Shown here in pieces: positions 1-64,000 of a stretch of 64,000 bases of DNA. The stretch comes from a virus, in IMG/VR virus record IMGVR_UViG_3300006155_000004. The stretch is one strand, 5' to 3'. The position numbers and the translations under genes were made by a program. How positions within the stretch are numbered: the stretch's first letter is position 1; every line of letters starts with the position of its first letter. The notes below the pieces were generated by a model, which ran no database searches, was not told the origin of the DNA, and was given only the letters and a program-made list of their open reading frames with translations.

Positions 1-392
1 TCATAAAAGGGCATGAAACGCCAGAGTATATCAGCGTTGGGCTTGATGAATACATCGGCAGAAAGAAAGATGGAACTGTAAACAGCCAGTGGAGCAAAAA
101 GCCAGGGACTATGATACGGAAAGTTGCAGTAGTGCAAGCGTTAAGAGAGGCTTTCCCAGACAGATTTCAGGGAATGTATGCGCAAGAAGAAATGCAAGAG
201 GTTTCGGACATTCAGCTTGATACGCAAGAAGTTGTAGCGAGGGAGATAGAACAAAACGCCAATTCCGTGCCATTCGAGGCAATCGAAGAAAAGCCAGAAC
301 CGCCGACCGTGCCAAAGGCGCAGACGAAAGAGAAAGAGCCTGTCAAAGTTGAGGGTGAACAGGAGTTGCCGGATTTTATGAAAGCGGATTAG
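1..392 (+). CDS. recT: RecT/Bet-family single-strand annealing recombinase, C-terminal part (5' end outside window)
   Basis: Frame-3 ORF open from base 3 to TAG 390-392; ...KVAVVQALREAFPDRFQGMYAQEEM resembles the conserved RecT-family C-terminal segment, followed by an acidic tail. Confidence 0.55.
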   Translation, partial: IKGHETPEYISVGLDEYIGRKKDGTVNSQWSKKPGTMIRKVAVVQALREAFPDRFQGMYAQEEMQEVSDIQLDTQEVVAREIEQNANSVPFEAIEEKPEPPTVPKAQTKEKEPVKVEGEQELPDFMKAD

Positions 393-402
393 GAGGGGCG
401 TT

Positions 403-624
403 ATGTGCAAACTATGTAGTGATGAAAATGTAGGAAACCTAACGCCGCTAAGTTCTGAAAATATTCCATTCGGAGAAAGCTACTTGGAACTGGAAATATT
501 TTTTGGGAGAAACGATGACGGAAAAGCAAGAGTAAGAGCGGGCTTGTTTGACGGTTGCGAAACAATAAAGGAAGTCACATGGGAAACCCGATACTGTCCT
601 GCATGCGGGAGAAAACTTGAATAA
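403..624 (+). CDS. hypothetical zinc-ribbon protein (CxxC...CPAC)
   Basis: ORF track; GGAGGGG RBS 5 nt upstream of ATG; two Cys pairs. Confidence 0.6.
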   Translation: MCKLCSDENVGNLTPLSSENIPFGESYLELEIFFGRNDDGKARVRAGLFDGCETIKEVTWETRYCPACGRKLE

Positions 625-677
625 TCAGAATTTTCGAAAGCGCAATATACATTTTATTCTTTAAGCAGGAGGAAAGC

Positions 678-845
678 ATGGAAAGACCAGAAAAAATAGA
701 AACATTTATGTATGCGTTAATTAAAAACGCAAGCATGATTAGCCGAGTTGAATTTTTTGAAGATTGGGGCATTTCGAAAGAAGAAATGAACGAATGCATA
801 AAATACGTCAAGGAAAAATTGGAAGTAAATAATATTTATGCGTAG
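678..845 (+). CDS. hypothetical small protein (55 aa)
   Basis: Hand-translated ATG 678 to TAG 843-845; AGGAGGA RBS at 668-674; below the ORF-track length cutoff. Confidence 0.5.
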   Translation: MERPEKIETFMYALIKNASMISRVEFFEDWGISKEEMNECIKYVKEKLEVNNIYA

Positions 846-887
846 CCACACGGCGGACTTTCTTTCGTGGGAAGTCCGCAAATAATA

Positions 888-905
888 GAGCACTCTCGGA
901 AACTC
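888..905. repeat. IS terminal inverted repeat (left in window)
   Basis: GAGCACTCTCGGAAACTC is the reverse complement (16/18) of 2768-2785. Confidence 0.75.
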
Positions 906-1070
906 AATAGAGAATAAGCAGGAAAAGGTTGATTTTCAGAAATGAGAGGGATAAGGGATGGATGATTATGGGGCTTGAGCAGTCCAGAGAGCATAAAGAA
1001 TAAAAATGTGCATGACTTTAAAACCTGTCGAAAAACAGGCCTGAAAGAATCCAGAAGCAGGAAACTTGGT

Positions 1071-2552
1071 TTATGCCACTGCCTGCACCTGCTGTTTATA
1101 GCGGGCATCCAGATGGATGCAGATTCCAATCATGGTTGTCATGAAAGAATAATGCTCCTTTGTGTGTATGAACATACGGTGCAGTCCGTAATCATTGAGG
1201 ATGCGGTTGTTGATACGTTCCGTGGCGGTGCGTTGATTATAAATCTTCTTATAAGCATCTGTGCCGCGGGGGACGTCGGTGTAAAGCCGGATATCCCATT
1301 CGGGCCGGGTCTTGACGACTCTCCCATATTTGGAATCGGTGCAGGAGTTTTTACATTTGGAACAGTGATCTTTCCCATAGGGGCAGCGCCACATGAGGTA
1401 ACCGCTGGATCTGTCATAACCGTTAGGCTTCATGCGCAGTTTTTCCTGACATAAGGGTGTTCCATCTTTGTCAATGGTGATGGTATCAGGAATTGTTTTT
1501 GGCCGGCCGCATTTGTCGTTCAGGTCGATGAAGGCCCGTATTCCCCTGTTTTTAAGGATCCGGTAGGTGGGGTAATTGTCCATTGCAGAATCCAGGCACA
1601 TATTCGAAGTGGAAACAGCCGGCATATGTTTTTCCAGTTCATGGAAAGCGACAAGGAAATTGACCGAATCATGACGCTTTGCACTGGTAAAACGCAGAAG
1701 CAGGGGGAGATCTGTCCTGAGTTCACTGTTATAGCAGGATAATTGGAACAAAGTGTAGCCGAAGTAATATTTTTCCAGGTCGCTGTCCCAGCCCCAGGAA
1801 GCATCGGGGTCGGGGAAATGCCGCAGGTTTTCCGGTGCGCCAACCCTGTGGTGCCCGCGTGGGCAGGCATGGGTATGCACGGCGGTGCCGTCTCCGGAAA
1901 CCGTAAGGTGTTCCCTTGGTATGAGGCCGGATTCCATGGAAGGCAGGACAGCCACGTGATAGAAGAAGCGCTGCAGCCGCCCTTCAAAGTTAAAAGGGAT
2001 ATCCTTCCCGCTCATGAGCCGTTTTTCGATAGATTCTGTGATTTTGGGCTTTGCCTCCTGTGCTTTCTGTTTTTTGCCTTTGGGCTTATCCGGCTTTTTG
2101 GTGTTCCAGGAAGCCGGAAGCAGTTTGTCCCGCGCATATAAGTCCGTTGGCGGTGCAGCCCAGAGCCTGTCCATGAAGTCAAAATAAGAACCGAGGGGCG
2201 GCAGGGAATCCGAAGTGCAGCCGATGAGAGCGGCAAGGAGGCGGTCATGTTTGAGCCTGTCGACCCAAAGGGTAAGGGATAGCTTGGCCAAACCTTCTGA
2301 AAATAGAAGAAAGAAAAGGATAAAAGACCTTAAGATTTGTGGCTGGTTCTTAGCGGGCCTGCCAGTGTTGGAGTAAAAGGGCAGAAGGAACTCCATGGCC
2401 TTATCGGTATCGAAAAGGCGGAGTTTCTGCCATGGTTTCCAAAGCTCCGTATGGAGCCGGACTCTTTCAGAGGAATCGAAATGGACTTTGGATTCGTTGA
2501 GAAAGTACTTGTAATCTTGCATGGACTGCCAGTACTTGATCATAAAGTGCAC
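1071..2552 (-). CDS. DDE transposase (IS4/IS5-superfamily)
   Basis: 493-aa ORF; C-terminal YNQRTATERINNRILNDYGL matches the Y-R-E-K region typical of DDE_Tnp_1 transposases; lies between the IS inverted repeats. Confidence 0.85.
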   Translation of the reverse strand: MHFMIKYWQSMQDYKYFLNESKVHFDSSERVRLHTELWKPWQKLRLFDTDKAMEFLLPFYSNTGRPAKNQPQILRSFILFFLLFSEGLAKLSLTLWVDRLKHDRLLAALIGCTSDSLPPLGSYFDFMDRLWAAPPTDLYARDKLLPASWNTKKPDKPKGKKQKAQEAKPKITESIEKRLMSGKDIPFNFEGRLQRFFYHVAVLPSMESGLIPREHLTVSGDGTAVHTHACPRGHHRVGAPENLRHFPDPDASWGWDSDLEKYYFGYTLFQLSCYNSELRTDLPLLLRFTSAKRHDSVNFLVAFHELEKHMPAVSTSNMCLDSAMDNYPTYRILKNRGIRAFIDLNDKCGRPKTIPDTITIDKDGTPLCQEKLRMKPNGYDRSSGYLMWRCPYGKDHCSKCKNSCTDSKYGRVVKTRPEWDIRLYTDVPRGTDAYKKIYNQRTATERINNRILNDYGLHRMFIHTKEHYSFMTTMIGICIHLDARYKQQVQAVA

Positions 2553-2767
2553 CTCCTAGTAGTTTAGTTTAATGCTGTGCGTGTGGCACAGACGCTTCTT
2601 AACTACAAGGGGCGCGTTTGGCGATTGGCGTATATGGTCACCAAACGCGCCGCACATTTTGACTTATATGTCAATACTTTTTTGAAAATTTAACAAAAAT
2701 GTTTTCCGGGATATGGAGGAAAGCAAAAAAGAAGAACATGAAAAAAGAGCGGAAATTCGGGCTTAAA

Positions 2768-2785
2768 GAGTTTCCGAGACCGCTC
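2768..2785. repeat. IS terminal inverted repeat (right in window)
   Basis: GAGTTTCCGAGACCGCTC; partner of 888-905. Confidence 0.75.
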
Positions 2786-2810
2786 ATAATATGAGATTGG
2801 AGGGATTTCA

Positions 2811-2981
2811 ATGAAAACAAAAATTGAATTAGATAAAGAAGATATAAGAAGAATTATCGCAGAACATTTTTCTGTGAATGAAGATAGAGTGACAGTCGGT
2901 GCAAAAGAAATGTGCGTTGGATGTGGAATGATGGAGCATAATGAAAGCGTACCGTATTGCATTGTTGAAAAGACGGATTAA
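2811..2981 (+). CDS. hypothetical small protein (56 aa)
   Basis: Hand-translated ATG 2811 to TAA 2979-2981; GGAGGG RBS at 2799-2804, immediately after the IS right end. Confidence 0.5.
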   Translation: MKTKIELDKEDIRRIIAEHFSVNEDRVTVGAKEMCVGCGMMEHNESVPYCIVEKTD

Positions 2982-3051
2982 ATAGAAAAACCGTTTTGTA
3001 ATTGTGAATTTGGAGAATGTTTATTATTTGGAGAGTTAAGGAGGGCGAGGA

Positions 3052-3264
3052 ATGGGTATTTTTATTGATATTTGCGTGTTTGTAGTTCTGTCCGTTTTAC
3101 CGTATGCAATATTGATTCTTCTTTGTAAATATGGAACAAAAGGGCAACATATAAGAGTTACGCTTGGTGCTTTAATGGTTTGTTTGGCGGCGAGTTGTTT
3201 GATAAACGGATTTCTTGGCTGCTGGATTTTAATAAATTATGGCTTGTTGCCAAAATTATTTTGA
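3052..3264 (+). CDS. small membrane protein (2 predicted TM helices)
   Basis: ORF track; GGAGGG RBS; hydrophobic sequence. Confidence 0.6.
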   Translation: MGIFIDICVFVVLSVLPYAILILLCKYGTKGQHIRVTLGALMVCLAASCLINGFLGCWILINYGLLPKLF

Positions 3265-3284
3265 AGATTAAGGAGGCTTAACAC

Positions 3285-3692
3285 ATGGACATAAAAGAAT
3301 TTGCAAAGTCAATAAGCGGAAAAGAATATGGTTATCCGCAGTTCACCAAAGAGGAAATCGAAACAGCGAAAGAAAGCGGATTTGTCATTGTCTACGGTTG
3401 TTCTGATGACCTTATGGAGTTTGATGGCGCAATTCAGGACAAGGGCGGCTGTTTTGGCGGTGGCGAGGTTTATTTCAACAAGAAAGAGGTATGCCAGGAC
3501 GAAACAGACCATACCGCATTTGATAATTATAGCAACTGCATAAATGCGGTATGGTATATGGACGAAGACGAAAACGGAAATATGATTACATGGACTTACG
3601 AAACCGAGATGCCGCACGAAACCTTTATGATTTATGAGGGCGGAGAGTCTTATTGCAGAGGGATTGTGTTCAGCATTGATGATGTGAAATAG
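3285..3692 (+). CDS. hypothetical protein
   Basis: ORF track; AAGGAGG RBS. Confidence 0.7.
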   Translation: MDIKEFAKSISGKEYGYPQFTKEEIETAKESGFVIVYGCSDDLMEFDGAIQDKGGCFGGGEVYFNKKEVCQDETDHTAFDNYSNCINAVWYMDEDENGNMITWTYETEMPHETFMIYEGGESYCRGIVFSIDDVK

Positions 3693-3705
3693 GAGGAAAT
3701 GGGGA

Positions 3706-3885
3706 ATGAGCGAATTCGTAACTTGCAAAGGAAAAACGGTAGATGACTGCCTTAAATGTGGATTGTATTATTCTTCACACAGCCCACATTATGACAAGGC
3801 TTATAAAAAAGAAGTTATAAGTATTACTTGTTTTTACGGACAAAGTGGAGAATATGACGCAGAAACAAGAAAAAGAGTTGATTAA
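3706..3885 (+). CDS. hypothetical Cys-containing small protein (59 aa)
   Basis: Hand-translated ATG 3706 to TAA 3883-3885; AGGAGGA RBS at 3691-3697. Confidence 0.5.
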   Translation: MSEFVTCKGKTVDDCLKCGLYYSSHSPHYDKAYKKEVISITCFYGQSGEYDAETRKRVD

Positions 3886-3900
3886 GGAGGCTTAACCGAT

Positions 3901-4257
3901 ATGAGGATTTTATCGCAAAACAATGGAAAGTACGATTTGCCGTATGAAAATATAGTTTTAGAGAAAATGATGGATTGCAACACGATTTATGCCTATACAG
4001 GCACAGGGCAGCCGTTTAAGATGGCGGTTTATTCTTCTGCCGAGAAAATGGATAAGGCTATAGAGATGTTGCATGAGGTATACACAGGTATTCCACTTAT
4101 TCTTCAAAATGTGGATATTTCAGAAGAAGCGGAGGAAATGTTTAAGAAATGGAAGAAACAAGGAATATTTGTTGTTTCTGAAAATCAACCGTCAAAAGTT
4201 GAATATGTGGGTAATATTTTGTTCCAATTTCCTGCTGATGATGAAGTGGGGGTATGA
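3901..4257 (+). CDS. hypothetical protein
   Basis: ORF track; AAGGAGG RBS. Confidence 0.7.
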   Translation: MRILSQNNGKYDLPYENIVLEKMMDCNTIYAYTGTGQPFKMAVYSSAEKMDKAIEMLHEVYTGIPLILQNVDISEEAEEMFKKWKKQGIFVVSENQPSKVEYVGNILFQFPADDEVGV

Positions 4258-4258
4258 A

Positions 4259-4654
4259 ATGAACATATCCACATTAGAACAAGTCCGAAAGGACATGGAG
4301 CATGGCGTTTACAACATGACAGAAAACGGGAAATGTACGGGTTGCGACAACTGCTGTTCAAATATTCTGCCAATGACAGACAAGGAAATAGAGGCTATTA
4401 GACGGTACATAAAGAAACACTACATCAAAGAGTGCAAGCATACAATTCCACTTGCAAATCCAGTTCTTGACATGACTTGCCCGTTTCTCAATACAGATAA
4501 GAAAACGGATAAATGCACGATATACAGTGTCCGTCCTGCTATATGCAGATGCTTTATCTGTTCTGAACCGAACGGAGCGTTGAAACATAAGGAATTATGG
4601 CATGGAGTTAGATTGCCTGTGAATGTGAGGGAAACATTTTATGGAAAGGATTGA
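4259..4654 (+). CDS. YkgJ-type putative zinc/iron-chelating protein (CxxCxxCC)
   Basis: In-frame ATG 4259 inside ORF 4073..4654, abutting the upstream stop; CTGCDNCC plus distal CPF...C...C motifs. Confidence 0.6.
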   Translation: MNISTLEQVRKDMEHGVYNMTENGKCTGCDNCCSNILPMTDKEIEAIRRYIKKHYIKECKHTIPLANPVLDMTCPFLNTDKKTDKCTIYSVRPAICRCFICSEPNGALKHKELWHGVRLPVNVRETFYGKD

Positions 4655-4660
4655 AAAGGA

Positions 4661-5260
4661 ATGAACATAAAAGATTTCAAAGCCGGTCAGACGGTTTATG
4701 TTGAACTGACCGGGAACGCAAGCAGAGGAAAGACACCTGAACAATGTATTGAGGAATGGGAGATTACTTCTGTTGGGAGGAAATACATAAAGGCAGCAAA
4801 GAAAGGATATGACAGGCTTTTTAGAGAAAACACTTTTGAATTTCAAGATTACAATGAAAGATTTGTTGAGAAATCGGTTTACTGCGAAAAAAATTATGTT
4901 CTCTACACAACAAGGCAGGAGATTGAGGAAAAACAAGAGAAAAGCAGGCTGTTTCAGGAGATTGAGCAGCGGTTCAGATACGGTTCGCAAAGGGATATTT
5001 CCTTAGAGAAGTTGAGGGCAATACATGGGGTTTTGGATGAAAGCAGAATGTCAGACATTGATTTCCTTAAAACGGTTCGTGAGATTTGCGAGAATAGATG
5101 TCATTCAGGCTTTGAAGATACAGAAGAAGAATATCCACATTGCCCGTTTCCGTGGAGGTTTTGCGATTTGGATAAGAATTTTTATGAAATGACAAATGAT
5201 GAATTAGAGGAAATCTGTAAAACAGCAAGAGACTTTAAAGAGAATTTTCAAAGGAAGTGA
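4661..5260 (+). CDS. hypothetical protein
   Basis: ORF track. Confidence 0.7.
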   Translation: MNIKDFKAGQTVYVELTGNASRGKTPEQCIEEWEITSVGRKYIKAAKKGYDRLFRENTFEFQDYNERFVEKSVYCEKNYVLYTTRQEIEEKQEKSRLFQEIEQRFRYGSQRDISLEKLRAIHGVLDESRMSDIDFLKTVREICENRCHSGFEDTEEEYPHCPFPWRFCDLDKNFYEMTNDELEEICKTARDFKENFQRK

Positions 5261-5261
5261 T

Positions 5262-5849
5262 TTGATTGATTTTGAAGTGTTTAGGGAGTGCGGTTTATTG
5301 AAAGTAGATATTTTTAATACAGAAAACAAGTATCAAATAATTTATGCTGACCCACCTTGGAGAAATCCTAAAAGCTGTACAAAGGCAAGAAATAACGAAA
5401 AACATTATCCGTCAATGGCAACTGATGAAATATGCAGACTCCCAATAACAAATATATCGGAAAGAAACGCAATTCTTTTTCTGTGGATTTGCTTTCCTTG
5501 TTTAGAGTATAGTTTGAAAGTGATAAATTCATGGGGGTTTGAGTATTACGGTTTGGGTTTTGATTGGTGCAAAATAAAATCTGACGGAACGCCCAAAATC
5601 GGATGCGGATATTATACAAGGCAGAACAACGAATTATGCCTTGTTGGAGTAAAATACGGAATGGAAAACAGAATAAAACCACTTGTTAAAAATATCGGTT
5701 GTAGTATTTTGGAACAGCCTAGGGAACACAGCAGAAAGCCAGATATTGTCAGAGAAAATATTATAAAAATTTGCGGAGATATTCCAAGAATCGAGTTATT
5801 TGCAAGACAAGAATATGACGGTTGGGATTGCTGGGGAAATGAAATTTAA
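5262..5849 (+). CDS. MT-A70-family N6-adenine DNA methyltransferase
   Basis: YADPPW catalytic motif near the N-terminus; size and order typical of the MT-A70 family; TTG start per ORF track. Confidence 0.8.
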   Translation: MIDFEVFRECGLLKVDIFNTENKYQIIYADPPWRNPKSCTKARNNEKHYPSMATDEICRLPITNISERNAILFLWICFPCLEYSLKVINSWGFEYYGLGFDWCKIKSDGTPKIGCGYYTRQNNELCLVGVKYGMENRIKPLVKNIGCSILEQPREHSRKPDIVRENIIKICGDIPRIELFARQEYDGWDCWGNEI

Positions 5850-5870
5850 AAAGAAAGCGAGGTGATTTAG

Positions 5871-6620
5871 ATGTTCGTTAGATGTATTGGCACTGGTAGT
5901 AGCGGAAATTGTTACGCTTTATATGACAATTACGGCAAGATACTTCTTTTAGATTTGGGTTTAGCAAGGAAACAAATACTTAGAGGAATTGACTTTAATG
6001 TAACTGATGTTGTCGGGGCGGTAGTGAGCCACGGGCATGGAGACCACGCAAAGTCGGTTAAGGACTTTGAGAATATGGGAATACCTGTTTTCAAGCCCTA
6101 TATTGGAAAATGGAAAATGGCAGAAATGGATAGACATTATCCAACATACTACGGAAAGAGAACGAGAGATTTTAAGGTTCTTGAATTTGACATGACAGAT
6201 AAGAACAACCGATTCATGCACACCAACAATGATGGCTCAGAATGTCCATGTTACGGTTTTTTGATTGAACATGAGGACATGGGGAAGATGTTATACATAA
6301 CCGACGCAGAGCTTGTCAAATGGAGATTTAGTGGTATCAATCACATCTTAATCTCTTGCAACTATCAAAAAAAATATATTTCTGACAGTGCAAAAAGAAG
6401 CCATGTTCTTATGGGGCATATGGAGTTGGAGACGGTAAAGGACTTTATAAAGGCAAATAAATCCAATGCCCTTAGAACTGTCATGTTGTGCCATTTAAGC
6501 CAAGATAGCGCCGACCCGGAGGAATGTCTGTCAGAGATTCAAAATGTCGTTGGAGAGGACGTTAAATGCGTTGTGGCGACGGTGGGAGAAACGGTTGAAT
6601 TAAGTTTGTATCCATTTTAA
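5871..6620 (+). CDS. metallo-beta-lactamase-fold hydrolase
   Basis: SHGHGDH (HxHxDH) zinc-binding motif; RBS GAGGTGA. Confidence 0.7.
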   Translation: MFVRCIGTGSSGNCYALYDNYGKILLLDLGLARKQILRGIDFNVTDVVGAVVSHGHGDHAKSVKDFENMGIPVFKPYIGKWKMAEMDRHYPTYYGKRTRDFKVLEFDMTDKNNRFMHTNNDGSECPCYGFLIEHEDMGKMLYITDAELVKWRFSGINHILISCNYQKKYISDSAKRSHVLMGHMELETVKDFIKANKSNALRTVMLCHLSQDSADPEECLSEIQNVVGEDVKCVVATVGETVELSLYPF

Positions 6621-6630
6621 GGAGGTTTCC

Positions 6631-6945
6631 ATGAAGATAGAATTTGACGAAAACGATTTGAAATATATAGAGAAAATCAATGAGGATTTGAAATCTGGTG
6701 AGCAAATCCCTTTGTTTGTTGGAACGGTTGGTAAAAGATATTTTATTGAGTTTACTTGTGAGGACATAGCTAAAGCTAATGCGTTTTCCATGATGTTTAT
6801 GAACCCTAACGCTGAAAAGATACGGGAATTAAAGGAAAGATTAGGGATAACGGTAAACTGTATAAGCTATTGTTCGGGTGATTCAAAACGAGAGGAACTT
6901 AAAAGATATTTGGAGAAAATGTTGCGTGAATTGGAACAGATGTAG
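6631..6945 (+). CDS. hypothetical protein
   Basis: ORF track; AAGGAGG RBS. Confidence 0.7.
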   Translation: MKIEFDENDLKYIEKINEDLKSGEQIPLFVGTVGKRYFIEFTCEDIAKANAFSMMFMNPNAEKIRELKERLGITVNCISYCSGDSKREELKRYLEKMLRELEQM

Positions 6946-6974
6946 CGGAAAGCGGTTGAATTGAAAGAAAGCAG

Positions 6975-7310
6975 GTGTCCGTTTTGATAGATTTATACCC
7001 TACAAAATGCAATCTATGTGGCGGTACGGTTGTTTACATAAGCAATTCAAAAATCTATGGCAGGGAATACGGAAGCGGAAAATGTTATTACTGTGCAAAC
7101 TGCGGTTCTTATGTCGGAACGCACAAGCCAAGACCGAAAGAAGCATTGGGGATTTTAGGAAATGGCAAAATGCGTGAAATGAAAATGAAGTGCCATGAAT
7201 TATTCGACCGACAATGGAAGAACGAGAAAACTTCCAAGAAAAGGCATATCGCAAGGAAGAAAGCATATGAGGATTTGGCGGTTAAGCTGAATATTCCGGT
7301 TGAAGAATGA
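6975..7310 (+). CDS. zinc-finger protein (DUF3268-like)
   Basis: CNLCGG...CYYCANCGSYVGTH pattern; GTG start per ORF track (TTG 6984 is an alternative). Confidence 0.55.
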   Translation: MSVLIDLYPTKCNLCGGTVVYISNSKIYGREYGSGKCYYCANCGSYVGTHKPRPKEALGILGNGKMREMKMKCHELFDRQWKNEKTSKKRHIARKKAYEDLAVKLNIPVEE

Positions 7311-7368
7311 CATTTCGGATATTTTGATATGGATATGCTGAATAAGGATTATGGGATTTTGAAAGGCG

Positions 7369-7731
7369 GTGTCTGTTTTGAATGAAAAAGAAATCATGGA
7401 GGAAATACATAAAACCGTCAGCGAAACAATGGATAGAGAGATTATGAAATGCCTTGGCGTGGAGTATCACAAGCCAAAAGAAACAAAATGTAATCCGTTA
7501 GAAGATGCGAAAAATATGATTGCCAAAATGAGTACGGTAATCATGTGCAGTGAAAGTGATAAAAAGAAGTTGGAAGAACAGGAATTGCCCGGAATGACGA
7601 CGATTATCCCTAGTCAGTATTTGGAAGACGGAACGGTTTACATGATAACAGATGAAAAGCTGAAAGGATATATGTTGGAATCGGAAAGAAGAAAACGGTT
7701 AAGAGAAAAGAAATCTGATAAGGCAGATTAA
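7369..7731 (+). CDS. hypothetical protein
   Basis: ORF track; start uncertain (GTG 7369 or TTG 7378). Confidence 0.6.
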   Translation: MSVLNEKEIMEEIHKTVSETMDREIMKCLGVEYHKPKETKCNPLEDAKNMIAKMSTVIMCSESDKKKLEEQELPGMTTIIPSQYLEDGTVYMITDEKLKGYMLESERRKRLREKKSDKAD

Positions 7732-7790
7732 CCGCCCACACATCGGCAGGATTGCAAAATATCCATTTTGAGAAAGAGAGGGAAAGATTT

Positions 7791-8255
7791 ATGACAATAA
7801 ATTATATCTTAGAAAATATTTTTTCAGATCATTACATCAAATGGCATTGTAAGGACGTTGATAGTATTGCTATGACTGAATTTAACGTTGCATGTCCGAT
7901 TGGTGCACCGTTTTCTGAGCCGATTATTGACGTTAAAGAAGTTTATGTAAAAACAAAGTGCATTGTATCTCCATCACGCAAATATAAGGAAAATTGGGCA
8001 AGAGTTGTATGCCTGATTAATTCTAACGATCCAAGCGATGTAGACAAGATACTAACAGTTAGACAAGTCCTCGAGAGATTAAAACAATTTGACGGAGAGC
8101 TTGAATTGTGCGGCACAGATAAGGGGCATGATTTTAATTCTAATAATTGGGTTTGTGCTTTTATAAACATTCTTGACGGAACAAGCAATGACGAATGCGA
8201 GAAACATAATATTCCACAGAATTACAAAGGAACCATAACAAATTTTTTAACATAA
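7791..8255 (+). CDS. hypothetical protein
   Basis: In-frame ATG 7791 with GAGGGA RBS inside ORF 7752..8255. Confidence 0.6.
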   Translation: MTINYILENIFSDHYIKWHCKDVDSIAMTEFNVACPIGAPFSEPIIDVKEVYVKTKCIVSPSRKYKENWARVVCLINSNDPSDVDKILTVRQVLERLKQFDGELELCGTDKGHDFNSNNWVCAFINILDGTSNDECEKHNIPQNYKGTITNFLT

Positions 8256-8288
8256 AAAAAGAAATACTTCGCCCAGAAAGGAGAAACT

Positions 8289-8621
8289 ATGGGAACAAAC
8301 TATTATTTAGTCAAAAACAGACCGTCTATTGACAGAGGGTTGCATATCGGAAAATCTTCTATTGGTTGGAGATTTCTTTTTCACAAACCGTCAATTTGGG
8401 ATGTTGACAAGCCATTAAATACATTTGAACAATGGAGAGATTATCTCAAAGAAACAACAGAGGCAGGAACACACGTCATTATGAACGAGTATGACGAGAT
8501 TGTTTCGTATGAATGGCTTATGGAACTGATTAAAAACAAGCAAGAAGAGGACAGCCCTGATATGTTTCAATATTGCGAAAATGTCAATGGGTATCGGTTT
8601 TCTGATGGAGAGTTTAGTTAG
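8289..8621 (+). CDS. hypothetical protein
   Basis: ORF track; AAAGGAG RBS. Confidence 0.7.
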   Translation: MGTNYYLVKNRPSIDRGLHIGKSSIGWRFLFHKPSIWDVDKPLNTFEQWRDYLKETTEAGTHVIMNEYDEIVSYEWLMELIKNKQEEDSPDMFQYCENVNGYRFSDGEFS

Positions 8622-8632
8622 GAGGGGTTGAA

Positions 8633-8863
8633 TTGAAATTTGTGTTGAATGGTTGCGACATATCATTTGTTGCGGAAGCGCCAGAGGATATCACATTGAA
8701 ACAGCTTATCAAACAGTGTGACAAAATCAAGCCTGATTGGTGTGCTTGCGGCATATGTTCTTTGGGTTATGTCGGATATTCGGAAGATATAGAAGCGGAT
8801 ATTGCAATCGGATATGACACGATTGAAAAAGTTGGTGATGTTTCTTGCAGTATTGAGGATTGA
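8633..8863 (+). CDS. hypothetical protein
   Basis: ORF track; TTG start 5 nt after GGAGGGG. Confidence 0.55.
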   Translation: MKFVLNGCDISFVAEAPEDITLKQLIKQCDKIKPDWCACGICSLGYVGYSEDIEADIAIGYDTIEKVGDVSCSIED

Positions 8864-8874
8864 AAGGAGAACCT

Positions 8875-9300
8875 ATGGCAGAAAAGAAATTATCAGAGGA
8901 ATTAAGGCATTGTTTGAAATATGACGCTTGCGGAGATTGTCAATACTACAAGCCAGAAACAAAATTTACTTGCCGAGGCTTGCTGCAAAAGGCGTATGAA
9001 GTGGTTAAGCGGTATGAGGAAATGGATGAATGCAGGAATGTTTTGAAACTTCCAATAAATATAGAAACGCCAATTTATTCTATCGAATATTGTTGCGGTG
9101 AAAACAAAGACAATAAGATGGGAATGTGTTTTAGGGGATTTTGTTCTGATTGTGAAAAGAAATCTCATTACATTTTGGAAGCAACAGCAAAAAGTTCTTG
9201 CCAAATTTCGGAAATTGGTAAAAGCGTTTTTCTGTCGAAAGAAGCTGCTAAAAAGGCATTAAAGGAAATGGAGGATAGGAAGAATGGAGAGATTGACTGA
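8875..9300 (+). CDS. hypothetical protein (LKLP...GK-VFL-EEA paralog family)
   Basis: In-frame ATG 8875 with AAGGAGA RBS; shares a C-terminal module with 9284.. and 20953.. Confidence 0.65.
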   Translation: MAEKKLSEELRHCLKYDACGDCQYYKPETKFTCRGLLQKAYEVVKRYEEMDECRNVLKLPINIETPIYSIEYCCGENKDNKMGMCFRGFCSDCEKKSHYILEATAKSSCQISEIGKSVFLSKEAAKKALKEMEDRKNGEID

Positions 9301-10159
9301 AAGATTGACGGATAAATCATATTGTATTTCTGATATTCGGGCAATACAGAAAGAAACATTTTATGAGGATATGGAATGCAGGCGTGGCTTTGACTTGTAT
9401 ACAGGAAAAGCCATTGACAAGCTGGCAGAATATGAGGATTTAGAGGAACAAGGGAAACTGCTGAAATTGCCAGTTGCAGTGGGAACCTGGGTATATGAAG
9501 TTTATCGGTTCATGGATGAGGGTGTTTGTGAGATTGATGTTCATAAAATCAAGCTAGAAGATTTAGAGAATATCGGAAAAACCGTTTTCCTCACCATAGA
9601 AGAAGCCGAGGATAAGCTGGCAGAAATGGAGGGGGAAGAAGCGAACGAGCGGAGAGTGATTATATACATAAGTGCTACCAAGCAAACCACAACCGCAAAA
9701 TGGCATTTAGAGGGAGTATATCCGTCTGATTTATGGGTTGCGATATTACATGATATTTCAGATTTAAAGCCATTTTTGGGAGAATCAAAAGTAATCATTA
9801 AGTTTAGCGATAGAACCAGGGAGGCCGTGTTTTATTTTAGCGGCGGAAAACTGATACAAGCAGGTCAAAACGAATTAGATTTTTGGGTTAAGAAATCAGA
9901 AAAGGAAAGCGAGGAAAAATCAATGTTACATAATGTGACCGTAAAACATGAGGAAGACAAGGTGCTTGAAGAATTTTGGGTAATGAGGGCGGTAAAAGAG
10001 GGGAAATTACCATTTGATTTCAAAAAGACAGTTATTGACGAAAGAAAATTAGACCATGAGCCGAGCAAAAGCGAAATCGCACAATTCCTAGCCGACAGCA
10101 AAGCGGATTTCGTGTCGGTGGTGCAGAATTACAGATTTGAAAATGAGTTGCCGTTTTAG
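9284..10159 (+). CDS. hypothetical protein (same paralog family, N-terminal half)
   Basis: ORF track; LKLPVAVGTWVY...IGKTVFLTIEEAEDKLAEM. Confidence 0.7.
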   Translation: MERLTERLTDKSYCISDIRAIQKETFYEDMECRRGFDLYTGKAIDKLAEYEDLEEQGKLLKLPVAVGTWVYEVYRFMDEGVCEIDVHKIKLEDLENIGKTVFLTIEEAEDKLAEMEGEEANERRVIIYISATKQTTTAKWHLEGVYPSDLWVAILHDISDLKPFLGESKVIIKFSDRTREAVFYFSGGKLIQAGQNELDFWVKKSEKESEEKSMLHNVTVKHEEDKVLEEFWVMRAVKEGKLPFDFKKTVIDERKLDHEPSKSEIAQFLADSKADFVSVVQNYRFENELPF

Positions 10160-10177
10160 GGAAAGGAGATTGAGGGA

Positions 10178-10504
10178 ATGAAACTTTATATTTTTAAAAC
10201 ATCGAATTGGAGTCATAAGCCAAAACTTACAATGGAAGAATTTGAGGTTGAGGAAAAACCGAAAACCTATGTATGCAAAGGAAGACGATTTAACAAAGAA
10301 GATATAGAAAAGGTAAGCGGATATGACTTTGATGAGTGTATGCTACTTGAAAACAATCCGTCTAAGGCTTGCGAAATTCTTTTGAAAAGAAAAGAGTTGG
10401 AATTGAAATGGGCGGAGGAAAAGGTTGCTGATAAGAAAGCAGAAATCGAGAATTTGAAAAGATATATCAGAAGAGAAAGTGAGAGGAAAGGCAATGATTG
10501 TTAA
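10178..10504 (+). CDS. hypothetical protein
   Basis: ORF track; AAAGGAG RBS. Confidence 0.65.
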   Translation: MKLYIFKTSNWSHKPKLTMEEFEVEEKPKTYVCKGRRFNKEDIEKVSGYDFDECMLLENNPSKACEILLKRKELELKWAEEKVADKKAEIENLKRYIRRESERKGNDC

Positions 10505-10748
10505 GAGAAGAATTTTTGACGAATTAAACAAGAGATTAAAAGAGGCGAGGGAAGAAAACGAAGAATTACGGAAGAAAAATAATGATTTGAACAGAAGAAT
10601 AAAAAGTGAGAGAGTAACGGGGTGTTGGTGCAGGACCTGTAAAAATTCCGTTGCAGAAACACATCAAACTGTATACGGAGATTACAAAACATATGATTGT
10701 TTGCTTGATGTGAAATGCAACGATTATGAGAGATTGGAGGATAAATAA
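10494..10748 (+). CDS. hypothetical coiled-coil/Cys protein
   Basis: In-frame ATG 10494 with GAGAGGAAAGG RBS inside ORF 10479..10748. Confidence 0.6.
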   Translation: MIVKRRIFDELNKRLKEAREENEELRKKNNDLNRRIKSERVTGCWCRTCKNSVAETHQTVYGDYKTYDCLLDVKCNDYERLEDK

Positions 10749-10749
10749 T

Positions 10750-11172
10750 ATGAATCGTGTAATTTTAATGGGACGCTTGACAAAAGACCCAGACGTAAGA
10801 TATTCACAAGGCAATAATCCAATGGCGATAGCAAGGTACACGCTAGCAGTTGAGCGAAAATTCAAGCGTGACGGCGAGGCGAACGCAGATTTTATTAACT
10901 GTATCGCATTTGGGAAGAATGGCGAGTTTGCGGAGAAGTATCTGCATAAGGGGATTAAGATAGCAGTTGTCGGTCGTATTCAGACGGGAAGTTATACAAA
11001 TAAAGACGGCGTAAAAGTATATACAACAGATGTGGTTGTGGAAGAACATGAGTTTGCAGAGAGCAAGAACACAAATCAACAGAATGAGCAAAGCAACAGA
11101 CCGCAACCAAGTAATTCTGATGATGACTTCATGCAAATTCCCGACAATATGGAGGACTTGCCATTCAACTGA
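10750..11172 (+). CDS. ssb: single-stranded DNA-binding protein
   Basis: MNRVILMGRLTKDPDVRY OB-fold start, Q/N-rich linker and acidic ...DLPF tail typical of bacterial/phage SSB. Confidence 0.9.
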   Translation: MNRVILMGRLTKDPDVRYSQGNNPMAIARYTLAVERKFKRDGEANADFINCIAFGKNGEFAEKYLHKGIKIAVVGRIQTGSYTNKDGVKVYTTDVVVEEHEFAESKNTNQQNEQSNRPQPSNSDDDFMQIPDNMEDLPFN

Positions 11173-11185
11173 TTGGAGATATGAA

Positions 11186-11599
11186 ATGATTTGGAATTTA
11201 GTAATAATAGGAATAATATTTCTCGTTGGATTTTTGATAGATCACATTATCAAATACAAGGAATTGAAATTTGACAATATGATTTTGAAAAAACAAGTTG
11301 ACGAAATCAGAAACAACTTCAAGATGTACAGAAGTATTTCTGATTGCGAAAATGCAGAGGTTGAAAAGTTAAAGAGCCAAAATGCAGAACTTCTTATGGA
11401 AAATATGCAACTCAAATCTCTTATTGGTGCATATCGGAATGTATATGGTTATCAGGACAAATATTCAACACCGCAAATTCCAAAAGATACGGTTGATGCT
11501 GTCCGATACGCCATGAAACACGCCCATCCAGACAACGGAGGAAATGCAGAAGATTTCATAAGGTTTCAAAAGTGCTATGAGGAATTGACGAGGAAGTGA
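11186..11599 (+). CDS. membrane-anchored coiled-coil protein with J-domain-like HPD motif
   Basis: In-frame ATG 11186; N-terminal TM helix; C-terminal YAMKHAHPDNGGNAEDFIRFQKCYEEL resembles the DnaJ J-domain helix II-III signature. Confidence 0.55.
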   Translation: MIWNLVIIGIIFLVGFLIDHIIKYKELKFDNMILKKQVDEIRNNFKMYRSISDCENAEVEKLKSQNAELLMENMQLKSLIGAYRNVYGYQDKYSTPQIPKDTVDAVRYAMKHAHPDNGGNAEDFIRFQKCYEELTRK

Positions 11600-11609
11600 G
11601 GTTGAGAAG

Positions 11610-11951
11610 ATGAAAGAAGCATTAGAGAAAATAAGAGATTTGTGCAGGAAGAATGATGAAGATAGCCACAGATACGAAAAAGAGGGAAATTTATCAATGG
11701 CTATCATGGCAGGAGTTAGAACACAGTGTTATGAGGAATGTTTTGAAATTGTGAACAGCTGTGAAAACAAAGATAAAGATGAGGAATTGAAGCACTTTCT
11801 TGAAATTGAAATCGAGCAGGCAGAAAAACGAATGAAAGAAGAATCCAACCCTACATTTAACGGACTTATCGTAGGACATGAATTTCAAATTGAGTTGAAC
11901 AAAGGACATATACGCTTTTGCAAAGAAGTGTTGAAAATGTTAGCAAAATAA
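11610..11951 (+). CDS. hypothetical protein
   Basis: ORF track; GTGAGG RBS. Confidence 0.65.
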   Translation: MKEALEKIRDLCRKNDEDSHRYEKEGNLSMAIMAGVRTQCYEECFEIVNSCENKDKDEELKHFLEIEIEQAEKRMKEESNPTFNGLIVGHEFQIELNKGHIRFCKEVLKMLAK

Positions 11952-12024
11952 AATTTAAGGATTGGAGGTAATGGAGGTTTGATGGCACAGATGAATTTAT
12001 TTGATTTTATGGGAGGTTGAGGGA

Positions 12025-12383
12025 ATGGCATACGACTTAAATTCAGACTTTGACATAGAACAGCACAAGAAAACTTTTATTCATTATCTCGAAGTGGTGA
12101 TTGATGGAAACGGAAAGATAATGTATGCCGTTCCGTCACATCAAGAAAAGCTGATTACCCTTGCTCGTGAAAAGCTGAATGTCACAAGAGAAGAATTAAA
12201 TGCCATTGTCCGCAGGAGTATTATTTTGACTTTATGGCATGGCTATGCAAAATAAGTGGTACTTGTGCGGTTTGGGAGAATTTTATTCAGTGCGACAATC
12301 TGACAGAACGGCAGATGAGGGCGTTGCAGATGTTGAAAGATAATGGATTGTATTTAGGAGAAATTCCGAAGGAGGTTGATTGA
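12025..12383 (+). pseudogene. hypothetical gene with an apparent frame break (frame 1 to 12255, protein-like continuation in frame 0 to 12383)
   Basis: ATG 12025 with GGGAGG RBS. Frame 0 is open 12171-12383 and reads ...CHCPQEYYFDFMAWLCKISGTCAVWENFIQCDNLTERQMRALQMLKDNGLYLGEIPKEVD with no RBS of its own. Confidence 0.45.
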
Positions 12384-12385
12384 AT

Positions 12386-12595
12386 ATGAAAAATAAAATT
12401 AAGAAAATTTTGAATTTTGTTACAGATATAGTACTTATATATTCTGTACTTATGATGATTTTTGTTGTGTTTTTCTTTTTGGTTGCAATACCGACTGTTT
12501 CGTTACCATTTTTGATACTTTCTGTGGCGATTAAAATTATTCCGATGATAAGCAAGAAAAAGGAGGACACCCAAAATGCTAACCATGCCAATTAA
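12386..12595 (+). CDS. small membrane protein
   Basis: ATG 12386, 10 nt after GGAGG; two hydrophobic helices. Confidence 0.6.
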   Translation: MKNKIKKILNFVTDIVLIYSVLMMIFVVFFFLVAIPTVSLPFLILSVAIKIIPMISKKKEDTQNANHAN

Positions 12596-12630
12596 AAAGA
12601 AGTGGTTAGGAGAGAGGAAAGAGAGGAAAT

Positions 12631-12786
12631 ATGGAGAAATTATTTGATGTTTATTTTACAAAAGCTGACAGAAAAGAATACAAAGTTAGATATTGCTGCA
12701 TTGATAAAAGTCAAGCAAGAAGATTATTCTTTTCTGAAATCCAAAAGGGAGAAGAATTAAAAAGAATTGTCGAGGTCAAGGAGTAG
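12631..12786 (+). CDS. hypothetical small protein (51 aa)
   Basis: Hand-translated; AGAGGAAA purine-rich RBS. Confidence 0.45.
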   Translation: MEKLFDVYFTKADRKEYKVRYCCIDKSQARRLFFSEIQKGEELKRIVEVKE

Positions 12787-12836
12787 CATTTTATCCTGAC
12801 GGCGCAGGAAATTTTGAATGGAAGTGAGGATTAAGT

Positions 12837-12989
12837 ATGGATAACGAGAAAATGACAGTTGTTGACGCAAGGAAAATTTTGCAGATTATGAATGACTGTT
12901 GCAAAGGTCTGATTTTCACAAAAGATGAAGTAAGTCAGATTGCTGCAATTTGTTTGAAAGCAATAGAACGAGTAGAAAGTGAGGATTAA
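12837..12989 (+). CDS. hypothetical small protein (50 aa)
   Basis: Hand-translated; GTGAGGA RBS. Confidence 0.45.
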   Translation: MDNEKMTVVDARKILQIMNDCCKGLIFTKDEVSQIAAICLKAIERVESED

Positions 12990-12991
12990 CT

Positions 12992-13252
12992 ATGGCTTGT
13001 GCATTAGGAATAGAACAGGATTGTAACGAGTGCAGAATGTGTGGAAATGGGAAAGGCGGTAAGAAGATGACAAATTTTGAACGGATTAAGGGAATGGGAA
13101 TTGGAGAGCTAGCAGAGGTATTAGAGGATAGGGATATAGTATTTTCATGTAATAAATGCCCTGCAAAGAAAAACAAAGGGCATGGATGCCCTGAACAAAG
13201 TTGCTTGCCATACATTAAGGAATGGTTAGAAAGCGAGTGTGATGTGGAATGA
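12992..13252 (+). CDS. hypothetical Cys-rich protein
   Basis: ORF track; GTGAGGA RBS. Confidence 0.6.
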   Translation: MACALGIEQDCNECRMCGNGKGGKKMTNFERIKGMGIGELAEVLEDRDIVFSCNKCPAKKNKGHGCPEQSCLPYIKEWLESECDVE

Positions 13253-13428
13253 ACAAAGCATTGGCAGAGTTTGTAATGTGTTTTTCTCTTTTGTATCTGA
13301 TTGAGGGGATACACAATTCATTTAAAAAGAAAACCAATATGGCATATAAGATTTCACATATTTTATATCCATTGTTTATGGTTGGGGTGATGATTTATTT
13401 CTTGATTTCAGGAGTAATAGTGGATTAG
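13249..13428 (+). CDS. small membrane protein (59 aa)
   Basis: Hand-translated; ATGA start/stop overlap with the upstream gene. Confidence 0.5.
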   Translation: MNKALAEFVMCFSLLYLIEGIHNSFKKKTNMAYKISHILYPLFMVGVMIYFLISGVIVD

Positions 13429-13444
13429 GGGGTGTTGGTAAAAC

Positions 13445-13612
13445 ATGAAACCATTATGTCAAACGTATATCAATATATTTCATTTCCCAGAGTGTTGTGC
13501 GGAGAATTTGACGGATTGCGTAAGGCTGATTACGAATTGTGGGAATTACAGCAGGCATGATATGGGAGAAAGCGAGAATAAAAAGGAGGAAAATCAGAAT
13601 GAACAGAATTAA
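13445..13612 (+). CDS. hypothetical small Cys-containing protein (55 aa)
   Basis: Hand-translated ATG 13445 to TAA 13610-13612; weak RBS. Confidence 0.35.
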   Translation: MKPLCQTYINIFHFPECCAENLTDCVRLITNCGNYSRHDMGESENKKEENQNEQN

Positions 13613-13757
13613 ATTATGGATTTCAAAGTTTATATGCAAATGGAGTGACTTTGCAGAAATGGGGAATGACAAGGATATTTTGGAGTTGAAGAAAAGTATT
13701 AAGGCTTATGAAAACGGAATAGCCAAAAGAAAAGATATGGAGTGTGATAACCAGTGA
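13599..13757 (+). CDS. hypothetical small protein (52 aa)
   Basis: In-frame ATG 13599 with AAGGAGGA RBS inside ORF 13539..13757. Confidence 0.45.
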   Translation: MNRIKLWISKFICKWSDFAEMGNDKDILELKKSIKAYENGIAKRKDMECDNQ

Positions 13758-13858
13758 GCAACCGACAGAACATAGCCAAAGCAAAAGCCATAGAGCAGAA
13801 GAACAAGAAGCGTCTGCTTGCGGTTAATCCAAAACTTGACAAGAAAAGCGGCATTTGA
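13754..13858 (+). pseudogene. 34-codon relic homologous to the 5' end of the GIY-YIG gene at 15882
   Basis: VSNRQNIAKAKAIEQKNKKRLLAVNPKLDKKSGI* aligns with MKSNYKNIAKVKVIERKNEQKLLAVNPKLDNGSGIYIL... of 15882..16475 and stops inside the GIY motif. Confidence 0.6.
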
Positions 13859-13881
13859 ATTTGAATGTGAGGTGAAATATT

Positions 13882-15885
13882 GTGATTGAATTATTGGAAC
13901 ACAACAAAGAAACCTACAAAAGATTATGTGATTTACTGGAAAATAACAATAAATGCGCTTTAGTGCAGGCAACAGGCACAGGGAAAAGTTATATTGCAGG
14001 GAGGTACATAGAAGAACACGCAGAAACATCCTTAATACTTGTGCCAACAAACGCAATAGCTGATGCATGGGAAGAACTGCTTGCAGGAACGGAAAAGGAA
14101 GTCAATATCATAACCTATCAAGCCTTTGCGAAAGAACCGAAGAATTATCTTGATTATGATTTAGTGATTGCTGATGAAATGCACCACTTGGGAAGTGATG
14201 TATGGGGCAAGAAATTTGTTGAAACCTACTTGCAGAGCGAAAACCATAAAATCATAGGATTAACCGCTACGGAAATCCGTTATCTTGATAATTCAAGGGA
14301 TATGGCAGAAGAAATCTTTGAGAATATGAGGATTGACGGTTGCGACTTGTCAACAGCGATAAATACAGGCGTTCTTCCTACGTTCAAGTATGTTTCCGCA
14401 TTATATTGTGATGAAAGCGATTTTGACGAATGGAAAGAAAAAGCAGAGAAGATAAAGGACATAAAAACACAAACAGAACTCAAAGGGCGGTTAGATGTCT
14501 GTATTAAAAACATGGTATCGGTAAAACAGGCGGTCAATGAAAATCTGACTGACGATTACAAGAAAATCATTGTGTTTCTGAATAATGTGGAATCGAAAGA
14601 AACAGCACTCGAAATGTTTAAAGATGTGTTTCCGAAAGCTAATTTTTATGACGTGGATTACAGCAAGCAACGGACAGCGAACAATGAGCAGATAAACAAG
14701 TTTAAGGAAGACGGAAACAGGGCGGTATTGTTTGCGGTGGATATGCTGAATGAGGGAATCCATATCAAAGGTACGGATTGCGTGATTATGTTCAGAAAGA
14801 CGGTATCTCCGCAGGTGTATTTACAGCAGTTGGGGCGTGGACTTGCAAGCGGAACGGATAAAACGCCTGTTATATTTGATTTTGTTGGAAATGAAAATTT
14901 GAAATTAAAAGCAAAATATGAAGCAGAAGAAAGCGCTGAAATAATAAATCGAATAGATGGGAACTTAGATAAAGAACATAAGATAATTTTTAAAACATAT
15001 TTATCTGACATAGAAAATTGTATTAATTCGATATGCTCTTTGTGTTTCAATTATTTTAAAGAAGACGAAATTGCGTTTATTAAAGAAAATTATGGAAAGA
15101 TAAACACAAAAGAAATTGCTAAAATTTTAGGAAGAAGCAAGGGTGTAATACATAATCTTGCAGCAAGGCTTGGGATTGCAAAAACAATCGAAAACTGGAC
15201 AGATAAAGAAATAGAAATAGTCAGAAAAGAATATGCAAGCATAGGGGCAAAAGGAATAATTGAAAAATACAAAATTTCAAGAAGTGCAGATTCAATCCGT
15301 TCAAAGGCTAACAGTCTTGGAATTACTGTTAAATCCAATGATATATGGACTGATGAGCAAATAAGGTATTTAAAGGAAAACTGTACAGATAAAACATATG
15401 ATGAGATTGCGAAATATTTAGGAAGAAGCAAAAACTCTGTAATAAACAAGTTAAGAAGAATGGAAATTGATACAAATAAACAAAATTTGAAAAAGGTTTA
15501 TTCTTTTGATAAAAGAGGGAATTTCGCAAAAGAGTATAGATGCATTTCTGAATGTGCAAAGAACTTTGGAGTCGGAAATAGTTCCGTTAGGGCGGCGATA
15601 GAACACAATTACACGGTTAATGGATTTTATCTTTTCTACGAGCCGAATTTTAAGATAAAGAGCAAGACATACTCAAAAAAGAAAGTTATGAAACTCGATA
15701 AAAATCGAAACCTTATAAAGATATTTGACTCTGTAAAAGAAGCTACGGAAGAAAGCGGACTTTCCGAATTGTGGACAAGATTAAACAATAAAGTTGACAA
15801 CCATATTAAGGAAACTGAATTCGTATGGATGTATGAGGAAGATTATAAAAAGATGATTGCAGAACAGAAAGCAGGTGGAGCATGA
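13882..15885 (+). CDS. SF2 (DEAD/DEAH, ResIII-like) helicase fused to repeated HTH and homing-endonuclease-type (NUMOD-like) DNA-binding modules
   Basis: Walker A ATGTGKS, motif II DEMHH, TAT motif; C-terminal three W-T-x-x-E-I HTH-like repeats then two KKV-x-x-D-x-x-G...F-S-x-x-E-A modules. Confidence 0.75.
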   Translation: MIELLEHNKETYKRLCDLLENNNKCALVQATGTGKSYIAGRYIEEHAETSLILVPTNAIADAWEELLAGTEKEVNIITYQAFAKEPKNYLDYDLVIADEMHHLGSDVWGKKFVETYLQSENHKIIGLTATEIRYLDNSRDMAEEIFENMRIDGCDLSTAINTGVLPTFKYVSALYCDESDFDEWKEKAEKIKDIKTQTELKGRLDVCIKNMVSVKQAVNENLTDDYKKIIVFLNNVESKETALEMFKDVFPKANFYDVDYSKQRTANNEQINKFKEDGNRAVLFAVDMLNEGIHIKGTDCVIMFRKTVSPQVYLQQLGRGLASGTDKTPVIFDFVGNENLKLKAKYEAEESAEIINRIDGNLDKEHKIIFKTYLSDIENCINSICSLCFNYFKEDEIAFIKENYGKINTKEIAKILGRSKGVIHNLAARLGIAKTIENWTDKEIEIVRKEYASIGAKGIIEKYKISRSADSIRSKANSLGITVKSNDIWTDEQIRYLKENCTDKTYDEIAKYLGRSKNSVINKLRRMEIDTNKQNLKKVYSFDKRGNFAKEYRCISECAKNFGVGNSSVRAAIEHNYTVNGFYLFYEPNFKIKSKTYSKKKVMKLDKNRNLIKIFDSVKEATEESGLSELWTRLNNKVDNHIKETEFVWMYEEDYKKMIAEQKAGGA

Positions 15886-16475
15886 AAAGCAATTATAAAA
15901 ATATCGCAAAAGTAAAGGTTATTGAAAGAAAGAATGAGCAGAAATTACTTGCAGTCAATCCTAAGTTGGATAATGGGAGCGGGATTTACATACTTTGGAG
16001 AACAGAAGTCCATGCCTATGTAGGGCAGAGTGTAGGGTTGCTTACCAGATTAGCACAACACCTTGCAGGATATAGCCAACATATAGATTTGTCGCTAAAA
16101 AAGCACAAACTTTATTCTTCTGAAAATCCATATGGATATAGGGTTGACTTTATCCATTGCGATAAATCGGAATTGGACGATAAAGAACGGGAATATATCC
16201 AAAAGTGTATTGATAAAGGGTGGGTATTGAAAAACAAGACTTCTGGCGGTCAAGATGACGGAAAGGAAAAGATTGCAGATTATAAACCGCCAAAGACATA
16301 CAGACAGGGCATACAAGCCGGAAAGAAAACCCTTGCAAGGGAACTTTCCTCTATCATCAGTAAGCATTTGACTGTAAGGCTGAAAGATGAAAAGCAGGGA
16401 AATAAAGTATCGGAGAAGCAGCTTGAAAAATTTAATCAATTATTAGATGAAAACACATATAAAACGGAGGAATAG
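15882..16475 (+). CDS. GIY-YIG nuclease domain protein
   Basis: SGIYILW...AYVGQS...R...E spacing of the GIY-YIG motif; ATGA overlap with the helicase stop. Confidence 0.7.
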   Translation: MKSNYKNIAKVKVIERKNEQKLLAVNPKLDNGSGIYILWRTEVHAYVGQSVGLLTRLAQHLAGYSQHIDLSLKKHKLYSSENPYGYRVDFIHCDKSELDDKEREYIQKCIDKGWVLKNKTSGGQDDGKEKIADYKPPKTYRQGIQAGKKTLARELSSIISKHLTVRLKDEKQGNKVSEKQLEKFNQLLDENTYKTEE

Positions 16476-16478
16476 CAG

Positions 16479-16700
16479 ATGAAATATAAAGAGTTTCGTG
16501 CATGGTGCAATCAAAGAGCGGCTGATGGGTGCTGGGGGATGCAAACTGCAATGTTTTGTGTTTGGGTTGTGGATGAGATCAGGAAAATCCCATTTTGGAA
16601 ACGCGAAAAAGTTTGGAAAGAGAAATATGAGGAAGAAATAATGCGAGATGTTGTAGGACCAATAGAAAAGAAAATCAAGGAAGTATACGAGGAAATTTAA
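16479..16700 (+). CDS. hypothetical protein
   Basis: ORF track; ACGGAGGA RBS. Confidence 0.65.
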   Translation: MKYKEFRAWCNQRAADGCWGMQTAMFCVWVVDEIRKIPFWKREKVWKEKYEEEIMRDVVGPIEKKIKEVYEEI

Positions 16701-16736
16701 TCGGATTTTGGATGAAAATAATTATGGAGGTTGAGT

Positions 16737-16895
16737 ATGGAAATGGTTCAAGACGGCGTTGAGGTTTATTGTCTGCCGGATAACGCCTATTGCAATGCAG
16801 ACGAAGAAAAGAGAAGCCCGCTTGATATTGACGATTGCCCTATTGGGTGTGCAGTGTGTAGCGGAGATTGTTACCATTATAGGGAAGATGATTGA
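16737..16895 (+). CDS. hypothetical Cys-rich small protein (52 aa)
   Basis: Hand-translated; GGAGG RBS at 16725-16729. Confidence 0.5.
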   Translation: MEMVQDGVEVYCLPDNAYCNADEEKRSPLDIDDCPIGCAVCSGDCYHYREDD

Positions 16896-16919
16896 AATTA
16901 TAAGAAATGAGGTGCGGTT

Positions 16920-17197
16920 ATGAGTGCTAAGGAATATGCAAGGTTAATGAGAGAAGAATTGTATCGGCAGAATAAAAGCGTTTTGGAAGTCACAGACGAT
17001 TTATGGCTTGCCATTGCAGATAATATGGAAAAATTTGCAGAATGGGCGGTTGAGGAATATAAGGAAAGGGCGGTTGAACAGTTGGAGAAAGCAAAAAAAA
17101 TTTTACCGGCATGGGTACTTTGCAATCGGCTTATTTTGACAAAGGGATTGATAAGGCTATTGAAATTGTCAAGTCTGGCGGTGTTGCGGATGATTAG
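16920..17197 (+). CDS. hypothetical protein needing a -1 frame change at an A8 tract (17093-17100)
   Basis: Frame 0 up to ...EQLEKAKK. Frame 2 then reads NFTGMGTLQSAYFDKGIDKAIEIVKSGGVADD* (protein-like), while frame 0 reads L-rich junk until an internal ATG. Confidence 0.45.
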
Positions 17198-17375
17198 ATA
17201 CGAAAATCAATGTATAGATTGCGGTTTTCCATGCAGATATGAGGCTTGCAGGTATTACAAGGTTGCAATCCCTGTCTGCGGCGAATGTGGGGAAGATGTG
17301 GACAAGTTATATCGTTTGGACGGGGAAGAATTATGCGAAACCTGCGTGTTGAGGAGATTGGAGGTTGTGGAGTGA
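17190..17375 (+). CDS. small zinc-ribbon protein (61 aa)
   Basis: ATG 17190 overlaps the frame-2 TAG (17195-17197) in an ATGATTAG arrangement; CIDCG...CGECG...CETC. Confidence 0.5.
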   Translation: MIRYENQCIDCGFPCRYEACRYYKVAIPVCGECGEDVDKLYRLDGEELCETCVLRRLEVVE

Positions 17376-17623
17376 TATTTGTATCAAAGAAAAAGAAAAT
17401 TAAACTCGGAAAGTTGATAGCGGCTACAAAACAAATAGCAGTACATTCTATCGGCGAAACAGACAAGAAAACGCAGATTGAGAATATGAGCAAAATTGTT
17501 GAAAACCTTGCAAGCATAGCTTTTGAAATAGGCGGAGAACGATTCGCAATGATTGATGTTGTTGCCTCCGAATACACCTTGCAGGAAGCACTTAAAAAGA
17601 GAATTGAGGGCAAAAATGGATAA
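17372..17623 (+). CDS. hypothetical protein
   Basis: GTG 17372, 7 nt after GAGG, overlapping the upstream TGA; in frame with ORF 17246..17623. Confidence 0.5.
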   Translation: MIFVSKKKKIKLGKLIAATKQIAVHSIGETDKKTQIENMSKIVENLASIAFEIGGERFAMIDVVASEYTLQEALKKRIEGKNG

Positions 17624-17969
17624 GAGAAAATACACAATATACTGTGTGGATTTTGATGGAACTTTATGCGAAAGCATATATCCTGGCATAGGCAATCCGA
17701 ACATGGAACTGATAAACCATCTAATCAAACGCCGGAAACAGGGAAATAAAGTCATTCTGTGGACTTGCAGAGTTGGTGACAGGCTGAATGAAGCAGTTGA
17801 GTGGTGTAGGCAGTACGGTCTTGAATTTGACGCTGTGAATGAGAATCTGCCGGAAATGATTGAATGGTTTGGTACAGATTCCAGAAAAATTCATGCAGAT
17901 ATATTTATTGACGATAAGGCGGTAAACAAGCCAAAATATCATGTTCCTTATAAGGAGGTGGCGGAATGA
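17616..17969 (+). CDS. HAD-superfamily phosphatase-like protein
   Basis: In-frame ATG 17616; DFDGT (DxDxT) motif at residues 12-16. Confidence 0.6.
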   Translation: MDKRKYTIYCVDFDGTLCESIYPGIGNPNMELINHLIKRRKQGNKVILWTCRVGDRLNEAVEWCRQYGLEFDAVNENLPEMIEWFGTDSRKIHADIFIDDKAVNKPKYHVPYKEVAE

Positions 17970-18463
17970 CAGAGAATGAAGCAAGAGAATTTTTGGGAAG
18001 ATTTTCTTTGGATAGAATCGGGTATGCTAGTGGGAAAGAAGTTGATACAGATCGTTTTAATTATTTTACAGAAGCGTTAATGACAGCCATGCAAGCATTA
18101 ACTGAAATCCAGCAGTACCGAGCAATCGGCACAGTCGAGGAATGCCGGGAGGCAAGGGAAAGGCAGATGGGGAAGAAACCAAATCATTTCTACAAAAAAT
18201 ATGGAAAACATCAGTGGAGACGAAAAGATAGCGGAGAAATTGATGAAGATGCGTGGGATTCTGATGCTCATAGTGGGGTTGTTTGTGAAGTTTGTGGAGA
18301 ATGTGTCTGTACAATGTGCAATCCAGACTATGATGAATTAGATGATTGCGAGGAAGAATACTGGATTTGCCCTAATTGCGGAAAAAAGATATATTGCAAA
18401 GACGAGTACTGTAAATGCGGTCAGCACCTTGATTGGAGTGATACCCAACGGCCTACCAAATAG
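17966..18463 (+). CDS. hypothetical Cys-rich protein
   Basis: ORF track; AAGGAGG RBS; ATGA overlap. Confidence 0.7.
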   Translation: MTENEAREFLGRFSLDRIGYASGKEVDTDRFNYFTEALMTAMQALTEIQQYRAIGTVEECREARERQMGKKPNHFYKKYGKHQWRRKDSGEIDEDAWDSDAHSGVVCEVCGECVCTMCNPDYDELDDCEEEYWICPNCGKKIYCKDEYCKCGQHLDWSDTQRPTK

Positions 18464-18483
18464 CAGACCAAAGACACCCGTTC

Positions 18484-18645
18484 ATGGGACTTGACAATAA
18501 AATCTGTAAAAATCCTACATATTGGTGTAGACTGCATCAGGTTTGGCTGTCGGAGGAAGATGTTAAAAGGAAGAAATGCAGATGTAAAGATGATTTTGAT
18601 TTGATTGGTACGTATAGGTGCGGAAATTTGGATAGGAGGGATTGA
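18484..18645 (+). CDS. possible small Cys-rich protein (53 aa)
   Basis: Hand-translated; no clear RBS. Confidence 0.3.
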   Translation: MGLDNKICKNPTYWCRLHQVWLSEEDVKRKKCRCKDDFDLIGTYRCGNLDRRD

Positions 18646-18649
18646 GGGA

Positions 18650-18937
18650 ATGAATATATCATCTCACGCTAAACAGCGATTAAAAGAAAGATGCGGATTC
18701 ACTAAGAAATCCTATGAGCGCATGGCAGAAAAAGCATTTAACGAGGGAACAACGCACAAGCAGACAAGGGGCAGATTGAATAAATGGATTACAAGCCTAT
18801 TCTTTAGGAATTGTAACGCTAACAACATACGGATTTATGGCGATAATGCGTACATATTCTGCGGGGAAACACTTGTGACCGTTATTTCTATTCCCTCAAA
18901 CATAAAGAGGGATATGGACAAAATGATTGAGAAATAG
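18650..18937 (+). CDS. hypothetical protein
   Basis: In-frame ATG 18650 with GGAGGG/GAGGGA RBS inside ORF 18605..18937. Confidence 0.65.
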   Translation: MNISSHAKQRLKERCGFTKKSYERMAEKAFNEGTTHKQTRGRLNKWITSLFFRNCNANNIRIYGDNAYIFCGETLVTVISIPSNIKRDMDKMIEK

Positions 18938-18949
18938 GAGGATTTTGAA

Positions 18950-19414
18950 ATGAGTATGTTATCGGAACAAGTAAACCAACTAAAAGAAGAAGCTAAATAT
19001 TTGGAAAAAGACCAAGAAAAGAGATTGGCAAGCATATTACGCCAAGCCGCCGACACCATAGAAACCTTATCCGCAAAGCCGGCGGAGGCAAATGTGGAGC
19101 GGCCGGATAGGTGTTATGCAGGCGGAAGAAAACTTGAAGCGGGAGATATTGTTCAGCATTTTAAGAGGGAAACGGCAAAAGATAAAGAACACAGCATGGA
19201 GTATCTGTACATAATCGAAGCGATAGCCACACATACGGAAACAAGAGAAAAATTAGTTGTTTATCGTGCGCTTTATAAAAACGATGAAAACGGTGTGCAT
19301 TTTAATGTTTTCGCAAGACCTTATGACATGTTTATGTCAGAGGTGGACCATGAAAAATATCCTGATATTAAGCAAAAATACCGCTTTGAATTGTTTGAGC
19401 ATGATAGGAGTTGA
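18950..19414 (+). CDS. protein with C-terminal DUF1653-like domain
   Basis: DIVQHFKRE...LVVYRALY...FARPYDMF pattern; TAGGAGG RBS. Confidence 0.55.
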   Translation: MSMLSEQVNQLKEEAKYLEKDQEKRLASILRQAADTIETLSAKPAEANVERPDRCYAGGRKLEAGDIVQHFKRETAKDKEHSMEYLYIIEAIATHTETREKLVVYRALYKNDENGVHFNVFARPYDMFMSEVDHEKYPDIKQKYRFELFEHDRS

Positions 19415-19447
19415 TTACATTGCAGGAATTTGTAACTATCAAGGCAG

Positions 19448-20308
19448 GTGGATAAATTGAATGGAAATTTCATAAAGATTGACCGAAAAATGCTCGAATG
19501 GGAGTGGTACAAAAACGAGCATACCAAGAATGTGTTTTTACATTGCCTGCTAAAAGCACACTGGAAAGACACAAAGATTGAGGGGAAAACAATTCCGAGA
19601 GGTTCTTTTGTTTCTTCTATAGGAAATATAGCGGAAGAACTTTCGTTGACGCCTATGGAAGTGAGGACAGCATTGAAACATCTAAAATCAACAAACGAAT
19701 TAACAAGCAAAGGAACGAACAGAAATACAGTATTTACGGTAACAAACTATGATTTGTACCAATCAAAAGAACAAGCAGAGCAACAAACAGATAACAAACG
19801 AACAACAAACGAACAACAAACGGATAACGAGCAAATAACAAGCAAAGAACAAACCATTAACAAACCATTAACAACAAATGAAGAATATAAAGAAGATAAG
19901 AATATAAAGAACGAAGAAGAAAGAGAAGAATGTAAAGAATGCAAGAAAGAGATAGAGGACAAGCCGAAGAAAAAAGAGCCGACTGTTTATTATCCAAATG
20001 ACAAGCTACTAAACAGCGCCTTTAAAGAATTTTTGGTTATGAGGAACAAAATCAAGAAACCGATAGCCACCAAGCAGGCATTGACAAGAATGATGAACAA
20101 GATTGAGAAGTTGTCGGGCGGCGATAATGATTTGGCGATAAAGATACTCAACCAATCTACAGACCATTGCTGGCAGGATGTGTATGAGTTGAAAGAGGAT
20201 AAGAAGAATTATCGTTCTTCAAATACAAATTTTCAGAATCAGTCTAAGCAGGCGAAATTTGAGCGATTAATGAACCAAATAAAGGAGGATGAGGCGAGTG
20301 ACAGTTAA
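19448..20308 (+). CDS. phage replisome-organizer / DnaD-like replication initiation protein
   Basis: N-terminal F-x-K-I-D-R-x-M-L-E-W-E-W-Y winged-helix-type segment common in Firmicutes phage organizers; low-complexity T/N/Q linker encoded by DNA repeats. Confidence 0.65.
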   Translation: MDKLNGNFIKIDRKMLEWEWYKNEHTKNVFLHCLLKAHWKDTKIEGKTIPRGSFVSSIGNIAEELSLTPMEVRTALKHLKSTNELTSKGTNRNTVFTVTNYDLYQSKEQAEQQTDNKRTTNEQQTDNEQITSKEQTINKPLTTNEEYKEDKNIKNEEEREECKECKKEIEDKPKKKEPTVYYPNDKLLNSAFKEFLVMRNKIKKPIATKQALTRMMNKIEKLSGGDNDLAIKILNQSTDHCWQDVYELKEDKKNYRSSNTNFQNQSKQAKFERLMNQIKEDEASDS

Positions 20309-20975
20309 AGAAGCGAGAAAGTTTGTTGCGGTGCTTATGGTTACATATCCGAACTATAACCCGATAGATGAAGAATTAGCTGCCGAAACATGGGCTGGTG
20401 TTACGGAGGAATACACCTATGAACAAGTGGATATTGCATTAAGAAGCTATATGAAAACGAATACAAGCGGTTTTGCTCCCGTTCCCAGTCAAATCATAGA
20501 GAAGATACATACCATGACCGCACCACAGGAATTAAACGAAATGGAGGCATGGTCGTTTGTCAGCAAGGCAATACGGGACAGTGGATATAACAGCGTGGAC
20601 GAATTTGCAAAATTACCGCCGCTTGTGCAAAAGGCAGTCGGACTTCCGAGCCAGTTAAGAACATGGGCGTTAGATGAAAATTACAATGAGCAAGTGGCAA
20701 TGTCTAGCTTTCAAAGAGCGTATAAGGCAGAATTAAAACACCATGAGGAACTTCAAAAAATGCCACAGAATATAAGACAGCTTATTGAAAATGCAAATGT
20801 CGGCTCATATTCGGCTCAAATAGCCGAGAAAAGACAGCAAGCCATAGAAAGTGCCAGTGAGAGGAAACAATGCGAAATCAAGGCGTTAGAGATGAAGCAT
20901 GAGGGCGTACCAATGCCAGAGAAGTATAAGGAAAGATTGGAGGATATGAGGAATGAACAGATTAACAACAAATAA
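20298..20975 (+). CDS. G39P-like replicative-helicase loader
   Basis: N-terminal ...AVLMVTYPNYNP...ETWAGVTEEYTYEQVDIALRSYM...FAPVPSQII resembles the SPP1 G39P family; GTG 20298 is better spaced from AAGGAGG than ATG 20289. Confidence 0.45.
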   Translation: MTVKEARKFVAVLMVTYPNYNPIDEELAAETWAGVTEEYTYEQVDIALRSYMKTNTSGFAPVPSQIIEKIHTMTAPQELNEMEAWSFVSKAIRDSGYNSVDEFAKLPPLVQKAVGLPSQLRTWALDENYNEQVAMSSFQRAYKAELKHHEELQKMPQNIRQLIENANVGSYSAQIAEKRQQAIESASERKQCEIKALEMKHEGVPMPEKYKERLEDMRNEQINNK

Positions 20976-21531
20976 AGAAGTATCAGAAATGAATATATAT
21001 GAGTTGGCACACAATTCATGCTATGCAAAGGACGGAAAGGCAAGATATAGAGATTTTGAGGATGATTTTGACGCAAGGCAACTGGCAATAAAACTTTTGG
21101 AAAAGTATGCGGACATTCCGAATGAGTTTACTGGTGATGAAGATTTTGATGATTTTATGATGGATTCCTTGCAGTATGGAACAGGAGATATACTTGGATT
21201 GATTGCGGTGTTTTATCGGAATCTGTGGGCGATGGCTGATTTAAGGGAAACATTAAAGCGTTTTGAGGATTTGAAAGAACAAGGGACAATGATTGAACTT
21301 CCTTGCAAGGTTGGAGATACATTTTGGACTTTTACGGAGGAATCGAGAGGTGTATATGACGGAGATGTGGTAGATATCCAAGTTGAAAAAATAGAAATCC
21401 GATTTAATGACGGAAAACCATACTTTTATATTGACAACATGGAATTTGATATTGACTGTTTTGGAAAAACAATTTTTCGCACTAGAGAAGAAGCAGAGAA
21501 AAAGATAAAGGAGATTATGAGTAATGGATAA
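20953..21531 (+). CDS. hypothetical protein (LKLP/ELP...GKTIF-EEAE paralog family)
   Basis: ORF track; GGAGG RBS; start could also be ATG 20989. Confidence 0.6.
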   Translation: MNRLTTNKEVSEMNIYELAHNSCYAKDGKARYRDFEDDFDARQLAIKLLEKYADIPNEFTGDEDFDDFMMDSLQYGTGDILGLIAVFYRNLWAMADLRETLKRFEDLKEQGTMIELPCKVGDTFWTFTEESRGVYDGDVVDIQVEKIEIRFNDGKPYFYIDNMEFDIDCFGKTIFRTREEAEKKIKEIMSNG

Positions 21532-21934
21532 AATCACAGTCTACACCGACGGCTCAGTCCTAAACAATGGTTCTTCTGACAGCGGTTGCGGTTGGGCTTG
21601 CAAGCTGATTTACCGAGGGCATGAGAAAATGAAGTCAGGAGGCGATAAGGGCAAGACAAACAATGTTATGGAGATGACAGCAGTTCTGCAAGCCATGAAA
21701 TCCATAACGGACAAGTCTATTCCAGCGGAAGTGTTTTCGGACAGTAAGTATGTGGTGGAAACACTGAATGGGAATTATCAGATTAAGAAGAACGTGAAGT
21801 TGTGGCAGGAACTTATGGCGGAGAAAGAGAAGTTTGCAGATATTCGGTTTATTTGGGTTAAGGGGCATGATAAGAATGTTCATAACAATGATGTTGACAG
21901 GCGGGCGGTAGCAGAAGCCAAGAAAGCGAGGTAA
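21524..21934 (+). CDS. rnhA: ribonuclease HI
   Basis: DEDD signature: VYTDGS, NNVMEMTAV, SDSKYV, VKGH...NDVDRRA. Confidence 0.85.
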   Translation: MDKITVYTDGSVLNNGSSDSGCGWACKLIYRGHEKMKSGGDKGKTNNVMEMTAVLQAMKSITDKSIPAEVFSDSKYVVETLNGNYQIKKNVKLWQELMAEKEKFADIRFIWVKGHDKNVHNNDVDRRAVAEAKKAR

Positions 21935-21938
21935 GTAA

Positions 21939-23906
21939 ATGGATTATCAGCAATTAGATATATTCGACATGACAAGACAGACATTTCAGATAGACAAGCC
22001 TATCCGATTGATTGAACTCTTTGCAGGTGTCGGCAGTCAGGCAATGGCATTGCGGGATTTGGGAGCGGATTTTGAGCATTACAGAGTGGTTGAGTTTGAT
22101 AAGTTTGCAGTCGCAAGCTACAATACCATTCACGGTACAAACTTTGAAACAACGGATATTCGGAATATAAGTGGTGTGGATTTAGGGATTTGCGACACAG
22201 GCAAATTCTGCTACATAACGACATATTCATTCCCTTGTTTCGTTGGAAACACGTTTGTTTTGACTAGAGATGGTTTAAAACAAATTGATGGTATAATTCC
22301 TGGCGATTATGTCCTTACTCATTCTAATGAGTATAAAAAGGTTTTGAAAAGCGGATATACTGGAACGAAAAACATATTTTCCGTGAAAGGTATGTGTATT
22401 GATGAAATAAAATGCACAAATAATCACAAATTTTATGCAAGGAAAATGATTGGACACTATCCGAGGAATAAAAACGGAAAAAGATTCAGAACAAGAGAAT
22501 TTTTAAGACCTGAATGGATTGAATGCGAAAGCCTAACAAAAGATTATTACTTAGGTGTTGCAACCAACCAAAATAGCGTAATTCCAACTTGGGATGGAAC
22601 TGATTTTAAATGGTCTGATGGAAGAAAATCAAGGCATAAGAATCAACTATCAAAACTCATGGGGAATCATAGTTTTTGGTGGATAATCGGCAGATATTTA
22701 GGAGATGGGTGGATTAGAACGCAAGGTGGAGTAATTATATGTTGCTCAAAAAACGAAACGCATGAAATTCTTCCGCATTTAAGAAATTGCGTTTTTTCCT
22801 ATTCCATATCAGCGGAAAGAACGGTAAATAAGATACACATAGCAATAAAGGAATTGCAATGTTTTTGTGAACGATTTGGAAGAGGAGCAAAAGGAAAACG
22901 CCTTCCGGGATTTGTTTTTGATATGCCTTGCGAGTTGTTGAAGAGTTTGATTGATGGCTATGTAAGTTCTGATGGATGTTACACACAAGGGCTGTATAAA
23001 ATTAGTAGTATTAGCAAGGAACTTGTCTACGGATTTGCTCAATTGGTTGCAAAAGCATATAAAGTACCATACAGAATATATAAGACAGAAAGACCTAAAA
23101 AGTGCAAGATAGAGGGAAGAACAGTAAATCAAAACGACACATATCAGTTGGTTTGGAAGTTGCAGAAGAAAAAACAAGACAAGGCTTTTTATGAAAAAGG
23201 TTATGTATGGTTTCCGATTAAGAGCGTGGAAAATACAAATTCAAAAGAGAAAGTATACGACATAACGGTTGAAGACTCTCATAGTTTTACTGCAAACGGA
23301 GCAATTGTTCACAACTGTCAGGATTTATCAGTCGCCGGAAAGCAAAAAGGCATGACCAAAGGAAGTGGTACAAGGTCGGGTTTGCTATGGGAAGTAGAAC
23401 GGTTGCTGAATGAATGCATCGAACTCCCACAAGTCCTGCTGATGGAGAATGTTCCTGCCGTACATTCACAAGCCAATATACCAGACTTCCAGAAGTGGAT
23501 TGATTTTCTTGAAAGCAAAGGGTATTCAAACTACTGGAAGGATCTGAACGCTAAAGATTATGGTGTGGCGCAAAATCGCGATAGATGCTTTATGGTGAGC
23601 TTTTTGGGCGAATGGAATTACAAATTTCCACAGCCGATACCGCTTGAAAGAAAGTTAAAGGACTATTTAGAAGATGAGGTTGACGAGAAGTATTACATCA
23701 ATAATGAAAAGTCGCAGAAATTGATACAGACACTTATTGAGAATGGAACATTGCAAGGCTGTATTGGGAATATAAATCCAAGCGGAAACGGAATGAACGG
23801 AAATGTATATGCGGGAGATTTAAGTCCAACAATTACCACGAATAAAGGCGATGGCGCAAAGATTTTTGTTGACCTATCCCTAAAAAATCCAAACAAAAAA
23901 CGATAA
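21939..23906 (+). CDS. DNA (cytosine-5) methyltransferase, N-terminal polypeptide (motifs I-VIII plus first TRD), interrupted by an intein
   Basis: Motif I ELFAGVGSQ; ...SFP | intein | CQDLSVAG (motif IV); LLMENVP (VI); QNRDRCFMV (VIII). Confidence 0.85.
   Translation: MDYQQLDIFDMTRQTFQIDKPIRLIELFAGVGSQAMALRDLGADFEHYRVVEFDKFAVASYNTIHGTNFETTDIRNISGVDLGICDTGKFCYITTYSFPCFVGNTFVLTRDGLKQIDGIIPGDYVLTHSNEYKKVLKSGYTGTKNIFSVKGMCIDEIKCTNNHKFYARKMIGHYPRNKNGKRFRTREFLRPEWIECESLTKDYYLGVATNQNSVIPTWDGTDFKWSDGRKSRHKNQLSKLMGNHSFWWIIGRYLGDGWIRTQGGVIICCSKNETHEILPHLRNCVFSYSISAERTVNKIHIAIKELQCFCERFGRGAKGKRLPGFVFDMPCELLKSLIDGYVSSDGCYTQGLYKISSISKELVYGFAQLVAKAYKVPYRIYKTERPKKCKIEGRTVNQNDTYQLVWKLQKKKQDKAFYEKGYVWFPIKSVENTNSKEKVYDITVEDSHSFTANGAIVHNCQDLSVAGKQKGMTKGSGTRSGLLWEVERLLNECIELPQVLLMENVPAVHSQANIPDFQKWIDFLESKGYSNYWKDLNAKDYGVAQNRDRCFMVSFLGEWNYKFPQPIPLERKLKDYLEDEVDEKYYINNEKSQKLIQTLIENGTLQGCIGNINPSGNGMNGNVYAGDLSPTITTNKGDGAKIFVDLSLKNPNKKR
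22236..23315 (+). mobile_element. intein with LAGLIDADG homing-endonuclease domain (360 aa) inside motif IV of the C5-MTase
   Basis: Starts CFVGNTFVLTRDG, TNNH block B, IIGRYLGDGW and LIDGYVSSDGC LAGLIDADG-like motifs, ends AIVHN followed by Cys(+1). Confidence 0.8.
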
Positions 23907-23976
23907 GCAGCTGTATCACAGCAAGGGAAGATAGGGGAATATCAAACCAACAGTCAGTAGGAAAAGGAGTGGTGGA

Positions 23977-24687
23977 ATGTCAAAGGAAATCTTAGGAAGT
24001 ATTTATTATAAGACGTCAGAGGATTTTATGCGTGGGATTTATCCCATGGCAAGAACAGTTAAGGCAGAGCAACGTGATTTGGCGGTGGTGGAAATGGAAG
24101 AAAGACGATTAGGAAATATTTACGGCTTTGACGGTGGGAATTACGCAGGGAATGTGTATGATGATAAGGCTTTATCTCCAACAATACGGACATATCAATG
24201 CGGAAATCAACAGCCTATGATTGTTGCCATGCGTGGCAGAAATCCCAGAAACCCGTCAGACCGTACTGCAGGGAGTCCAACAGAACAGAGGTTAGATACG
24301 AACGGTCAAGGTATCTGCAATGCGCTGACGAGCATGCAGAAAGATAATATGGTGCTAGTGAAAGCAGATTTTTGCATTGGAGGACTGCAGGAGCATCAAA
24401 CAGCGAGAATAGACGGCATATCTCCATCTCTAACGGCAGCGATGGGTATGGGAGGAGGGCAAACACCTCTGATAAATTGTCAATACCGCATACGAAAACT
24501 AACCCCGCTTGAATGTTGGCGGCTTATGGGATTTTCTGATGAAGATTTTCATAAGGCAGAGGAAGTCAATAGCAATTCGCAACTCTATAAACAGGCAGGG
24601 AACAGCATTGTAAACAATGTATTAATTGCGATTTTCGGGCAGATGATACCCAGAAAGGAAAATTTGTACAAAGAATTACAAGACTGA
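23977..24687 (+). CDS. DNA (cytosine-5) methyltransferase, C-terminal polypeptide (further TRDs plus motifs IX-X)
   Basis: RKLTPLECWRLMGF (IX) and YKQAGNSIVNNVL (X); own AAGGAG RBS 7 nt before the ATG. Confidence 0.8.
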   Translation: MSKEILGSIYYKTSEDFMRGIYPMARTVKAEQRDLAVVEMEERRLGNIYGFDGGNYAGNVYDDKALSPTIRTYQCGNQQPMIVAMRGRNPRNPSDRTAGSPTEQRLDTNGQGICNALTSMQKDNMVLVKADFCIGGLQEHQTARIDGISPSLTAAMGMGGGQTPLINCQYRIRKLTPLECWRLMGFSDEDFHKAEEVNSNSQLYKQAGNSIVNNVLIAIFGQMIPRKENLYKELQD

Positions 24688-24691
24688 ATGA

Positions 24692-25141
24692 TTGGAGGCA
24701 AAGAGGTTTTCCCGGGAAATAAAGCTGGCTTTACTCCAAAGGATTATGAAAGATTGCAAATACCCAAATTGTGTAGAGTGTGCAAATGATGATTGCGATA
24801 TGGAACAAAAGGACATAGCGGCGCTGTTAAAACGCAGACGGTGGAATGCGAATCCGACAAAATATCGGCAAAAACAGATAGATTACAAGGCAAAAATTAA
24901 GGAGAATCTACCGCATTGTGACGAATGCACAGATTGCGTTCTTGTGAAAAAGGATAAAGGCGATGGTTTCAGAAGACTTTGTATAGCGGAAATGAGATTA
25001 GTTGAACAGAAAGTGTCAAATTCTCCGCAATGGTGCAGAAAGCGAGCGCCGAGCAAAGATTATCTGAAACGCCGTGAAAATATACTAAGGCAGAAGAAAG
25101 AAAAATATTGGAAAGAGAGGGCGGGAAATGAGCAGAGTTAA
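24692..25141 (+). CDS. hypothetical Cys-rich protein
   Basis: ORF track; start uncertain (TTG 24692 or ATG 24746). Confidence 0.5.
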   Translation: MEAKRFSREIKLALLQRIMKDCKYPNCVECANDDCDMEQKDIAALLKRRRWNANPTKYRQKQIDYKAKIKENLPHCDECTDCVLVKKDKGDGFRRLCIAEMRLVEQKVSNSPQWCRKRAPSKDYLKRRENILRQKKEKYWKERAGNEQS

Positions 25142-25544
25142 CAAATACAGAGGAATACACATTCATGCGTATCCGCAAAACGAACACATTAACGGAACAT
25201 GGATTTATGGGCACTTGTCGGACGAAAACTATATCAATTCGCTAGACTTAGAGGGAGAATTTCTAGTTGACAAAGACACTGTCGGGCAGTACATAGGCGT
25301 TGACGACAAGAACGGAAAGGAAATCTACGAGGGGGATATTGTCAAAAGAAAAATGTTTGATGATTATGTAGTTGGACAAGTAGTGCGGCTTGATATAGGC
25401 TTCTGCGGTTTTATGCTAAAATGTGGAAACAGATATTATCATATGGGAAAAAGCGAACACACGGGAATATCCGATTGCGATGAAGTTATCGGAAATGTGT
25501 ATGAAAATGCGGATTTGTTGAAGGAGGTTGAAATAAGTGAGTGA
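25128..25544 (+). CDS. YopX-family protein
   Basis: GKEIYEGDIV...VIGNVYENADLL signature. Confidence 0.75.
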   Translation: MSRVNKYRGIHIHAYPQNEHINGTWIYGHLSDENYINSLDLEGEFLVDKDTVGQYIGVDDKNGKEIYEGDIVKRKMFDDYVVGQVVRLDIGFCGFMLKCGNRYYHMGKSEHTGISDCDEVIGNVYENADLLKEVEISE

Positions 25545-25668
25545 AGAAACATATACAATCGAACAAATTATTGAAGCTATTGTACAGGCTGATGAAGAAA
25601 TTGTGCAAGCCATCAGATGCAAGGACAGAGAAATGCTCGAAGATGTGCTGAAAGATTATTTGCACTGA
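25537..25668 (+). CDS. hypothetical small protein (43 aa)
   Basis: Hand-translated GTG 25537, 9 nt after GGAGG, to TGA 25666-25668. Confidence 0.4.
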   Translation: MSEETYTIEQIIEAIVQADEEIVQAIRCKDREMLEDVLKDYLH

Positions 25669-25681
25669 ATGGAGGCAGGAA

Positions 25682-25978
25682 ATGAGTAAATCTATTTTAG
25701 TGATTGATACGCCAAAAGCATGTATTGACTGTCCGTGTCATTTTGCAGACGATGTAATGATTTGGTGCGGAAAAGAGAGAAAAGAGATTTTTTCAGATGA
25801 TATTGAAACTTTTAAGCCTGATTGGTGTCAACTTCGGGATTTGCCAGAGAAAAAACCGAAAGTAAAATATCAAGGAAATGGGTGCTTCGGAATCAATGAG
25901 GCGATGAAAAATAGTTTTAATATGGGATTCAATTCCTGCATTGACGAAATTTTGAAAGGAGAGAACGGGAATGAGTAG
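25682..25978 (+). CDS. hypothetical protein
   Basis: ORF track; TGGAGG RBS. Confidence 0.65.
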   Translation: MSKSILVIDTPKACIDCPCHFADDVMIWCGKERKEIFSDDIETFKPDWCQLRDLPEKKPKVKYQGNGCFGINEAMKNSFNMGFNSCIDEILKGENGNE

Positions 25979-26429
25979 AGAACATCTTTATAAGGCAAAG
26001 CGTGTGAATTGGAGGGAACTGCCGAAAGAGGAATGGTGGGTTGAGGGGCATCTCACACAAAGAAAGGATAGCTATGGAAAAGTTTTCGAATCTTGGATTG
26101 TATTAGATGCCTACGAACAACTCGGCGTATTGAACATGAAAAGCGCATTGGTTTCAGAAATTGATTTTAATTGTTACAAGGTAGACCCCGAAACCGTCTG
26201 CGAATATACGGGATTGAACGACAAGAGCGGAAAGAGATTTGAGGGATATATATTTCAAGCAAGTGACGGAGATTTCATTCAAAGATATGTTATTGCGTGG
26301 AACGAAGACTCCCTTGAATGGTCTGCGGAGTGCATAGGAAATCCGGACGGAACGTTGCCGTTATCCGAATTTAGAGTGGGTGAAATCGAAGTTATTGGAA
26401 ATATTTTTGACAATCCTGAACTTTTGTAA
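25971..26429 (+). CDS. YopX-family protein
   Basis: GKRFEGYIF...VIGNIFDNPELL signature. Confidence 0.7.
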   Translation: MSREHLYKAKRVNWRELPKEEWWVEGHLTQRKDSYGKVFESWIVLDAYEQLGVLNMKSALVSEIDFNCYKVDPETVCEYTGLNDKSGKRFEGYIFQASDGDFIQRYVIAWNEDSLEWSAECIGNPDGTLPLSEFRVGEIEVIGNIFDNPELL

Positions 26430-26485
26430 TGAGTGAGATAAATATTCTGAAATAATAATTTTTGATAATTTTATAGGAGGTAATT

Positions 26486-26656
26486 ATGGAACTGGTTCTT
26501 GAAAACGGGCAGAGAATGTATATTGACGAATGTGTTGAGGGCGCAATAGCGCGGTTATACGGAGAAGATGGCGCTCTTGTTGATCAGAGGGAATTCAGCG
26601 CGGAGTTCCTATTTGGATCGTTGTTTGGACATATGCGCGGAGGTGATGAAGAATGA
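26486..26656 (+). CDS. hypothetical small protein (56 aa)
   Basis: Hand-translated; TAGGAGG RBS. Confidence 0.5.
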   Translation: MELVLENGQRMYIDECVEGAIARLYGEDGALVDQREFSAEFLFGSLFGHMRGGDEE

Positions 26657-26883
26657 GCGGAGAATTAGAAGAAAAGCTAAAAAGAGAAAAACTGTCCATC
26701 CCGATAAAGGACAAGCTGAACCTGACGATTGAGGAGGCAGCTGCGTATAGCAACATTGGTGTGAATAAACTGCGTTCCATGGCAGATGAGCCGAGTTGCC
26801 CGTTTGTACTATACATAGGAAAACGGAAGGTAATCAAGCGCAAAGCATTTGAAAGGTATCTCGAAAAAGTGCTTGAAGTGTGA
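26653..26883 (+). CDS. xis: excisionase-type HTH DNA-binding protein
   Basis: LTIEEAAAYSNIGVNKLRSM... HTH immediately upstream of the integrase; ATGA overlap. Confidence 0.6.
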   Translation: MSGELEEKLKREKLSIPIKDKLNLTIEEAAAYSNIGVNKLRSMADEPSCPFVLYIGKRKVIKRKAFERYLEKVLEV

Positions 26884-26980
26884 GAATATAACAAGCTTTG
26901 TTTGAGTTTTGAGCCTTTTTATGGTAAAATATAAACTATATCAAGGCTCTTTTCCTAAACAAAAGAAAGGAGATTTGTCA

Positions 26981-28171
26981 ATGGGAAAAGATTTGAAAGG
27001 AAAGGAGTTGGGTGTTGGGTTAATCCAACGCAAAGACGGGCTGTATCAGGCGAGATATTCTAACAGATGGGGAAAGAGAAAAACTATCTATGGGAAGAAT
27101 CTGCGAGAACTGAGAAAAGAGCTTGCGGAGGCTATTGCGGGAAACGAGAACTTTGCAAGCACAAAATACGAAATAACGCTTGATAAGTGGTTTGACAGAT
27201 GGATGGAGGTTTATAAAGAGAAAAGTATAAGACCAAACACCAAGAGAGAATATACGCACATATACAAGAAAAATATTTCTCCGTACATAGGAGAAAGAAA
27301 CATCAATTCTCTTGTCAAATCCGATATTCAAAGAATTATTGATAGGGCAAGTGACGACAGTTATGCTTATGAGCGGCAGAATAAAATCAAAGTGATTCTT
27401 CGAGATATGCTGCAGAGGGCAGTTGAAGATAATCTTGTTGTCAACAATCCCGTGAGCGGTATAAAACTTAGGGCAGATAAGGAAATCAAGGCAAAATCAT
27501 TGACAGTTGAAGAACAATCATTATTCTTTGATTATTGCCGCAACACATTTTATGATAACCTTTTCAACGTGGCGGTTAATACGGGATTACGGCCGGGCGA
27601 GCTATTTGCCTTGCAATTTTCGGACATAGATCTTGATAATGGGCTTATAGACGTAAACAAAACGCTTGTTTACCAAAAATATCTTGATGATGAATGTAAA
27701 ACGTTTCATGTCGAACCGCCAAAAACTAAGAAAAGCTACAGAAAAGTGCCAATCAACAGCGTTTGCAGAAAGTTTTTAGAAAGTCAATTAGAATTGAAAT
27801 CAGTCGTATCGCAGAAAAGACCAAAACAACAGAATGACTACGTATTTGTGACAAAGTTTAATACGCCTCTTAACTCTGTTATTTATTCGGATGCGATAAA
27901 AGCCGTAATTCGCCAGATAAACCTAGCAAGGCCGTTTGATAATCAGTTTGAGGTATTCAGCGGACATACATTCCGGCACACATTTGCTACTAGGTGCTTC
28001 GAGAGTGGGGTGGACGCAAAAGTGGTGCAAAGCTATCTTGGTCATGCAAGCCTTAAAATGACAATGGATTTATATACACATGTCACAGAGGAAAAATCAA
28101 TGAAAGACATAGAAAAAATTGTTCCGGGGATCGAAAACAAGGTCGTGAACATAAGGAGAAAAATGGCTTAA
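26981..28171 (+). CDS. int: tyrosine site-specific integrase
   Basis: In-frame ATG 26981 with AAAGGAG RBS; GLRPGEL (Arg), HTFRHTFAT (H-x-x-R), LGHASLKMTMDLYTH (His/Tyr). Confidence 0.9.
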   Translation: MGKDLKGKELGVGLIQRKDGLYQARYSNRWGKRKTIYGKNLRELRKELAEAIAGNENFASTKYEITLDKWFDRWMEVYKEKSIRPNTKREYTHIYKKNISPYIGERNINSLVKSDIQRIIDRASDDSYAYERQNKIKVILRDMLQRAVEDNLVVNNPVSGIKLRADKEIKAKSLTVEEQSLFFDYCRNTFYDNLFNVAVNTGLRPGELFALQFSDIDLDNGLIDVNKTLVYQKYLDDECKTFHVEPPKTKKSYRKVPINSVCRKFLESQLELKSVVSQKRPKQQNDYVFVTKFNTPLNSVIYSDAIKAVIRQINLARPFDNQFEVFSGHTFRHTFATRCFESGVDAKVVQSYLGHASLKMTMDLYTHVTEEKSMKDIEKIVPGIENKVVNIRRKMA

Positions 28172-28453
28172 ATGGTGTAGCGATGGTGTAGTGATGGTGT
28201 ATTCTTAAAAATAAATGTTATAAAATCAATGTTTTTAATAATTTTTGTAACATAAATGGTATAATTATTATGTATACCAGAGTACTCCGTATGAGCTGTA
28301 GGAATATTTATGAAATAGCGGTTTTATGCGGGTTTTCAATGCGTTTTCATTTTTACGAAACCTCACATAATTTAACAATTATTCACGGAAAAACGGTGTA
28401 TTAATGGTGTAAATGGTGTAGTAAATGGTGCAGTAAATTTTAAAAATGGTGTA
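28172..28453 (+). repeat. attP-like field: 6 exact and 3 variant direct copies of ATGGTGTA in two clusters flanking about 190 bp
   Basis: Exact copies start at 28172, 28183, 28194, 28404, 28413, 28446; variants at 28256, 28393, 28425; all in the same orientation, directly after the int stop. Confidence 0.6.
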
Positions 28454-28484
28454 GCAGAAAAAGGAAAGGGCCTTGATATTTTTC

Positions 28485-28513
28485 TTGACCATTGTCAGTA
28501 TTAGACATATAAT
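28485..28513 (+). promoter_or_regulatory. sigma-70-type promoter
   Basis: TTGACC, 17-nt spacer, TATAAT, about 28 nt before ATG 28541. Confidence 0.55.
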
Positions 28514-28540
28514 GTGATTATATTAAGAAAGGGGGTATTT

Positions 28541-28972
28541 ATGTCTGATAATATTGATTTAGAAACAGATTCAGAAAATACTGTTGTCGAAGAAGAAGCC
28601 CAGGGAATCGCGATGGAGCTGCTGCACGATTTGAAGGAGCATAACCGGAGGATGGACGATCATAACAAGAGGCTCGTTTCCGCTCTTAAAATGTCTGCGA
28701 TATCTTTCGGAGCGACTGTAATCATTGTGGTCGGGATGTTTTTCTTTGGCATGCTGTTTTTCTTAAATCAGTACGAGTTTGAGAACTATTCACAGGATGG
28801 TGGCGGTTACAATAATATTAACACTGGGGAACAGGGGGATTTGTACAACGGGGCAGAAATATCAGAGGATGAAAAAGAAGAACGGCAAAGCGAAAGGAAT
28901 GATTCACAAGAAGCCGTCCAATGGCCGGAACAAGAATCGGAGCCGGAGAACAAAGAAAAGGATAATAATTAA
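28541..28972 (+). CDS. membrane protein with acidic termini
   Basis: In-frame ATG 28541; central hydrophobic helices; D/E-rich tails. Confidence 0.6.
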   Translation: MSDNIDLETDSENTVVEEEAQGIAMELLHDLKEHNRRMDDHNKRLVSALKMSAISFGATVIIVVGMFFFGMLFFLNQYEFENYSQDGGGYNNINTGEQGDLYNGAEISEDEKEERQSERNDSQEAVQWPEQESEPENKEKDNN

Positions 28973-29031
28973 ATTTAGGAAAAAATAAAGGATTTTGTCA
29001 ATAAAAGCTTTGTAATATTTGGTTTAAAGGG

Positions 29032-29250
29032 GTGGTATCTACGTTGAAAGTGCCCGATTTTACATTGCCAGAATTGGAATACATAAAGAAAAACGGAAAT
29101 CTAACGCCGAGAGAGGCGGAGGTACTTGAATTGAGAAATCAAGAATACCCTCCGACCATAGAGAGCATTGCTGAAACGTGGGGGTGCAGTCCGTCTACAG
29201 TCAGTAAAACCATAGGAAGTCTAAAGAAAAAGATAATAAGGCTTTTGTAA
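29032..29250 (+). CDS. small sigma-70 region-4/LuxR-like HTH protein
   Basis: LTPREAEVLELR...SIAETWGCSPSTVSKTIGSLKKKI; paralog of 60817..61047. Confidence 0.55.
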   Translation: MVSTLKVPDFTLPELEYIKKNGNLTPREAEVLELRNQEYPPTIESIAETWGCSPSTVSKTIGSLKKKIIRLL

Positions 29251-29342
29251 TGGTTTAAACAATATTACAATTTCACTACAAGAACATGCTATTGAGTATG
29301 TTCTTTTTTGTTTGTAAAATAAAATTCATAGGAGGTATTTCT

Positions 29343-29549
29343 ATGAATTTAAGTTTTTTATCAAAAGAACAGTCGGAAGAATATAAAAACAAGATGAACT
29401 TGACGGAAGATGAAGATCAGATTTTTGATATGTTAACAAAGAATTATTCTGTTGTCAAGATTTCAGATATTATGCAAATGTCAACTCGGACGGTCGACAG
29501 AAGAATTAAAAATATCAAATCGAAAATGAAAAATCTAAATCTGGTTTAA
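29343..29549 (+). CDS. small sigma-70 region-4-like HTH protein
   Basis: In-frame ATG 29343 with TAGGAGG RBS; LTEDEDQIFDML...ISDIMQMSTRTVDRRIKNIKSKM. Confidence 0.55.
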   Translation: MNLSFLSKEQSEEYKNKMNLTEDEDQIFDMLTKNYSVVKISDIMQMSTRTVDRRIKNIKSKMKNLNLV

Positions 29550-29725
29550 TGGCCGGATTTTTCTATGCAGTCTATTAGGTAGCTATTCAAACTATTAAAT
29601 CCTTTTTCTTTTGCTAATTTCCCCCATTCCTCTTTTTTCCCCTTTTTTGCCATTATCGTTATCCTATCATAATTTTTCTCATTCCAACGGTTTTTAACTT
29701 CCGATGATGTTTTTGTTTTTACCAT
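29546..29725 (-). CDS. ribbon-helix-helix (Arc/CopG-like) protein
   Basis: ATG at 29725 with GGAGG RBS; KNYDRITIMAKKG beta-strand then two helices; paralog of the N-terminus of 41875.. Confidence 0.6.
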   Translation of the reverse strand: MVKTKTSSEVKNRWNEKNYDRITIMAKKGKKEEWGKLAKEKGFNSLNSYLIDCIEKSGH

Positions 29726-29773
29726 GACGAAACCTCCATTTTTAATAAACAGTATAATACTTTTGCAAGTATG

Positions 29774-29802
29774 TTGCAATACTTTATAAAGTATGCTATA
29801 AT
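29774..29802 (+). promoter_or_regulatory. sigma-70-type promoter with overlapping palindromes
   Basis: TTGCAA, 17-nt spacer, TATAAT; AGTATGTTGCAATACT palindrome in the divergent region. Confidence 0.5.
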
Positions 29803-29825
29803 GAAAATAAATGGAGGTGTTGAAA

Positions 29826-30800
29826 ATGGCAGATTTAAATTGCTTGTGGGGAATATACTACGATATGATAAAAAGATGTTATGATAAAAATTATTTTTTA
29901 TACAAAAGTTATGGAGAAATCGGAGTAACCGTTTGCCCTGAATGGTTAAATAATAGAAGTAGTTTTAACGAATGGGCAAATTTGAAAAATTACAAAAAGG
30001 GAATGCGCTTAAAATTGCGTGAAAAAGAAGTTGGATATTTTCCGAGTAATTGCTATTTTAGTAACAAAAGAGAAAGAAAGTTAAAAGAAAATAAACAAAA
30101 AGAAGGCAGTAAAACATACAGAAGTGATAAATTCAAAAGTATTTTAGGCGTTGAAAAATATATAGATAGTCCTATATACATATCTTATTATGCAATGATT
30201 GATAGATGTTGTAATCCGAAGAACAAGTCCTATAAATGGTATGGCGCAAAAGGCATAAAAGTATGTGATGAATGGACAGAAGATATAATCGGATTTGAAA
30301 GATTTTCTGTTTGGTCTTTAGGGAATGGGTGGAGAAAAGGTCTTACAATAGACAGAATAAATGCGGATAAAGATTATTGCCCAGAAAATTGTAGGTGGAT
30401 AACTATACAAGAACAGCAGATAAACAAATCAAATTCTTTAAATTTTATGTATAGTGGTCAGATTAGAAATTTATCGGAAATAGCGAAAGAAAATAATTTG
30501 TGTTATTCAAATTTGTATAGGAAAATAATGTATGATAATTATTCTGTTGAAGATGCGATAAATTATTTAAAAAGAAGAAGAAAAGGAAAGAAAAATAGCA
30601 TGTACCATTCAAAACAAGTTGCGCAAATAGATAGTAATGGAGAAATAGCAAAAGTTTTTCCAAGCGCAAAATCAGCGGCTGATTCCTACGGAAAATCTTC
30701 TGGAAGCTTAACAAAGGCTTGTAGAAACGGGACAACATGGTTGGGGAAAAGATGGAAATATATAACCGAAGATGAATATGACGAATTTTTAAAAAAGTAG
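29826..30800 (+). CDS. HNH_3-like / NUMOD-like DNA-binding protein (His replaced by Arg in the HNH core)
   Basis: Two Y-x-x-M-x-x-RC...YG-x-x-GI-x-VC-x-EW modules, LTIDRINADKDYCPENCRWIT, C-terminal V-x-Q-I-D-x-x-G...F-x-S-x-x-x-A module. Confidence 0.55.
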   Translation: MADLNCLWGIYYDMIKRCYDKNYFLYKSYGEIGVTVCPEWLNNRSSFNEWANLKNYKKGMRLKLREKEVGYFPSNCYFSNKRERKLKENKQKEGSKTYRSDKFKSILGVEKYIDSPIYISYYAMIDRCCNPKNKSYKWYGAKGIKVCDEWTEDIIGFERFSVWSLGNGWRKGLTIDRINADKDYCPENCRWITIQEQQINKSNSLNFMYSGQIRNLSEIAKENNLCYSNLYRKIMYDNYSVEDAINYLKRRRKGKKNSMYHSKQVAQIDSNGEIAKVFPSAKSAADSYGKSSGSLTKACRNGTTWLGKRWKYITEDEYDEFLKK

Positions 30801-30873
30801 CTTTTAAAAGAGGCGTAAACTTGTCGTTTTCGTCTCTTTTTTATATGGTAAAACAATTACAGGAGATGATTTT

Positions 30874-31104
30874 ATGTTCAATGATGACCTTTTGTGCAAA
30901 ATCTTCGCGCATGAGGAAATGCAAAAAATTCCTATAGGGACACAAGCAACAGCTGTCCATGTGTTTGAAGAAATCTTAGAAGATATATTGGAGGAAAATC
31001 CATATGAGCAATTATCCGGCTTACTCGTACCAGCAACCCCAGATGATGGGGTATCAGCAGAATTTCAATCAGACTATGCAGATGCAGAACCCCTATATGG
31101 ATAG
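30874..31104 (+). CDS. possible acidic small protein
   Basis: ORF track; AGGAG RBS; the last 100 nt overlap the better-supported 31004 gene. Confidence 0.35.
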   Translation: MFNDDLLCKIFAHEEMQKIPIGTQATAVHVFEEILEDILEENPYEQLSGLLVPATPDDGVSAEFQSDYADAEPLYG

Positions 31105-31528
31105 GTCTGTGCAGATGCAGCAATATCAGCAGGGGCAGCAGGTGCTACCAACACAAATGCAGGGAGCATATCAGCAGCCCGGACTTATCGGGAAAATGGT
31201 GAATGACGTGTCTATGGTTTCCCCAAACGATGTACCTATGGATGGAAACATTGCCATTTTCCCAAAGGGAGACATGTCTGAAATCTACTGTAAGCAGTGG
31301 AAGCAGGACGGGACCATTCAGACAGTCGTTTATAAGCCTGTTTTAGAACAGAATCAGACAGAGGCTACAAATACACCGCAGATGGATTTTAGCGCCTTAA
31401 ATGAGGACGTTAGGGCGCTTAGGGAAGATATAAAAGGTGTTCGGGATATGATTGAAAAATCTATGGCGGTTCCGGCAACTAAAACATCCCAGAGAGGGAA
31501 GAAAGCGGAGGTAAGTGCTGATGAATAG
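31004..31528 (+). CDS. Q/M-rich low-complexity protein
   Basis: ORF track; GGAGGA RBS; N-terminal 60 aa dominated by Q, M, Y, P. Confidence 0.6.
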   Translation: MSNYPAYSYQQPQMMGYQQNFNQTMQMQNPYMDRSVQMQQYQQGQQVLPTQMQGAYQQPGLIGKMVNDVSMVSPNDVPMDGNIAIFPKGDMSEIYCKQWKQDGTIQTVVYKPVLEQNQTEATNTPQMDFSALNEDVRALREDIKGVRDMIEKSMAVPATKTSQRGKKAEVSADE

Positions 31529-31799
31529 ACAAATGCAGATACAGCAGATGATGGGAAATCCACAGTTTCAACAGCAGTACCAACAGAGATTAAGAGTGAT
31601 GAACCCAGCACAGATTTTAGACCAGATAGCAAACAACCCCAAAATGATGGAAAATCCAATGGTGAAAAACATCATGGAAATGCGGAATAACCACGACACC
31701 GAGGGGCTGACCGGAATGGCAGAAAATATGTTCCGCGAAAACGGGAGAGATTATGGAGAGTTTGAAAGCGGATTGAAACAGCAGTTAGGGTTTAAATGA
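31521..31799 (+). CDS. Q/M-rich small protein
   Basis: ATG 31521, 9 nt after GGAGG (ORF-track GTG 31515 is an alternative). Confidence 0.55.
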   Translation: MNRQMQIQQMMGNPQFQQQYQQRLRVMNPAQILDQIANNPKMMENPMVKNIMEMRNNHDTEGLTGMAENMFRENGRDYGEFESGLKQQLGFK

Positions 31800-31956
31800 A
31801 CGGACCCAAGCAGTGTGTTTTAATGTATAAAATTCAGAAAATCCTTGAATTTATAAGGTTTTTCTGGCGGACCACACAAAGTACATATTAGGGTTTGGCG
31901 CGCAGATAAAAACCGGTTCCCTATTTGTAAATACACTTCAAATAGGAGGCACTAAT

Positions 31957-32889
31957 ATGTTTAATTCAAACAATTCAACACCATTTACGATGCCGGTACA
32001 ACCTGCCGGATATGGAAACGGCGGTGGCTTTGGTGGCTGGGGAGATGACTGGATTGCCCTGATTGTACTGGCTATGGTATTCGGCTATGGAAACTTCGGT
32101 TTCGGCGGCATGGGCGGCATGGGTGGCATGGGAATGTTCTGGCCGTTTATGATGGGCGGTTTTGGAGGATTCGGCGGTAACGGCTGCGGATGCGGCGGAA
32201 CGAATGCCATCGATGCATCCATCCAGCGCGGATTTGATACCCAGTCCATAATCGGAAAGTTAGACGGTATCAACAACGGCTTATGTGACGGCTTCTATGC
32301 AGTCAACACGTCCATTCTGAACTCACAAAGCGGCATCCAGAACAGTTTGTGTCAGGGCTTTAACGGCGTGAACACAAATATCATGCAGGGCAACTTTGGT
32401 TTGCAACAGGCTATCAACGGTGCTTCTGTGGCTAATATGCAGGGACAGAACGCTTTGCAGAGCCAGTTAGCAAGCTGCTGCTGCGAAACGCAGAGAGCAA
32501 TTGACGGTGTAAACTATAACATGGCGACCAATACCTGTGCTATTACCAATCAGATGAACAACAACACCAGAGACATTATCGAGAGCAACAATGCTGGTAC
32601 AAGAGCAATCCTTGACTACCTGTGCCAGAAAGAAAATGCAGACCTTCGGGCAGAAAACCAGAGCCTTAGACTGGAGAAGAGCCAGACGGCACAGAACGCA
32701 TTTATTGCAGCAAACCAGAGCGCACAGACAGCCGAACTCATTAGGCGATTGGGGGCTGATTGCCCGGTTAATGCCGTGGTGGTTCAGCCGAACACGCCTG
32801 TTACTTTCCCGACAAACTGCTGCGGTGGTGTAAACTACGCAGGATATGGCAATAACGGCGGGTGCGGCTGCAATAGTGGCTGCTGCTAA
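31957..32889 (+). CDS. Gly-rich membrane-associated protein with Cys/Asn/Gln-rich repeat body and GC-CxC tail
   Basis: ORF track; TAGGAGG RBS; G/F/M N-terminus resembling YjcZ-like peptides; repeated LC(D/Q)GF-x-x-VNT-x-I; ends GGCGCNSGCC. Confidence 0.65.
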   Translation: MFNSNNSTPFTMPVQPAGYGNGGGFGGWGDDWIALIVLAMVFGYGNFGFGGMGGMGGMGMFWPFMMGGFGGFGGNGCGCGGTNAIDASIQRGFDTQSIIGKLDGINNGLCDGFYAVNTSILNSQSGIQNSLCQGFNGVNTNIMQGNFGLQQAINGASVANMQGQNALQSQLASCCCETQRAIDGVNYNMATNTCAITNQMNNNTRDIIESNNAGTRAILDYLCQKENADLRAENQSLRLEKSQTAQNAFIAANQSAQTAELIRRLGADCPVNAVVVQPNTPVTFPTNCCGGVNYAGYGNNGGCGCNSGCC

Positions 32890-33024
32890 TGGATGCGAAA
32901 GAAACTGATACTCTCGCCATTCTTGACGAGATTATCAGAAATCAGGAAGAAATACTAAGAAAACTCGCCAACATAAGTTAGGCTGATTATTCCCCACAAC
33001 AAAGGTGGGTTGATTATAAGCTAA

Positions 33025-33054
33025 GGGGCGAGATGTAACAGTCTTGTCCCTTTT
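33025..33054 (+). terminator. intrinsic terminator
   Basis: GGGGCGAGA / TCTTGTCCC stem (with G-U pairs) followed by TTTT. Confidence 0.55.
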
Positions 33055-33077
33055 GCGTTGTACATTGACAACTGAAT

Positions 33078-33097
33078 ATGGCTAACAGTTTGTATGC
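33078..33097. repeat. 20-bp perfect inverted repeat, left copy
   Basis: ATGGCTAACAGTTTGTATGC is the exact reverse complement of 33754-33773. Confidence 0.9.
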
Positions 33098-33104
33098 TTT
33101 ATGC

Positions 33105-33132
33105 TTGCAATTTTCTCTGTTTGTGATATAAT
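33105..33132 (+). promoter_or_regulatory. sigma-70-type promoter
   Basis: TTGCAA, 16-nt spacer, TATAAT upstream of ATG 33167. Confidence 0.5.
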
Positions 33133-33166
33133 AAATGTGACACATAAATTCATAGGAGTGTTGCGA

Positions 33167-33736
33167 ATGGCAGGTAGACCAAAGAAAACAGACGACGAAA
33201 AACGGACAAACTTTATAAATGTCCGCTTGAATAATTCGGAGAAAGAAAAACTTGAATTTCTATCGGAAAAGCAAGGAATTTCAAAACATCAAGTTATCAG
33301 AAACGGGATTGAATTGCAGTATAAGGAGGAAAAAATGAATAGGAAAATTAAGTTTAGGGCGTGGTGTGAAACATATACTGGAACAAGCGGCATAAAGAAG
33401 TTTATGGAAAACTGTTTTAAGCAAATCAAATTAGAATCTACAAGCATCAATCCGCAAGGTAGTTTTATAGGAAAACAAGGAACTTGGAGCGGATTGCACG
33501 AAAGCGTATTTATGCAATACATAGGGATTGAAGATAAAAACAAAAAGGAAATATATGAGAGCGATGTAGTAAAAATAGATGGAAAACGAGAACTTTTTAC
33601 CGTTGTTTGGGTGTGTGATACCGCAAGGTTTGGATTGCAAAGCAAGGGAGAACTTCTTTATTTTGAGTTGGGAATTGGAAGCAGGATTGAAGTTGTAGGA
33701 AATAAATACGAAAATCCAGAACTTTTGCAAAACTAA
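33167..33736 (+). CDS. RHH-like N-terminal domain fused in frame to a YopX domain
   Basis: ATG 33167 (AGGAG RBS): MAGRPKKTDDEKRTNFINVRL...; internal ATG 33335 has its own AAGGAGG RBS and starts the YopX part (...VVGNKYENPELL); no stop between them. Confidence 0.6.
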   Translation: MAGRPKKTDDEKRTNFINVRLNNSEKEKLEFLSEKQGISKHQVIRNGIELQYKEEKMNRKIKFRAWCETYTGTSGIKKFMENCFKQIKLESTSINPQGSFIGKQGTWSGLHESVFMQYIGIEDKNKKEIYESDVVKIDGKRELFTVVWVCDTARFGLQSKGELLYFELGIGSRIEVVGNKYENPELLQN

Positions 33737-33753
33737 ATCATTTATCAAATAGA

Positions 33754-33773
33754 GCATACAAACTGTTAGCCAT
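33754..33773. repeat. 20-bp perfect inverted repeat, right copy
   Basis: GCATACAAACTGTTAGCCAT. Confidence 0.9.
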
Positions 33774-33796
33774 AGGAGGCTAGCAGTTTTTTATTT
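33760..33796 (+). terminator. intrinsic terminator
   Basis: AAACTGTTAGCC / GGCTAGCAGTTT stem (one mismatch) followed by TTTTTATTT; the 5' arm is part of the right inverted-repeat copy. Confidence 0.6.
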
Positions 33797-33818
33797 GGAG
33801 AAATGGAGGTTAAAATAT

Positions 33819-34232
33819 ATGGCATGTAAAAATGTATGCAGGCTGTGCGACAGACTGATTTTGAGCCAGTCAATTACGTTTACTGGCGGCAATCTGGTTA
33901 TCAATCTGCCCGCCGGAAGTTACAACAATAACTGCAAATACTGCATTGTCTTAGCACAGGCAATCCCGACAACTACGACAATCGGCGCACCTGTGGTATT
34001 CACAATCGGAACAGGAACACAGCTTTATCCTCTTGCGAACAGATGTTGCAGACCTGTTACGGCGTGTGGCGTGCGTACCCGCACAAAATATTCTGTATGC
34101 GTGGAGACGACGGAGACAGGGGCGACATTCAAAATGCTTGGAAATCCGGCGTGTCAGCCGAACAACAACCTGCGGGCAGTTAATGGTACTGCACCCGTGT
34201 CAGAACCGGCAACACCAGAGGCAGGAGCATAG
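33819..34232 (+). CDS. Cys-rich protein of unknown function
   Basis: In-frame ATG 33819 with TGGAGG RBS; 12 Cys, T/G/N-rich. Confidence 0.6.
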   Translation: MACKNVCRLCDRLILSQSITFTGGNLVINLPAGSYNNNCKYCIVLAQAIPTTTTIGAPVVFTIGTGTQLYPLANRCCRPVTACGVRTRTKYSVCVETTETGATFKMLGNPACQPNNNLRAVNGTAPVSEPATPEAGA

Positions 34233-34248
34233 AGAGGAGGTAAAAAGT

Positions 34249-35097
34249 ATGCATATCAAGAGAATCCATGAAATGGAAGAAAAGTTGACAGAAATCGCCC
34301 TTTGCGAGATTAACAAGGGCATTGAATGTGTCAATACCGCCGAAATGGGCGCAGTTATCGACATGATAAAAGATTTGGCTTGTGCCGAAAAAGAGGCAAG
34401 AGAAGCCAAAGAAATGGAAAAAGAAGAGGAAGGTGAAAAGAAAGAAAACGAATACTTTCTGAAAAAGCTGAAAGAAGAATACGGAGAAGAAGAGGGAGAA
34501 AAGAGGTTTTACAGCGGACAGCCTAGAAGCCGCACGTCTGGTCGGTTTATGAGGCGCGGAGACGGGCGTAGGAGAGGATATGAGGAGCCACCTTATTATC
34601 ACACCATGCCAGATTACAGAATGGATTTGGCAGATTACAAAGGAAAGACAGCCGAGGAACTTAGGGACTTAGATAGAGCTTCAGGGCGATTATATTTTTC
34701 TGAACCTATGGGCGTCAATATGAGCGGTGGAAATTCTTCTGTCAGTAACACAAGCTCGGAAAATAGCGGCGGAAATACGAGGTCATATACAGAGGGTTTT
34801 GAGGATGGACAGACCAGGGGATATTCCGAAGGATATGAACGAGGAAGAAATGACGGAAGAAACTCGCAAAGCAGAGATAGGCGTGAGGGGCGTTCAGGGC
34901 AGTCCAGACGCGGATATATGGAAACTAAAGAAGCACGCAAAGAAAATACACCAGAAAACAAGCAGTACCGAATGAAAGAATTGGAAACATACGCAAAGGA
35001 ATTGACCGAAGACGTAGTTGACATGATTGCAGACGCTACGCCGGAGGAGCGTTCTCTTATGAAGCAGAAAATGCAGGTGCTTTTGCAAAAACTGTAA
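34249..35097 (+). CDS. highly charged E/K/R/G/S-rich low-complexity protein
   Basis: In-frame ATG 34249 with GGAGG RBS inside ORF 34033..35097. Confidence 0.6.
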   Translation: MHIKRIHEMEEKLTEIALCEINKGIECVNTAEMGAVIDMIKDLACAEKEAREAKEMEKEEEGEKKENEYFLKKLKEEYGEEEGEKRFYSGQPRSRTSGRFMRRGDGRRRGYEEPPYYHTMPDYRMDLADYKGKTAEELRDLDRASGRLYFSEPMGVNMSGGNSSVSNTSSENSGGNTRSYTEGFEDGQTRGYSEGYERGRNDGRNSQSRDRREGRSGQSRRGYMETKEARKENTPENKQYRMKELETYAKELTEDVVDMIADATPEERSLMKQKMQVLLQKL

Positions 35098-35106
35098 AAT
35101 AAAGCC

Positions 35107-35148
35107 TTGACTTATGCCTAGATGTATGTTAAATTATATCTAGGCATA
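35107..35148 (+). promoter_or_regulatory. promoter with overlapping 11-bp palindrome (operator-like)
   Basis: TTGACT, 17-nt spacer, TAAATT; TATGCCTAGAT...ATCTAGGCATA arms at 35113-35123 / 35138-35148. Confidence 0.5.
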
Positions 35149-35165
35149 AAAGCGAGGTGGTGAAA

Positions 35166-35351
35166 ATGTCGCCTAGAACTGGCAGACCTATTATCGGGAG
35201 CGAGCCGAAAAATCAACAAATTGCATTGAGGGTAACAGCTACAACAAAGAGGAAATTTCAAGAGTGTTCTGAAATTACCGGAAAAACTCAAACAAATTTG
35301 CTTGAAGAAATGGTTGACGACTTGCACGATAGGTTGACGGAAAAAGAATAG
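35166..35351 (+). CDS. ribbon-helix-helix protein
   Basis: MSPRTGRP...QQIALRVTATTKRKFQE...; same architecture as 37882.. and 33167.. Confidence 0.6.
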   Translation: MSPRTGRPIIGSEPKNQQIALRVTATTKRKFQECSEITGKTQTNLLEEMVDDLHDRLTEKE

Positions 35352-35686
35352 AGCGTTACCGCCCTGAACAAGTGATAAACGCTCTACACCGAGGTTTCCC
35401 TCTGATAAATACAATCATATCACAGCGGAGACCTCTTTTCAAGATATTTTTACAAAAGATGAACCCACGCTCATGGGAGAAAGAGGTACATAATAAGAAG
35501 AAAAATAATGATAATGCTTTACGCGCTCTCTTCAATCATTGATGACATTGCATATTTCGTTGTCGGAAATTGCGAGGATTTTCAATGCGAGATTAAAACT
35601 CATTGGAGAGAACATTCTATCGGTTAGTATGTTTTCTGCTGATTTGGGGAGTGGCTACCGCTCCCTTTTGTGATATGGAGGTATTT

Positions 35687-36667
35687 ATGGAAAAGCCAAC
35701 GCTTAATTGGAGATGTAAAGATATATCTGGGTATAGGAAAGGAACGATAACTGTAAAAAATCCAACCGATAGCAGAAGTAAGAACGGATCTATAATATGG
35801 GAATGCGAGTGTGAGTGCGGAAACAAGGTTTATTTAACAAAACAACAAATAGAGAAAAATCCTTATTGTGGAAAACGCAATAAAACATATAATTTTATAG
35901 ATTTTAAAGACAAACAAATAGGTGTTCTTCATGTTATCGAATATACAGGAGATTCAAAATGGTTATGCGAATGTGAGTGTGGAAATCGGAAAATTGTTCA
36001 TAGGTCTGTTTTGCGAAAAGGAGCAACATATGCTTGCTCATGCAATCACAAACTTCATAAATCCGATTGCAATACAACGCATGGAAAGAGCAATACAAGG
36101 CTTTATCATGTTTGGTGCGGAATGAAAAACAGATGTTACAATAAAAATTTAGATGAATATCACAGATATGGCGGCAGAGGAATAACAATCTGCCCTGAAT
36201 GGCTGGGGAAGAACGGCTTTCAGAATTTTTGTAAATGGGCATATGCGAATGGGTACGACGAAAATGCAAAGCGTGGAGATTGTACAATAGACAGAATTAA
36301 CAATGATGGAAATTATGAACCGTCAAATTGCCGGTGGGCTACATATATTGAACAAGCCAATAATAGGAGTGACAATCATTTAATAGAGATAAGTGGGGTT
36401 GTTAAAGGAATTAAGGATTGGTGCGATGAATACGGAATAAAAATCGGAACGTATAAAACGAGAGTTCGCAGAGGAACGGACGATGTTTCTGCTATTACTA
36501 CGCCAATAAGAAAATTCAGCAAAGATTTAACCGAAAAAGAGAGAAAAGAAAGAAAACAAAAGAGACTTGAAAGAATTAAAAAATGGCAGGAAGAAAACAA
36601 AGATAAAGTTAAAGAATATCAAAGAAAAAGCGAGGAAAAGAAAAAATCAGAAAAGAAAGCCGATTAG
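35687..36667 (+). CDS. HNH_3-like DNA-binding protein (Arg in place of the HNH His) with CxC zinc-ribbon repeats
   Basis: In-frame ATG 35687 with TGGAGG RBS; WECECECGN / WLCECECGN repeats; LYHVWCGMKNRC...YGGRGITICPEW...CTIDRINNDGNYEPSNCRWAT. Confidence 0.55.
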   Translation: MEKPTLNWRCKDISGYRKGTITVKNPTDSRSKNGSIIWECECECGNKVYLTKQQIEKNPYCGKRNKTYNFIDFKDKQIGVLHVIEYTGDSKWLCECECGNRKIVHRSVLRKGATYACSCNHKLHKSDCNTTHGKSNTRLYHVWCGMKNRCYNKNLDEYHRYGGRGITICPEWLGKNGFQNFCKWAYANGYDENAKRGDCTIDRINNDGNYEPSNCRWATYIEQANNRSDNHLIEISGVVKGIKDWCDEYGIKIGTYKTRVRRGTDDVSAITTPIRKFSKDLTEKERKERKQKRLERIKKWQEENKDKVKEYQRKSEEKKKSEKKAD

Positions 36668-36689
36668 GGGCAGAAATGCCCCTTTTCTT
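36667..36689 (+). terminator. intrinsic terminator
   Basis: GGGGCA / TGCCCC stem followed by TTTT, overlapping the stop of 35687..36667. Confidence 0.6.
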
Positions 36690-36705
36690 GAAAGAGGGTG
36701 TATCT

Positions 36706-37029
36706 ATGAATTTTATTGTGAATAATCATATATGGAAGCTGCAATTCGCAAAAGGCGGCAGCGAAAATCTGCGTAGATCGGACGGCAGTTATACTTTTGG
36801 TGCGACGGACAATTCTGTCAAAACAGTTTTTCTCATGCAGAATATGTCGGATTACATGACGGATAAGGTATTAGTTCACGAATTGTCGCACGTCCATGCG
36901 CTAGAGTATGACTATTCAATTCCGCTATGGGTAGAAGAAATCGTTTGTGATTTCCTAAGTCTGTATGGCAGGAGCGTAGTCTATTTGGCGGATAGTATAA
37001 TGCCAAAGATTTTAAGGAGGATAGCATGA
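36706..37029 (+). CDS. HExxH metallopeptidase-like protein
   Basis: In-frame ATG 36706 (downstream of the terminator); KVLVHELSHV motif; paralog of 59819..60235. Confidence 0.5.
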   Translation: MNFIVNNHIWKLQFAKGGSENLRRSDGSYTFGATDNSVKTVFLMQNMSDYMTDKVLVHELSHVHALEYDYSIPLWVEEIVCDFLSLYGRSVVYLADSIMPKILRRIA

Positions 37030-37202
37030 CAAATATAGAGTTACTTAAATACATACAACGCACAAATCCCGAAATGACAATAGAGCATATGATTGAAGAA
37101 TTATCCAAGTGCCGATATTCGTCGGTTGCACTTTGTATGGTGTGTGAGAATGATAAAAATGTATTGCAAACCAAAGAATCTATGGTATACTAAACTTGTC
37201 TA
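37026..37202 (+). CDS. possible small protein (58 aa)
   Basis: Hand-translated; ATGA overlap with the upstream stop. Confidence 0.35.
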
Positions 37203-37244
37203 AGGTTTTAGTGAGCGATTTAGATTTCGCTATTCAAATTAAAG

Positions 37245-37270
37245 GCTTGCGATTTTGCAGGCTTTTTATT
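37245..37270 (+). terminator. intrinsic terminator
   Basis: GCTTGC / GCAGGC stem followed by TTTTTATT. Confidence 0.55.
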
Positions 37271-37421
37271 ATGCCCTGCGACAACGATGAATGGCTCAAA
37301 TTCGCCTTGAAATTGATTTGATGATAATTTATAGGTCAAGAGGATAAAACGCCTTAAAACGCAAAATACGAGTTCAGAGAGTGTTTCAGCACTCTTTTTT
37401 TAATTTTCTTGAAATTTTCTC

Positions 37422-37467
37422 TTGACTTTTGTTGTTAGCTACATTATACTAAACGTAGTTAGCTACA
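37422..37467 (+). promoter_or_regulatory. promoter with two GTTAGCTACA direct repeats
   Basis: TTGACT, 17-nt spacer, TATACT; repeats at 37434-37443 and 37458-37467. Confidence 0.55.
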
Positions 37468-37481
37468 AAGGAGGTGATTGT

Positions 37482-37658
37482 TTGGCTAACGCAAGCAGAG
37501 CCGAATACTTTAGGGAACGAAGAAAAACCATGAAACAGTTTAATGTAATGCTCAAGAGAGAAAAAATTGAAGCATTGGAAGAAAAGATTAAGTCTCAAGG
37601 GAAAACAAAGGTTGAGTGGTTCGAGGGAATCGTTGATAAAGAATTGGGCGAAAAATAA
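37482..37658 (+). CDS. small RHH-like protein
   Basis: TTG 37482, 7 nt after AAGGAGG, in frame with ORF 37422..37658; FNVMLKREKIEALEEKIK. Confidence 0.45.
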   Translation: MANASRAEYFRERRKTMKQFNVMLKREKIEALEEKIKSQGKTKVEWFEGIVDKELGEK

Positions 37659-37815
37659 TAAGAATGGAGCAATCAGCTTTTGCAAGGGCTATTGATTGCT
37701 CCACAACCCCAAACGGAGTACGCAAATATTATAGCACTGTGTACCTTTGTTTGGCAACCAATAAATCAAATGGAGGTATATTTTTATGACATTTTTTAGA
37801 AATAAAAATTAGGTA

Positions 37816-37861
37816 TTGACTTTTTGACATTCATAAAGTATAGTGTACTTAGTGACATTCA
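37816..37861 (+). promoter_or_regulatory. promoter with two TGACATTCA direct repeats
   Basis: TTGACT, 17-nt spacer, TATAGT; repeats at 37825-37833 and 37853-37861. Confidence 0.55.
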
Positions 37862-37881
37862 AAAAGTGAGGTGAAAAGCGT

Positions 37882-38043
37882 ATGTCACCAATGGGCAGAC
37901 CAAAGTCTGACAATCCCAAGTCCGAACAAGTCACAGTAAGGCTTGATAAAGAACATTCTGAAATTCTCAAAGAGTATTGCGAGAAAGAGAAAGTTGAAAA
38001 AGCAGAAGCCATAAGACGAGGGATAAGAAAATTAAAAGAGTAG
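37882..38043 (+). CDS. ribbon-helix-helix protein (53 aa)
   Basis: Hand-translated; GTGAGGTGA RBS; MSPMGRPKSDNPKSEQVTVRLDKEH... Confidence 0.6.
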   Translation: MSPMGRPKSDNPKSEQVTVRLDKEHSEILKEYCEKEKVEKAEAIRRGIRKLKE

Positions 38044-38166
38044 CCGTTTCAAGTTTGGCGACCAGATACGACTACTCAACGCACCAACCCCATGAGAGAT
38101 TGATAAATCCATTATATCAGCCTCTTATGGGAAAATCAATCATTTTTTCTTATAGGAGGATTTTTT

Positions 38167-38394
38167 ATGATGTTTTTTAGAAAGAAAAAGGAACTCAAAG
38201 AGAAGTTACAGAGGATTGACAAAGAACTTAAAAACCGCACAGCCGAGGTGTCGGACGATATTTGGGATTTAGGGGATTTCCTTATGCTGCTTAATATTGC
38301 GGAATATTCCAAACCATTAGGAAAGTCAAAAGCTATTGTTTACGCCCTTAAAATCGGGTATCTGGCAGGAATGGGTGGTACTGAAAATGAGTAA
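38167..38394 (+). CDS. hypothetical protein
   Basis: ORF track; TAGGAGGA RBS. Confidence 0.6.
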   Translation: MMFFRKKKELKEKLQRIDKELKNRTAEVSDDIWDLGDFLMLLNIAEYSKPLGKSKAIVYALKIGYLAGMGGTENE

Positions 38395-38635
38395 GAATGA
38401 CATTTTAGACCAAGTTTTTACCGCCACTTGCAAACTTGAACTTATGAGAACGGTAATTGAAACGCTTATTAACATGGTTGAGGATAATGGAGATATTAAG
38501 ACACTAGAGCAGGCTATGAATTTTGCATATATCCAAGGTACTATTGATGATTTTCTCCATATCACACATGATGGCGTACATTTTGCTATTCAGACATTGA
38601 ATAGCTTGCAGAAAGGTGGTTCTTCTGATGAATGA
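38387..38635 (+). CDS. hypothetical protein
   Basis: In-frame ATG 38387 overlapping the upstream stop. Confidence 0.6.
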   Translation: MSKNDILDQVFTATCKLELMRTVIETLINMVEDNGDIKTLEQAMNFAYIQGTIDDFLHITHDGVHFAIQTLNSLQKGGSSDE

Positions 38636-39464
38636 CATTCAAACCGCAACCATGCAGACACCTATTGAAATTGCGTTAGGCATTGATGAAAACGGCATGA
38701 CAACCGCAAGAAAACTGTATGCGTTTTTGGAGTTAGAGCCGAAAAATTATTCTCGTTGGTGCAAAAGTAATATTGCCGACAATGAATTTGCTACGGAAAA
38801 CGAGGATTATAAGGTTTTCGTCATTGATGAAGAAAACCCTTTAGGCGGTAGACCTACACAAGATTTTAAGCTGACCGCCCACTTTGCAAAGAAACTCTCA
38901 TGCAAAGGTAATGGAGAACGTGCGGAGCAGGCAAGGGAATATTTTTCCGCGCTTGATGACAAGGTCAAAGAGGTTGCCATAAACCGTAGCCAGTTATCCC
39001 AATCCACACAAGCATTGTTCGGTATCATTGAAAGCATGGCAAAGCAGGAGTTAGAACAGAAACGCCAAGCGGAGCAATTAAACCGTATTGAGCAAAAACA
39101 GGAAGTCATATCTGATACCTTTACCCATACTTCAACCGACGAAGATTTCAAAGCATGGGTAAATCGCTGTATTGCCAAGATTGCCGAAAGTCCGAATTAT
39201 GCGAATGGTACTGGCAGGTCGGCAAGGTATCAGAATGTCCGTACCGAGAGTTACGACAGATTAAGGCAGAAATGGAACTGTAACCTTAATGATAGGGTTG
39301 CAAGGGCTAAAGGTCGGGCTTTGGAAAACAAGCCTAACATTACCAAAAAGGAACTTGATTCCATTAACAAGTTATCCGTCATTTCAGAGGATAAGAGCCT
39401 AAAACCTGTCTATGAAACGGTCGTTAAGGAAATGATGATTTGCTACTGTGTAAACATTTCTTGA
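38628..39464 (+). CDS. phage antirepressor (Ant/KilAC-type)
   Basis: In-frame ATG 38628; ...TARKLYAFLE...YSRWCKSNI...DFKLTAHFAKKLS resembles AntA/KilAC antirepressors. Confidence 0.65.
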   Translation: MNDIQTATMQTPIEIALGIDENGMTTARKLYAFLELEPKNYSRWCKSNIADNEFATENEDYKVFVIDEENPLGGRPTQDFKLTAHFAKKLSCKGNGERAEQAREYFSALDDKVKEVAINRSQLSQSTQALFGIIESMAKQELEQKRQAEQLNRIEQKQEVISDTFTHTSTDEDFKAWVNRCIAKIAESPNYANGTGRSARYQNVRTESYDRLRQKWNCNLNDRVARAKGRALENKPNITKKELDSINKLSVISEDKSLKPVYETVVKEMMICYCVNIS

Positions 39465-39491
39465 CACGTTCCCAACTCTATACATCATTTA

Positions 39492-39530
39492 GGGCGGTAG
39501 TGGTCGGCTACTGCCCTTTATTCTGTTTTC
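39492..39530 (+). terminator. intrinsic terminator
   Basis: 9-bp stem GGGCGGTAG / CTACTGCCC followed by TTTATTCTGTTTT. Confidence 0.65.
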
Positions 39531-39615
39531 AAGGTACGGAATTGCGTTAGTCGGATTTGCACCAACTACTAGGCGACTAGCACGCAAATTTATTGGATAG
39601 ACTGCGGTTGCAGGC

Positions 39616-39759
39616 TTAATCTTTTTTATCTTTGAAGTGTGATGGCTTTCCGTAAATGTCTTTGCTGTCAACGGTACATTTTTTGCAGTATTTCTTTTTG
39701 CTTTTATCACGGTCTTTGTTTAGTTGTCCATATTCACAATTCTTGCAATCATATTTCAT
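39616..39759 (-). CDS. small zinc-ribbon protein (47 aa)
   Basis: Hand-translated MKYDCKNCEYG...KKYCKKCTV...; GGAGGG RBS 7 nt upstream; different frame from ORF-track 39489..39710. Confidence 0.5.
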   Translation of the reverse strand: MKYDCKNCEYGQLNKDRDKSKKKYCKKCTVDSKDIYGKPSHFKDKKD

Positions 39760-39812
39760 TCAAAATCCCTCCATTTCAAAAATTATAATTCCGTTGTGGG
39801 TGCGTGTCAAGG

Positions 39813-39835
39813 CGGAAAGGGCGGTTATACCGCCC
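39813..39835 (-). terminator. hairpin, possible terminator
   Basis: GGGCGGT / ACCGCCC stem then TTT on the minus strand, overlapping the stop of 39835..40095. Confidence 0.4.
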
Positions 39836-40095
39836 TATATCGTGTTGACATATTCCATAACGTGCTTTATGGTCTCATCATGCGATTTTCCTGCCATAAG
39901 CCGTTTCGATATCGTTGTAAGTTGTCGGCTGTTTGCGTCAATAATCTTTTTGAGTGCCTCTGTGGGTATCCTTCCAGTCGATACATACCAAGACAGTGGA
40001 TAGACGGCATTTTCTGCCTCGTTCGCGCTTAGGCCGCGTTTCCATAGTCTTGTTACAAGGGCAAACTCTATTTCGTTAAAATATTTTTGCGTCAT
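39835..40095 (-). CDS. hypothetical protein
   Basis: In-frame ATG at 40095 (MTQKYF...) inside ORF 39835..40146. Confidence 0.5.
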   Translation of the reverse strand: MTQKYFNEIEFALVTRLWKRGLSANEAENAVYPLSWYVSTGRIPTEALKKIIDANSRQLTTISKRLMAGKSHDETIKHVMEYVNTI

Positions 40096-40188
40096 ATCCT
40101 TTTCTTTCTCCCCTATATCCCTGGGGGCTGGGAATTTTATTGACAAATGGCAGTCGGGAGGCTTACGCTCCCTGCGCCGCTGGTCTTC

Positions 40189-40446
40189 CTATGATACAAG
40201 ATTTAAAATCTCGCTTCTTTTCGTCCGTACCATTATACGAGCTGTTTTTTCGTCAATTTGACCGTTTGTCATTTTTACAATCAGATTTGTAACCGCTGTA
40301 AATGCGTCAAATTCCGCCTTGTACGCCTCGTCAAAGGTCTTTTCTTTTTCTTCGTTGGTCGGATCGGCCATCATGGCATCGTCTGCCTTGTTTGCGATTT
40401 CCTCCAGTCTTGCAAGTTCTTCCAATCTCTTTTTTAATTCATTCAT
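40189..40446 (-). CDS. hypothetical coiled-coil protein
   Basis: ORF track; AAAGGTGG RBS. Confidence 0.6.
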   Translation of the reverse strand: MNELKKRLEELARLEEIANKADDAMMADPTNEEKEKTFDEAYKAEFDAFTAVTNLIVKMTNGQIDEKTARIMVRTKRSEILNLVS

Positions 40447-40516
40447 AATTTTTCCACCTTTTAACCTTTCTTTTTATTTTGTTCCAACCCCGGCATTTCT
40501 GCCGGACGCTTGCGGC

Positions 40517-40930
40517 CTATTTGCTGTATACTCCCAAAACCTCTGCTCCGCTGATTATCAACTCGCCCATATCGTTTCCACTCTCGGCATAATCTCCGCC
40601 CAAAACGTGGACATTGCCGCCAAAATAGATTTTAACCTGCTCTATGGATTTTGCGATTGATGCATCGTCTTCGGCATCAAATCCGATTACGCAAGTGCCG
40701 TCAAGCTCTCCAGCGTCATAAAATCCTGCGTAAATACCATCCTCAATATACGGATAAACCAACTCGCCGTCCTCGTCAAAATCCGGATCCTGGAAAAGCT
40801 GGTTGGAATTGCTGGCCGTATCGCCGATATTGTAGCATATTCCGTCGTCAACCCTCAATCCGTAAAACTCAAAATCTGTACCGCTGATTGCTTTCTTAAT
40901 GTCATCAATCGTTAATTTTGTCATATCCAT
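40517..40930 (-). CDS. strongly acidic protein (29 D/E vs 7 K/R in 137 aa)
   Basis: ORF track; AGGAGGGA RBS; first gene of the leftward operon, divergent from XRE 41092. Confidence 0.65.
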   Translation of the reverse strand: MDMTKLTIDDIKKAISGTDFEFYGLRVDDGICYNIGDTASNSNQLFQDPDFDEDGELVYPYIEDGIYAGFYDAGELDGTCVIGFDAEDDASIAKSIEQVKIYFGGNVHVLGGDYAESGNDMGELIISGAEVLGVYSK

Positions 40931-41091
40931 TCCCTCCTGTCTGGCTTGTTGTTTGCCTGTTTCTTTAACTGTCTTTATTATATCACTTTCAAAAGAAATG
41001 TCAAGCCTTTTTATAACTTTTCTAAGAAATATTTTTTGTTGACTTTTTCGTCGTTATAATATATATTAGGAAATAGAAAGGAGGCTTTAAA

Positions 41092-41328
41092 ATGCTGAAA
41101 TACAAATTTAATATGGAAGAAGCGCTGGAGCGTGCGAAATTTAACACGTACAAAGCAAAGACAACTGGACTTTTAAGCCAAGATACGCTAAAAAAAATAA
41201 AGGCAGAAAGTACAGATATTAGCCTTAAAGCATTAAATAATTTATGCTTAATTTTAGATATGCCGCCAGGGGCGATTCTGGATTTCGAAATCACAGACAA
41301 GGAAAAAGAAGATAGAAAAAAACTTTGA
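41092..41328 (+). CDS. XRE/Cro-type HTH regulator
   Basis: ORF track; AAAGGAGG RBS; ...TGLLSQDTLKKIKAESTDISLKALNNLCLIL HTH-like. Confidence 0.65.
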   Translation: MLKYKFNMEEALERAKFNTYKAKTTGLLSQDTLKKIKAESTDISLKALNNLCLILDMPPGAILDFEITDKEKEDRKKL

Positions 41329-41456
41329 TTATTTTAAAAATATCTCTTTACAAAGTGATAAGAATATGATATTATATAATTGTCAAGAGTGAAACCAAAT
41401 GACAATAACCGACAAGGCAGAGGGCAAGCGAAGCCTCAAGGGGAAAGGAGAAAAAC

Positions 41457-41609
41457 ATGAACGAAATGAAAGAATTTGTTGCATACAGCAAAAAGCTTTT
41501 AAGGGTACTTAAAAAGATAAAATCAGCATTGCAGAACAAAGATTATGCAGAGGTTGAAAAGCTGGTTGATGAACTGATTGATGACACCGAGGGCGATATC
41601 CAGGCATAA
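41457..41609 (+). CDS. hypothetical small helical protein (50 aa)
   Basis: Hand-translated; GGAAAGGAG RBS. Confidence 0.5.
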   Translation: MNEMKEFVAYSKKLLRVLKKIKSALQNKDYAEVEKLVDELIDDTEGDIQA

Positions 41610-41699
41610 CAGAATAAGGGTTCACAGAAAGGGCGGTCTTGTCACCGCCCCAACTGCTATTATAGGGTATCATATTTTTCTTGTTTCGGCAACTGTAAA

Positions 41700-41855
41700 T
41701 TATTGCATGGTGCATTAAAAATTCATTTCATAATGAATTAAAAATGAATTGCATAATGAATTTCATAATGCATTAATAATGCATTTAATAATTCATTTAT
41801 AACTGCATTACATAAATGCATTTTTAATGAAGTTAGTAAATGCATTATGAACTTT
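41700..41855. repeat. AT-rich array of about 13 ATGCAT/ATGAAT-core octamers
   Basis: Reiterated (A/T)AATGCATT, AATGAATT, ATTCATT units every 10-13 bp directly upstream of the RHH gene at 41875. Confidence 0.65.
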
Positions 41856-41874
41856 AAGAACGGAGGTTTTATAA

Positions 41875-42531
41875 ATGAGTGGAACGGAACAAAATAAACT
41901 TGATAAGTTGAACGCGCGTTATAAGCGTCAAAATGACAAGATACAAAAGAATTATGACAGAGTATCGGCAGTTCTTCCAAAGGGCAGTACAGATCGCATA
42001 AAAGCGTTAGGGATAAGCACAAATCAGTTTATAAACAGTGCGGTATCTTCCGAACTGGACAAGCTGGAAAGCGGTAAAAATCCAAAGAGAAAGCCAAAAG
42101 AGCCAACGCCTGACAAGGTAAACGGAAAGCCTGTTTACAGGTTCTGGAGAGAAGATGAATATATCAAGCGTGGCGGTCAGTGGTGGCATGAGGTTGTATT
42201 TTTCCATGATGACATGGAACTAAATGACTTGTTTATTAAATTTCTTGATATTTCGGCAAAGGAAAATGAAAACTATAAAGACGGATGCCGCCTGTGGTTT
42301 GATTTGATAAATCCGCAAAGGGAAGTAGGTAAAATAAGTGATTTGGAATTATTAAAAATGACAGATGAAGAAATAGGCAAAATCCCTGATGAACTGCTAG
42401 AGGAAACCATAGACCAGAACGAGGAATTAAAGGCGCTTTTGAAAGATTGTGTGTATAATGGCAATTATAAATCGTTGCTTGAATTTATTGGATTTTACGA
42501 ACTTGTGGAAACGACAAAAGACAATAAATAA
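41875..42531 (+). CDS. protein with N-terminal RHH domain and acidic C-terminal domain
   Basis: KNYDRVSAVLPKGSTDRIKALGISTNQFINSAV matches the RHH of 29546..29725; ACGGAGG RBS. Confidence 0.6.
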   Translation: MSGTEQNKLDKLNARYKRQNDKIQKNYDRVSAVLPKGSTDRIKALGISTNQFINSAVSSELDKLESGKNPKRKPKEPTPDKVNGKPVYRFWREDEYIKRGGQWWHEVVFFHDDMELNDLFIKFLDISAKENENYKDGCRLWFDLINPQREVGKISDLELLKMTDEEIGKIPDELLEETIDQNEELKALLKDCVYNGNYKSLLEFIGFYELVETTKDNK

Positions 42532-42686
42532 TTGCATTTACGAAATGCAGTTAATAAGTGATATTAATAATACAAGCCGTCTATATCGCAAGCATAGTCG
42601 GCTTAAATTGATATATGGCATATGTTCTTGAATGATTGTATTATATGCCATATATCCGCAATATGTCAAGTAGGAGTGCGGCAGAA

Positions 42687-43010
42687 ATGAAGCATGGAAA
42701 TAAATATTATTTGCAACTAAGCAGGAAGATTTTCACAGAGGAATACAGCAATTTGTCAAACAACGCAAAATGGCTTTTCGTGGTTTTGAATGAACTGGAA
42801 CAGGAATTTTGCGGAGATAAAGCAGAGGACTATTTTTATCGTTCCAATGAGGAATTGGCGAAAGACTGCAATTTCGGACTGTCAACGCTCAAGAAAGCCA
42901 AATCCGATCTATTAAAGACCGATTTAGTCCAGTCGCGGCAAGGGCATTTTGTAGACGATTTCGGAAAGAAAAGCGAAAAGCATTTTACATACTACCGAAT
43001 AAAGTCATAA
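42687..43010 (+). CDS. small winged-helix replication-initiator-like protein
   Basis: In-frame ATG 42687 with TAGGAG RBS; YYLQLSRKIF...LSNNAKWLFVVLNE...SNEELAKDCNFGLSTLKKAKSDLLKTDLV pattern; iterons start 5 bp after the stop. Confidence 0.45.
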   Translation: MKHGNKYYLQLSRKIFTEEYSNLSNNAKWLFVVLNELEQEFCGDKAEDYFYRSNEELAKDCNFGLSTLKKAKSDLLKTDLVQSRQGHFVDDFGKKSEKHFTYYRIKS

Positions 43011-43014
43011 TTAG

Positions 43015-43085
43015 CAAAGGCCAATATTTATACCATTGCCCAAAGGCCAAAATATAACCCACGGCAAAGGTCAGATTTTAACCCA
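43015..43085 (+). repeat. three 21-bp direct iterons (CAAAGGYCARNNTNTANNCCA), spacing 26 and 24 bp
   Basis: 43015-43035, 43041-43061, 43065-43085; about 15/21 positions invariant. Confidence 0.7.
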
Positions 43086-43454
43086 CGTATATAAGAACTG
43101 TATTTTATATTAAGAATTGGATTATAATTATCTAAGATTTAGTAAATAACATAGTATTGCTAAAGCAATACGTTGTATATTTATAATATATACAATAAAA
43201 CATAGCACAGTATATATTATTATCCACAGAGTATATTATACCAGTAGTCTATAGCGTACATATAGCCATAGTGTGCAGTGTTAGCCAATACAGTATATAT
43301 ATTCATATATCACAGAATATTAATCCAATACAGTAAATCTTTGGTCAATAAAGTATAACATACACACATTACCGGTATGTATTAAATTATTATAATACGC
43401 GCGCGGATATATATTATATACAGCTTGCAGAATATATGTTCTGTAAATCCACAG

Positions 43455-43483
43455 TTGACAGATAAATAAATCTATGATATGGT
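43455..43483 (+). promoter_or_regulatory. sigma-70-type promoter
   Basis: TTGACA, 17-nt spacer, TATGGT upstream of the TerS-like gene. Confidence 0.45.
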
Positions 43484-43613
43484 TTTAATAATTTAACAGA
43501 TTTACTTAACTTTTTTGGATGGAATTGTAGAGGGAAACTAAAACCCGGAGGTCATGACGCTATCATGGCTTTCTGGGTTATTTTTATTTTTAGGCAGAAT
43601 GGAGGTGTGGAAA

Positions 43614-44162
43614 GTGGCAGATAAAGAGTATAAGCGTAAAGGATATGCGCCGGATTTGTCAGAAACAGATAACATAATGGCGGTTACTGATATTCTTTTA
43701 ACGACTGTTAAATCTGGCAGACCTGCGGAATACCCAGAAGATGGGCATGGGCTTGAAAGATTCAAGAAAACGACGGTTGAATACTTGGAGCATGTGCAGG
43801 AAATAAACAGTGGTGACGATGTGTCAAAGAAAGTCATTCCGGATATTGAATCATGGGCTTGCTATTTAGGCATTACAAGGGCTACATTGGCCACATATGC
43901 AAGGACAAGGGGAGAGGATTGGAAGCAGTTTATAGCGGTTGTCAAGAATGGCATAGCGGCGGTTAAGAAAGACGCTGCATTCCATCAGCAGATAGCCCCG
44001 GTTATGGCCATGTTTGACTTTACAAACAATCACGACTACGTGAATACAAATGAGTTTAAGTTAAATGCAAGTGTTACAGAAGATGCAAAGAAAGTATTAA
44101 CCGCTAAAGAACTTCCTAAATTGGGAGATGTGGATAGTGCAGAAGTAAATGATAATATATAA
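43614..44162 (+). CDS. terminase small subunit-like protein
   Basis: GTG 43614, 8 nt after GGAGG; ...IESWACYLGITRATLATYARTRGEDWKQFIAVVKN...MAMFDFTNNHDY resembles the HTH plus oligomerisation core of TerS families. Confidence 0.55.
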   Translation: MADKEYKRKGYAPDLSETDNIMAVTDILLTTVKSGRPAEYPEDGHGLERFKKTTVEYLEHVQEINSGDDVSKKVIPDIESWACYLGITRATLATYARTRGEDWKQFIAVVKNGIAAVKKDAAFHQQIAPVMAMFDFTNNHDYVNTNEFKLNASVTEDAKKVLTAKELPKLGDVDSAEVNDNI

Positions 44163-44832
44163 ACATATATAATTATTATGTTCTGTGCAGTGATTATATA
44201 TATAAAAAATTGCTTATTGTGGTATGTATGTGTGATTATATGATAGTTAATCAATGGGGCTGCGGGTCATGAAAGGGCTAAGTTCCATGAGCATTTCTTT
44301 ACACGAAAAAAGCCACAAAGAGCGGGCGCCTCACCAATGGCAAAGCGTGTCCGACATCATGGCTGGAACATGCCAGGGGCAAGAGGGGGGGGGCGGACAA
44401 GAGGACGGTTCTGACGGCTATGGGACTGCCGAAACTGGGCGGCAGTGAGGTTAAAGGGATAGATGTTGTGGAGTATGGGGAGCGAGGTACAACATATTGA
44501 TTTTGCAGTGTAAAAAATAGCAAGGTAAATTTTACACAGTTATTTTCAAACATATGTTCATTGATTTTTGTGCATATTGACGATAAAAAAGAGCCTTGTT
44601 GGGTGTGGGAGTGGTTGGAAGTACCCACCCCCGGGGTTTGTAGGAGAGCCACCGAGCCGCTTATTAAGCTGGTTCTGCAAATTTTTTAGAAAAAAGGGGG
44701 TTGCAACAAGTCGATCTAAAAATTTCCCGAAAAATAAAAAGGCATCCAAACATAGGACACCTTAAAATTATTTTTCAAAAACAAAAAGGTAATATTTAAT
44801 TATATTATATATACCGCGCTGAACATTGATAA
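44163..44832. other. 670-nt ORF-free region with a GC-rich, hairpin-dense core (candidate structured RNA or packaging/recombination site)
   Basis: No protein-like ORF on either strand; G9 tract 44385-44393; perfect stems such as ACTGCCG/CGGCAGT, ATGTTGT/ACAACAT, GTGTAAAA/TTTTACAC. Confidence 0.3.
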
Positions 44833-45045
44833 TTACATACCCCTTTTAATCCACTGTATATCATAACCAACAATATCCAATATTTCCAAAATTTCATTGT
44901 ACTTAAATGTTTCTTTGGAAAGACGGTTACTAAAGTTTTGATAGCCAAGATTGGTATTGTGTCTTTTGTTTAGTTCGTCATTTATCTGTGCCATTGTGTA
45001 GCCGGATTTTATGATAAGTGCTTTCAAATCATTTTTGTAAGCCAT
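44833..45045 (-). CDS. XRE-like HTH regulator
   Basis: ATG at 45045 with GGAGG RBS; ...IIKSGYTMAQINDELN...; divergent from the recombinase. Confidence 0.55.
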   Translation of the reverse strand: MAYKNDLKALIIKSGYTMAQINDELNKRHNTNLGYQNFSNRLSKETFKYNEILEILDIVGYDIQWIKRGM

Positions 45046-45089
45046 AAGATACACCTCCTTGAATGGAATACATTATATCATAATAAATT

Positions 45090-45160
45090 TTCATTGTAAA
45101 GTTATAAAAAGACTTGCGTTTTATTATGAAAAGGTGTATAATTTCATTATAAAGTTATAA
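45090..45160 (+). promoter_or_regulatory. promoter plus two 18-bp direct repeats (operator or res-like subsites)
   Basis: TTCATTGTAAAGTTATAA (45090-45107) and TTCATTATAAAGTTATAA (45143-45160); TTGCGT, 17-nt spacer, TATAAT at 45114-45142. Confidence 0.6.
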
Positions 45161-45177
45161 TTAAGGAGGTAAATACA

Positions 45178-45750
45178 ATGAAGGTCGGATATGTCAGAGT
45201 TAGCACAGTAGAGCAGAACGAGGACAGGCAGCTAAAAGGACTTGAAAACTTCGGGATTGACAAATGGTACATTGAAAAGATTTCTGGTAAGAACACGAAC
45301 AGACCAGAGTTTCAGAAAATGATGTCAGAAGTCAAAGAGGGAGATATAATCTACGTTCACGCATTGTCAAGGCTTGCAAGGAATGCAAGGGATTTGCTGA
45401 ATATTCAGTATGAATTACAGGAAAAAGGCGTGAATTTAGTTAGCAACAAAGAAAGCATAGATACAACAACCCCTGTTGGCAGAGCGTTTTTTGGAATGTT
45501 GGCAGTGATGAACCAGTTTGAGCGTGAGGTCATGTTGGAAAGACAGGCAGAGGCTATCGCTGTTGCGAAAGAAAAAGGCACATACCGTCACAGGGGGGAT
45601 AAAAAAATTGACGTGGATTTGTTTGACGAGAATTATAGCCTTTACATTGACGGAAACTTGACTAAGGTTGAGTTTGCAAAGAATATAGGCGTTTCCAGAC
45701 CCACTCTTGATAAGATTTTGAAGAAAAGAGAGGGAGGAGAGGAAATATGA
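45178..45750 (+). CDS. small serine recombinase (resolvase/invertase family)
   Basis: MKVGYVRVSTVEQNEDRQ catalytic-serine motif; 190 aa with C-terminal HTH (NIGVSRPTLDKIL). Confidence 0.9.
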   Translation: MKVGYVRVSTVEQNEDRQLKGLENFGIDKWYIEKISGKNTNRPEFQKMMSEVKEGDIIYVHALSRLARNARDLLNIQYELQEKGVNLVSNKESIDTTTPVGRAFFGMLAVMNQFEREVMLERQAEAIAVAKEKGTYRHRGDKKIDVDLFDENYSLYIDGNLTKVEFAKNIGVSRPTLDKILKKREGGEEI

Positions 45751-46217
45751 AAATATTTGGTTATGTCAGGGATAAAGACGGAAATTTTGAAAATCGCAAA
45801 AATAAAGTCATTGAATTTTCAAAACAGATGGATTTTTCGATAGATAAATTTATCTGTGAAAAATCTTCTGAAAACTACGAAGATATGACAGAGATTAGAA
45901 AGCTACTGGAAGACGAAAAGGATTTTGTTCTTTTAGTTTCTGACGCATCGGATTTATTTGAAGATGACTATGCCTGTGTAAAACTCTTACCGATTTTAGA
46001 GAAAAATAATGTGTTTTTGGTAGACGCATATTATCCTAATTTGGACTATCGAATGATGATGGAGAAAAACTGTAAAGATTGTCCGTCAAACTTCTTGCAA
46101 AATCGCCTTATGGTAATATTGGAAATATATTTGAGGAAAAAGTATGATGGGAGCGATGACAATATGGTTTATGGTGATATGAGGACAAGGCTTTCTGAAT
46201 GGAAAAACAGCTTGTAA
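45747..46217 (+). CDS. resolvase N-terminal-domain-like protein lacking the catalytic serine
   Basis: MKIFGYVRDKDGN aligns with MKVGYVRVSTVEQ (Ser to Lys); no C-terminal HTH; ATGA overlap. Confidence 0.55.
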   Translation: MKIFGYVRDKDGNFENRKNKVIEFSKQMDFSIDKFICEKSSENYEDMTEIRKLLEDEKDFVLLVSDASDLFEDDYACVKLLPILEKNNVFLVDAYYPNLDYRMMMEKNCKDCPSNFLQNRLMVILEIYLRKKYDGSDDNMVYGDMRTRLSEWKNSL

Positions 46218-46328
46218 ACCAAACAACAAGTTCTAACCAACAAAAGATAAAATCTCAAACCACTCCCGATTAAATCAATCAAAACACCAAAGCTACCAAC
46301 AACAAAATCAAATATAAGGCGGTGCAAC

Positions 46329-46511
46329 ATGAACACAGTACAAGAAAACATAGAACTTTTCCGAAAACTGCAATCAGCACTTATCGAGGACAAAGTTTTG
46401 TATGACGCATTTGCCGCAAGTATAGAAAGTGCAATAAAAGAACTTCCACCACACATAGACAGAGAATGTGCGGCAAAGAGAATAGCGGATAGGATTATTG
46501 GGAGGGGATAA
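46329..46511 (+). CDS. hypothetical small protein
   Basis: ORF track; AAGGCGG RBS. Confidence 0.5.
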   Translation: MNTVQENIELFRKLQSALIEDKVLYDAFAASIESAIKELPPHIDRECAAKRIADRIIGRG

Positions 46512-46513
46512 GA

Positions 46514-46684
46514 ATGTGGGTAAAAGGAAAGCCAAACATAAGTGGAAATTACAAAGTTAGATACAAGGGAAAAGAGGGAAGAGACGACTATACAACTTCG
46601 GGCGGTGGTCATTGGTGGAATACAGGAACAATTCACGACCAAGAAGAGGTTGAATATGATCCAGCCAGTTTTAGGGAATTATAA
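46514..46684 (+). CDS. hypothetical small protein (56 aa)
   Basis: Hand-translated; GGGAGGGG RBS. Confidence 0.5.
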   Translation: MWVKGKPNISGNYKVRYKGKEGRDDYTTSGGGHWWNTGTIHDQEEVEYDPASFREL

Positions 46685-46688
46685 TTTT

Positions 46689-46760
46689 AGGGCTATCGCC
46701 AAACGGTAAGGCACAGCGCTTTGACTGCTGTATTTCCGGGTTCGAGTCCTGGTAGCCCTG
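46689..46760 (+). tRNA. tRNA-Gln (anticodon UUG)
   Basis: 7-bp acceptor AGGGCTA/TAGCCCT, anticodon loop CTTTGAC, T arm CCGGG-TTCGAGT-CCTGG. Confidence 0.8.
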
Positions 46761-47165
46761 TTGCCGCGACTTGCGCCGGAGTTGCGCGGGAATAAAGTTA
46801 ATGGGTCGCGGTATTAAATCTGAAAGCGAGGGAGTTTTGATGATTATTGCCATCTTTGGGATAATTGTTTTTCAACTCGTGGAACGGATTGCCATAGTCG
46901 AGAAATCCTCAACAGAGGTTTTGAGGAAATGCATCTGTATGTTAGGGTTTTCATACAATGCAATTCCGGCAAGGCATGAAGTCCCGTGAAAGCCATATCT
47001 GCAAGAAGATAATCCGCAAAATGCTGAAAAGCCAGTATTGATTATTAAAAATTATAATTGAGATAATGAACCAACAAAACTATCAAACATTGCGGATATG
47101 GCGGATTTAAGAAAATATATAAACTTATCGGCGGCGGCTTGTTGGTCTCGTTGCCGCCGGTTTAT

Positions 47166-47238
47166 GCGGGCATAGCTCAATCGGAAGAGCACTGGACTCC
47201 AAAACCAGAAGTCGTAGGTTCGACCCCCTCTGCCCGTG
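47166..47238 (+). tRNA. tRNA-Trp (anticodon CCA), non-canonical stems
   Basis: Acceptor GCGGGCA/TGCCCGT, D arm GCTC..GAGC, loop CTCCAAA; A-A at 31:39 and two mismatches in the T stem (GTAGG/CCCTC). Confidence 0.55.
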
Positions 47239-47390
47239 CTTAGTATCAAATATTTGTATTATTCGATATCTCCTTTTAACCCCGTAGTGGAATGCTGTTA
47301 AGAGCCATCGCACGGCTTGCGGGGATTCGGTGGAGCGACCACCATTATAAAAACAATCCGTGTAAAAATGTCACAAGTCTTGCAGGCAGG

Positions 47391-47648
47391 ATGTCTAATG
47401 CCGAGGGGAAACTTGGAAAGATAATTTTCGGTTCATTTGTTGGAGATCCAGGAGGGAAAAACTATATTGAACTGCCAATAAAGAGTGCGGACGTTTTTAG
47501 CAACAATATACTAGCGATCAATGGTGATTTTGTTGTGTATGGCGGCTTCGTTATTGGTTTCAACTTCTACAAAGAAAATGTCGTGTGTATATTATCTGCT
47601 GCGAGAAGCGGGGCCATAAGGATCAATTATATATATTTCCATGTTTAG
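47391..47648 (+). CDS. possible beta-rich small protein (85 aa)
   Basis: In-frame ATG 47391 inside ORF 47292..47648; weak RBS. Confidence 0.35.
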   Translation: MSNAEGKLGKIIFGSFVGDPGGKNYIELPIKSADVFSNNILAINGDFVVYGGFVIGFNFYKENVVCILSAARSGAIRINYIYFHV

Positions 47649-47719
47649 GCGCGTCAGTTGAAAGATAAGTGAAATGGTTTGTGTGGCGGGGAGGAACCCG
47701 CAAAAGGGAGGATATGGGA

Positions 47720-47902
47720 ATGGCGAGCACGACAAGAAAACCAATTCCAAGGAAGTATGAAGAGTGCCTAAATTGCCCGAACGATATTCCTGGTTATGGA
47801 AAGTGTAAGATAAAGTTTGACAATTTTTATTATCGGAGAGGGAAAAATAATCGTTGTTTCCATTGTCAAGAGGAAATCAGAAAATTGAAATTAGGATTCT
47901 AA
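47720..47902 (+). CDS. small zinc-ribbon protein
   Basis: ATG 47720, 8 nt after GGGAGG; CLNCP...CFHC. Confidence 0.5.
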   Translation: MASTTRKPIPRKYEECLNCPNDIPGYGKCKIKFDNFYYRRGKNNRCFHCQEEIRKLKLGF

Positions 47903-48010
47903 AATCCATTTTAAGCCATTTTAACCCCACGCCCTATAATTTCATCACCGAAACACAAAAGAGGGCGTTTTGGGGCAAATAGGAGCGTTAGAGAGGTATC
48001 AAAACAATAA

Positions 48011-48093
48011 GGGAAGTTATACAGTAGGGGCAGCGGGGCAGTCTGTAAAACTGTTATCTTTGGATTCGGGCGGTTCGACTCCGCCACTTCCCA
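48011..48093 (+). tRNA. tRNA-Tyr (anticodon GUA), long variable arm
   Basis: Perfect acceptor GGGAAGT/ACTTCCC, loop CTGTAAA, perfect T arm GGCGG-TTCGACT-CCGCC; D stem poorly defined. Confidence 0.75.
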
Positions 48094-48211
48094 TTTTGAT
48101 AATACTTGCCATTATCAAATCAAGCACAGCATGAGCCTTTAGGGTATAGTGCGGTAGTCTGATAAACTATGTGGGGAATGGGAGGCAAGTTTCCAAACCC
48201 CATGCTTGTAT

Positions 48212-48283
48212 GGTGTCATAGCCAAGTGGATAAGGCAACAGACTGCAACTCTGTTATCGAGGGTTCAAATCCCTCTGACATCT
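48212..48283 (+). tRNA. tRNA-Cys (anticodon GCA)
   Basis: Acceptor GGTGTCA/TGACATC, loop CTGCAAC, perfect T arm GAGGG-TTCAAAT-CCCTC. Confidence 0.8.
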
Positions 48284-48456
48284 CTTTTTATAAAAACCTG
48301 TCGGTCAAGCCTATATGGTGAGCAAAAATAGAGAATCAGTAAAGCCTTAAATGACCGTAAAACCCGTGATAGCCCCGGACACGCAAGGGATTAGTTTCCC
48401 GGATACGGAAATCGTCACGAATTGCCGCATAGTTGTGAAAGGTCTATGCGGAATAT

Positions 48457-48530
48457 GCGGGAGTACCCAAGTGGTGATTGGATGCGTCTTATACACGTCA
48501 ACGCCGCAGGTTCGATTCCTGCTTCCCGTA
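48457..48530 (+). tRNA. tRNA-like, anticodon UAU (Ile/AUA), irregular anticodon stem
   Basis: Acceptor GCGGGAG/TTCCCGT, perfect T arm GCAGG-TTCGATT-CCTGC, loop CTTATAC; the anticodon stem gives 5 pairs only if T48498 is bulged. Confidence 0.45.
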
Positions 48531-48635
48531 CTTAACAGCGGAATAGCCCGACGGGGCAAAAAGTGGCAAACTCCACAAGCCGCCTGTCCGTTGTTTAACA
48601 AAATTGTGGAGAGAAAAGCATAGTGGAGGTGCGAT

Positions 48636-49367
48636 ATGGAAAGAAAATCCAACAGAAAATTAGCAACAGAAAGACAGATTTCGTATGCAAATGCAATTTC
48701 AAGCACGCTTGGTTCTGGTCTTTCTTTTTCAAAAGATGATAGTTATTACGAAGTAAACAAATTCATAACAGAAAACGAGGAAAAATATAAAAACAAAGGT
48801 AATGAAAAACTTGCAAGTATAAGGCAAATTGACTACGCAAACGCTATATCCAATTTCTGCAATATCGGCATTTCTTTTGATGAAAATAGTACATACATAG
48901 AAGTTGCAGATTTCATATCGAAAAATAAAGACGAATACATGAGAATGAGATGGAGAGAGTCCATTTGCGAATATAAAAAAACGGAAAACAGCATTGATGT
49001 TCCAAAAGAAAGCATGTTGTTTATTTGTGATAACTTGTTTAAGAAACATGGGTTATACGCATTTATCGGAAAAGATGACATGGTTTTGTATATTGGAAAA
49101 TCAATAGATTTATCATCAAGAATACCAACATCGTACAAAGAAAGAAAAGAATATGCAAAAATAAATAAGATTATGTATTATGTTGATGAAAACATGGCAA
49201 ACGTAAACATAATGGAAATATTGCTGATAGCAGAATATAACCCGGTTTTAAATACAGAAAGTAAAACTGAAGATGTTCCCACAAAATTTCACAGCGGGAT
49301 TGATATATTAAACGATTTCAAAGAGATACCGCATTTTTGTGATTGTGAAATGGGGGTGGGGGCATGA
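48636..49367 (+). CDS. GIY-YIG domain protein with duplicated N-terminal module
   Basis: GLYAFIGKDDMVLYIGKS...R...E; N-terminal repeats ATERQISYANAIS / ASIRQIDYANAIS. Confidence 0.6.
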   Translation: MERKSNRKLATERQISYANAISSTLGSGLSFSKDDSYYEVNKFITENEEKYKNKGNEKLASIRQIDYANAISNFCNIGISFDENSTYIEVADFISKNKDEYMRMRWRESICEYKKTENSIDVPKESMLFICDNLFKKHGLYAFIGKDDMVLYIGKSIDLSSRIPTSYKERKEYAKINKIMYYVDENMANVNIMEILLIAEYNPVLNTESKTEDVPTKFHSGIDILNDFKEIPHFCDCEMGVGA

Positions 49368-50437
49368 GTGATTTAGTTGCCGTATCTGAAAAAGAAATTG
49401 AAGAAAAAGTTAAGTTTTTATCTTCCGCAAAATGCAACCATACACAGCATATGTATATTGACATTACTGGAGATTTGGTGCAGGGCACGCTTTTGTCAAG
49501 GATAATGTACTGGTTTTCTGTTGATAAAAACAAAAAATCAAAAGTCCGCATATTTAAAGACGATTATTTTTGGATTGCAAAACAGCGCAAGGACTGGTGG
49601 GAAGAAATACGGATAACCGAAAGGCAGTACGATAAAGCCATTAAAGAGTTAGAGAAAAAAGGATTTGTTGTACTTGCTAAATATAAATTTAACTCTATGC
49701 CAACGATACATATAAGACCAGATTATGAAAATATAAATTCTGCAACAAAGGAATGGGAAAATCAGTTGCGAAAAGAAATTGTTGCAGAGTACAAAAGAGA
49801 ATTACAGAATGAGACAGACGGGAATAACACAAAATGTAATTCCCAAGGGATTGGCACAAAGTGCAAAACGGGAGTTACGCAAGAAAGCAATCTTTTAACA
49901 TTGATTACTAACAATGACTACTCTGACATTAATTACATACCAGAAACTACAAAGGCAGAAACATTATCTAAAGATAATGACGAGGCAGATACAATCTCTT
50001 CAAAAAAGAGCTTGCCGACCTACGCCAAAAAGAAAACCAGATCAGAGTTGATGGAACTTGAAGCCGATATGTGCAGACGGTTTGTAAAGATTGGCAGTCA
50101 GTATGACATAACCGACACAGCCCTTAAAAACATAGTCAATGCGTTTGCGAGGTATTCTAGTAAATTTACAGAGCGTACAGAGAAAATACATCCGATTCTG
50201 AAAGATAAAACTCTGGAAAAGATATTTGTTACACTGGCGACAATATCGGATACAGAGTACAGCCATTTTGAAAATGTAGCGGACTATGAGCCAGACATCG
50301 ACGGATTGAGTTATCTTGACAAAATGGTGGACGAACACTTTAGCTCCGAACATGGAGGCAGTACAGACTGGCATATCTCTCATTTTGCAAGACCTGATTA
50401 TCTAGAAAAGATGGCACAGCATATTGTTGAGTGGTAG
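49364..50437 (+). CDS. winged-helix replication-initiator-like protein
   Basis: LLSRIMYWFS...FWIAKQRKDWWEEIRITERQYDKAIKELEKKGFVV pattern. Confidence 0.5.
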   Translation: MSDLVAVSEKEIEEKVKFLSSAKCNHTQHMYIDITGDLVQGTLLSRIMYWFSVDKNKKSKVRIFKDDYFWIAKQRKDWWEEIRITERQYDKAIKELEKKGFVVLAKYKFNSMPTIHIRPDYENINSATKEWENQLRKEIVAEYKRELQNETDGNNTKCNSQGIGTKCKTGVTQESNLLTLITNNDYSDINYIPETTKAETLSKDNDEADTISSKKSLPTYAKKKTRSELMELEADMCRRFVKIGSQYDITDTALKNIVNAFARYSSKFTERTEKIHPILKDKTLEKIFVTLATISDTEYSHFENVADYEPDIDGLSYLDKMVDEHFSSEHGGSTDWHISHFARPDYLEKMAQHIVEW

Positions 50438-50449
50438 GGAGGTTATCTG

Positions 50450-50743
50450 ATGGAATACTCAAACACACGTTTATGCAGCGGATATTTAAACAAACCAAAA
50501 CCCTGTGAACATTTTGAAAGCTGCGACATGAAGATCGGGTTTCAGTGGGACGAGAACGGAAACGAGCATTACATAATTGGCAGGGGTTGTAATTCCATGA
50601 GCTGCAAGCGAGACAATCCGGATTACAAGCCATTGACCAAGGCACAGTTCATAGAGATGTATAAGCAAATGCCGAACCGCACAAATATTTCTCTTTATGT
50701 GCTATTGGAGTGCGCAAGGATTAACGGAATGGTGGAGGAATAG
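50450..50743 (+). CDS. hypothetical Cys-containing protein
   Basis: ORF track; GGGAGG RBS. Confidence 0.6.
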   Translation: MEYSNTRLCSGYLNKPKPCEHFESCDMKIGFQWDENGNEHYIIGRGCNSMSCKRDNPDYKPLTKAQFIEMYKQMPNRTNISLYVLLECARINGMVEE

Positions 50744-50746
50744 CTT

Positions 50747-51118
50747 ATGAATCGCCAACAAAGACGCTATGCAGAGCGCAAAAACCAAAAATACAAAACC
50801 GCCACATACAACCTCACCAAGAGCCAGCTTGATAATGCCGTCAAAGATTCCGTCAAGTCAGAACTGGAAAAAGCATACCAGGACGGCGTAAATGAGGGAG
50901 TAAATCAGGCGATGATTCTGTTGCTTACCTTGCCGCTTGAAGTCCTCATGGATTTCTACTGGAAGAAAAGCTATACAAAGAAAATTCCCGAATTTACCCA
51001 ATACGTACTGGATTATTACGCGGCATGGCAGAACGGCGAACTGGACATGGACAAGCTGAAAGAGGATTTGTGGGAGTATGGCGGCGTGAGATTGGAGGCG
51101 TCTGCGAATGGAGATTGA
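50747..51118 (+). CDS. hypothetical protein
   Basis: ORF track; GTGGAGGA RBS. Confidence 0.65.
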   Translation: MNRQQRRYAERKNQKYKTATYNLTKSQLDNAVKDSVKSELEKAYQDGVNEGVNQAMILLLTLPLEVLMDFYWKKSYTKKIPEFTQYVLDYYAAWQNGELDMDKLKEDLWEYGGVRLEASANGD

Positions 51119-51677
51119 TGTTTTTAAACATGATGACAACTGGCAGGATGTGAAAAATGCCGCAATGAATACAATAAACAAAAATACGGGGAAATATCCT
51201 GATTCGGAGTGGAAAAGAAAATTGCTCATGTCAGAACATTCGCCGATCAGGAGGATAAAATTCTACTGGAGATGGAGTGGACTTAAATCATGGGTCAGCG
51301 TACATATGGTGCGGCATAAAATTGGCATTGAGCACTGGGTATCAACGCAAAGACCAGACAGGACGGATAATCAGGATAAAAACAGGGATAAATTAACACA
51401 AGGCACGCTGGTAAATCATGCATGCGAGGCAGATGCGCAGGCATTGATAAACATTAGCAGAAAAAGATTGTGCGGATGTGCCGCCACACAAACGAGGCTG
51501 GCGTGGAAATCGGTAAAAGAAAAAGTAGCAGAGACGGAGCCGGAACTTGCCGGCTGCATGGTGAGAGAGTGTATTTACCGTGGATTTTGCCCGGAAATGT
51601 TTTCTTGCGGATATTATAAAACCGATGAATACAGAAAAGAATTGGAGGAATACAGGCATGGAATTAACGGGAACTAA
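51108..51677 (+). CDS. ThyX-like (flavin-dependent thymidylate synthase family) protein
   Basis: EHSPIRRIKFYWRWSG...VHMVRHKIGIEHWVSTQRPDR resembles the ThyX RHR...S...SxR signature region; shorter than canonical ThyX. Confidence 0.5.
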   Translation: MEIDVFKHDDNWQDVKNAAMNTINKNTGKYPDSEWKRKLLMSEHSPIRRIKFYWRWSGLKSWVSVHMVRHKIGIEHWVSTQRPDRTDNQDKNRDKLTQGTLVNHACEADAQALINISRKRLCGCAATQTRLAWKSVKEKVAETEPELAGCMVRECIYRGFCPEMFSCGYYKTDEYRKELEEYRHGINGN

Positions 51678-51900
51678 AACAGATGAAATACGTCACCCAT
51701 CGCATTACTGTTTCGGTAAATATGAGCCTGTAAAAGTGATACAGGACTGGGGACTATCATTTTGTTGCGGAAACGTCCTAAAATATATTGCAAGGGCAGG
51801 AAGAAAAGACGGAAACAGTAAACTGCAAGACCTGCTAAAAGCAAAGCAGTATATTGAGTTTGAAATTAAGGAGTTGGAGAATGAAAATAATCACACTTGA
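51658..51900 (+). CDS. DUF3310-family protein
   Basis: In-frame ATG 51658 with GGAGG RBS; HPSHY...EPVKVI...GNVLKYIARAGRKDG...DL-KA-Q-YI. Confidence 0.6.
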   Translation: MELTGTKTDEIRHPSHYCFGKYEPVKVIQDWGLSFCCGNVLKYIARAGRKDGNSKLQDLLKAKQYIEFEIKELENENNHT

Positions 51901-52279
51901 AACATTAAAGACCATGCCGAACGGAACGGTGTTCAGCGAAATTGACAAGTGGGGAAATCTTGAAAACGGAATCCACATACTGACCGGAAGATTTGAAAAC
52001 CGCGCTGGATTTAACGGGGAAATGGATTTGTACCCGTGGCTGGCTTCAAACGAAAATGGGGAGCATGACGTTTTTGAAATGTTTGATAATGGGGAACTGA
52101 TAAAAGACAGAGATTTCCCTACAGAATGGGTTACAAGCGATACATCACCCGTTGACTACGAAGAAAGTCAACTGTTTGCGGTATTCTCAAAAGCAGAGGT
52201 TGAAAAGATGATTAAGGTTCTGCAATGGTCGTTATCAGATTTGGAAGATGATTTTGATATGGACGAGGTTTTGATATGA
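51881..52279 (+). CDS. hypothetical protein
   Basis: In-frame ATG 51881 with AAGGAG RBS. Confidence 0.6.
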   Translation: MKIITLETLKTMPNGTVFSEIDKWGNLENGIHILTGRFENRAGFNGEMDLYPWLASNENGEHDVFEMFDNGELIKDRDFPTEWVTSDTSPVDYEESQLFAVFSKAEVEKMIKVLQWSLSDLEDDFDMDEVLI

Positions 52280-52482
52280 TTTTCAGGAATAAAGATACTG
52301 AACCGGAAAAAACCGGCTGCCTGATTTGTGATGACTTGCTTAATACAGACACCGAGCCGATACCAAAAGAACTTCTTGAAAATATGCCGGCTCAACAAAA
52401 GGGAAGCGTAATCAGCGGAACATTTGGAATATTCAGCATAAAGGAATTTGAAAAGATTTCGGGAGGATTGAAAGATGTGTGA
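52276..52482 (+). CDS. hypothetical small protein
   Basis: ORF track; ATGA overlap. Confidence 0.5.
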   Translation: MIFRNKDTEPEKTGCLICDDLLNTDTEPIPKELLENMPAQQKGSVISGTFGIFSIKEFEKISGGLKDV

Positions 52483-52696
52483 ATTTTGTGAAATAACTGT
52501 AAATATCAAAGGTGTGAAATACGGGAAAATTGTAGACTTGAAAAATACCGCAGGCAGTACGGATATAAAGGACTGTCAAATTATTATACATAAAGACCAA
52601 AATCCAGCTCTTGCGATATTTGACAGGTTTGGTGGAGCATCATTCATTGAAATATCAAATTGCCCCATGTGCGGCAGAAATTTGACGGAGGAATAA
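52475..52696 (+). CDS. small zinc-ribbon protein
   Basis: ORF track; GGGAGGA RBS; CEFC...CPMCG. Confidence 0.55.
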   Translation: MCEFCEITVNIKGVKYGKIVDLKNTAGSTDIKDCQIIIHKDQNPALAIFDRFGGASFIEISNCPMCGRNLTEE

Positions 52697-52699
52697 CAG

Positions 52700-52915
52700 A
52701 TGTATCAAGCGGTTTATAAATGCAGGTTGTGCGGAGAAACTTTCAAAAAGGGAAATGAAAGTCTTGGAAGAGCTGTTGGAATTGCAGGCAGGTTGACGAA
52801 TGAGGATAATTTTGCACAAGGAGACGTTTATGGAAGCAGATACGCAATACATAATTGTAAAGACGATTCTTGTGGATTTGCTGATTTTCAAGGCTTTAAG
52901 AAAGCGGAGGAATAA
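52700..52915 (+). CDS. hypothetical small Cys protein
   Basis: ORF track; ACGGAGGA RBS. Confidence 0.55.
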   Translation: MYQAVYKCRLCGETFKKGNESLGRAVGIAGRLTNEDNFAQGDVYGSRYAIHNCKDDSCGFADFQGFKKAEE

Positions 52916-52918
52916 CCA

Positions 52919-53113
52919 ATGCATATTAACAAAGCAGAAACAAGCATGATGGACATTTCAAAATTTGTCAACGAATCGAAACAAAGCAGAGAATACAGGG
53001 ATTACATCATAGAAACAGAAAGCTATGCGCTTATGAAAAAGGAATTGTACGAAGAATTGGAAATGGGAGGTTTTGTAACATCTGCATTGAGAAAGGCGAG
53101 AAACAAAAGTTAG
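52919..53113 (+). CDS. hypothetical small protein
   Basis: ORF track; GCGGAGGA RBS. Confidence 0.55.
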   Translation: MHINKAETSMMDISKFVNESKQSREYRDYIIETESYALMKKELYEELEMGGFVTSALRKARNKS

Positions 53114-53125
53114 GAGGACTAATCT

Positions 53126-53479
53126 ATGTTTGAGGTTATATACATATCCCCCTCATGCAAACAGGCAGTGAATTTCATAAATGACCTTGCCATTAAATTA
53201 AAACAGCGTGGAATTGACAGTTTTGATATGGACTGCAAAAACATTCAACTCAAATCGGAGAAGTTTATTGTTTCGGCGGTTGATATATTTGGAAATAATC
53301 TTGGATTGAGCCACCACATGACGGAATACTACATAGACATGGTATCGGACACAGTATTTCCAAGAAATTGTACAAAAATGTGTGAATTGGAAAGATTAAA
53401 AGACTTAAAATGCACTTTCGGAGAGGGAACAAAGAAAATTTCCGAGGAAGAATTGATTGAGATTTTGACGGAGGAATAA
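53126..53479 (+). CDS. hypothetical protein
   Basis: ORF track; TAGGAGGA RBS. Confidence 0.65.
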   Translation: MFEVIYISPSCKQAVNFINDLAIKLKQRGIDSFDMDCKNIQLKSEKFIVSAVDIFGNNLGLSHHMTEYYIDMVSDTVFPRNCTKMCELERLKDLKCTFGEGTKKISEEELIEILTEE

Positions 53480-53482
53480 TTT

Positions 53483-53761
53483 ATGTGGCTATTAAAATTA
53501 CACTTTTCAATATCGGTATTATGTATGCTGACATTTATCGGGTTTAAGTCGCTTTATAAACAGCAGGTGAAAGATAACGGTTGGATTGACGAGGAAAAGA
53601 AGAAAAAGAAAAGCGTATTTGCGTATTTTATGTTTTTCGTGCCGATTATGAATATTCTGTTTGTCATCATAATGTTTTTGATGATTGGTATGAAAAAAAA
53701 GGATTTTGACAAGATGTGCGAGGACGCAAAGAAAGATAGTGAGGCATCAACCCATGACTAA
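53483..53761 (+). CDS. small membrane protein
   Basis: ORF track; ACGGAGGA RBS; two TM helices. Confidence 0.6.
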   Translation: MWLLKLHFSISVLCMLTFIGFKSLYKQQVKDNGWIDEEKKKKKSVFAYFMFFVPIMNILFVIIMFLMIGMKKKDFDKMCEDAKKDSEASTHD

Positions 53762-54881
53762 AACCGAATTACTCTCAACCTACACAGCGGAACAGCTTGC
53801 CGGCATGGTTATCAACTTGCAAGGCGCAAGCGAAGTAAAGAATGACGAAATACATAAATTGAAATGGCAAATATCAAGTCTGGAAGAAGAAAACGGAAGA
53901 TTGCAATCTAAACTTGATACATACAACAACTATCTTCTTCCAAGATGTACAAAAGAAGCAAAAGAAATGATAGACCATAATCATTTTACAGGAGTTAGAA
54001 TCGTAACATGGGAACAGTGGAATAATCGGGTAGAGAAATCTATGAACATATCAGACATTCAGAAATGCCAAGATGAATATGAAAATCTTTTGAAAGAAAG
54101 CCCCTTAGAGGGAGTAATGAATAAAATTACCAAAGATATTCTCGAACAGAAAAATAATGCTATGGCAATGGAATTTACAAGGATAATTTGCGATTTGCTG
54201 AAAAGATACGGCGTGTATGTTCGCTGCACGGAAACCAAATTCGGTGAGAAGATAACCGCAAATTCCATTGAAGAACAATACGGCATTGTATTTGACAGCA
54301 TGGACTTTTCGCAACATGATAAGGAATTTATGGACAAGATTAAAGAGTTGGAAGAAGAACTGGAAAAATCCAATAGAGAACACGCAAAAACCTTATGGGA
54401 ATTTTGCGACAGCGTAAAGAAAGAGGATTACGAGAAAGAAGTCAATCACTTACAATCAGAAGTCGAGAAATATCGCAAAGCCTTTGAGGAAACAAAGAAA
54501 GAGCGTGACTGCCAGATTACGGAGTATCAAAGCAGAACCGAAAAGGACAAAACAGAACTTGAAAGAACCAAAAACACCATAAACCAGATTGATGATATTC
54601 TGGAAAAGTTATTTGGTGTGCGGCATGATACGGTTGACAAACCGGATGAATTTGAAAAGATTTTGCATGAAAGAATAAAAGGGAATGCAACCGATTTTCT
54701 CCCAACAGAACCTATCAAAGTAGCGGAAATGCTGATAACAGCAAAAGGAGGGTGCGAACCGTTACATATTGGGAACGATGTGTTTAAAGATACATACCGC
54801 ATATTTGACGTATCAGAGTTAAGGCAGATAGCGGAACATTTATTGATTTATTGCAATCATAACAAGGAGGAAGAAGAATGA
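53754..54881 (+). CDS. coiled-coil protein
   Basis: In-frame ATG 53754 overlapping the upstream stop; long E/K-rich heptad-like stretches. Confidence 0.65.
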   Translation: MTKTELLSTYTAEQLAGMVINLQGASEVKNDEIHKLKWQISSLEEENGRLQSKLDTYNNYLLPRCTKEAKEMIDHNHFTGVRIVTWEQWNNRVEKSMNISDIQKCQDEYENLLKESPLEGVMNKITKDILEQKNNAMAMEFTRIICDLLKRYGVYVRCTETKFGEKITANSIEEQYGIVFDSMDFSQHDKEFMDKIKELEEELEKSNREHAKTLWEFCDSVKKEDYEKEVNHLQSEVEKYRKAFEETKKERDCQITEYQSRTEKDKTELERTKNTINQIDDILEKLFGVRHDTVDKPDEFEKILHERIKGNATDFLPTEPIKVAEMLITAKGGCEPLHIGNDVFKDTYRIFDVSELRQIAEHLLIYCNHNKEEEE

Positions 54882-55420
54882 AGAATTTGAAATTAGGGTT
54901 GATTATTGCAGCAGGAGTAATTGCAGTCATTTTGCTCTGTGTGTTTGGGGTACAGAGTTCGCAGAATAAGGCGTTTGCTTTAGAGGAACAAGTGAACACA
55001 GCACAGTCAGACATTAAGGTGCAGGAAAAGCGCAGGGTAGATTTGGTTTATAATCTTGCAGATTGTGTGAAACAGTATGACAAACATGAGGCAGAAACAT
55101 TAAAAGCCATTGTTGAGGGGCGCGGTTCCACTGGCGATATCGAAAATGCGACTACAGCGATTACAGCGGTATCAGAAGCGTATCCAGAATTAAAGTCGAA
55201 TGAAAATTATAAGCAGCTTATGAACGAATTGGCAATGACTGAAAACCTGATTGCGGAATATAGGAGCAACTATAATAAGCAGATCAAAGAATACAACAGA
55301 TATGTGAAAGCGTTTCCGACAAGAATATTTCTGAATATTCTTGGGTATGAAAAACAGAATTATACATATTTGGATTATGAAGCACCCGTAGACTCACCCA
55401 AAAATCTTTTTGGAGAATAA
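54878..55420 (+). CDS. lemA: LemA-family membrane protein
   Basis: N-terminal TM then ...EEQVNTAQSDIKVQEKRRVDLVYNL...AYPELKSNENYKQLMNEL...YNRYVKAFPT, typical of LemA. Confidence 0.8.
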   Translation: MKNLKLGLIIAAGVIAVILLCVFGVQSSQNKAFALEEQVNTAQSDIKVQEKRRVDLVYNLADCVKQYDKHEAETLKAIVEGRGSTGDIENATTAITAVSEAYPELKSNENYKQLMNELAMTENLIAEYRSNYNKQIKEYNRYVKAFPTRIFLNILGYEKQNYTYLDYEAPVDSPKNLFGE

Positions 55421-55422
55421 GT

Positions 55423-56250
55423 ATGAGCAGATACAACCACGGAAATAATGGATTTGATTTTGGAGATTTTGAAATTACCAAGAGAGAAATTTTAGCAAGT
55501 GTTTCTATTATAGCCGCAATGTTACTGATTGGTGTTCTGATTTCCAGCAAGATTTCGGAACACCAGCTAGACGCAAACGAAGTCTACAACAAAGCGGTCA
55601 AAATAGATAATACAGACTTGTTCCAGTATGGCATGGACACAAATGTAGGAAATGCGTTTGTATATGGCGATTTAGTGGCGGTTGATACAGTTACATATCC
55701 AGAGGTTGGCGGAGAGTATATGTACATCGAAAAAGTGAAAGAAAAATATACAAAGCATACTCGCACCGTTACATATAAAGACAGTAATGGCAAGAAGCAT
55801 ACTAAAAAAGAAACATATTGGACTTGGGATAGGGTAGGTAGTGAGGATAAGAAATGCCAAGAAATATCCTTTTGTGGAATTGTCTTTAGTAGCAATAAGA
55901 TTGATTTACCAAACACGAATTATATTGATACAATCAAAGAAACAAGTCATATCAGATACAAATATTATGGCATAGGAACAAAATACATAGGAACAATTTT
56001 CACAGATTTAAGGAATCAAACAATATCGGATAATACAAAGTTTTATGTTGATAAAAATATAGAGGAAACAGTCGAGCATTTGGAAGCTGGCGGCGGCGTG
56101 ATTATATTCTGGATATTCTGGATTACACTAATCGGCGGATGTGTGTTTGGGTTTTATTATTTAGACAATAAATGGTTGGAGCAGGTGTCATATGAAAGTC
56201 TTAGTCAACAATTCCCTATACGAAATGGGGAGAAAGGAAAAATATTTTAA
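55423..56250 (+). CDS. membrane protein (TM at both ends), partner of LemA
   Basis: ORF track; N- and C-terminal hydrophobic helices. Confidence 0.65.
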   Translation: MSRYNHGNNGFDFGDFEITKREILASVSIIAAMLLIGVLISSKISEHQLDANEVYNKAVKIDNTDLFQYGMDTNVGNAFVYGDLVAVDTVTYPEVGGEYMYIEKVKEKYTKHTRTVTYKDSNGKKHTKKETYWTWDRVGSEDKKCQEISFCGIVFSSNKIDLPNTNYIDTIKETSHIRYKYYGIGTKYIGTIFTDLRNQTISDNTKFYVDKNIEETVEHLEAGGGVIIFWIFWITLIGGCVFGFYYLDNKWLEQVSYESLSQQFPIRNGEKGKIF

Positions 56251-56401
56251 AGAATGGAATGAATGGAGAAAAAGAAATATGAACGGAAGAATTTATAAAT
56301 TTCTTGTTTTGTTAAAATTAGCAAAATCTCCAACTTTTGAATCGCATAGACAGTTTAGGAAAATGAAATGGGGCATGACATTTGAAAGTAATCGCAAATG
56401 A
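56192..56401 (+). CDS. hypothetical small protein, tandem paralog of the N-terminus of 56382..
   Basis: MKVLVNNSLYEMGRKE vs MKVIANESIYEMGRKE; overlaps 55423..56250 by 59 nt. Confidence 0.45.
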   Translation: MKVLVNNSLYEMGRKEKYFKEWNEWRKRNMNGRIYKFLVLLKLAKSPTFESHRQFRKMKWGMTFESNRK

Positions 56402-56927
56402 AAGCATATACGAAATGGGAAGAAAAGAATACAGGGGCGTTTTAAAAGCCGCAAGCAAACAAATACCGTGCGGCATATATGCGGTTGAAAAAGACGGTAT
56501 CTGCGAACTGCGGAAAGATACATTTGACAGCAAAGAGGAATTGAAGAAAGCTGTTGCAGAATATGCGGCGAAAGGGTTCAAGGTTTATTATAATTCACAG
56601 ATTGGAGGATTTATTATGACAACATTTAAAACAGGAGACATAGTTATTTGCAAAAAGCATAGCGTAGCGCAGAAACTTGTTTGCGATTCTAAGGGAATAA
56701 GAATCGAAAATTATATTGACGATTATTTCTTTAATCGGGAAGCTGTGATTGAAAACACTTACAAAGAAGCAATGGAAGAACGCTTTAAAAACGATTTACA
56801 TGAAGAATTTAAAGACGAGGAAGAATATATAGTGAGATTTTTGGGCGATAATACAACCCTTGCATGGCTTAAAGCGGAAGAACTTGTCTTAAAGATTCCG
56901 AAGGAACAGTTTATAGGCTTGGTTTAG
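56382..56927 (+). CDS. fusion ORF: about 75-aa paralog module running without a stop into a second module that has its own RBS/ATG at 56616
   Basis: TTG start per ORF track; TTGGAGGA RBS 6 nt before internal ATG 56616 (MTTFKTGDIV...). Confidence 0.5.
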   Translation: MKVIANESIYEMGRKEYRGVLKAASKQIPCGIYAVEKDGICELRKDTFDSKEELKKAVAEYAAKGFKVYYNSQIGGFIMTTFKTGDIVICKKHSVAQKLVCDSKGIRIENYIDDYFFNREAVIENTYKEAMEERFKNDLHEEFKDEEEYIVRFLGDNTTLAWLKAEELVLKIPKEQFIGLV

Positions 56928-56933
56928 GGGAAA

Positions 56934-57080
56934 ATGCAAATGAACAATAACTGCAACCTAACCACCTGCCGCTACAACCAATCTGGCACTTGCACGAATG
57001 AGGACAAGCGTCAAGAGTGCGTAGAGGTCAGTAAGAGCGCGTTGTGTTTGGAGGATATGGAGGATGAGATTAACAGATAA
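56934..57080 (+). CDS. small Cys-rich protein (DUF1540-like, 48 aa)
   Basis: Hand-translated; CNLTTCRYNQSGTCT... Confidence 0.45.
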   Translation: MQMNNNCNLTTCRYNQSGTCTNEDKRQECVEVSKSALCLEDMEDEINR

Positions 57081-57222
57081 GCAAGCAAAGAATTTATCTG
57101 GCGCCGCATGGGTTGATTATTTTAGAGGTTATCCTAATCTTTGCGATCGCAGAGCAGAAAACAACAACTGGCGCAAAATGCACCATTTACCGATGATTAG
57201 GCGGAGGGGGAAGAGGAAATGA
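57064..57222 (+). CDS. hypothetical small basic protein (52 aa)
   Basis: Hand-translated; GGAGGA RBS 7 nt upstream. Confidence 0.4.
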   Translation: MRLTDKQAKNLSGAAWVDYFRGYPNLCDRRAENNNWRKMHHLPMIRRRGKRK

Positions 57223-57434
57223 TTGAAATTGGAAACGGAAACAAAATTGTGAATTGCCAAATATGCGATTCAAGAAATGGAAAGCTGATTCTGAACGGAA
57301 AAGAAATTCTGAAACCACCAGTAGAAATGAATAATGTAACGATGATTAACGGAAGTGTATTTGTAGGAGGATATGAATATATAGGAGGAGAATGGAAACG
57401 GACTTTAAGGGCGTTATTCCACAAGTATTTTTAG
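57219..57434 (+). CDS. hypothetical small protein
   Basis: ORF track; ATGA overlap. Confidence 0.5.
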   Translation: MIEIGNGNKIVNCQICDSRNGKLILNGKEILKPPVEMNNVTMINGSVFVGGYEYIGGEWKRTLRALFHKYF

Positions 57435-57446
57435 GAGAGCGCGAAA

Positions 57447-57641
57447 ATGAAACTTGGCGAATACGTAGAAAGTATCTGCCAAGAACCTTTGAGTAAATAT
57501 CAAAAAGCGTTCCTTGAAGATATGGAGCAAAAGTTAAAGAATGGCTATGAAATATCCATGCCGCCACGAATAGGCAGGACATTAAGTATTCAGACAATAT
57601 GGGCGATAGAGCAATGGAAACGGTTGGAGGTCTGCAAGTGA
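57447..57641 (+). CDS. hypothetical small protein
   Basis: ORF track; TAGGAG RBS. Confidence 0.5.
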   Translation: MKLGEYVESICQEPLSKYQKAFLEDMEQKLKNGYEISMPPRIGRTLSIQTIWAIEQWKRLEVCK

Positions 57642-57790
57642 GCAAAGATAAAACAGAACTGAAAAATTCCGTCATTGAAAAGGCAGAAGAAATCGCAGAA
57701 GTGCTTTCAAAGAATAGCGACTGCGAACTCCGCACATCTCCTAATGGCGTGGCGGTTATCAAAGTAAAAAAGGAGGTCGTTTCAAAATGA
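57638..57790 (+). CDS. hypothetical small protein (50 aa)
   Basis: GTG 57638, 7 nt after GGAGG; GTGA overlap. Confidence 0.4.
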   Translation: MSKDKTELKNSVIEKAEEIAEVLSKNSDCELRTSPNGVAVIKVKKEVVSK

Positions 57791-57960
57791 TTAGTTTAAG
57801 CGTTGAAGAAAAATGCCAAAACTGCCCTTATTTTTCTCCAAATGTAGAGCAGATAGACACAACGGAATTAGGCGATAAGAAAAAATTGTTGCAAACTGTT
57901 TATTGCGACCACAAAGACTTCTGCAATAATGTTGAGGAATATTTAGAAAGCAGAAAATAA
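57787..57960 (+). CDS. hypothetical small Cys protein (57 aa)
   Basis: Hand-translated; ATGA overlap. Confidence 0.45.
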   Translation: MISLSVEEKCQNCPYFSPNVEQIDTTELGDKKKLLQTVYCDHKDFCNNVEEYLESRK

Positions 57961-58048
57961 CATATCTAACACCGTACATAAAGCGTTTGTGCGGAATAGT
58001 CAAAGCGTGACTTACTTTTTATTTGAAGGGAGGTTGCGCTTTTCTTTT

Positions 58049-59803
58049 ATGGCAAGTCAAGAATTACTCAAAGAAATTTCCGATGCAGAAAAATATATAG
58101 AAAGACACGGGATAGATATTGACGCCGTTAATGCGTTTCATACTTATGTATTCTGGGCGGATGAAGAAGATAAGGACATAGAAACTGCCCTTAAAATCGC
58201 ACCAAGGGCAAAAGAACTGATGAACCAGTATGTCATAAACGGTGCAGGCGGCGACATATGGGAACTTGAAAAGTTCTGCTTTGCCAACAAGACAGGGCAT
58301 GAAATGGTGGATAAGTGGTATGAGATATTGAAGTTGGAGGCTCTACATCTATTTGAAAGTTTCTGCTTTTACATGGAAAAGAACCGCCCGCCAGAGGAAC
58401 GGTTTTACCAGCCAAGAGTAAATCCGCTAAGACAAGTGGCGCAGCTTATACAAGACCTATTCGATGATAAACTTGACGAGGGAATGGTATTCTGCCCCGG
58501 ACGAATAGGAAAAACCCAAATAGTCAAAATGGGTAATTTATGGTTCGGTTCAAACCGACCAGAACGGTCAAATTTATATTCTGCATACTCTGACAAGATA
58601 ACCGGCGGATTTTATGACGGGACAAACGAACTAATTACCGACCCAACCTATACATACGCTGAAATTTTCCCAAAGAATGTTGAGAAAAAGCCGATTACAG
58701 ACGGAAAAGACTTGACGATAGACCTTATCCGAAAGAAAACTTACCCAACATTTACCATGCGGTCTATCTACGGAACATTGAATGGAGCGTGTGACTGTGA
58801 CGGATTGGGCATATATGACGACTTGTTTAGTGGTATTGATGAAGCGTTGAGCGAGGACAGGCAGAGGACAGTGTGGGGCAAGTTTGACAATAACTACATG
58901 CCAAGAATAAAGCCAGGGAAAGCAAAACTATTAGGAATTGGCACAAGATGGGCACCAAAAGATGTACAAGGACGCAGACTTGAACTTTTAAATAATGACC
59001 CTGACTATGCAGACATACGGCATAGAGAAATCATAATACCAGCATTAAACGAAAACGGAGAAAGCAACTTTGATTATCCATATAAATTAGGCTATACAAC
59101 GCTTGATTATAAGCGCAGAATGGCTTCTTTTGAAAACAATGACGATATGGCTTCGTGGTTTGCGCAGTATCAGCAAGAACCGATTGAGCGAAAAGGTCAG
59201 ATGTTCAATGTTGACAACATGAATTTCTTCAAACCGCAGGAAATCGAAGGAATAAGACCAGATAGAATATTTGCAGCAAATGACCCGGCTTATGGAGGTG
59301 GCGACTTTGTATCAATGCCTATTTGCTATGAAATCAACGGAAATCATTATGTGGTTGACGCTGTTTACAACGATGGGGAAAAGGACATTACAATTCCAGA
59401 GGTCACAAGCAGAATGGAAGACCATTTAGATAAATTCCCAAAGAAAACAGCAGAAGTGCATTTCGAGGAAACAAAGACTACAGACGGATATCGGAAAGAC
59501 TGTGAAAAGATATGGAAAGAAGACGGATATCCAATAAACACGACCCATGACCCGGCGGACAATCAAAGCGCAAAAATGGACAGGATAAAAAACCATGCGC
59601 CAGATATAAGAAAACTGTACTTTTTGGACATGAAGTATCAAAGCAAGGAATACAGAAAGTATTTTCAAAACATTCTATCCTGCACCTACGAGGGGAAAAT
59701 GAAACATGATGACGGAATTGACTCTACGGCGCAGCTTTGCGACATGATTTATGGAAATAAGCGCAAAAATCGTAAAACAATCATAATGCCAAGCCCAATC
59801 TAA
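58049..59803 (+). CDS. terL: terminase large subunit
   Basis: Walker A PGRIGKT; size; position immediately upstream of the portal region; start ATG 58049 (weak RBS) inside ORF 57989..59803. Confidence 0.85.
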   Translation: MASQELLKEISDAEKYIERHGIDIDAVNAFHTYVFWADEEDKDIETALKIAPRAKELMNQYVINGAGGDIWELEKFCFANKTGHEMVDKWYEILKLEALHLFESFCFYMEKNRPPEERFYQPRVNPLRQVAQLIQDLFDDKLDEGMVFCPGRIGKTQIVKMGNLWFGSNRPERSNLYSAYSDKITGGFYDGTNELITDPTYTYAEIFPKNVEKKPITDGKDLTIDLIRKKTYPTFTMRSIYGTLNGACDCDGLGIYDDLFSGIDEALSEDRQRTVWGKFDNNYMPRIKPGKAKLLGIGTRWAPKDVQGRRLELLNNDPDYADIRHREIIIPALNENGESNFDYPYKLGYTTLDYKRRMASFENNDDMASWFAQYQQEPIERKGQMFNVDNMNFFKPQEIEGIRPDRIFAANDPAYGGGDFVSMPICYEINGNHYVVDAVYNDGEKDITIPEVTSRMEDHLDKFPKKTAEVHFEETKTTDGYRKDCEKIWKEDGYPINTTHDPADNQSAKMDRIKNHAPDIRKLYFLDMKYQSKEYRKYFQNILSCTYEGKMKHDDGIDSTAQLCDMIYGNKRKNRKTIIMPSPI

Positions 59804-59818
59804 AGGAGGATTACATAC

Positions 59819-60235
59819 ATGGAAATAAAAGAAGTTTTCAACTCAAAAGAAGAATTAAATGCTTGCCTTAAATGGTGGCAGGAAAAGCTGTTTTTGACAG
59901 ACTGGATTATTAAAGCGAGAATTTCTGAACCATGCGACTTTATTACAGAAAACTCTTGTGGAGAAAACGAATTTGACATGGTAAACAAATGCTGCGTAAT
60001 CCGAATTTTGGACAAGAAGTATTACGGCGACCGCATTATGAAATATTGCGCTGAAAAAGTGCTAGTCCATGAATTGCTTCACTGTAAATACAACTGGATA
60101 GCAAACGAAAGTTCTTATGAGGGAAAGTATGTTGATGTCATGGAGCATGGATTGTTAGAACAAATGGCAAAGTCGCTGATTATGGCTAAGTACGATTTGA
60201 GTCTTGATTATTTCGGTGATATGGAGGTGGAGTAA
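59819..60235 (+). CDS. HExxH metallopeptidase-like protein
   Basis: KVLVHELLHC motif; paralog of 36706..37029. Confidence 0.55.
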   Translation: MEIKEVFNSKEELNACLKWWQEKLFLTDWIIKARISEPCDFITENSCGENEFDMVNKCCVIRILDKKYYGDRIMKYCAEKVLVHELLHCKYNWIANESSYEGKYVDVMEHGLLEQMAKSLIMAKYDLSLDYFGDMEVE

Positions 60236-60675
60236 TGACAACCAAGGAATACTTATCTCAAATCAGCAGACTTGACCGCATGATAAAAAACAAACTTACA
60301 GAACTTTCCCAATTAAAAGAAATGACGCACGGATTATCTGCCATTCCAAACGAGGAAAGAGTGCAGTCAACACCGAACGTTGACAAAATTGGAACTGCAT
60401 ACTGCAAAATAGAGTCTATGGAAGAAAACATAGACAGACTGATTGACGAATACGCAGACAAGAAAAACGAAATCATTTCACAGATTGACGGAATGGAAGA
60501 TGAAATACTGTATGATATTCTTTTTTCTAGGTACATAGCCAGGAAAACATTTGAGAAAATTGCAGACAACATGAACTATTCTTTCAGGCAGACAACAAGG
60601 ATTCACGGAAAAGCGTTGCAAGAATTTGAAAAGAAATATGGACATCTGTATATTGAAGATGAAAACGTGTCCTAG
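60235..60675 (+). CDS. sigma-like/DUF1492-type transcriptional regulator
   Basis: Coiled N-terminus then ...ILFSRYIARKTFEKIADNMNYSFRQTTRIHGKAL region-4-like HTH. Confidence 0.55.
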   Translation: MTTKEYLSQISRLDRMIKNKLTELSQLKEMTHGLSAIPNEERVQSTPNVDKIGTAYCKIESMEENIDRLIDEYADKKNEIISQIDGMEDEILYDILFSRYIARKTFEKIADNMNYSFRQTTRIHGKALQEFEKKYGHLYIEDENVS

Positions 60676-60816
60676 AATGTCCTATTGTCGGCATGATATT
60701 ATTAAAATCGAAGAACGAACAAAGTTTTTCATTGACAAATCCTCTAAACGAAAAGGCGTTGCCGCAATGGTAGCGTCTTTTTGCATGGGGAAAATCAAAT
60801 TTAAGGAGGGGATTGC

Positions 60817-61047
60817 ATGAGCAGAACCAAAAACATAATCCCCGAATTTACAAAGGACGAGCAAGACTACATAAAGGAACACGCAAACTTTATGGAAGAA
60901 GAATTGCTTTTCTTTGAACTACGAAATAAACAGCACACTTATGAATACTGCGCAATGGAAATGGGAATGTGCGTGTCGGCAGTCAAGAAAGTATCAAAGA
61001 AAACTATTTCTAAGATTATGAGAGTGATACGGCATATGGATATTTGA
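60817..61047 (+). CDS. small sigma-70 region-4-like HTH protein
   Basis: Paralog of 29032..29250 (IIPEFTKDEQDYIKEHANF...ELRNK vs KVPDFTLPELEYIKKNGNL...ELRNQ). Confidence 0.55.
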   Translation: MSRTKNIIPEFTKDEQDYIKEHANFMEEELLFFELRNKQHTYEYCAMEMGMCVSAVKKVSKKTISKIMRVIRHMDI

Positions 61048-61071
61048 TTTGCGTGGAAAGAGAGGGCAATT

Positions 61072-61257
61072 ATGGCAAAGACAGAATTGACAATAGAAGC
61101 AAGGTTGAATGTTTCTGATGAAACAGCGGCAGCTTGCGTTGTACTTTTAAATATGTATCTTAAAGAAAATTCATCAGAATTGATTGTTGAAGAAGACAGA
61201 GAAACAGGCGTGGCACAAATTGAAATAAGAAACAACAACGCAACTACCGAGCAATAA
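61072..61257 (+). CDS. hypothetical small protein
   Basis: ORF track; GAGAGGG RBS. Confidence 0.5.
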   Translation: MAKTELTIEARLNVSDETAAACVVLLNMYLKENSSELIVEEDRETGVAQIEIRNNNATTEQ

Positions 61258-61288
61258 TCGGCGGTTACTTTTATTTTGGAGATTGAGC

Positions 61289-61489
61289 ATGAAGAAATAT
61301 AGACCAGTAAAAATATTCTGTCCGCAATGCAAAGGGTATGTCGGCACGCATGATGGGCGGTCGACAATGCCAAAATCAGTAAAATGTAATATCTGTAATA
61401 AGCTGGTTGTTTATAATTCAGAAACAAGGAAAACAGAAATAAAGCCAATTCCGCAACGGACACAAGGAAGCGGTATGAGGTTTTACTAA
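61289..61489 (+). CDS. small zinc-ribbon protein (Com-like)
   Basis: ATG 61289 with TGGAG RBS; CPQCKG...CNICNK. Confidence 0.5.
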   Translation: MKKYRPVKIFCPQCKGYVGTHDGRSTMPKSVKCNICNKLVVYNSETRKTEIKPIPQRTQGSGMRFY

Positions 61490-61502
61490 AGGCGGTGATT
61501 AA

Positions 61503-63083
61503 ATGCAAATAGGCAGATTGGAAATATTTACAGATGAGCCGGAAATCACAGAGAAAAATGTAATAAGGGTTTTGAGGAACGCACTGCCAAAGCATTTAAT
61601 CAATGCCGATCGGTGCGATTTTTTATTGAATTACGAAGCTGGGGAACAGCCGAATACAGCAATCAAAACAACCAGAAAAGATATTCAAAGCTTCTGTCCT
61701 GATAACTTAGCACACAAAATCACGGAATTTAAGCTCGGATTTATCTGGGGATTCCCAATCAGCATGGTGCAGAGAGGGAAAAAAGACAGCGGAGAAAAGA
61801 AAGACGAATCTCCATCTATTGCACTTCTTAATGAACAGTACGAAATGGCAAAGGTGAGAAAAAGAACACAGGAGCTTGCTAGGTTTATTGAGATATGCGG
61901 GATAGGGTTTAGCTACATAGATATAAACACGGAATACGAAGATGGAGATAGCTACTTCACTTTAAACATACTAGACCCAAGAACAACATTTATTGTCAAG
62001 TCAAGATATTATCCAGACCACAGACCTTTGCTTGCGGTATCTTATCGTGAAGATGAAATGGGAAATAGATATTTTACCTGTTTTACAAAACTGCAAAGAT
62101 TTGAAATTTCTGGCGCACTGAAAATAAAAAATGGGAAAATACAAAAAGATGATAACGGAGAGCCAATCACAAATTGGTTTGAAAGGGAGCGAAGCGGAGA
62201 AAAAAATCCGCTCGGAATGCTGCCGATAATTGAGTGGATTCGTTCTTATGACAGAATGGGATGTTTTGAACACCAGATACCTGCAATGAACGACCTTAAT
62301 GCTTTGCGCTCAAATTTTATGAATTCGATACAGCAGAACACAAATTCTCTCTGGCATTACAACGATGTGGACTTCCCAGTAGATGAAAACGGAAACGAAA
62401 TAAACCCGAAGACAGGAGAGATTGTAAGAACATTCACCACGCCAGACGGAAAATCCCCGACAATAAACCCGCTGACGCTTGATTACAACTATGATGGGCT
62501 TTTAAATAAAATAGTTTACGACAGGTCAATCATTCTGGAAGAATGCGACGTTCCGCAGAGAAGCGAAAATGTATCAAATTCAACTGGAATAGCCACATCG
62601 GATGCTACGGGGTGGAGTGCGGCGGAAAACGCAGCGAATAAGCAGCAGAATATTACGGAAGATTGCAAAATGGAGGAAGTGAGGGTTGTTTGCAGGGCAA
62701 TGCAAATTTCTCCATACGTTCCACAGGACAGCCCGATTTTAGACATAAAATATTCGGACACAAAACCAAACATAAAAAGGCAGAAAAATTATGAACTGAC
62801 GATAAAGGCGAATTACATGGCAACATTGCTGAATTTGGGATTTTATGGAGAACACGTTATCAAAGGAGCAAACGCATTTGATGACCCAGAGCAGGTATGG
62901 ATTGACAGCCGGGAAATGATAGAGGCTATTCAGAAAAGTAAAATCACAAAGCCAACGGAAAACGAAGATCTGGAAGAAACAAGGACAACAGACGGCGGAA
63001 TAGAAGCGCAAATATCCAATTCGCCAATGCTTGACGGAATGTCAAAAGAAAAACCAGAGAAAGCGGGGGATGATAAGATGTGA
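61503..63083 (+). CDS. portal protein (SPP1 gp6-like size and position)
   Basis: 526 aa, downstream of TerL and directly upstream of a gp7-like head morphogenesis gene. Confidence 0.85.
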   Translation: MQIGRLEIFTDEPEITEKNVIRVLRNALPKHLINADRCDFLLNYEAGEQPNTAIKTTRKDIQSFCPDNLAHKITEFKLGFIWGFPISMVQRGKKDSGEKKDESPSIALLNEQYEMAKVRKRTQELARFIEICGIGFSYIDINTEYEDGDSYFTLNILDPRTTFIVKSRYYPDHRPLLAVSYREDEMGNRYFTCFTKLQRFEISGALKIKNGKIQKDDNGEPITNWFERERSGEKNPLGMLPIIEWIRSYDRMGCFEHQIPAMNDLNALRSNFMNSIQQNTNSLWHYNDVDFPVDENGNEINPKTGEIVRTFTTPDGKSPTINPLTLDYNYDGLLNKIVYDRSIILEECDVPQRSENVSNSTGIATSDATGWSAAENAANKQQNITEDCKMEEVRVVCRAMQISPYVPQDSPILDIKYSDTKPNIKRQKNYELTIKANYMATLLNLGFYGEHVIKGANAFDDPEQVWIDSREMIEAIQKSKITKPTENEDLEETRTTDGGIEAQISNSPMLDGMSKEKPEKAGDDKM

Positions 63084-63703
63084 GATTATTTGATGAATTA
63101 AACGATTTTTCGGAAGATGAGATATTAGACATAGATGCCTATTTTGACGAAATGGAACTTTCAGAAGAAGCGAAGGAAGAAAGAAAGAAATTCGCAAAGG
63201 GCATGAAAGAAATCATGCTTTTTCTTTTCTCTCTTTTTCTTGTGATGGAAGAAAATAGCTATATGGACAAGCGGTTTATCATATCGCAGCTACAGTCAAG
63301 ATATTTGGACTTGGTTGTTGAATATATGAAAATCGACAAATACATTGAAGAACACATAAAAGAATTTTCAGAAGAAACCGTAGATACAACGCTTAGGCAC
63401 ATTGACGAAGAATTTTATCTTTCGGAAGACAGAGGCGTACTTATATCTGTCAACGAAGCAAACAGTACGCTGAATTACAAAGATTTTGCAAATGCAATAA
63501 CAGACGGAAAAACAGAAAAGCAATGGATAACAGAAAAAGACCAAAGGGTAAGAAAAACACACAAAAGACTGGACGATGCAATAATTCCGATAAATGATAC
63601 GTTCGTTGTAGGAAATACGCTCATGCGATTCCCGCACGACACTTTTTATGGAATTGATTACAAGGAACTGTCTAATTGCCGCTGTACAGTGCGGTACATT
63701 TAA
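63080..63703 (+). CDS. head morphogenesis protein (SPP1 gp7 / Mu F-like)
   Basis: ...DQRVRKTHKRLDDAIIPINDTF...FPHD...NCRC signature. Confidence 0.8.
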   Translation: MRLFDELNDFSEDEILDIDAYFDEMELSEEAKEERKKFAKGMKEIMLFLFSLFLVMEENSYMDKRFIISQLQSRYLDLVVEYMKIDKYIEEHIKEFSEETVDTTLRHIDEEFYLSEDRGVLISVNEANSTLNYKDFANAITDGKTEKQWITEKDQRVRKTHKRLDDAIIPINDTFVVGNTLMRFPHDTFYGIDYKELSNCRCTVRYI

Positions 63704-63867
63704 AAATTAAATATTTTTAGAAATTAAGCACTCAGAGAAATCTGGGTTCTTTTATTTTGCGCTAGGGACAGCGCAATAAAAGTTTCGCAAAACGATAGGG
63801 AAATCGGAAATCGCAAATCAAAAACATTGTGAGGGAACACATTAAAACGCAGAAAGAGGTAAGAAGA

Positions 63868-64000
63868 ATGAGTAAAGAAAGCAGAAAAATCCCAATGAAT
63901 CTACAGTTTTTTGCAGAGCCGGGAGAGCCGGACGGACAGCAGACACCGACAGCAGAAGACGGAAAAGAGCCGGACGGACAGCAGACACCGACAGCAGAAG
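63868..64000 (+). CDS. scaffold-like protein, 5' part (runs off window)
   Basis: MSKESRKIPMNLQFFAEPGE... (NLQFFA N-terminal motif common in Firmicutes phage scaffold/capsid genes); tandem EPDGQQTPTAEDGK repeats. Confidence 0.55.
   Translation, partial: MSKESRKIPMNLQFFAEPGEPDGQQTPTAEDGKEPDGQQTPTAE

What the first reader, a model, noticed from the sequence alone, without database searches (positions are those of the whole stretch)
22236..23315. Intein with LAGLIDADG endonuclease inserted exactly in catalytic motif IV (P-C) of a phage C5 cytosine methyltransferase
- **N-extein:** the 655-aa ORF runs from motif I (ELFAGVGSQ) to ...TTYSFP.
- **Inserted 360 aa:** they begin CFVGNTFVLTRDG, include TNNH, and carry two LAGLIDADG-like motifs (IIGRYLGDGW, LIDGYVSSDGC). 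They end ...NGAIVHN.
- **C-extein:** CQDLSVAG...LLMENVP...QNRDRCF follows directly.
- **Consequence:** deleting 22236-23315 regenerates F-P-C-Q-D-L-S. The +1 splice nucleophile would therefore be the methyltransferase's own catalytic cysteine, making enzyme activity strictly splicing-dependent.
Basis: partly seen in the sequence, partly recalled or inferred. Interest (0 to 1): 0.7.

Follow-up and report, generated by a model that had tools for sequence, protein, structure and literature searches.

The report
Intein splitting a phage cytosine methylase
A self-splicing protein element (an intein carrying a homing endonuclease) sits exactly in front of the catalytic cysteine of a gut-phage DNA cytosine methyltransferase. 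It is an ordinary intein in kind, but it occupies an insertion site that no paper I could search describes and that proves to be very widespread, including in P1-like phages of E. coli.

Summary
Observation confirmed; interpretation supported.

- **The insert.** Window 22236-23315 encodes a 360-aa class-1 intein with a LAGLIDADG homing-endonuclease domain. It lies between Pro and Cys of motif IV (FP|C) of a C5 DNA methyltransferase in a Lachnospiraceae-type temperate phage.
- **Evidence.** Pfam and NCBIfam intein models pass their cut-offs. An AlphaFold model (pLDDT >90 in most 10-residue blocks of the intein) matches full-length VMA inteins and PI-SceI. All splicing residues (C1, T61/H64, D342, H359, N360, C+1) are invariant in 107 relatives. 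Removing the insert restores an ungapped match to M.MpeI and to M.HhaI, whose catalytic Cys81 lies in the aligned FPC.
- **Homing signature.** Intein-free alleles up to 93% identical exist with an intact TYSFPCQDLS. The nearest intein-bearing allele is only about 75% identical in the extein.
The 655-aa ORF is only the N-terminal subunit. Motifs IX-X lie in the next ORF (23977-24687). The intein allele family is also very large: 692 clusters at 50% identity, 214 IMG/VR contigs, several phyla and archaea. A distant member is present or absent precisely in Dmt of P1-like phages (152 of 5426 complete E. coli genomes).
- **Verdict.** New member of a known kind, moderate interest. Splicing and homing were not tested experimentally.

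The parts
21939..23906 (+). Precursor ORF (655 aa, 75.1 kDa): N-terminal subunit of a C5 DNA methyltransferase interrupted by an intein
   Evidence: PF00145 E 2e-39, matched in two stretches on either side of the insert.
21939..22235 (+). N-extein (99 aa). Motif I FAGVGS at 22020-22037. Ends ...TTYSFP, the Phe-Pro of motif IV.
22236..23315 (+). Intein (360 aa, 41.6 kDa): Hint splicing domain with a nested LAGLIDADG endonuclease domain. GC 0.349 against 0.409 in the exteins.
22236..22274 (+). Intein block A, CFVGNTFVLTRDG. Cys1 (22236-22238) is the first splicing nucleophile.
   Evidence: Cys1 is invariant in 107 relatives (C100).
22407..22436 (+). Intein block B, IKCTNNHKFY (Thr61-x-x-His64)
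   Evidence: T160 and H163 are invariant.
22683..22712 (+). LAGLIDADG motif 1, IIGRYLGDGW (putative catalytic Asp157)
   Evidence: G251 and G257 are invariant and D256 is kept in at least 90% of relatives. The fold matches I-DmoI and PI-SceI.
22947..22976 (+). LAGLIDADG motif 2, LIDGYVSSDG (putative catalytic Asp246)
   Evidence: G340 and D345 are invariant. PF14528 covers intein residues 237-292.
23253..23288 (+). Intein block F, VYDITVEDSHSF (Asp342, His349)
   Evidence: D441 and S449 are invariant and H448 is kept in at least 90% of relatives.
23295..23315 (+). Intein block G, NGAIVHN (His359, terminal Asn360)
   Evidence: H458 and N459 are invariant. TIGR01443 passes its cut-off.
23316..23906 (+). 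C-extein (196 aa plus stop). Cys+1 (23316-23318) is the motif IV catalytic cysteine. Motif VI ENV at 23445-23453 and motif VIII QNRDR at 23571-23585. The tail holds a target-recognition-like segment, GNVYAGDLSPTITT.
   Evidence: C460 is invariant.
23895..23900 (+). A6 run just before the ORF1 stop. The closest intein-free allele has A7 and reads on about 30 codons further, overlapping the start of ORF2. The window keeps that coding sequence in the -1 frame (23907-23976).
23977..24687 (+). C-terminal subunit ORF (236 aa, 26.4 kDa): target-recognition modules, motif IX RKLTPLECWRLMGF (24493-24534) and motif X GNS (24598-24606)
   Evidence: PF00145 profile positions 264-322. TIGR00675 positions 277-329. 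The same two-ORF layout occurs in the intein-free relatives L003 and L004.

Best explanation
**What it is.** Window 22236-23315 is a canonical class-1 intein of 360 aa: a Hint splicing domain with a nested single-chain LAGLIDADG homing endonuclease. It is inserted between Pro and Cys of catalytic motif IV (FP|C) in the N-terminal subunit of a two-ORF C5 DNA methyltransferase. The gene lies in the replication module of a temperate phage of Lachnospiraceae type.

**How splicing should work** (inferred from the standard class-1 pathway; every residue it needs is present):
1. The 75-kDa precursor is translated.
2. Cys1 performs an N-S acyl shift.
3. Cys+1, which is the methyltransferase's own catalytic cysteine, attacks that thioester.
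4. Asn360 cyclises, assisted by His359, and releases the 41.6-kDa intein.
5. An S-N shift leaves a 33.5-kDa subunit with a native ...TYSFPCQDLS... loop.

**After splicing** (inferred). The spliced subunit pairs with the 26.4-kDa product of ORF 23977-24687, which supplies the target-recognition region and motifs IX-X, to form the active enzyme. The unspliced precursor should be inactive, because 360 residues separate the Pro and Cys of the catalytic loop.

**How it spreads** (inferred from its distribution). The freed intein acts as a site-specific endonuclease on intein-free alleles at about ...ACATATTCATTCCCT|TGTCAGGATTTATC.... Repair from the intein-bearing copy then installs the intein. This homing would occur during co-infection or between a phage and a prophage.
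For: **Intein identity**
- PF14890 scores 48.8 bits against a cut-off of 35.8, and TIGR01443 scores 33.9 against 15.6.
- PDB sequence hits are inteins: TliVMA, Spl DnaX, DnaB.
- The AlphaFold2 model built on 107 sequences has mean pLDDT 85.6, with most 10-residue blocks of the intein (residues 100-459) above 90.
- Foldseek best hits are full-length endonuclease-containing inteins: 7qsu at E 1.8e-19, then PI-SceI, PI-PfuI and PI-PkoII. C5 methyltransferases (M.MpeI, M.HhaI) and I-DmoI follow.

**Conserved residues**
- Splicing residues C1, T61, H64, D342, H359, N360 and C+1 are invariant across 107 relatives.
- Of the two LAGLIDADG aspartates, one is invariant and the other is kept in at least 90% of relatives.

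**Exact site**
- The spliced sequence aligns without a gap through motif IV to M.MpeI and M.HhaI.
- It gives one uninterrupted dcm match of 135.5 bits.

**Empty sites and patchy distribution**
- Intein-free alleles of 86-93% identity have a continuous TYSFPCQDLS and near-identical DNA at the junction.
- 94 intein-free alleles are closer in the extein core than the nearest intein-bearing allele, which is 78% identical.
- At least 13 gains or losses are needed on the extein tree.

**Foreign composition.** GC is 0.349 in the intein and 0.409 in the exteins.

**Family size and uniformity**
- 692 clusters at 50% identity score E<=1e-30. Nearly all of the best 150 sit at [FS]P|C...HN|C[QT]x[LIF]S.
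- 108 further genomic and viral loci have in-frame inteins of 311-375 aa and no mini-inteins.

**Context**
- The two-ORF enzyme layout is conserved with and without the intein.
- The surrounding genes are phage genes.
Against: - **No experiment.** Splicing, endonuclease activity and methylation are all inferred.
- **Endonuclease profile.** The LAGLIDADG_3 Pfam hit is marginally below its cut-off (22.2 against 22.5).
- **Possible gene decay.** In this lineage ORF1 is about 30 codons shorter than in its closest relative because of an A7-to-A6 change.
  - This could mean the gene is starting to decay.
  - Against that, the identical 655-aa protein occurs on 12 contigs from independent samples, and every catalytic motif is intact.
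- **No donor found.** No sampled intein-bearing allele is close enough to be the donor. The best has 69% identity in the intein.
- **Mosaic pattern is ambiguous.** Divergence from the closest intein-free allele is about 18% from the gene start to +300 nt of the junction and about 1% beyond. This fits co-conversion but also ordinary phage mosaicism.
Confidence: 0.9

Rival explanations
1. The intein still splices, but its endonuclease is no longer active. On this reading the element is a vertically inherited passenger in this phage lineage, not an actively homing element.
For: - The LAGLIDADG_3 profile score is just under the Pfam cut-off.
- No close donor allele was found. The nearest intein is 69% identical.
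- The same precursor protein is found unchanged on 12 contigs, which fits vertical persistence.
Against: - Both LAGLIDADG motifs keep their acidic residue and glycines. These positions are invariant or kept in at least 90% of 107 relatives, which implies purifying selection on the nuclease.
- No endonuclease-deleted mini-inteins appear among 108 further loci or the top hits.
- Presence and absence are patchy on the extein tree, needing at least 13 events.
- The endonuclease domain is modelled with pLDDT above 90 in nearly every 10-residue block, and the model matches I-DmoI and PI-SceI.
Confidence: 0.2
2. The methyltransferase gene in this phage is decaying. The intein would then be retained in a gene that no longer makes an active enzyme, and the insert need not splice.
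For: - ORF1 is truncated by a 1-nt shorter A-run (A6 at 23895-23900 against A7 in L005 and L004).
- This leaves about 30 conserved codons (TISSCITAREDRGISNQQSVGKGVVE...) out of frame.
Against: - Motifs I, IV, VI and VIII in ORF1, motifs IX and X in ORF2, and all intein catalytic residues are intact.
- ORF2 has its own ATG preceded by a GGAG.
- Many intein-bearing relatives have even shorter C-exteins of about 150 aa, so the tail is dispensable in the family.
- The identical protein recurs in independent samples.
Confidence: 0.07
3. The intein has been co-opted as a post-translational switch. Conditional splicing (redox-, metal- or temperature-sensitive, for example through a Cys1/Cys+1 disulfide) would time or gate methylation during infection.
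For: - Both splice-junction nucleophiles are cysteines, and Cys+1 is the enzyme's catalytic residue. Enzyme activity therefore necessarily waits for splicing.
- The site is kept across very many phage methyltransferases.
Against: - Nothing in the sequence specifically indicates regulation.
- Insertion at conserved catalytic residues is the general pattern for selfish inteins (established knowledge).
- The patchy distribution and abundant intein-free alleles fit a parasite better than a regulator.
Confidence: 0.08
4. The insert is a non-splicing domain, a bacterial intein-like (BIL) domain, or an assembly chimera.
For: None beyond the absence of experimental data.
Against: - The insertion is in frame with exact boundaries.
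- His-Asn is followed by Cys+1, and the flanks are the two halves of one conserved motif.
- The identical junction occurs in hundreds of independent assemblies and in cultured isolates and phages, including Schaedlerella arabinosiphila, phage Nyseid and P1-like phages.
Confidence: 0.01

Closest known systems
Full-length LAGLIDADG inteins of the PI-SceI and archaeal VMA type (PDB 1vde, 1ef0, 7qsu, 7qss; PI-PfuI 1dq3; PI-PkoII 2cw7)
   Same: - Same two-domain architecture: a Hint splicing fold with a nested single-chain LAGLIDADG endonuclease.
- Same class-1 residues: Cys1, TxxH, His-Asn, Cys+1.
- These are the best structural matches, at E 1.8e-19 to 1e-9, and 7qsu is the best PDB sequence match.
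   Different: - The host protein is different: a C5 DNA methyltransferase rather than a V-ATPase, ribonucleotide reductase or DNA polymerase.
- Sequence identity is only 12-19%.
- It is found in a gut phage, not a yeast or archaeal chromosome.
Inteins in DNA methylases of actinobacteriophages (DNMT-1/2 in Kelley et al. 2016, PMC5050341; Gogarten lab 2023, PMC9957025)
   Same: - A phage-encoded DNA methylase invaded by a LAGLIDADG intein.
- Patchy distribution and horizontal transfer between divergent methylase alleles.
   Different: - Those hosts are N6/N4 (N6_N4_Mtase) methylases, a different enzyme family and a different insertion site.
- Neither paper mentions cytosine-C5 enzymes or motif IV.
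Dmt of P1-like phages and phage-plasmids (OP279344.1, RCS47, vB_EcoM-Ro157c2YLVW), plus Lactobacillus phage Nyseid and Escherichia jumbo phage A4
   Same: - In P1-like Dmt the intein is at the identical motif IV position: GGTP|CFTAGH...VVHN|CQAFSIAG.
- Canonical P1 and P7 are precise empty-site alleles.
- The Nyseid and A4 methyltransferases carry a Hint plus LAGLIDADG insert at the corresponding position by Pfam coordinates; I did not read their junction sequences.
   Different: - Only about 26-31% identical to the window protein.
- The P1 host protein is a single-chain fusion of a C5 methyltransferase and Dam.
- It is annotated only as 'Dmt', 'Dam family methyltransferase' or, once, 'LAGLIDADG family homing endonuclease', never as an intein.
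M.AquI-type two-subunit C5 methyltransferases (NCBIfam NF045953 'N-terminal subunit')
   Same: - Motifs I-VIII are on one polypeptide. The rest of the variable region and motifs IX-X are on a second polypeptide from an adjacent or overlapping ORF.
   Different: - The window protein does not reach the NF045953 cut-off (23.6 bits against 93).
- It is therefore analogous in layout and is not a member of that subfamily.
M.MpeI (PDB 4dkj) and M.HhaI
   Same: - Closest solved relatives of the spliced extein (E 2e-31 and 2e-22).
- Motif IV aligns residue for residue.
   Different: - They are single-chain enzymes without an intein.
- The target specificity of the phage enzyme is unknown.

Membership tests
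Class-1 intein | Hint splicing domain (blocks A, B, F, G) recognised by profile and by fold | tested here: met
   PF14890 scores 48.8 against 35.8, and TIGR01443 scores 33.9 against 15.6. Foldseek matches TliVMA and PI-SceI at E 1e-19 to 1e-14.
Class-1 intein | N-terminal Cys/Ser nucleophile, block B TxxH, penultimate His with terminal Asn, and Cys/Ser/Thr at +1 | tested here: met
   C1, T61-N-N-H64, H359-N360 and C+1 are all present. All are invariant in 107 relatives.
Class-1 intein | In-frame insertion in a conserved site of a host protein, with intein-free homologues that are continuous across the site | tested here: met
   The spliced sequence aligns ungapped to M.MpeI and M.HhaI. Intein-free alleles of 86-93% identity have a continuous TYSFPCQDLS.
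Class-1 intein | Protein splicing demonstrated (ligated exteins plus free intein) | not testable with these tools
   Requires expression with SDS-PAGE and mass spectrometry. Expected products are 33.5 and 41.6 kDa from a 75.1-kDa precursor.
LAGLIDADG homing endonuclease (single-chain, two-motif) | Two LAGLIDADG helices, each ending in an acidic catalytic residue, in an alpha-beta-beta-alpha-beta-beta-alpha fold duplicated in one chain | tested here: met
   IIGRYLGD157G and LIDGYVSSD246G are present. These residues are conserved across relatives. The fold matches I-DmoI, I-Tsp061I and PI-SceI. Pfam LAGLIDADG_3 scores 22.2, marginally below 22.5.
LAGLIDADG homing endonuclease (single-chain, two-motif) | Site-specific cleavage of the intein-free allele, and homing | not testable with these tools
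   Indirect support only: patchy distribution needing at least 13 gain or loss events, and precise presence or absence in the P1 family.
C5 DNA (cytosine-5) methyltransferase | Conserved motifs I (FxGxG), IV (PC), VI (ENV), VIII (QxRxR), IX and X (GN) in the canonical order | tested here: met
   FAGVGS, FPC (after splicing), ENV and QNRDR are in ORF1. RKLTPLECWRLMGF and GNS are in ORF2. TIGR00675 scores 135.5 against 100.65 for the spliced N-subunit. PF00145 matches ORF2.
C5 DNA (cytosine-5) methyltransferase | 5-methylcytosine formation at a defined target sequence | not testable with these tools
   Requires expression followed by bisulfite, EM-seq or nanopore sequencing.
M.AquI-like two-subunit C5 methyltransferase (NF045953 N-terminal subunit) | Score above the NCBIfam subfamily cut-off | tested here: not met
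   23.6 bits against a cut-off of 93. The two-ORF layout is nevertheless conserved in relatives. It works like this family but is not filed as a member.

The most novel reading that the evidence does not exclude
The motif IV intein of C5 methyltransferases may be more than a parasite. Its +1 nucleophile is the enzyme's catalytic cysteine, and it is kept, always with its endonuclease, across hundreds of phage methyltransferase lineages, including P1-like phage-plasmids. It could therefore act as a conditional-splicing gate that delays or tunes anti-restriction methylation during infection, for example through a redox- or metal-sensitive Cys1/Cys+1 pair. On this reading a large, previously undescribed class of splicing-regulated epigenetic enzymes would be testable in E. 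coli with P1.
Probability: 0.08. Interest if true: 0.7.

Novelty: new member of a known kind. Interest (0 to 1): 0.42.

Why it matters
- **A new host family for inteins.**
  - It adds a major DNA-modification enzyme family, at its catalytic Pro-Cys dipeptide, to the list of intein insertion sites.
  - The only methylase inteins described in the papers I could search are in N6/N4 enzymes of actinophages.
- **Abundant but unannotated.**
  - The allele is common in gut and rumen viromes, crosses phyla and reaches methanogen-associated contigs.
  - The public records inspected here call these genes simply 'DNA cytosine methyltransferase'.
  - Domain architectures, protein lengths and methylome predictions for these genes are therefore misleading.
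- **A tractable model.**
  - The precise presence or absence of a related intein in Dmt of P1-like phages gives an E. coli system for studying intein homing between phages and phage-plasmids.
  - The same system could test whether splicing limits methyltransferase activity.
- **A practical use.** A Cys1/Cys+1 intein that leaves a native active site could serve as a switch for engineered C5 methyltransferases.

Tried and rejected
- **Megablast to phage genomes.** Megablast of 21500-24800 against 50,697 phage records found nothing. No close cultured relative exists.
- **Single-sequence structure prediction.** The AlphaFold2 model of the intein alone was unusable (pLDDT 31.5). It was replaced by the alignment-based model.
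- **Exact junction search.** An exact-match search for the N-junction 33-mer in GTDB representative genomes found nothing.
- **Literature.**
  - Nine searches and the papers followed up found no description of a natural intein in a C5 methyltransferase or in P1 Dmt.
  - The main text of the large intein survey PMC4760082 does not mention methyltransferases.
  - Absence from this library does not prove the site has never been reported; InBase and REBASE could not be consulted.
- **Co-conversion test.**
  - Divergence from the closest intein-free allele (L005) is about 18% from the gene start to +300 nt of the junction and about 1% beyond +300.
  - That flank is still closer to intein-free alleles than to any sampled intein-bearing allele.
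  - I therefore treat this as suggestive mosaicism, not proof of homing.
- **M.AquI subfamily membership.** Membership of NF045953 was tested and not met.
- **Naturally split intein.**
  - Six gene calls that start at intein residue 7 raised this idea.
  - For the one case examined (L143) it was rejected. A (TTAC)n repeat expansion causes a frameshift there.
Full report
**1. The observation**

The ORF at 21939-23906 (+) encodes 655 aa. Reading the DNA places the junction codons as follows:
- ttc-cct (Phe-Pro) at 22230-22235
- tgt (Cys1) at 22236-22238
- aac (Asn) at 23313-23315
- tgt (Cys+1) at 23316-23318

The insert is 1080 nt (360 aa) and in frame. Every quoted string is present.

**2. What the insert is**

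Profile and sequence evidence:
- Pfam Intein_splicing scores 48.8 bits against a cut-off of 35.8 for the insert alone.
- NCBIfam intein_Cterm scores 33.9 against 15.6.
- LAGLIDADG_3 scores 22.2, just under its cut-off of 22.5.
- The best PDB sequence hits are inteins: TliVMA 7qsu, Spl DnaX and DnaB.

Structural evidence:
- A single-sequence AlphaFold model was useless (pLDDT 31.5).
- A model of the whole precursor built on 107 homologues has mean pLDDT 85.6. Most 10-residue blocks of residues 100-459 are above 90. Confidence is low only at the two splice junctions and in the C-terminal tail.
- Foldseek against the PDB ranks full-length endonuclease-bearing inteins first: 7qsu at E 1.8e-19, then PI-SceI, PI-PfuI and PI-PkoII.
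- C5 methyltransferases (M.MpeI, M.HhaI) and free LAGLIDADG enzymes (I-DmoI, I-Tsp061I) follow.

Conserved residues, in intein numbering:
- Invariant in the 107-sequence alignment: Cys1, Thr61/His64 (block B), Asp342 (block F), His359, Asn360 and Cys+1.
- LAGLIDADG residues: Asp246 and the glycines Gly152, Gly158 and Gly241 are invariant. Asp157 and Gly247 are kept in at least 90% of relatives.

This is a canonical class-1 intein whose homing endonuclease is under purifying selection.

**3. Where it sits**

- With the insert removed, the protein aligns without a gap through motif IV.
  - To M.MpeI: TYSFPCQDLSV, E 2e-31.
  - To M.HhaI: GFPCQAFS.
  - Cys81 of M.HhaI is the catalytic nucleophile (established knowledge).
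- The spliced protein gives one continuous TIGR00675 match of 135.5 bits. The precursor gives two stretches.
- The +1 residue used for transesterification is therefore the enzyme's catalytic cysteine.
- That the precursor is inactive is a reasonable inference, not shown here.

**4. The host gene is only half an enzyme**

- ORF1 covers motifs I-VIII (dcm profile positions 2-219 of 329).
- Motifs IX (RKLTPLECWRLMGF) and X (GNS) are in the next ORF, 23977-24687.
- The same two-ORF layout occurs in intein-free relatives (L003, L004) and in the other contigs that carry the identical precursor.
- Many intein-bearing relatives have C-exteins of only about 150 aa. Others are fused proteins of 900-1050 aa.
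- Functionally this resembles two-subunit M.AquI-type enzymes. The protein nevertheless fails the NF045953 cut-off (23.6 against 93), so I do not file it in that subfamily.

**5. Evidence for mobility**

- Intein-free alleles with 86-93% identity over the full extein exist.
  - Their DNA at the site is ...TCATT(C/T)CC(N)|TGTCA(A/G)GATTTATC..., nearly the same as the window's reconstituted junction.
- The closest intein-bearing allele is only 73-75% identical in the extein and 69% in the intein.
- In an extein-core comparison, 94 intein-free alleles are closer than the first intein-bearing one.
  - At least 13 gains or losses are needed on the tree.
  - One caveat applies: the two sets were sampled by different queries.
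- The intein is AT-richer than the exteins (GC 0.349 against 0.409).
- Against the closest empty allele (L005), divergence is about 18% from the gene start to +300 nt of the junction and about 1% further downstream.
  - This fits a co-conversion tract but also ordinary phage mosaicism.

**6. How common it is**

- An exhaustive HMMER search with the intein finds 692 clusters at 50% identity with E<=1e-30, and 2254 with E<=1e-10.
- Nearly all of the best 150 sit at [FS]P|C...HN|C[QT]x[LIF]S of diverse C5 methyltransferases.
- 214 IMG/VR viral contigs carry it.
- GTDB genomes that carry it include:
  - Eubacterium, Treponema, Mollicutes, Ruminococcus, Christensenellaceae, Tannerellaceae and Paludibacteraceae.
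  - Cultured Lachnospiraceae: Schaedlerella arabinosiphila (two copies) and Dorea sp. 5-2.
  - Methanomethylophilaceae and Methanobrevibacter MAGs.
- In 108 further loci the intein is in frame and 311-375 aa long. No mini-inteins were found.

**7. Cultured phages, including P1**

- Cultured phages with the insert:
  - Lactobacillus phage Nyseid.
  - Escherichia jumbo phage A4.
  - Dmt of some P1-like phages, which is a fusion of a C5 methyltransferase and Dam.
- The junction sequence was read only for P1 Dmt. For Nyseid and A4 the site rests on Pfam domain coordinates.
- OP279344.1, RCS47 and Ro157c2YLVW have GGTP|CFTAGH...(341 aa)...VVHN|CQAFSIAG.
- Canonical P1 (NC_005856) and P7 have the uninterrupted GTP-CQAFS.
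- That P1-type intein occurs in 152 of 5426 complete E. coli genomes, mostly on plasmids.
  - It is annotated as 'Dam family ... methyltransferase' or, once, 'LAGLIDADG family homing endonuclease'.

**8. Genomic context**

- The window is a phage or prophage. It encodes a helicase, a DnaD-like loader, RNase H, YopX, an integrase, HNH endonucleases, a large terminase and a portal protein.
- The terminase is 99% identical to a region of a mouse-gut Lachnospiraceae MAG.

**9. Literature**

- Nine full-text searches and the follow-up reading found inteins only in N6/N4 methylases of actinophages (PMC5050341, PMC9957025).
- Nothing was found on C5 methyltransferases or P1 Dmt.
- InBase and REBASE could not be consulted.

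**10. Verdict**

- In kind this is an ordinary intein. Insertion at a catalytic nucleophile of a nucleic-acid enzyme is the expected pattern.
- What is new is the host family and site, its very wide and unannotated distribution, and a tractable polymorphism in the P1 family.
- I rate it a new member of a known kind, of moderate interest.

Noticed in passing
L146 (OP279344.1 61684-64725), L149 (P1 NC_005856 dmt), L150 (P7): Dmt of some P1-like phages and phage-plasmids carries a 341-aa LAGLIDADG intein at the same motif IV Pro|Cys site. Canonical P1 and P7 are precise empty-site alleles. The intein is present in 152 of 5426 complete E. coli genomes and is never annotated as an intein.
   Followed up: yes
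window 23895-23976: ORF1 stops after an A6 run (AAA AAA CGA TAA). The closest intein-free allele (L005) is identical for more than 70 nt around this point except that it has A7, and it reads on about 30 codons (TISSCITAREDRGISNQQSVGKGVVECQRKS*), overlapping the ORF2 start. The window keeps this coding sequence in the -1 frame. The A6 form recurs in independent samples (L001, L002). It could be a recent frameshift, phase variation or programmed slippage.
   Followed up: partly
L143 2440-2500 (Hadza gut contig; protein P0046): A (TTAC)n tetranucleotide tract encoding YLLTY lies immediately upstream of the FP|C junction and has one extra unit. This puts the N-extein ORF and the intein ORF out of frame. 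Six of the 120 closest clusters have gene calls starting at intein residue 7, which may reflect the same phenomenon. It could be a phase-variable phage methyltransferase or a pseudogene.
   Followed up: partly
window 23740-23860 and 23977-24500: Several tandem segments resembling the start of a target-recognition domain occur in the ORF1 tail and in ORF2: GNVYAGDLSPTITT, GNVYDDKALSPTIRT and GISPSLTAAMGMGGG. ORF2 segments also align to more than one position in fused homologues. This is reminiscent of multispecific phage C5 methyltransferases of the SPR and phi3T type.
   Followed up: partly
proteins P0338, P0349, P0359, P0374, P0376, P0380, P0383, P0299, P0333; Lactococcus phages 949, AM4, AM5 and P1048 (hits H25-H30): Moderately related inteins (about 29-44% identity) sit in other host proteins, with junctions such as ...SP|C...HN|CS.... 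In lactococcal 949-group phages the host protein is the anaerobic ribonucleotide reductase large subunit.
   Followed up: no
window 13882-15885: The helicase ORF (ResIII plus Helicase_C) has a C-terminal region, about aa 390-575, with HTH and NUMOD1 modules and PHROG hits to HNH endonuclease and D5-like regulator families. This may be a fused or inserted homing-endonuclease DNA-binding module.
   Followed up: no
window 26909-28171, 29811-30800, 35603-36667, 1071-2552(-): A tyrosine integrase lies in the middle of the phage region. There are also two paralogous HNH endonuclease genes and a DDE transposase on the minus strand, so the window is rich in mobile elements beyond the intein.
   Followed up: no
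window 57989-59803; L154: The large terminase is 99% identical to a region in a mouse-gut Lachnospiraceae MAG (MGBC108720), but only from residue 176 onward. The N-terminal 175 residues did not match there.
   Followed up: no

Follow-up and report, generated by a model that had tools for sequence, protein, structure and literature searches.

Among the described systems closest to the present locus are the head and collar fibres and decoration proteins of phages, for which phi29 gp8.5, T4 fibritin and PhicrAss001 gp21 and gp29 were used in the comparison. Such proteins are non-essential accessories of the virion whose genes neighbour capsid genes; they have a coiled-coil shaft and a small distal β domain, and they are exchanged among unrelated phages. 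Virions of gut crassviruses are disulfide-stabilised and bear small head fibres whose genes lie close to the capsid gene; we counted this in favour of a virion role for the operon reported here. The head fibres of gut phages are believed to attach to host or gut surfaces (PMC10172136). The comparison also covered ejected cargo and pilot proteins (T7 gp14-16, P22 gp7/16/20, PhicrAss001 gp45 and MuF-associated cargo) and BclA, exosporium and spore-coat proteins (BclA_C, PF18573; the Cys-rich ExsY/CotY; the Q-rich GerQ; the GerE regulon). Lastly, the morons or lysogenic-conversion cassettes of temperate phages were considered, of which the HK97 gp15 exclusion moron is an example.

Like the head and collar fibres, the operon is found in head modules (at least 20 loci), and two of its proteins, D and F, would on the favoured reading provide a coiled-coil shaft and a small distal β domain. 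Unlike them, D bears 12-16 Cys and a hydrophobic, TM-like segment, the operon comes with a regulator of its own and is often found away from structural modules, this window being one such case, and a search for a sequence or fold match to such fibres found none for the operon proteins.

Organization of the operon and its control region

The window, i.e. the whole 64,000-nt stretch of viral DNA that was analysed, carries one copy of an ancient, conserved and self-contained accessory operon of gut Bacillota phages. The unit comprises the regulator H, a promoter element and the genes (A)-B-(C)-D-(E)-F-G, often together with a small peptidase-like gene:

29032-29250, + strand: H-like paralog, a 72-aa stand-alone HTH protein of LuxR/sigma-70 region-4 type (iterated H profile)
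29343-29549, + strand: H, a 68-aa GerE/LuxR-type HTH protein, putative operon regulator (Pfam GerE, PF00196)
29811-30800, + strand: HNH homing-type endonuclease gene, outside the operon, AT-rich (GC 0.30; phrog_3377 at 5.5e-61)
30810-30854, + strand: putative promoter-like control element (imperfect inverted repeat, T-run, extended -10)
30874-31104, + strand: A, 76 aa, acidic, 3′ end overlapping the start of B (61-67% identity among loci L003-L008; 15 loci)
31004-31528, + strand: B, 174 aa, Q 15%, M 9% (phrog_21718 at 2.3e-5; 80/89 loci)
31515-31799, + strand: C, 94 aa (92 aa from the ATG at 31521), Q 15%, M 14%, N 12% (47 loci)
31957-32889, + strand: D, core protein, 310 aa, G 16%, N 13%, 16 Cys (phrog_16490 at 6.5e-59)
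32889-32981, + strand: E, a 30-aa helical peptide, start overlapping the stop codon of D (TAATG), 93-97% identical among L003-L008
32993-33060, + strand: terminator-like hairpins after E (terminator scan; alignment with L003)
33077-33774, + strand: inserted cassette, outside the operon, AT-rich (GC 0.35), with an RHH+YopX gene at 33167-33736
33819-34232, + strand: F (F1 type), 137 aa, Thr/Cys-rich, predicted all-β (3,839 relatives, alignment A1)
34249-35097, + strand: G, 282 aa, E 16%, R 10%, G 9%, K 8% (69 loci; alignment A5)
36676-37029, + strand: 117-aa HExxH protein, possible small metallopeptidase, often after G

The cassette has seven genes here (A to G), with the RHH-YopX gene inserted among them, where the original prediction had counted five consecutive, individually terminated genes. 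Both parts of that description had to be revised: A precedes B, E follows D and the insert separates E from F; B overlaps C, D overlaps E, F and G are spaced by 16 nt, and on the + strand the scan placed terminator-like sites nowhere but after E (32993-33009) and after the insert (33760-33789). The two predicted Q/M-rich proteins at 31004 and 31521 and the E/K/R/G/S-rich 282-aa protein at 34249 were all present as ORFs of the expected composition, and the five proteins were indeed not assignable to a family, none being found in Pfam or NCBIfam for B, C, D, F or G.

B has a disordered N-terminus rich in Q/M/P/Y, then a small conserved domain with the pattern ..V....AK...V...G......D.....IY.K.....G.P....F...E (alignment A6) and a C-terminal amphipathic helix; among its more than 7,600 database relatives, none is named and none has a Pfam domain. 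In G, helical N- and C-terminal ends surround an E/K-rich stretch and an R/G/S/Y-rich low-complexity middle containing a GYxxGxxxG motif, and only sub-threshold FliH/Yae1 glycine-repeat matches were obtained with Pfam/NCBIfam. In both proteins, conservation is lowest in the low-complexity parts (alignments A6 and A5), and B and G co-occur tightly across the loci. Loci without a detected C have a B-D gap of matching size, E is annotated as a gene in public assemblies, and no N-terminal signal peptide was seen on B, C, F or G when their sequences were read.

H scored 32.0 bits against Pfam GerE (gathering score 23.5); its mechanical ORF begins at 29286 and the conserved protein at the ATG at 29343. 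It is located upstream of B in 46 loci and is 76-81% identical among L003-L008, though the adjacent integrases are just 23-26% identical. The spacing between H and A is 60 nt in L006-L008, and in this window the first HNH gene interrupts the stretch between H and the operon. For the H-like paralog, PADLOC returned generic HTH matches only. In the control element, an inverted repeat (30810-30836) is succeeded by a T-run (30837-42) and then by the extended -10 TG-n-TAAAAC (30846-30854); an RBS and the ATG of A (30874) come next, and the same promoter-like architecture was observed upstream of the operon in many loci. Of 79 loci, 27 had a T5+..TGnnAWAA(T/C) motif in the 450 nt preceding B, with 0.02 expected per locus, and its enrichment there was about 15-fold. 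Judged by its letters, the element looks like a vegetative extended -10 (TGnTAAAAC) and not like a sigmaE or sigmaK promoter.

The boundary between the B-E and F-G units is an insertion hotspot, and other loci carry insertions at the same junction. The insert in this window is enclosed by inverted repeats of 26 nt each (33077-33102 and 33749-33774, 96% complementary), its gene has a YopX match (Pfam, 3.2e-16) and its own promoter-like site (TTGCAA-16-TATAAT), and it is missing at the E/F junction of L003. Homologues of the HExxH protein, for which Pfam gave weak M78/DUF6782 matches only, lie directly downstream of G in 20 loci; here an RHH gene (35157-35351) and a second HNH endonuclease gene (35603-36667) lie in between. 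An IS transposase at 1071-2552 is the sole clearly foreign GC-rich element of the window.

Core protein D, position F and their distribution

The N-terminus of D is acidic and is followed by a hydrophobic segment between Trp/Gly flanks (residues ~31-45) and by a Gly-rich stretch; next come long helices (residues 95-138 and 146-265), a CCC motif that is invariant in the family (alignment A2) and a Pro/Cys-rich C-terminus. The CCC motif, the LC(D/Q)GF..VNT.I units (two) and the GGCGCNSGCC tail had been recognized correctly in this 310-aa protein, whereas the supposed YjcZ-like character found no support in NCBIfam. At least 7,989 relatives and 1,295 clusters at 50% identity were obtained, and the family median is 12 Cys. 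AF2 predicted helices, the pLDDT averages of 10-residue blocks ranging from 75 to 95 over residues ~171-270, and the hydrophobic periodicity has its peak at 3.65 residues (11/3) at the level of the family. Most family members have the strongly hydrophobic, TM-like segment, and its N-terminal flank is acidic family-wide (3.1 D/E vs 0.9 K/R).

The F1 protein at 33819 has the predicted 137 aa, but 10 Cys were counted instead of the predicted 12. It carries an N-terminal C-x3-C-x2-C motif; 7 Cys are invariant in the family (alignment A1), and none of the 3,839 relatives has a Pfam domain. Its AF2 model is all-β but poor (pLDDT 48.7). Position F is occupied by the Cys-rich β protein F1 in 44 loci and by a BclA-C-like protein, F2, in 39, the two occurring together in none. 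BclA_C matches were seen in 10 of 38 F2 members (best 1.6e-5), one of them spanning the full domain length; this similarity stays under the Pfam threshold, and profile searches of the PDB gave no match.

Eighty genome loci were retrieved through D only. The gene order H-(A)-B-(C)-D-(E)-F-G was repeated in essentially all of them, confirming that the cassette genes travel together. The operon is widespread, occurring in thousands of gut phages, with mostly Clostridia as hosts, and the same gene order is present in Clostridium perfringens phages and in the Butyrivibrio phage Ceridwen. The full module is carried by Ceridwen, whose host, Butyrivibrio fibrisolvens, is not known to form spores. This phage has been observed in the lytic cycle only, and its authors regard it as virulent.

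The operon is part of the head-morphogenesis module in at least 20 loci, and a place between the portal/MuF-like minor capsid and the scaffold/major capsid genes was seen for it in 17 or more of the 80 genome loci and also in three phage contigs of 43-45 kb. In this window it is placed between integrase and antirepressor, 23 kb upstream of the terminase, and it adjoins the integrase in L003 and L006-L010 as well. It lies between lysis genes and integrase in L051, L055, L057 and Dulem virus 33, and after the lysis genes or among recombination genes in other phages. True homologues of D were also found in Crassvirales (Bacteroidota hosts) and in Methanomassiliicoccales viruses, and the D-bearing tailed viruses of Bacillota, Bacteroidota and Methanomassiliicoccales are all gut-derived. 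The D homologue of the crAss-like phage cr116_1 matched the D profile at 5.4e-26, and its gene is situated between those for the small terminase and the capsid. The crAss homologues were labelled "viral fiber/outer capsid protein/spike" by their depositors, and their neighbours have no detectable homology to B, C, F or G.

Candidate roles of the operon products

Our best guess, to which we assign a probability of about 0.4, is that the operon products form a virion-associated structural set with D as a coiled-coil stalk and F as an exchangeable knob. As non-enzymatic structural proteins without signal peptides, they would assemble in the cytoplasm into an accessory structure of the virion. D would oligomerise into a hendecad coiled-coil stalk, with the clustered cysteines at both ends perhaps serving in cross-linking or metal binding; F, an exchangeable small β protein of the Cys-rich F1 or the BclA-C/C1q-like F2 type, would be the distal knob; and the disorder-rich B, C and G would act as adaptors or chaperones. 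The unit would be switched on by H binding the inverted repeat just upstream of the extended -10 promoter, and the outcome would be a head or collar fibre or a decoration. Less likely, the products could be cargo co-packaged with the MuF-like minor head protein for ejection, in which case D would enter the membrane through its hydrophobic segment. Like known ejected cargo and pilot proteins, D is predicted to be mostly α-helical and has a TM-like segment, and the operon lies beside a MuF-like minor head gene in many loci and has small peptidase-like genes beside it; unlike them, the operon proteins have no homology to known ejection proteins, and a compact β-sandwich F and Cys clusters would be unexpected in proteins unfolding through the tail.

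Virion association is favoured by what the D-bearing viruses have in common, namely a virion and a habitat and not a host envelope. The head-module loci, the place of D near the capsid gene in cr116_1, the predicted long D helix with its 11/3 periodicity, the weak BclA_C matches of F2, the absence of signal peptides from the partner proteins and the depositors' fibre and spike labels on crAss D all count on the same side. Against it stand the position of the operon far from the terminase here, and after lysis genes or among recombination genes elsewhere; the TM-like segment of D, which is odd in an external fibre; the sub-threshold BclA_C link, the low-confidence F1 model and the empty PDB searches; and the crAss neighbours unrelated to B, C, F and G. 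An own regulator and promoter, typical of morons and unusual for structural genes, were also counted against it.

Almost as likely as the virion-associated set is a complex that sits at the membrane and works inside the cell. On this reading, which we hold to be possible but doubtful, the operon would be of moron type and act in the infected or lysogenic cell, with D as a single-pass membrane protein (N-out, C-in) tethering cytoplasmic B, C, F and G, and might serve in superinfection exclusion, in lysis or division control, or in anchoring phage replication or assembly. The GerE-type regulator, the promoter-like element with its upstream inverted repeat, the TM-like segment with its acidic flank throughout the D family, the partners without signal peptides and the tolerance of inserted accessory genes all point this way, as do the places next to the integrase or between it and the lysis genes. 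The autonomy of the operon, its predicted membrane-anchored product and its several genome positions, late operons included, are shared with morons. It differs from them in having five to seven co-conserved genes and not one, and a GC excess that is no sign of foreign DNA; known exclusion systems are unlike a set of five to seven low-complexity structural proteins, and PADLOC matched no defence family. The head-module loci, the retention of the full operon in the probably virulent Ceridwen and the conservation of D across viruses of hosts with very different membranes, archaea included, argue against this role as well.

Base composition and less probable readings

The GC content of 31004-35097 is 0.444, the highest among 600 sliding 4,094-nt windows (mean 0.386, sd 0.0175), and it reaches 0.467 for the cassette genes minus the insert; the GC3 of B, C and D is 0.53-0.58, against a window median of 0.40 (sd 0.07). 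The predicted marked GC-richness was thus reproduced. These values and the HNH endonuclease gene on each side would fit a foreign island gained recently from a genome of higher GC, its odd composition reflecting origin only. In line with this, H and the cassette proteins share 72-81% identity with their counterparts in prophages that have integrases of just 23-26% identity, and because of this disparity we conclude that the unit moves between phages. We nevertheless consider a foreign island improbable. The GC excess is intrinsic and not foreign, because 79 of 83 loci, from genomes spanning 0.25 to 0.60 in GC, show a higher GC in the operon than in its flanks, and the GC of the operon follows that of the local genome from 0.30 to 0.60; as a marker of foreign DNA, the excess had to be abandoned. 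Under background codon usage, the cassette proteins have an expected GC of 0.40-0.465 (background genes, 0.383), and amino-acid composition accounts for about 60-75% of the excess. The GC-richness comes from Gly/Ala/Cys/Pro/Arg/Gln-rich proteins together with somewhat GC-richer codons, and the IS transposase alone is clearly foreign among the GC-rich elements of the window.

More improbable still is a membrane-tethered biomolecular condensate scaffold ("viral factory"), in which the prion-like, Tyr/Gln-rich B and C and the Arg/Gly-rich G would condense together, with D as their membrane anchor. The Q/M/P/Y-rich N-terminus of B, the R/G/S/Y-rich core of G between E/K-rich helices, the tight co-occurrence of B and G and the TM-like segment of D agree with it, but composition makes up the whole case, the low-complexity parts are the least conserved ones, and the swappable F is left without a role.

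The action first proposed, a lysogenic-conversion unit placing Cys-, Gly-, Q- and Tyr-rich proteins in the spore coat, exosporium or cross-linked surface matrix of the host, is very improbable. The proteins resemble GerQ-, CotG- and ExsY-type coat proteins in composition, F2 variants match BclA_C weakly, H belongs to the GerE family, the missing signal peptides would fit coat proteins produced in the mother cell, and the hosts are mostly Clostridia; however, a spore-coat role is unsupported because of the varied genomic settings with many head-module loci, the full module in the lytic-only Ceridwen of a presumably non-sporulating host, the Crassvirales and archaeal D homologues and the vegetative-looking element in place of a sigmaE/sigmaK type promoter, and the window's own proteins have no collagen-like repeats and no threshold match to CotZ/ExsY, YjcZ, BclA_C or another family. 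Of the lysogenic-conversion cassette, spore action and foreign DNA found no support, and what stood is its co-inheritance, its classic slot in several temperate phages and its own regulator and promoter-like element.

Organization and conservation of the operon

The phage in the window is of Lachnospiraceae type with nearly all of its genes on the + strand, and the ORFs of extreme composition that the original prediction had placed at 31004-35097 were present as described. They had been taken for five consecutive, individually terminated genes, a description that had to be revised. Two further conserved genes (A and E) belong to the set and an RHH+YopX insert lies within it; B overlaps C, D overlaps E, F and G are separated by 16 nt, and terminator-like hairpins follow only E and the insert, with none predicted after G. 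The main genes of the window, with the operon genes lettered, are as follows.

13882: helicase/primase
19448: DnaD-like gene
21939: methyltransferase
26909: integrase (true ATG at 26981)
29343-29549: H, small GerE/LuxR-type HTH gene, proposed regulator
30874-31104, + strand: A, 76-aa gene preceding B
31004-31528, + strand: B
31515-31799, + strand: C
31957-32889, + strand: D
32889-32981, + strand: E, conserved 30-aa gene whose start overlaps the D stop codon
33819-34232, + strand: F, Cys-rich type with predicted β fold (F1)
34249-35097, + strand: G
38616: antirepressor
57989: large terminase
61503: portal
63080: MuF-like minor head gene

The RHH+YopX gene (33167-33736) sits in a discrete AT-rich insert (33077-33774) that has its own promoter-like and terminator-like sites and is flanked by inverted repeats of 26 nt with 96% complementarity; a related prophage has the same junction without it. 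Other inserts were seen at the E/F junction of loci from other genomes, namely a 391-aa gene with an HTH gene (L006), a 274-aa gene (L040) and a gene whose 371-aa product appears by eye to be a DNA methyltransferase (L053). The window cassette is also bracketed by paralogous AT-rich HNH endonuclease genes (29811-30800 and 35603-36667; 36% identity in the core, GC 0.30-0.36). An HNH-like ORF resembling them by eye lies in the operon copy of Butyrivibrio phage Ceridwen (L001 9088-9951), and an annotated endonuclease gene lies between C and D in Dulem virus 33.

In order to follow the operon across genomes, 80 genome loci were retrieved via D alone and an iterated profile was built for each gene; counts were taken over 89 loci, comprising these 80, the window and the loci fetched earlier. 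B was detected in 80 loci, G in 69, C in 47 and H in 46, and the order was always H-(A)-B-(C)-D-(E)-F-G, so that co-occurrence of the genes, a check proposed with the original prediction, was borne out. In the loci that yielded no C, B and D are separated by a gap fitting its size. Position F was occupied by F1 in 44 loci and by an unrelated protein of about 140 aa (F2) in 39, never by both, and hhalign revealed no profile similarity between the two types. Contigs carrying close relatives of D, the Lachnospiraceae bacterium A2 chromosome among them, had identical neighbours in identical order; between such contigs the upstream H was 76-81% identical, as against only 23-26% for the adjacent integrases. 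The B-C-D-F-G set was recognisable in Ceridwen and in a group of C. perfringens siphophages, and a megablast of the region against known phages gave no match. Named carriers are Ceridwen with QHJ73766-QHJ73771, C. perfringens phage CPD1 with CPD1_036-042 and the Lachnospiraceae bacterium A2 prophage with C810_01328.

D belongs to phrog_16490 (E=6.5e-59), annotated as of unknown function, and the component families are already known as such PHROGs; a limited literature search found no description of the operon as a unit. These large families are confined to gut viruses and lack a name, a structure and a Pfam family. D has at least 7,989 relatives in a large protein database (1,295 clusters at 50% identity, none named and none with a Pfam domain), B at least 7,600 and F1 3,839, the database relatives of B and F1 all being 'hypothetical' or without a name. 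Among the operons that gut Clostridia phages conserve without an assigned function, this is one of the more widespread, and solving its function would provide annotation for thousands of genes.

Three further proteins recur beside the operon. One of them, conserved and about 125 aa long, borders the operon in about 50 loci (for example L001 6713-7090), immediately before B or immediately after G; it has no Pfam family and looks like a peptidase from its papain-type Cys...His motifs; an HExxH protein follows G in 20 loci (window copy at 36676-37029), and a 108-aa protein does so in 16.

Upstream element and candidate regulator

H matched the LuxR/GerE HTH family PF00196 with 32.0 bits (gathering score 23.5), and its homologue in locus L094 matched Sigma70_r4 with 27.7 bits (cut-off 24.1); in PADLOC, H-type proteins gave generic HTH matches only. 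The H profile matched three small stand-alone HTH paralogs of GerE/sigma-70 region-4 type in the window (29032-29250, 29343-29549 and 60817-61047), the third of which lies between the large terminase and portal genes.

In many loci, the interval between H and the first operon gene carries, in this order, repeats (short and phased, or an imperfect inverted repeat), a T-run and TG-n-NAWAAT. The window copy of this element lies at 30810-30854 and reads gaggcgtaaacttgtcgttttcgtctc TTTTTT ATA TGG TAAAAC; it places the predicted transcription start about 7 nt beyond 30854. Of 79 loci, 27 have the motif in the 450 nt preceding B, the expectation being about 0.02 per locus. From its sequence we infer a promoter of vegetative type with an extended -10 and no -35, and not one for sigmaE or sigmaK; a dimeric H would bind the inverted repeat and thereby control this promoter. 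Elsewhere in the window the motif has few sites, one of them upstream of the integrase, and is not significant at that scale. Elements with a T-run and TGnTAAAAT are also seen at 26915-26930, before the integrase ATG, and at 29280-29320, before H, the latter with a hairpin. Such alike elements upstream of all three suggest that integrase, H and cassette may share a common promoter type.

Protein features, genomic position and candidate roles

Members of the D family start with an acidic N-terminus, followed by a strongly hydrophobic segment from about residue 31, which is flanked by Trp and Gly, and by a Gly-rich stretch. About 170 residues are predicted to be helical (AF2 mean pLDDT 75 to 95 per 10-residue block over about residues 171-270), and the strongest hydrophobic period in the family is 3.65 residues, that of hendecads (11/3), not 3.5. 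The CCC motif is invariant, the C-terminus has the form CP.PAY.V..P...C.CG..GCGC, and the median number of Cys is 12. The AF2 model of D consisted of long helices only, and Foldseek returned nothing for it from the PDB. F1 was predicted to be all-β with low confidence, and no fold was inferred from its poor AF2 model (pLDDT 48.7); its N-terminal part carries C-x3-C-x2-C, seven of its Cys are invariant among close relatives, and the 137-aa window protein contains 10 Cys, not the 12 first counted. B combines a disordered Q/M/P/Y-rich N-terminus with a small conserved domain and a C-terminal helix, and G has an R/G/S/Y-rich core between helical ends. By inspection, B, C, F and G have no signal peptide. 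The operon encodes no enzymes besides small peptidase-like genes.

When all cassette proteins were compared with Pfam, NCBIfam, PHROGs and PADLOC, only PHROGs of unknown function were matched and no functional family, in agreement with the original prediction that none could be assigned. A likeness of D to YjcZ had been proposed; an NCBIfam scan at E<=1, in which TIGR01732 was sought, yielded only a chance match to MreC. Pfam scans of the D alignment (51 members) and the G alignment (55 members) gave only scattered chance matches, PDB sequences searched with the F1, D and F2 profiles gave nothing significant, and the PADLOC family models for defence matched none of A-G. Several specific candidates were rejected. 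The best PDB profile match of D, to a class I fusion protein (influenza HA2-like), was non-significant (E=0.021) and compositional, covering the Gly-rich hydrophobic stretch and the first helix. Because the proteins exceed the length expected of one and no modification enzymes are encoded, a lanthipeptide or bacteriocin precursor was discarded; for a spanin or class III holin there was no family match, and the link to lysis genes is inconsistent; and the DUF families relevant to Ena-like spore appendage proteins were absent from the Pfam matches.

D extends well beyond Bacillota phages, being found in many crAss-like phages, in an isolated Bacteroides uniformis phage and in two Methanomassiliicoccales viruses, one of the archaeal-virus homologues being tagged phrog_16490 by its depositor. 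Examples are as follows.

L090 3632-4528: D homologue of crAss-like phage cr116_1 (5.4e-26 against the D profile)
L092 4878-5759: D homologue of Methanomassiliicoccales virus vir215 (NC_092586.1)
L093 4989-5906: D homologue of Bacteroides phage C3_41T2LP

The archaeal and Bacteroidota homologues keep the Gly/Trp-flanked hydrophobic segment, a QCCC motif and the Cys-rich C-terminus, so the core protein spans Bacillota phages, crAss-like phages and archaeal viruses. In crAss-like phages, depositors have labelled it 'spike protein/glycoprotein' or 'outer capsid protein/viral fiber'. The cr116_1 gene is flanked by small terminase and capsid genes and has small proteins of similar sizes downstream; hhalign detected no homology of its neighbours to B, C, F or G. 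Genes for a reverse transcriptase and a tail protein immediately precede the D homologue of vir215.

The position of the operon varies among genomes. At least 17 of the 80 genome loci, and also three phage contigs of 43-45 kb (L096-L098), have it in the head module, between portal/MuF-like minor capsid and scaffold/major capsid genes; the window operon lies outside that module, which has its terminase at 57989 and portal at 61503. In L094/L095, L051, L055, L057 and Dulem virus 33, endolysin and holin genes directly precede it and an opposite-strand integrase often follows, which is the classic slot for morons; lysis genes and/or such an integrase also flank it in L019, L068 and L078. In the window, L003, L006 and L007 it is integrase-adjacent, with a same-strand integrase 3-5 kb upstream. 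In C. perfringens phages it occupies the early region near KilA or antirepressor genes.

We slightly favour a virion-associated accessory structure, with a probability of roughly 0.4, in which D would form a long coiled-coil with cysteine clusters at both ends and the exchangeable F would act as a specificity knob. This reading is preferred because a tailed virion and the gut are the only things common to all carriers, because the head-module position recurs, because of the predicted coiled-coil with its terminal Cys clusters and the knob-like F, and because gut crassvirus virions use disulfides and small head fibres (PMC10172136). Literature searches on the crAss 'spike/viral fiber' annotation and on C. 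perfringens phage proteomics returned nothing bearing on the cassette proteins, and no proteomic or cryo-EM report on virions of carrier phages was found. Should its products be carried on the virion, they would constitute a new kind of phage appendage with relevance to gut persistence or adhesion.

Nearly as likely, and itself doubtful, is a moron-type unit whose products would assemble in the cell as a membrane-tethered complex. In its favour are a regulator and a promoter dedicated to the operon, the presence of a TM-like segment in D, the lysogeny-end and lysis-end positions and the tolerance of insertions. As regards the marks of a moron, a conserved promoter-like element is present upstream and no terminator is predicted after G. 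The original prediction of a lysogenic-conversion cassette finds partial agreement here: the prophage-end position in the window, L003, L006, L007, L019 and others fits such a slot, but the head-module position in at least 20 other loci does not. A scaffold for condensates is a minor alternative to both.

Besides the virion-associated structure as such, there is a slim chance that the operon represents a new self-assembling structural system of gut Bacillota tailed viruses, with its core D also in Bacteroidota and methanogenic archaeal viruses: a Cys-cross-linked fibre or coat under a GerE-type switch that would combine a hendecad coiled-coil stalk with an exchangeable β knob and prion-like/RGG-like partners and would adapt virions or infected cells to the gut. 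Such adaptation might lie in adhesion, in protection once outside the anaerobic gut, or in a condensate that is tethered to the membrane and serves as viral factory. Mechanism beyond gene content, gene order, composition and predicted secondary structure is what we infer.

The suggestion that the cassette acts on the host spore was unsupported, because the promoter appears vegetative, the full module occurs in Ceridwen, many loci have the operon in the head module, and D is present in Bacteroidota and archaeal viruses. Restriction to spore-forming hosts was not supported either, with the module found in Ceridwen and D in Crassvirales and archaeal viruses; Butyrivibrio fibrisolvens, the Ceridwen host, is not known to sporulate. 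Only a lytic cycle of Ceridwen was observed on it (PMC7372960). The upstream element, with a T-run and TGnnAWAAT, resembles an extended -10 and not a mother-cell (sigmaE/sigmaK) promoter. No BclA_C match above gathering score was obtained for window F, for which Pfam at E<=0.1 returned nothing; F2 proteins from other loci matched BclA_C in 10 of 38 cases, at best with 1.6e-5 and 25 bits, under the cut-off of 38. None of A-G has a Collagen Pfam match or a GXX run, and literature searches on phage-encoded exosporium and spore-coat proteins returned nothing bearing on the cassette proteins.

Base composition of the operon

The claim that the cassette is GC-rich was confirmed. Among 600 equally long sliding windows (mean 0.386, sd 0.0175), 31004-35097 has the top GC content, 0.444, and in the codon check GC3 reached 0.53-0.58 for B, C and D against a median of 0.40. 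In 79 of 83 loci the GC of the operon exceeded that of its flanks (median +4.2 points), and its absolute GC tracked that of the local genome from about 0.30 to 0.60. The GC excess is therefore a property of the operon itself and does not mark foreign DNA; a recent foreign island is a minor alternative. When GC was calculated from amino-acid composition and background codon usage, 0.40-0.465 was expected for the window genes against 0.383 for background genes; amino-acid composition thus accounts for 60-75% of the excess in the window operon, and GC-richer synonymous codons for the remainder. For annotation, GC-rich patches of low-complexity protein genes should not be equated with foreign islands.

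The sole clearly foreign GC-rich element of the window is a 493-aa DDE transposase gene (1071-2552, - strand, GC 0.50), which matches PF13751 barely over the gathering score. It has the look of an IS element that has entered the phage, and apart from the cassette no other patch of the window is GC-rich. Directly upstream of the transposase position, a short ORF (111-392) matches only the C-terminal part of the RecT profile.

Follow-up and report, generated by a model that had tools for sequence, protein, structure and literature searches.

Is the DNA at 41.1-46.2 kb a semi-autonomous replicon of satellite or plasmid type that has integrated in a phage, as a preliminary description proposed, or does it belong to the phage itself? 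We analysed it within a window of 64,000 nucleotides (the whole stretch of DNA, 64 of about 110 kb). The region from 41.0 to 46.2 kb is probably best explained as backbone of a temperate Lachnospiraceae-type phage of about 110 kb, not as a separate nested element. Its open reading frames were confirmed at the coordinates first given for them (Table 1), and it appears to be built of three cassettes that would recombine independently, with conserved flanks on either side.

Table 1. Features of the region, in window coordinates
Feature	Position	Strand	Basis or context
Operator-like motif TAT[AC]ACTTT..A..G[AT][AG]A, 18 nt, two copies	40981..41029	+	Divergent promoter region left of XRE gene
XRE78, 78-aa XRE/HTH_26-like regulator	41092..41328	+	HTH_26 21.2 bits, cut-off 22
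Operator-like motif, third copy	41343..41360	-	Promoter of 50-aa gene
50-aa helical protein	41457..41609	+	ORF; also linked to wH107 in L017-L021 phages (52% identity)
Array of 9 octamers AATGCATT/AATGAATT/AATTCATT	41720..41846		Directly upstream of 218-aa gene
218-aa protein, RHH-like N-terminal segment	41875..42531	+	Strand-helix-helix pattern
Perfect 14-nt inverted repeat GATATATGGCATAT / ATATGCCATATATC	42610..42656		Over promoter-like hexamers upstream of wH107
wH107, 107 aa, RepA_N-N-terminal-domain-like winged helix only	42687..43010	+	Family profile, AF2, Foldseek
Three direct iterons CAAAGGyCAnAtnTAnCCCA	43015..43087	+	Period 24-26 bp; semi-palindromic around A/T centre
Conserved part of cis-element: two TAAGAAy boxes, 22-mer, palindrome	43088..43171	+	Comparison among lineages
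AT-rich spacer, about 10 CAGTAT-like repeats, one perfect DnaA box	43172..43454		Repeat and box search
Promoter, leader and intrinsic terminator	43455..43592	+	Conserved sigma-A-like TTGACA-17-TATGGT
gp3-type small terminase (terS), 182 aa	43614..44162	+	GTG start after GGAGG; GP3_package 28.7 bits, cut-off 29.4
Patch like region just upstream of L022 terS	44254..44312	+	23-nt exact core
Frameshifted 3' remnant (codons 156-198) of L001/L054-type terS allele	44352..44482	+	Allele comparison
Terminator hairpin of (-)-strand 70-aa gene	44739..44763	-	Terminator prediction
Small HTH-like protein, 70 aa (73 aa from GTG start)	44833..45045	-	Sub-threshold matches only
Divergent promoter region, two 22-nt direct repeats, 20-nt inverted repeat	45068..45160		Repeat search
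Small serine recombinase (resolvase/invertase), 190 aa, C-terminal HTH	45178..45750	+	PF00239 at 6e-41
156-aa protein, small family keeping Y6/R8, no nucleophile Ser	45747..46217	+	Family comparison

Four related phage lineages of about 89-111 kb (L070, L054, L001 and L002/L012) share the backbone order, which runs from a (-)-strand cluster through an XRE gene, a small ORF, the terS slot, a (-)-strand HTH gene and a recombinase to tRNAs/initiator. Sub-cassettes alone are exchanged, singly, between the conserved flanks: the RHH gene with wH107 and its iterons, the terS allele, and the recombinase. Identity to L005 extends across 39672-48372, and the 111-kb L002/L012 is 99.98% identical from position 41055 on and carries an extra insertion of 2.2 kb at its XRE promoter. 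In the 89-kb L070-72, where TerS is 75% identical to that of the window and the RHH gene is missing, the order is (-)-strand cluster, XRE, small ORF, wH107, iterons, terS, (-)-strand HTH, resolvase, resolvase-like gene and initiator. In L054, a 280-kb contig of a Lachnospiraceae MAG, XRE is retained, as are a short form of RHH and wH107 together with the element; its terS is the other allele and its recombinase a different one. The 95-kb L001 is without the block of s50, RHH, wH107 and element, so this block is accessory and not core. Flanks are kept there at 41375-41421 and 43428-43607, plus a terS, as is 44356-45771 at 97% identity, and the slot of the block is filled by a different small-ORF cassette.

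The resemblance that had suggested a nested replicon is nonetheless real. Regulators, a rep-like gene, iterons with AT-rich DNA directly 3' and then terS do follow one another, with a resolvase beyond, much as in SaPI/PICI-type satellites (int-stl-str-rep-ori-packaging operon-terS). Homologues of wH107 with the cis-element also occur in integrase-bearing islands (about 8.5 kb) with capsid and scaffold genes, one of them a chromosomal island encoding capsid protein. A close TerS homologue, 65% identical to that of the window, is encoded by L022, a circular plasmid-like element of 12.8 kb that also has ParA, a resolvase and a RepA_N Rep of full length; the resemblance is thus genuine but is a property of other elements. 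Also present, as first described, are two further initiator-like genes (19448 and 49364), an integrase (26909) and TerL (57989), 14 kb away, and full replication modules of the phage lie elsewhere. Unlike SaPI/PICI, however, the unit in the window is not present or absent as a whole but is embedded in a conserved phage backbone, and the 5 kb and its borders were found to contain neither an integrase nor a partition NTPase, nor any att-like direct repeats. The Rep-like protein is an N-terminal domain alone, and terS occupies the standard slot of the lineage. Backbone synteny and a single TerS candidate, the two findings named beforehand as speaking against a satellite or plasmid, are largely what the comparison with related phage genomes and the search of the window returned. 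A semi-autonomous replicon is very improbable and, on the sequence comparisons, largely refuted by synteny.

The second cassette would be the phage's own terS slot, with a conserved promoter, leader and terminator followed by a gp3-type terS, and its position is the same in every relative. The TerS-like gene was upheld as P22-gp3-type (PF16677), since 27 of 29 aligned relatives match GP3_package at E <= 1e-3. Unlike P22 gp3, it is not next to TerL, which lies 14 kb downstream, and it has a leader terminator in front of it; a further difference is allele replacement, in which the partner is a terS-like allele outside Pfam. The T-run of the terminator hairpin (43547-43573) ends 9 nt before the terS RBS, and L001 and L070 have compensatory changes in its stem; expression of terS would need read-through of this terminator. 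No second TerS candidate was found in the 64-kb window, including around TerL, and, with 64 of about 110 kb visible, a second terS elsewhere is possible. Allele comparison shows an older allele whose 5' two-thirds gave way to the gp3-type terS, with a scar remaining. Given these scars and the TerS on the plasmid-like L022, a horizontal origin from such an element is plausible. The 670-nt island that follows, described as ORF-free and structured, is indeed ORF-poor but not structured (RNA-fold z-score +0.5, + strand), and is partly recombination debris. It gave no significant Rfam match; its one sub-threshold match, to Phe_leader (E 0.19), coincides with the (-)-strand terminator.

Cassette 3 would comprise a small HTH gene, repeats, a small serine recombinase that is putatively active, and its degenerate paralog, with a role in multimer resolution or local regulation. 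A (-)-strand gene does lie where a divergent XRE regulator had been placed (44833-45054), but its matches are all sub-threshold; its positional equivalent in L070 has weak Phage_CI_repr/HTH_26 matches. The resolvase was borne out by its PF00239 match and an intact YVRVST motif. Like other small serine recombinases (Tn3/gamma-delta/Sin/beta resolvases; Hin/Gin/Cin invertases), it combines a Ser-nucleophile N-terminal catalytic domain with a C-terminal HTH and has repeats directly upstream of its gene; unlike them, it is followed by a non-catalytic paralog and is recurrently linked to terS in the small elements L022, L027 and L050. For the 156-aa protein, previously called a catalytically dead resolvase paralog, the loss of the nucleophile Ser holds across the family, but the relation to the resolvase is weak (BLASTP E = 0.008; hhalign E = 1.4e-3, 17% probability, collinear over resolvase residues 3-88). 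In L001 the same slot is filled by an intact recombinase of 259 aa, and in L070 by a PF00239 protein of 143 aa.

One point against the backbone reading is that the longest inverted repeat of the region (50 nt, 76%; 40987-41036 / 45082-45131) brackets 4 kb beside this recombinase. The segment at 41.04-45.08 kb might accordingly be invertible or excisable through action of the adjoining enzyme on the repeats, whose arms have an identical 13-nt core, TTTTTATAACTTT; the gene abuts the right arm, and its best PHROG family is 'DNA invertase' (4e-62). We consider this most improbable. The left arm is the pair of operator-like motifs beside the XRE gene, and the 22-nt direct repeats at the right are two more copies, on the - strand; all five copies of the 18-nt motif stand at promoters, which fits an operator. 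The left copies occur in L054, where this recombinase is missing, and the right copies occur in L001, where the left ones are missing; every contig of every lineage is collinear, with no inverted isoform seen. The divergent promoter region upstream of the recombinase gene is a candidate operator or res-type site.

Within the conserved backbone, the first cassette would be regulatory, consisting of XRE78, the 50-aa protein, the RHH-like protein plus octamer operator array, and wH107 plus cis-element. XRE78 stands as an XRE-like regulator, falling just under the HTH_26 cut-off with homologues in relatives that carry the domain; it is conserved at 94% in L054, and L070 and L001 have equivalent HTH_26 genes (76-78 aa) in the same position. 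The small helical protein was likewise confirmed. The octamer array before the 218-aa gene is real: of 12 copies of AAT[GT][CA]ATT in the whole window, 9 are clustered there, spaced at 11-12 bp for seven copies and thereafter at 24-25 bp, and any other 160-nt stretch has at most two core copies. It is probably an operator array. The protein itself had been assigned an RHH domain. The strand-helix-helix pattern of its N-terminus agrees with this, but no match was found in Pfam or PDB and the AF2 model reaches a pLDDT of only 67; its family is narrow (12 homologues) and matches only PHROG families of unknown function.

wH107 is the N-terminal winged helix of RepA_N without the C-terminal domain. 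Its family profile matches the N-terminal domains of RepA_N initiators (pSK41, pTZ2162; PDB 4PTA, 4PQL, 5KBJ and 4PT7; E = 4e-6 to 2e-4), and the same structures are the best Foldseek matches of its AF2 model (pLDDT 83, TM about 0.6), in keeping with the Rep-like winged helix first proposed. With these initiators and the RepA_N initiator of the Vibrio satellite PLE it shares the winged-helix fold with the F/YYxQL...LSNxAK motif, and cognate semi-palindromic direct iterons. It differs in consisting of this domain alone, at about 107 aa in all 112 homologues, and in that the iterons do not lie within the gene but just downstream. Neither PLSDB plasmids nor INPHARED phages yielded a member of the family; it appears to be a widespread, uncharacterised family of putative repeat-binding proteins.

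The three iterons and AT-rich DNA reported after this gene were confirmed. Further along are a near-invariant 22-mer, TAAGATTTAGTAAATAACATAG (43133-43154; unique in the window), and a palindrome, GTATTGCTAAAGCAATAC (43154-43171). This architecture is present in every lineage examined, with 2-4 (mostly 3) lineage-specific iterons, TAAGAAT boxes, the 22-mer and the palindrome. The perfect DnaA box (43220-43228) is not conserved in relatives, no DnaA-box enrichment supporting an origin was found, and wH107 has no domain that would recruit a replisome. Together, the wH107 gene and its site form a portable unit of about 25 phage/satellite lineages, most often the last before terS-terL.

Dimers of wH107 would bind the three iterons, which begin 5 nt past its own stop codon, and the complex would nucleate on the adjoining AT-rich TAAGAAT boxes, 22-mer and palindrome. 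RepA_N iterons have been described as semi-palindromic direct repeats; PLE RepA, which has neither helicase nor primase activity, needs its helper phage in order to work (PMC7145576). By analogy with PLE RepA, we narrowly and tentatively prefer a helper-dependent accessory origin, which would fire only with phage replication proteins.

Almost as likely, though still doubtful, is that the cassette is not an origin but a transcriptional switch, wH107 being a fifth, non-homologous kind of late regulator that binds the repeats ahead of terS and switches on, or else insulates, the operon beyond them, with the 22-mer as core promoter and the palindrome as 5' hairpin or operator. Of about 24 lineages, at least 12 have the element 20-700 nt ahead of HNH or of a terS, the latter drawn from four or more TerS families, with TerL and portal next on the same strand, and a position directly upstream of terS fits late-activator (Ltr) geometry (PMC3753634). 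RBS-linked ORFs often begin 20-80 nt past the palindrome, and both the replacement cassette in L001 and the replication modules that the phage owns elsewhere are compatible with a switch. However, wH107 is homologous to replication-initiator winged helices and has no sequence relationship to RinA, LtrA, LtrB/DUF1492, LtrC or Alt of TP901-1, and a DUF1492 (LtrB-family) gene is already in the window. The 22-mer has no good sigma-A -35/-10, and its sole TAnnnT hexamer, TAACAT, reads TAACAA in several lineages. The terS of the window has its own promoter and terminator 300 nt further on, and L073-type prophages carry the cassette after cI and before Uma2-int, not before late genes.

A packaging (pac or cos) signal, with wH107 as a DNA-recognition accessory of terminase, is very improbable. 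The element occurs once in the window, stands immediately before terS in many lineages, and is carried by the satellite-like capsid-encoding island, which is without terS and terL. Yet the same invariant box precedes TerS genes of four unrelated families and TerLs that share only about 25% identity, adjoins int in the L073-type prophages, and is missing from the 20 kb around the terS slot of the close relative L001.

Whichever output applies, this is a conserved phage region whose cassettes are swapped, and it holds the sole TerS candidate of the window together with a widespread, putative repeat-binding protein and its DNA site.

We have identified a well-delimited family of winged-helix proteins of approximately 107 aa, here called wH107, whose genes each precede a stereotyped DNA element. 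Members occur in about 25 lineages, and none was encountered in INPHARED or PLSDB, where tblastn with wH107 gave no match. In the window the gene lies in a 5-kb region (41092-46217) that the preliminary description had read as a semi-autonomous, plasmid- or satellite-like replicon nested in a temperate phage. Its account of the parts was largely right, apart from a structured island, and the parts do resemble those of such elements; the nature of the whole was misjudged.

The window belongs to a large phage genome with nearly all genes on the + strand (see table). No near-identical DNA was found in INPHARED with a 16-kb query or in PLSDB with a 5.3-kb query. Exact-protein matches show that a 111,064-bp JGI contig (L002/L011 and L012) is the same phage, and the ends of this contig join directly left of the region under study. 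A relative (L054) occurs in a Lachnospiraceae MAG from mouse gut, on a contig of 280 kb, which fits an integrated prophage. Elsewhere in the window, a 493-aa minority-strand ORF lies in a stretch of higher GC content (~0.50 versus ~0.38) and has no PHROG match at 1e-5; it resembles an IS transposase that inserted into the phage. A 655-aa DNA methyltransferase has PHROG matches in two stretches around an insert of ~400 aa, which is probably an intein, since it matches families containing intein-like segments. Tandem repeats of 11, 22 and 33 bp (AACAAACAAAT and related) within the DnaD/O-like initiator gene may represent an origin within the gene, as in lambda O, or a low-complexity linker. The gene for the DUF1492 protein, a member of the late-activator family LtrB, lies between TerL and portal and not upstream of terS, and an Rfam match to int-alpA RNA (38.2 bits; gathering score 35.8) directly follows tRNA-Ile at the end of the tRNA cluster.

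Table. Coordinates of the features discussed in the text
Feature	Position	Strand	Remark
493-aa ORF	1071-2552	-	
RecT, methyltransferases	left half of window		context genes
Helicase	13882		left half of window
DnaD/O-like initiator	19448-20308		left half of window
Tandem repeats	19766-19978		within initiator gene
655-aa methyltransferase	21939-23906		
Tyrosine integrase (phage int)	26909		left half of window
18-nt motif copies	40981, 41012	+	
18-nt motif copies	41343, 45089, 45142	-	
Site of 2.2-kb insert	41055-41065		
78-aa XRE-like regulator gene (XRE78)	41092-41328	+	
Octamer array	41720-41846		
RHH-like 218-aa gene	41875-42531	+	
wH107 gene	42687-43010	+	
wH107 cis-element	43015-43171		
CAGTAT/ACAGTAT-like repeats	43190-43450		
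Perfect DnaA box	43220		single
terS promoter	43455-43483		
Leader terminator	43547-43573		followed by T-run
Promoter-leader-terminator	43455-43613		
gp3-type terS	43614-44162	+	
Patch resembling L022	44254-44312		
Putative 3' terS remnant	44352-44482		
Hairpin	44739-44763		
Resolvase gene	45178-45750	+	
156-aa protein gene	45747-46217	+	
Five tRNAs	46.7-48.5 kb		
int-alpA RNA	48536-48609		
TerL	57989		right end of window
DUF1492 protein	60235-60675		25 bits; cut-off 21.5
Portal	61503		right end, with head-morphogenesis gene

Relatives of the phage were compared across the region. The 89-kb relatives L070-72, whose TerS is 75% identical to that of the window, have the same order, namely a (-)-strand cluster, XRE regulator, small ORF, wH107, iterons and promoter/leader, followed by gp3 terS, a (-)-strand HTH gene, resolvase, a resolvase-like gene, HNH and initiator, with the RHH-like gene lacking. 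L054 retains XRE78 (94%), a short RHH-like gene, wH107 (95%) and the entire 42561-43610 stretch (89%), but has another terS allele and a different recombinase. A 95-kb relative (L001) aligns to the window until 41421 and resumes at 43428; between these flanks, 48-aa and 89-aa ORFs replace the 50-aa gene, the RHH-like gene, wH107 and the iterons. Its own terS allele follows and then 44356-45771 at 97% identity, in contrast to the patches of 77-94% identity elsewhere. The 111-kb variant (L002/L012) has ~2.2 kb more than the window at the -10 region of the XRE78 promoter (11-bp overlap TATAATATATA), encoding a C39-like peptidase (Peptidase_C39_2) and 191-aa and 78-aa ORFs. Finally, a 7.9-kb contig (L006) is identical to window 44536-47723 and runs on (3189-7870) into genes for DUF5131, a phage scaffold and capsid-like proteins; in another phage, the recombinase/tRNA block is thus linked to a different structural module.

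From this comparison we derive a fixed framework with conserved flanks, between which three or four sub-cassettes are replaced independently of one another. The backbone is retained in L001, L054, L070 and L002, and the sub-cassettes are swapped singly, so that the 5-kb segment is not present or absent as one unit, as a SaPI-, PICI- or PLE-like satellite would be among collinear relatives. Such satellites also have their own integrase and bounding att repeats; Pfam and PHROG matches revealed no integrase in 39-47 kb, and the borders have no flanking direct repeats, a 50-nt inverted repeat being the only repeat that flanks the region. A plasmid maintenance set would pair a partition NTPase with a centromere-binding protein, but no ParA or ParM match was obtained among the ORFs of 40.5-46.5 kb. 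A resolvase with a res site would also belong to such a set; the resolvase in the window is intact and has repeats upstream of it, but their motif is shared with other promoters. Judged by gene order and alignment, the 41.1-46.2 kb region appears to be phage backbone and not an element within the phage. The exchange of cassettes in it is ordinary phage mosaicism, the wH107 cassette aside. A tempting but wrong call is thereby removed: look-alikes of nested elements arise as the phage backbones of this group swap regulatory, terS and recombinase cassettes, leaving pseudogene scars.

The resolvase matches PF00239 at 6.2e-41 and phrog_125 at 4e-62, has a YVRVSTVEQ motif and shows weak HTH matches at residues 155-189, in keeping with the catalytic domain, Ser nucleophile and C-terminal HTH of a small serine recombinase. 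The adjacent 156-aa protein had been described as its catalytically dead paralog. Its small family does retain the GYxR start and lack the nucleophile serine, but the collinear alignment of the protein with the resolvase catalytic domain is weak. In L001 the equivalent gene encodes an intact recombinase of 259 aa, and in L070 a PF00239 protein of 143 aa. An 18-nt motif, TAT[AC]ACTTT..A..G[AT][AG]A, has exactly five copies in the 64 kb, all at promoters of the region, and they create the inverted repeat (76% over 50 nt) that brackets 4 kb beside the serine recombinase. Inversion of this 4-kb segment by the recombinase was considered for that arrangement and rejected as very improbable, since no inverted isoform occurred among the contigs compared and operators account better for where the motif lies. 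In L054 the left copies accompany XRE78, and in L001 the right copies accompany the recombinase block, so that we take them for operators and not crossover sites.

The terS slot is conserved in all relatives (L054, L070 and L001 alleles). The window's TerS-like protein scored 28.7 bits against GP3_package (PF16677; curated cut-off 29.4) and matched phrog_606, 'terminase small subunit', at 1.2e-4; 27 of its 29 aligned relatives match PF16677 at E <= 1e-3 (best 1e-10). The TerS profile had no match among PDB sequences, and no other TerS was found in the 64-kb window of the ~110-kb genome, small ORFs around TerL included. The gene has a conserved promoter (TTGACA-17-TATGGT) followed by a leader, in which an intrinsic terminator ends 9 nt before the terS RBS. 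The leader stem (CCCGGAGGTCATGA...TCATGGCTTTCTGGG in the window) shows compensatory changes in L001 (CCCGGAGGCCTAGA...CTAGGCTTTCCGGG) and L070 (CCCGTGAGCCTAG...CTAGGTTTACGGG). Because the terminator sits between promoter and gene, terS expression probably depends on read-through, and the arrangement suggests control by attenuation or antitermination.

The earlier proposal that the ORF-poor island downstream of terS is structured was rejected. The fold energy of the island was no better than that of shuffles (z-score +0.5 for the + and -1.6 for the - strand), and an Rfam E-value scan of 41.3-45.2 kb gave no significant match, only a sub-threshold Phe_leader match that corresponds to the terminator of the (-)-strand gene, a hairpin at 44739-44763. 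When the L001 terS-like protein was compared with the island by tblastn, residues 156-198 matched in two frames (44352-44375 in one, 44378-44482 in another), and this stretch is thus a frameshifted 3' terS remnant; L054 carries the L001-type allele intact. A further patch resembles DNA directly upstream of terS on L022, a small circular element. The island is thus partly recombination debris, and the remnant indicates that an older allele in this slot lost its 5' two-thirds to the present gp3-type terS.

Short contigs carry many of the proteins most closely related to the window's TerS. L022 (1-12845), represented also by L023-L026, is a 12,815-bp circle with a 30-nt end overlap that encodes a full-length RepA_N/DUF6017 Rep with upstream iterons, ParA, HNH, a PC4-like protein, a resolvase, a sigma-70 factor and a gp3 TerS 65% identical to that of the window. 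On L027 and L050, terS is likewise linked to a small serine recombinase. These cases establish that elements with Rep, par, res and terS exist as separate small replicons beside the phage group, and the terS scars in the window apparently show exchange with them. L022 is a candidate plasmid-type satellite of the group, and so close a TerS homologue on a 12.8-kb circular Rep/ParA/resolvase element points to satellites of this type among these gut phages.

Of the regulators upstream of wH107, XRE78 gave a borderline HTH_26 match. The octamer array noted earlier before the 218-aa gene departs strongly from randomness, with nine of the window's 12 copies of AAT[GT][CA]ATT falling within it, 11-12 bp apart. 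The 218-aa protein itself, a putative RHH (CopG/Arc/omega-type) repressor, matched only PHROG families of unknown function (2e-9 and 4e-6), with no Pfam and no PDB sequence match; its AF2 model (pLDDT 67) has an extended segment and then two helices in residues 27-66.

The Rep-like character ascribed to the winged-helix protein was borne out. A profile of 34 wH107 family members matched PDB entries 4PTA (4.4e-6) and 4PQL, 5KBJ and 4PT7 (~2e-4), all N-terminal domains of staphylococcal RepA proteins, and the same structures were the top Foldseek matches of the AF2 model (pLDDT 83). PHROG matches were to the N-termini of DnaD-like and initiator families, and a PF06970 match was precomputed for some homologues. 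wH107 therefore has the N-terminal winged-helix domain of RepA_N initiators (PF06970), but it ends after the wing and lacks their C-terminal, host-specific domain needed for initiation. Nearly all complete proteins among the 112 homologues are 104-123 aa, with a few of up to 143 aa and the shorter ones being fragments. Because the homologues are only about 107 aa, the family consists of the RepA_N N-terminal domain alone.

The lineages were drawn from IMG/VR contigs (L028-L053), GTDB genomes (L054-L069) and metagenome contigs (L015-L021, L070-L076), and the great majority have the same architecture after the wH107 gene. It begins with two to four, mostly three, direct repeats of ~21-26 bp, continues with one or two TAAGAATTGGACT-like boxes (TAAGAAT) and a near-invariant 22-mer (TAAGATTTAGTAAATAACATAG), and closes with a palindrome of variable sequence directly after the 22-mer. 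In the window the three iterons start 5 nt past the stop codon, as previously noted. The iterons are lineage-specific, co-vary with the lineage and contain internal inverted repeats (e.g. GTATCTCACAGATAC, GGGTCTGTGAGACCC, GTTGTATATCAAC); the semi-palindromic direct iterons cognate to RepA_N thus appear to be present downstream of the gene. The palindrome was found in ~16 of 21 lineages (mean z-score -2.8) with no strand bias (-10.3 vs -10.2 kcal/mol) that would favour an RNA over a DNA element. The 22-mer was rejected as a repeated promoter motif, being single-copy in the window. Between the element and the terS promoter lie about ten CAGTAT/ACAGTAT-like repeats in AT-rich DNA; similar motifs occur in L001 (8230-8520), although the DNA there is not alignable with the window.

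In at least 12 lineages, the next genes encode TerS (at least four families) or HNH, followed by TerL and portal. In the L073-L076 prophage type, the complete cassette lies directly after a LexA-like cI gene (HTH_3 and Peptidase_S24) and before a Uma2-integrase, in the lysogeny module and not beside terS. A third context is a chromosomal island of ~8.5 kb between host genes (L015/L016, ~3050-11570; also L058), with an integrase, CI-like repressor, Cro-like gene, wH106 with the same cis-element, DUF4355 scaffold and major head protein (phrog_422, 2e-64). Neither terS nor terL was detected in this island, which looks like a capsid-encoding satellite.

Dimers of wH107 would bind the iterons. The output of the cassette may, as a tentative reading, be an accessory, helper-dependent origin. 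The homology of wH107 is to replication-specific winged helices, and its iterons match the published description of RepA_N iterons. A precedent for dependence on a helper phage is the satellite PLE, whose RepA_N protein has neither helicase nor primase and needs the phage in order to fire (PMC7145576). The wH107 cassette is a self-contained unit that occurs in unrelated gene contexts, and the wH107-type gene is the only Rep-like gene of the 8.5-kb island. Against an origin stand the missing effector domain and the DnaA boxes, for which 24 lineages show no enrichment close to the element; the single perfect box in the window is not kept even in L054. A transcriptional switch is only slightly less likely. 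ORFs frequently start 20-80 nt past the palindrome, the same slot in L001 holds another small-ORF cassette, and the geometry is that of the Ltr late regulators (PMC3753634), yet wH107 gave no Pfam or PHROG match to RinA, LtrA (sigma70_r4), LtrB (DUF1492) or LtrC. A sigma-A-like core promoter is absent, the window's terS has its own conserved promoter and then a terminator, and the L073 context also speaks against a switch. Origin and switch both fit the computational evidence about equally well; some other cis function is unlikely.

More broadly, the wH107 gene and its site could constitute a portable, previously undescribed cis/trans module common to Clostridia phages, capsid-encoding chromosomal islands and the immunity regions of prophages, in which a RepA_N N-terminal domain without effector marks a helper-dependent origin or represents a new class of packaging-operon switch, and which satellites and terS-carrying plasmid-like elements such as L022 exploit in order to ride the phage group; we consider this full scheme rather unlikely as it stands. 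Were the element an origin, it would illustrate, like PLE, how an effector-less initiator can work through helper functions. As a promoter switch, it would instead bring the late-activator (Ltr) set a fifth family with no structural relation to the others.
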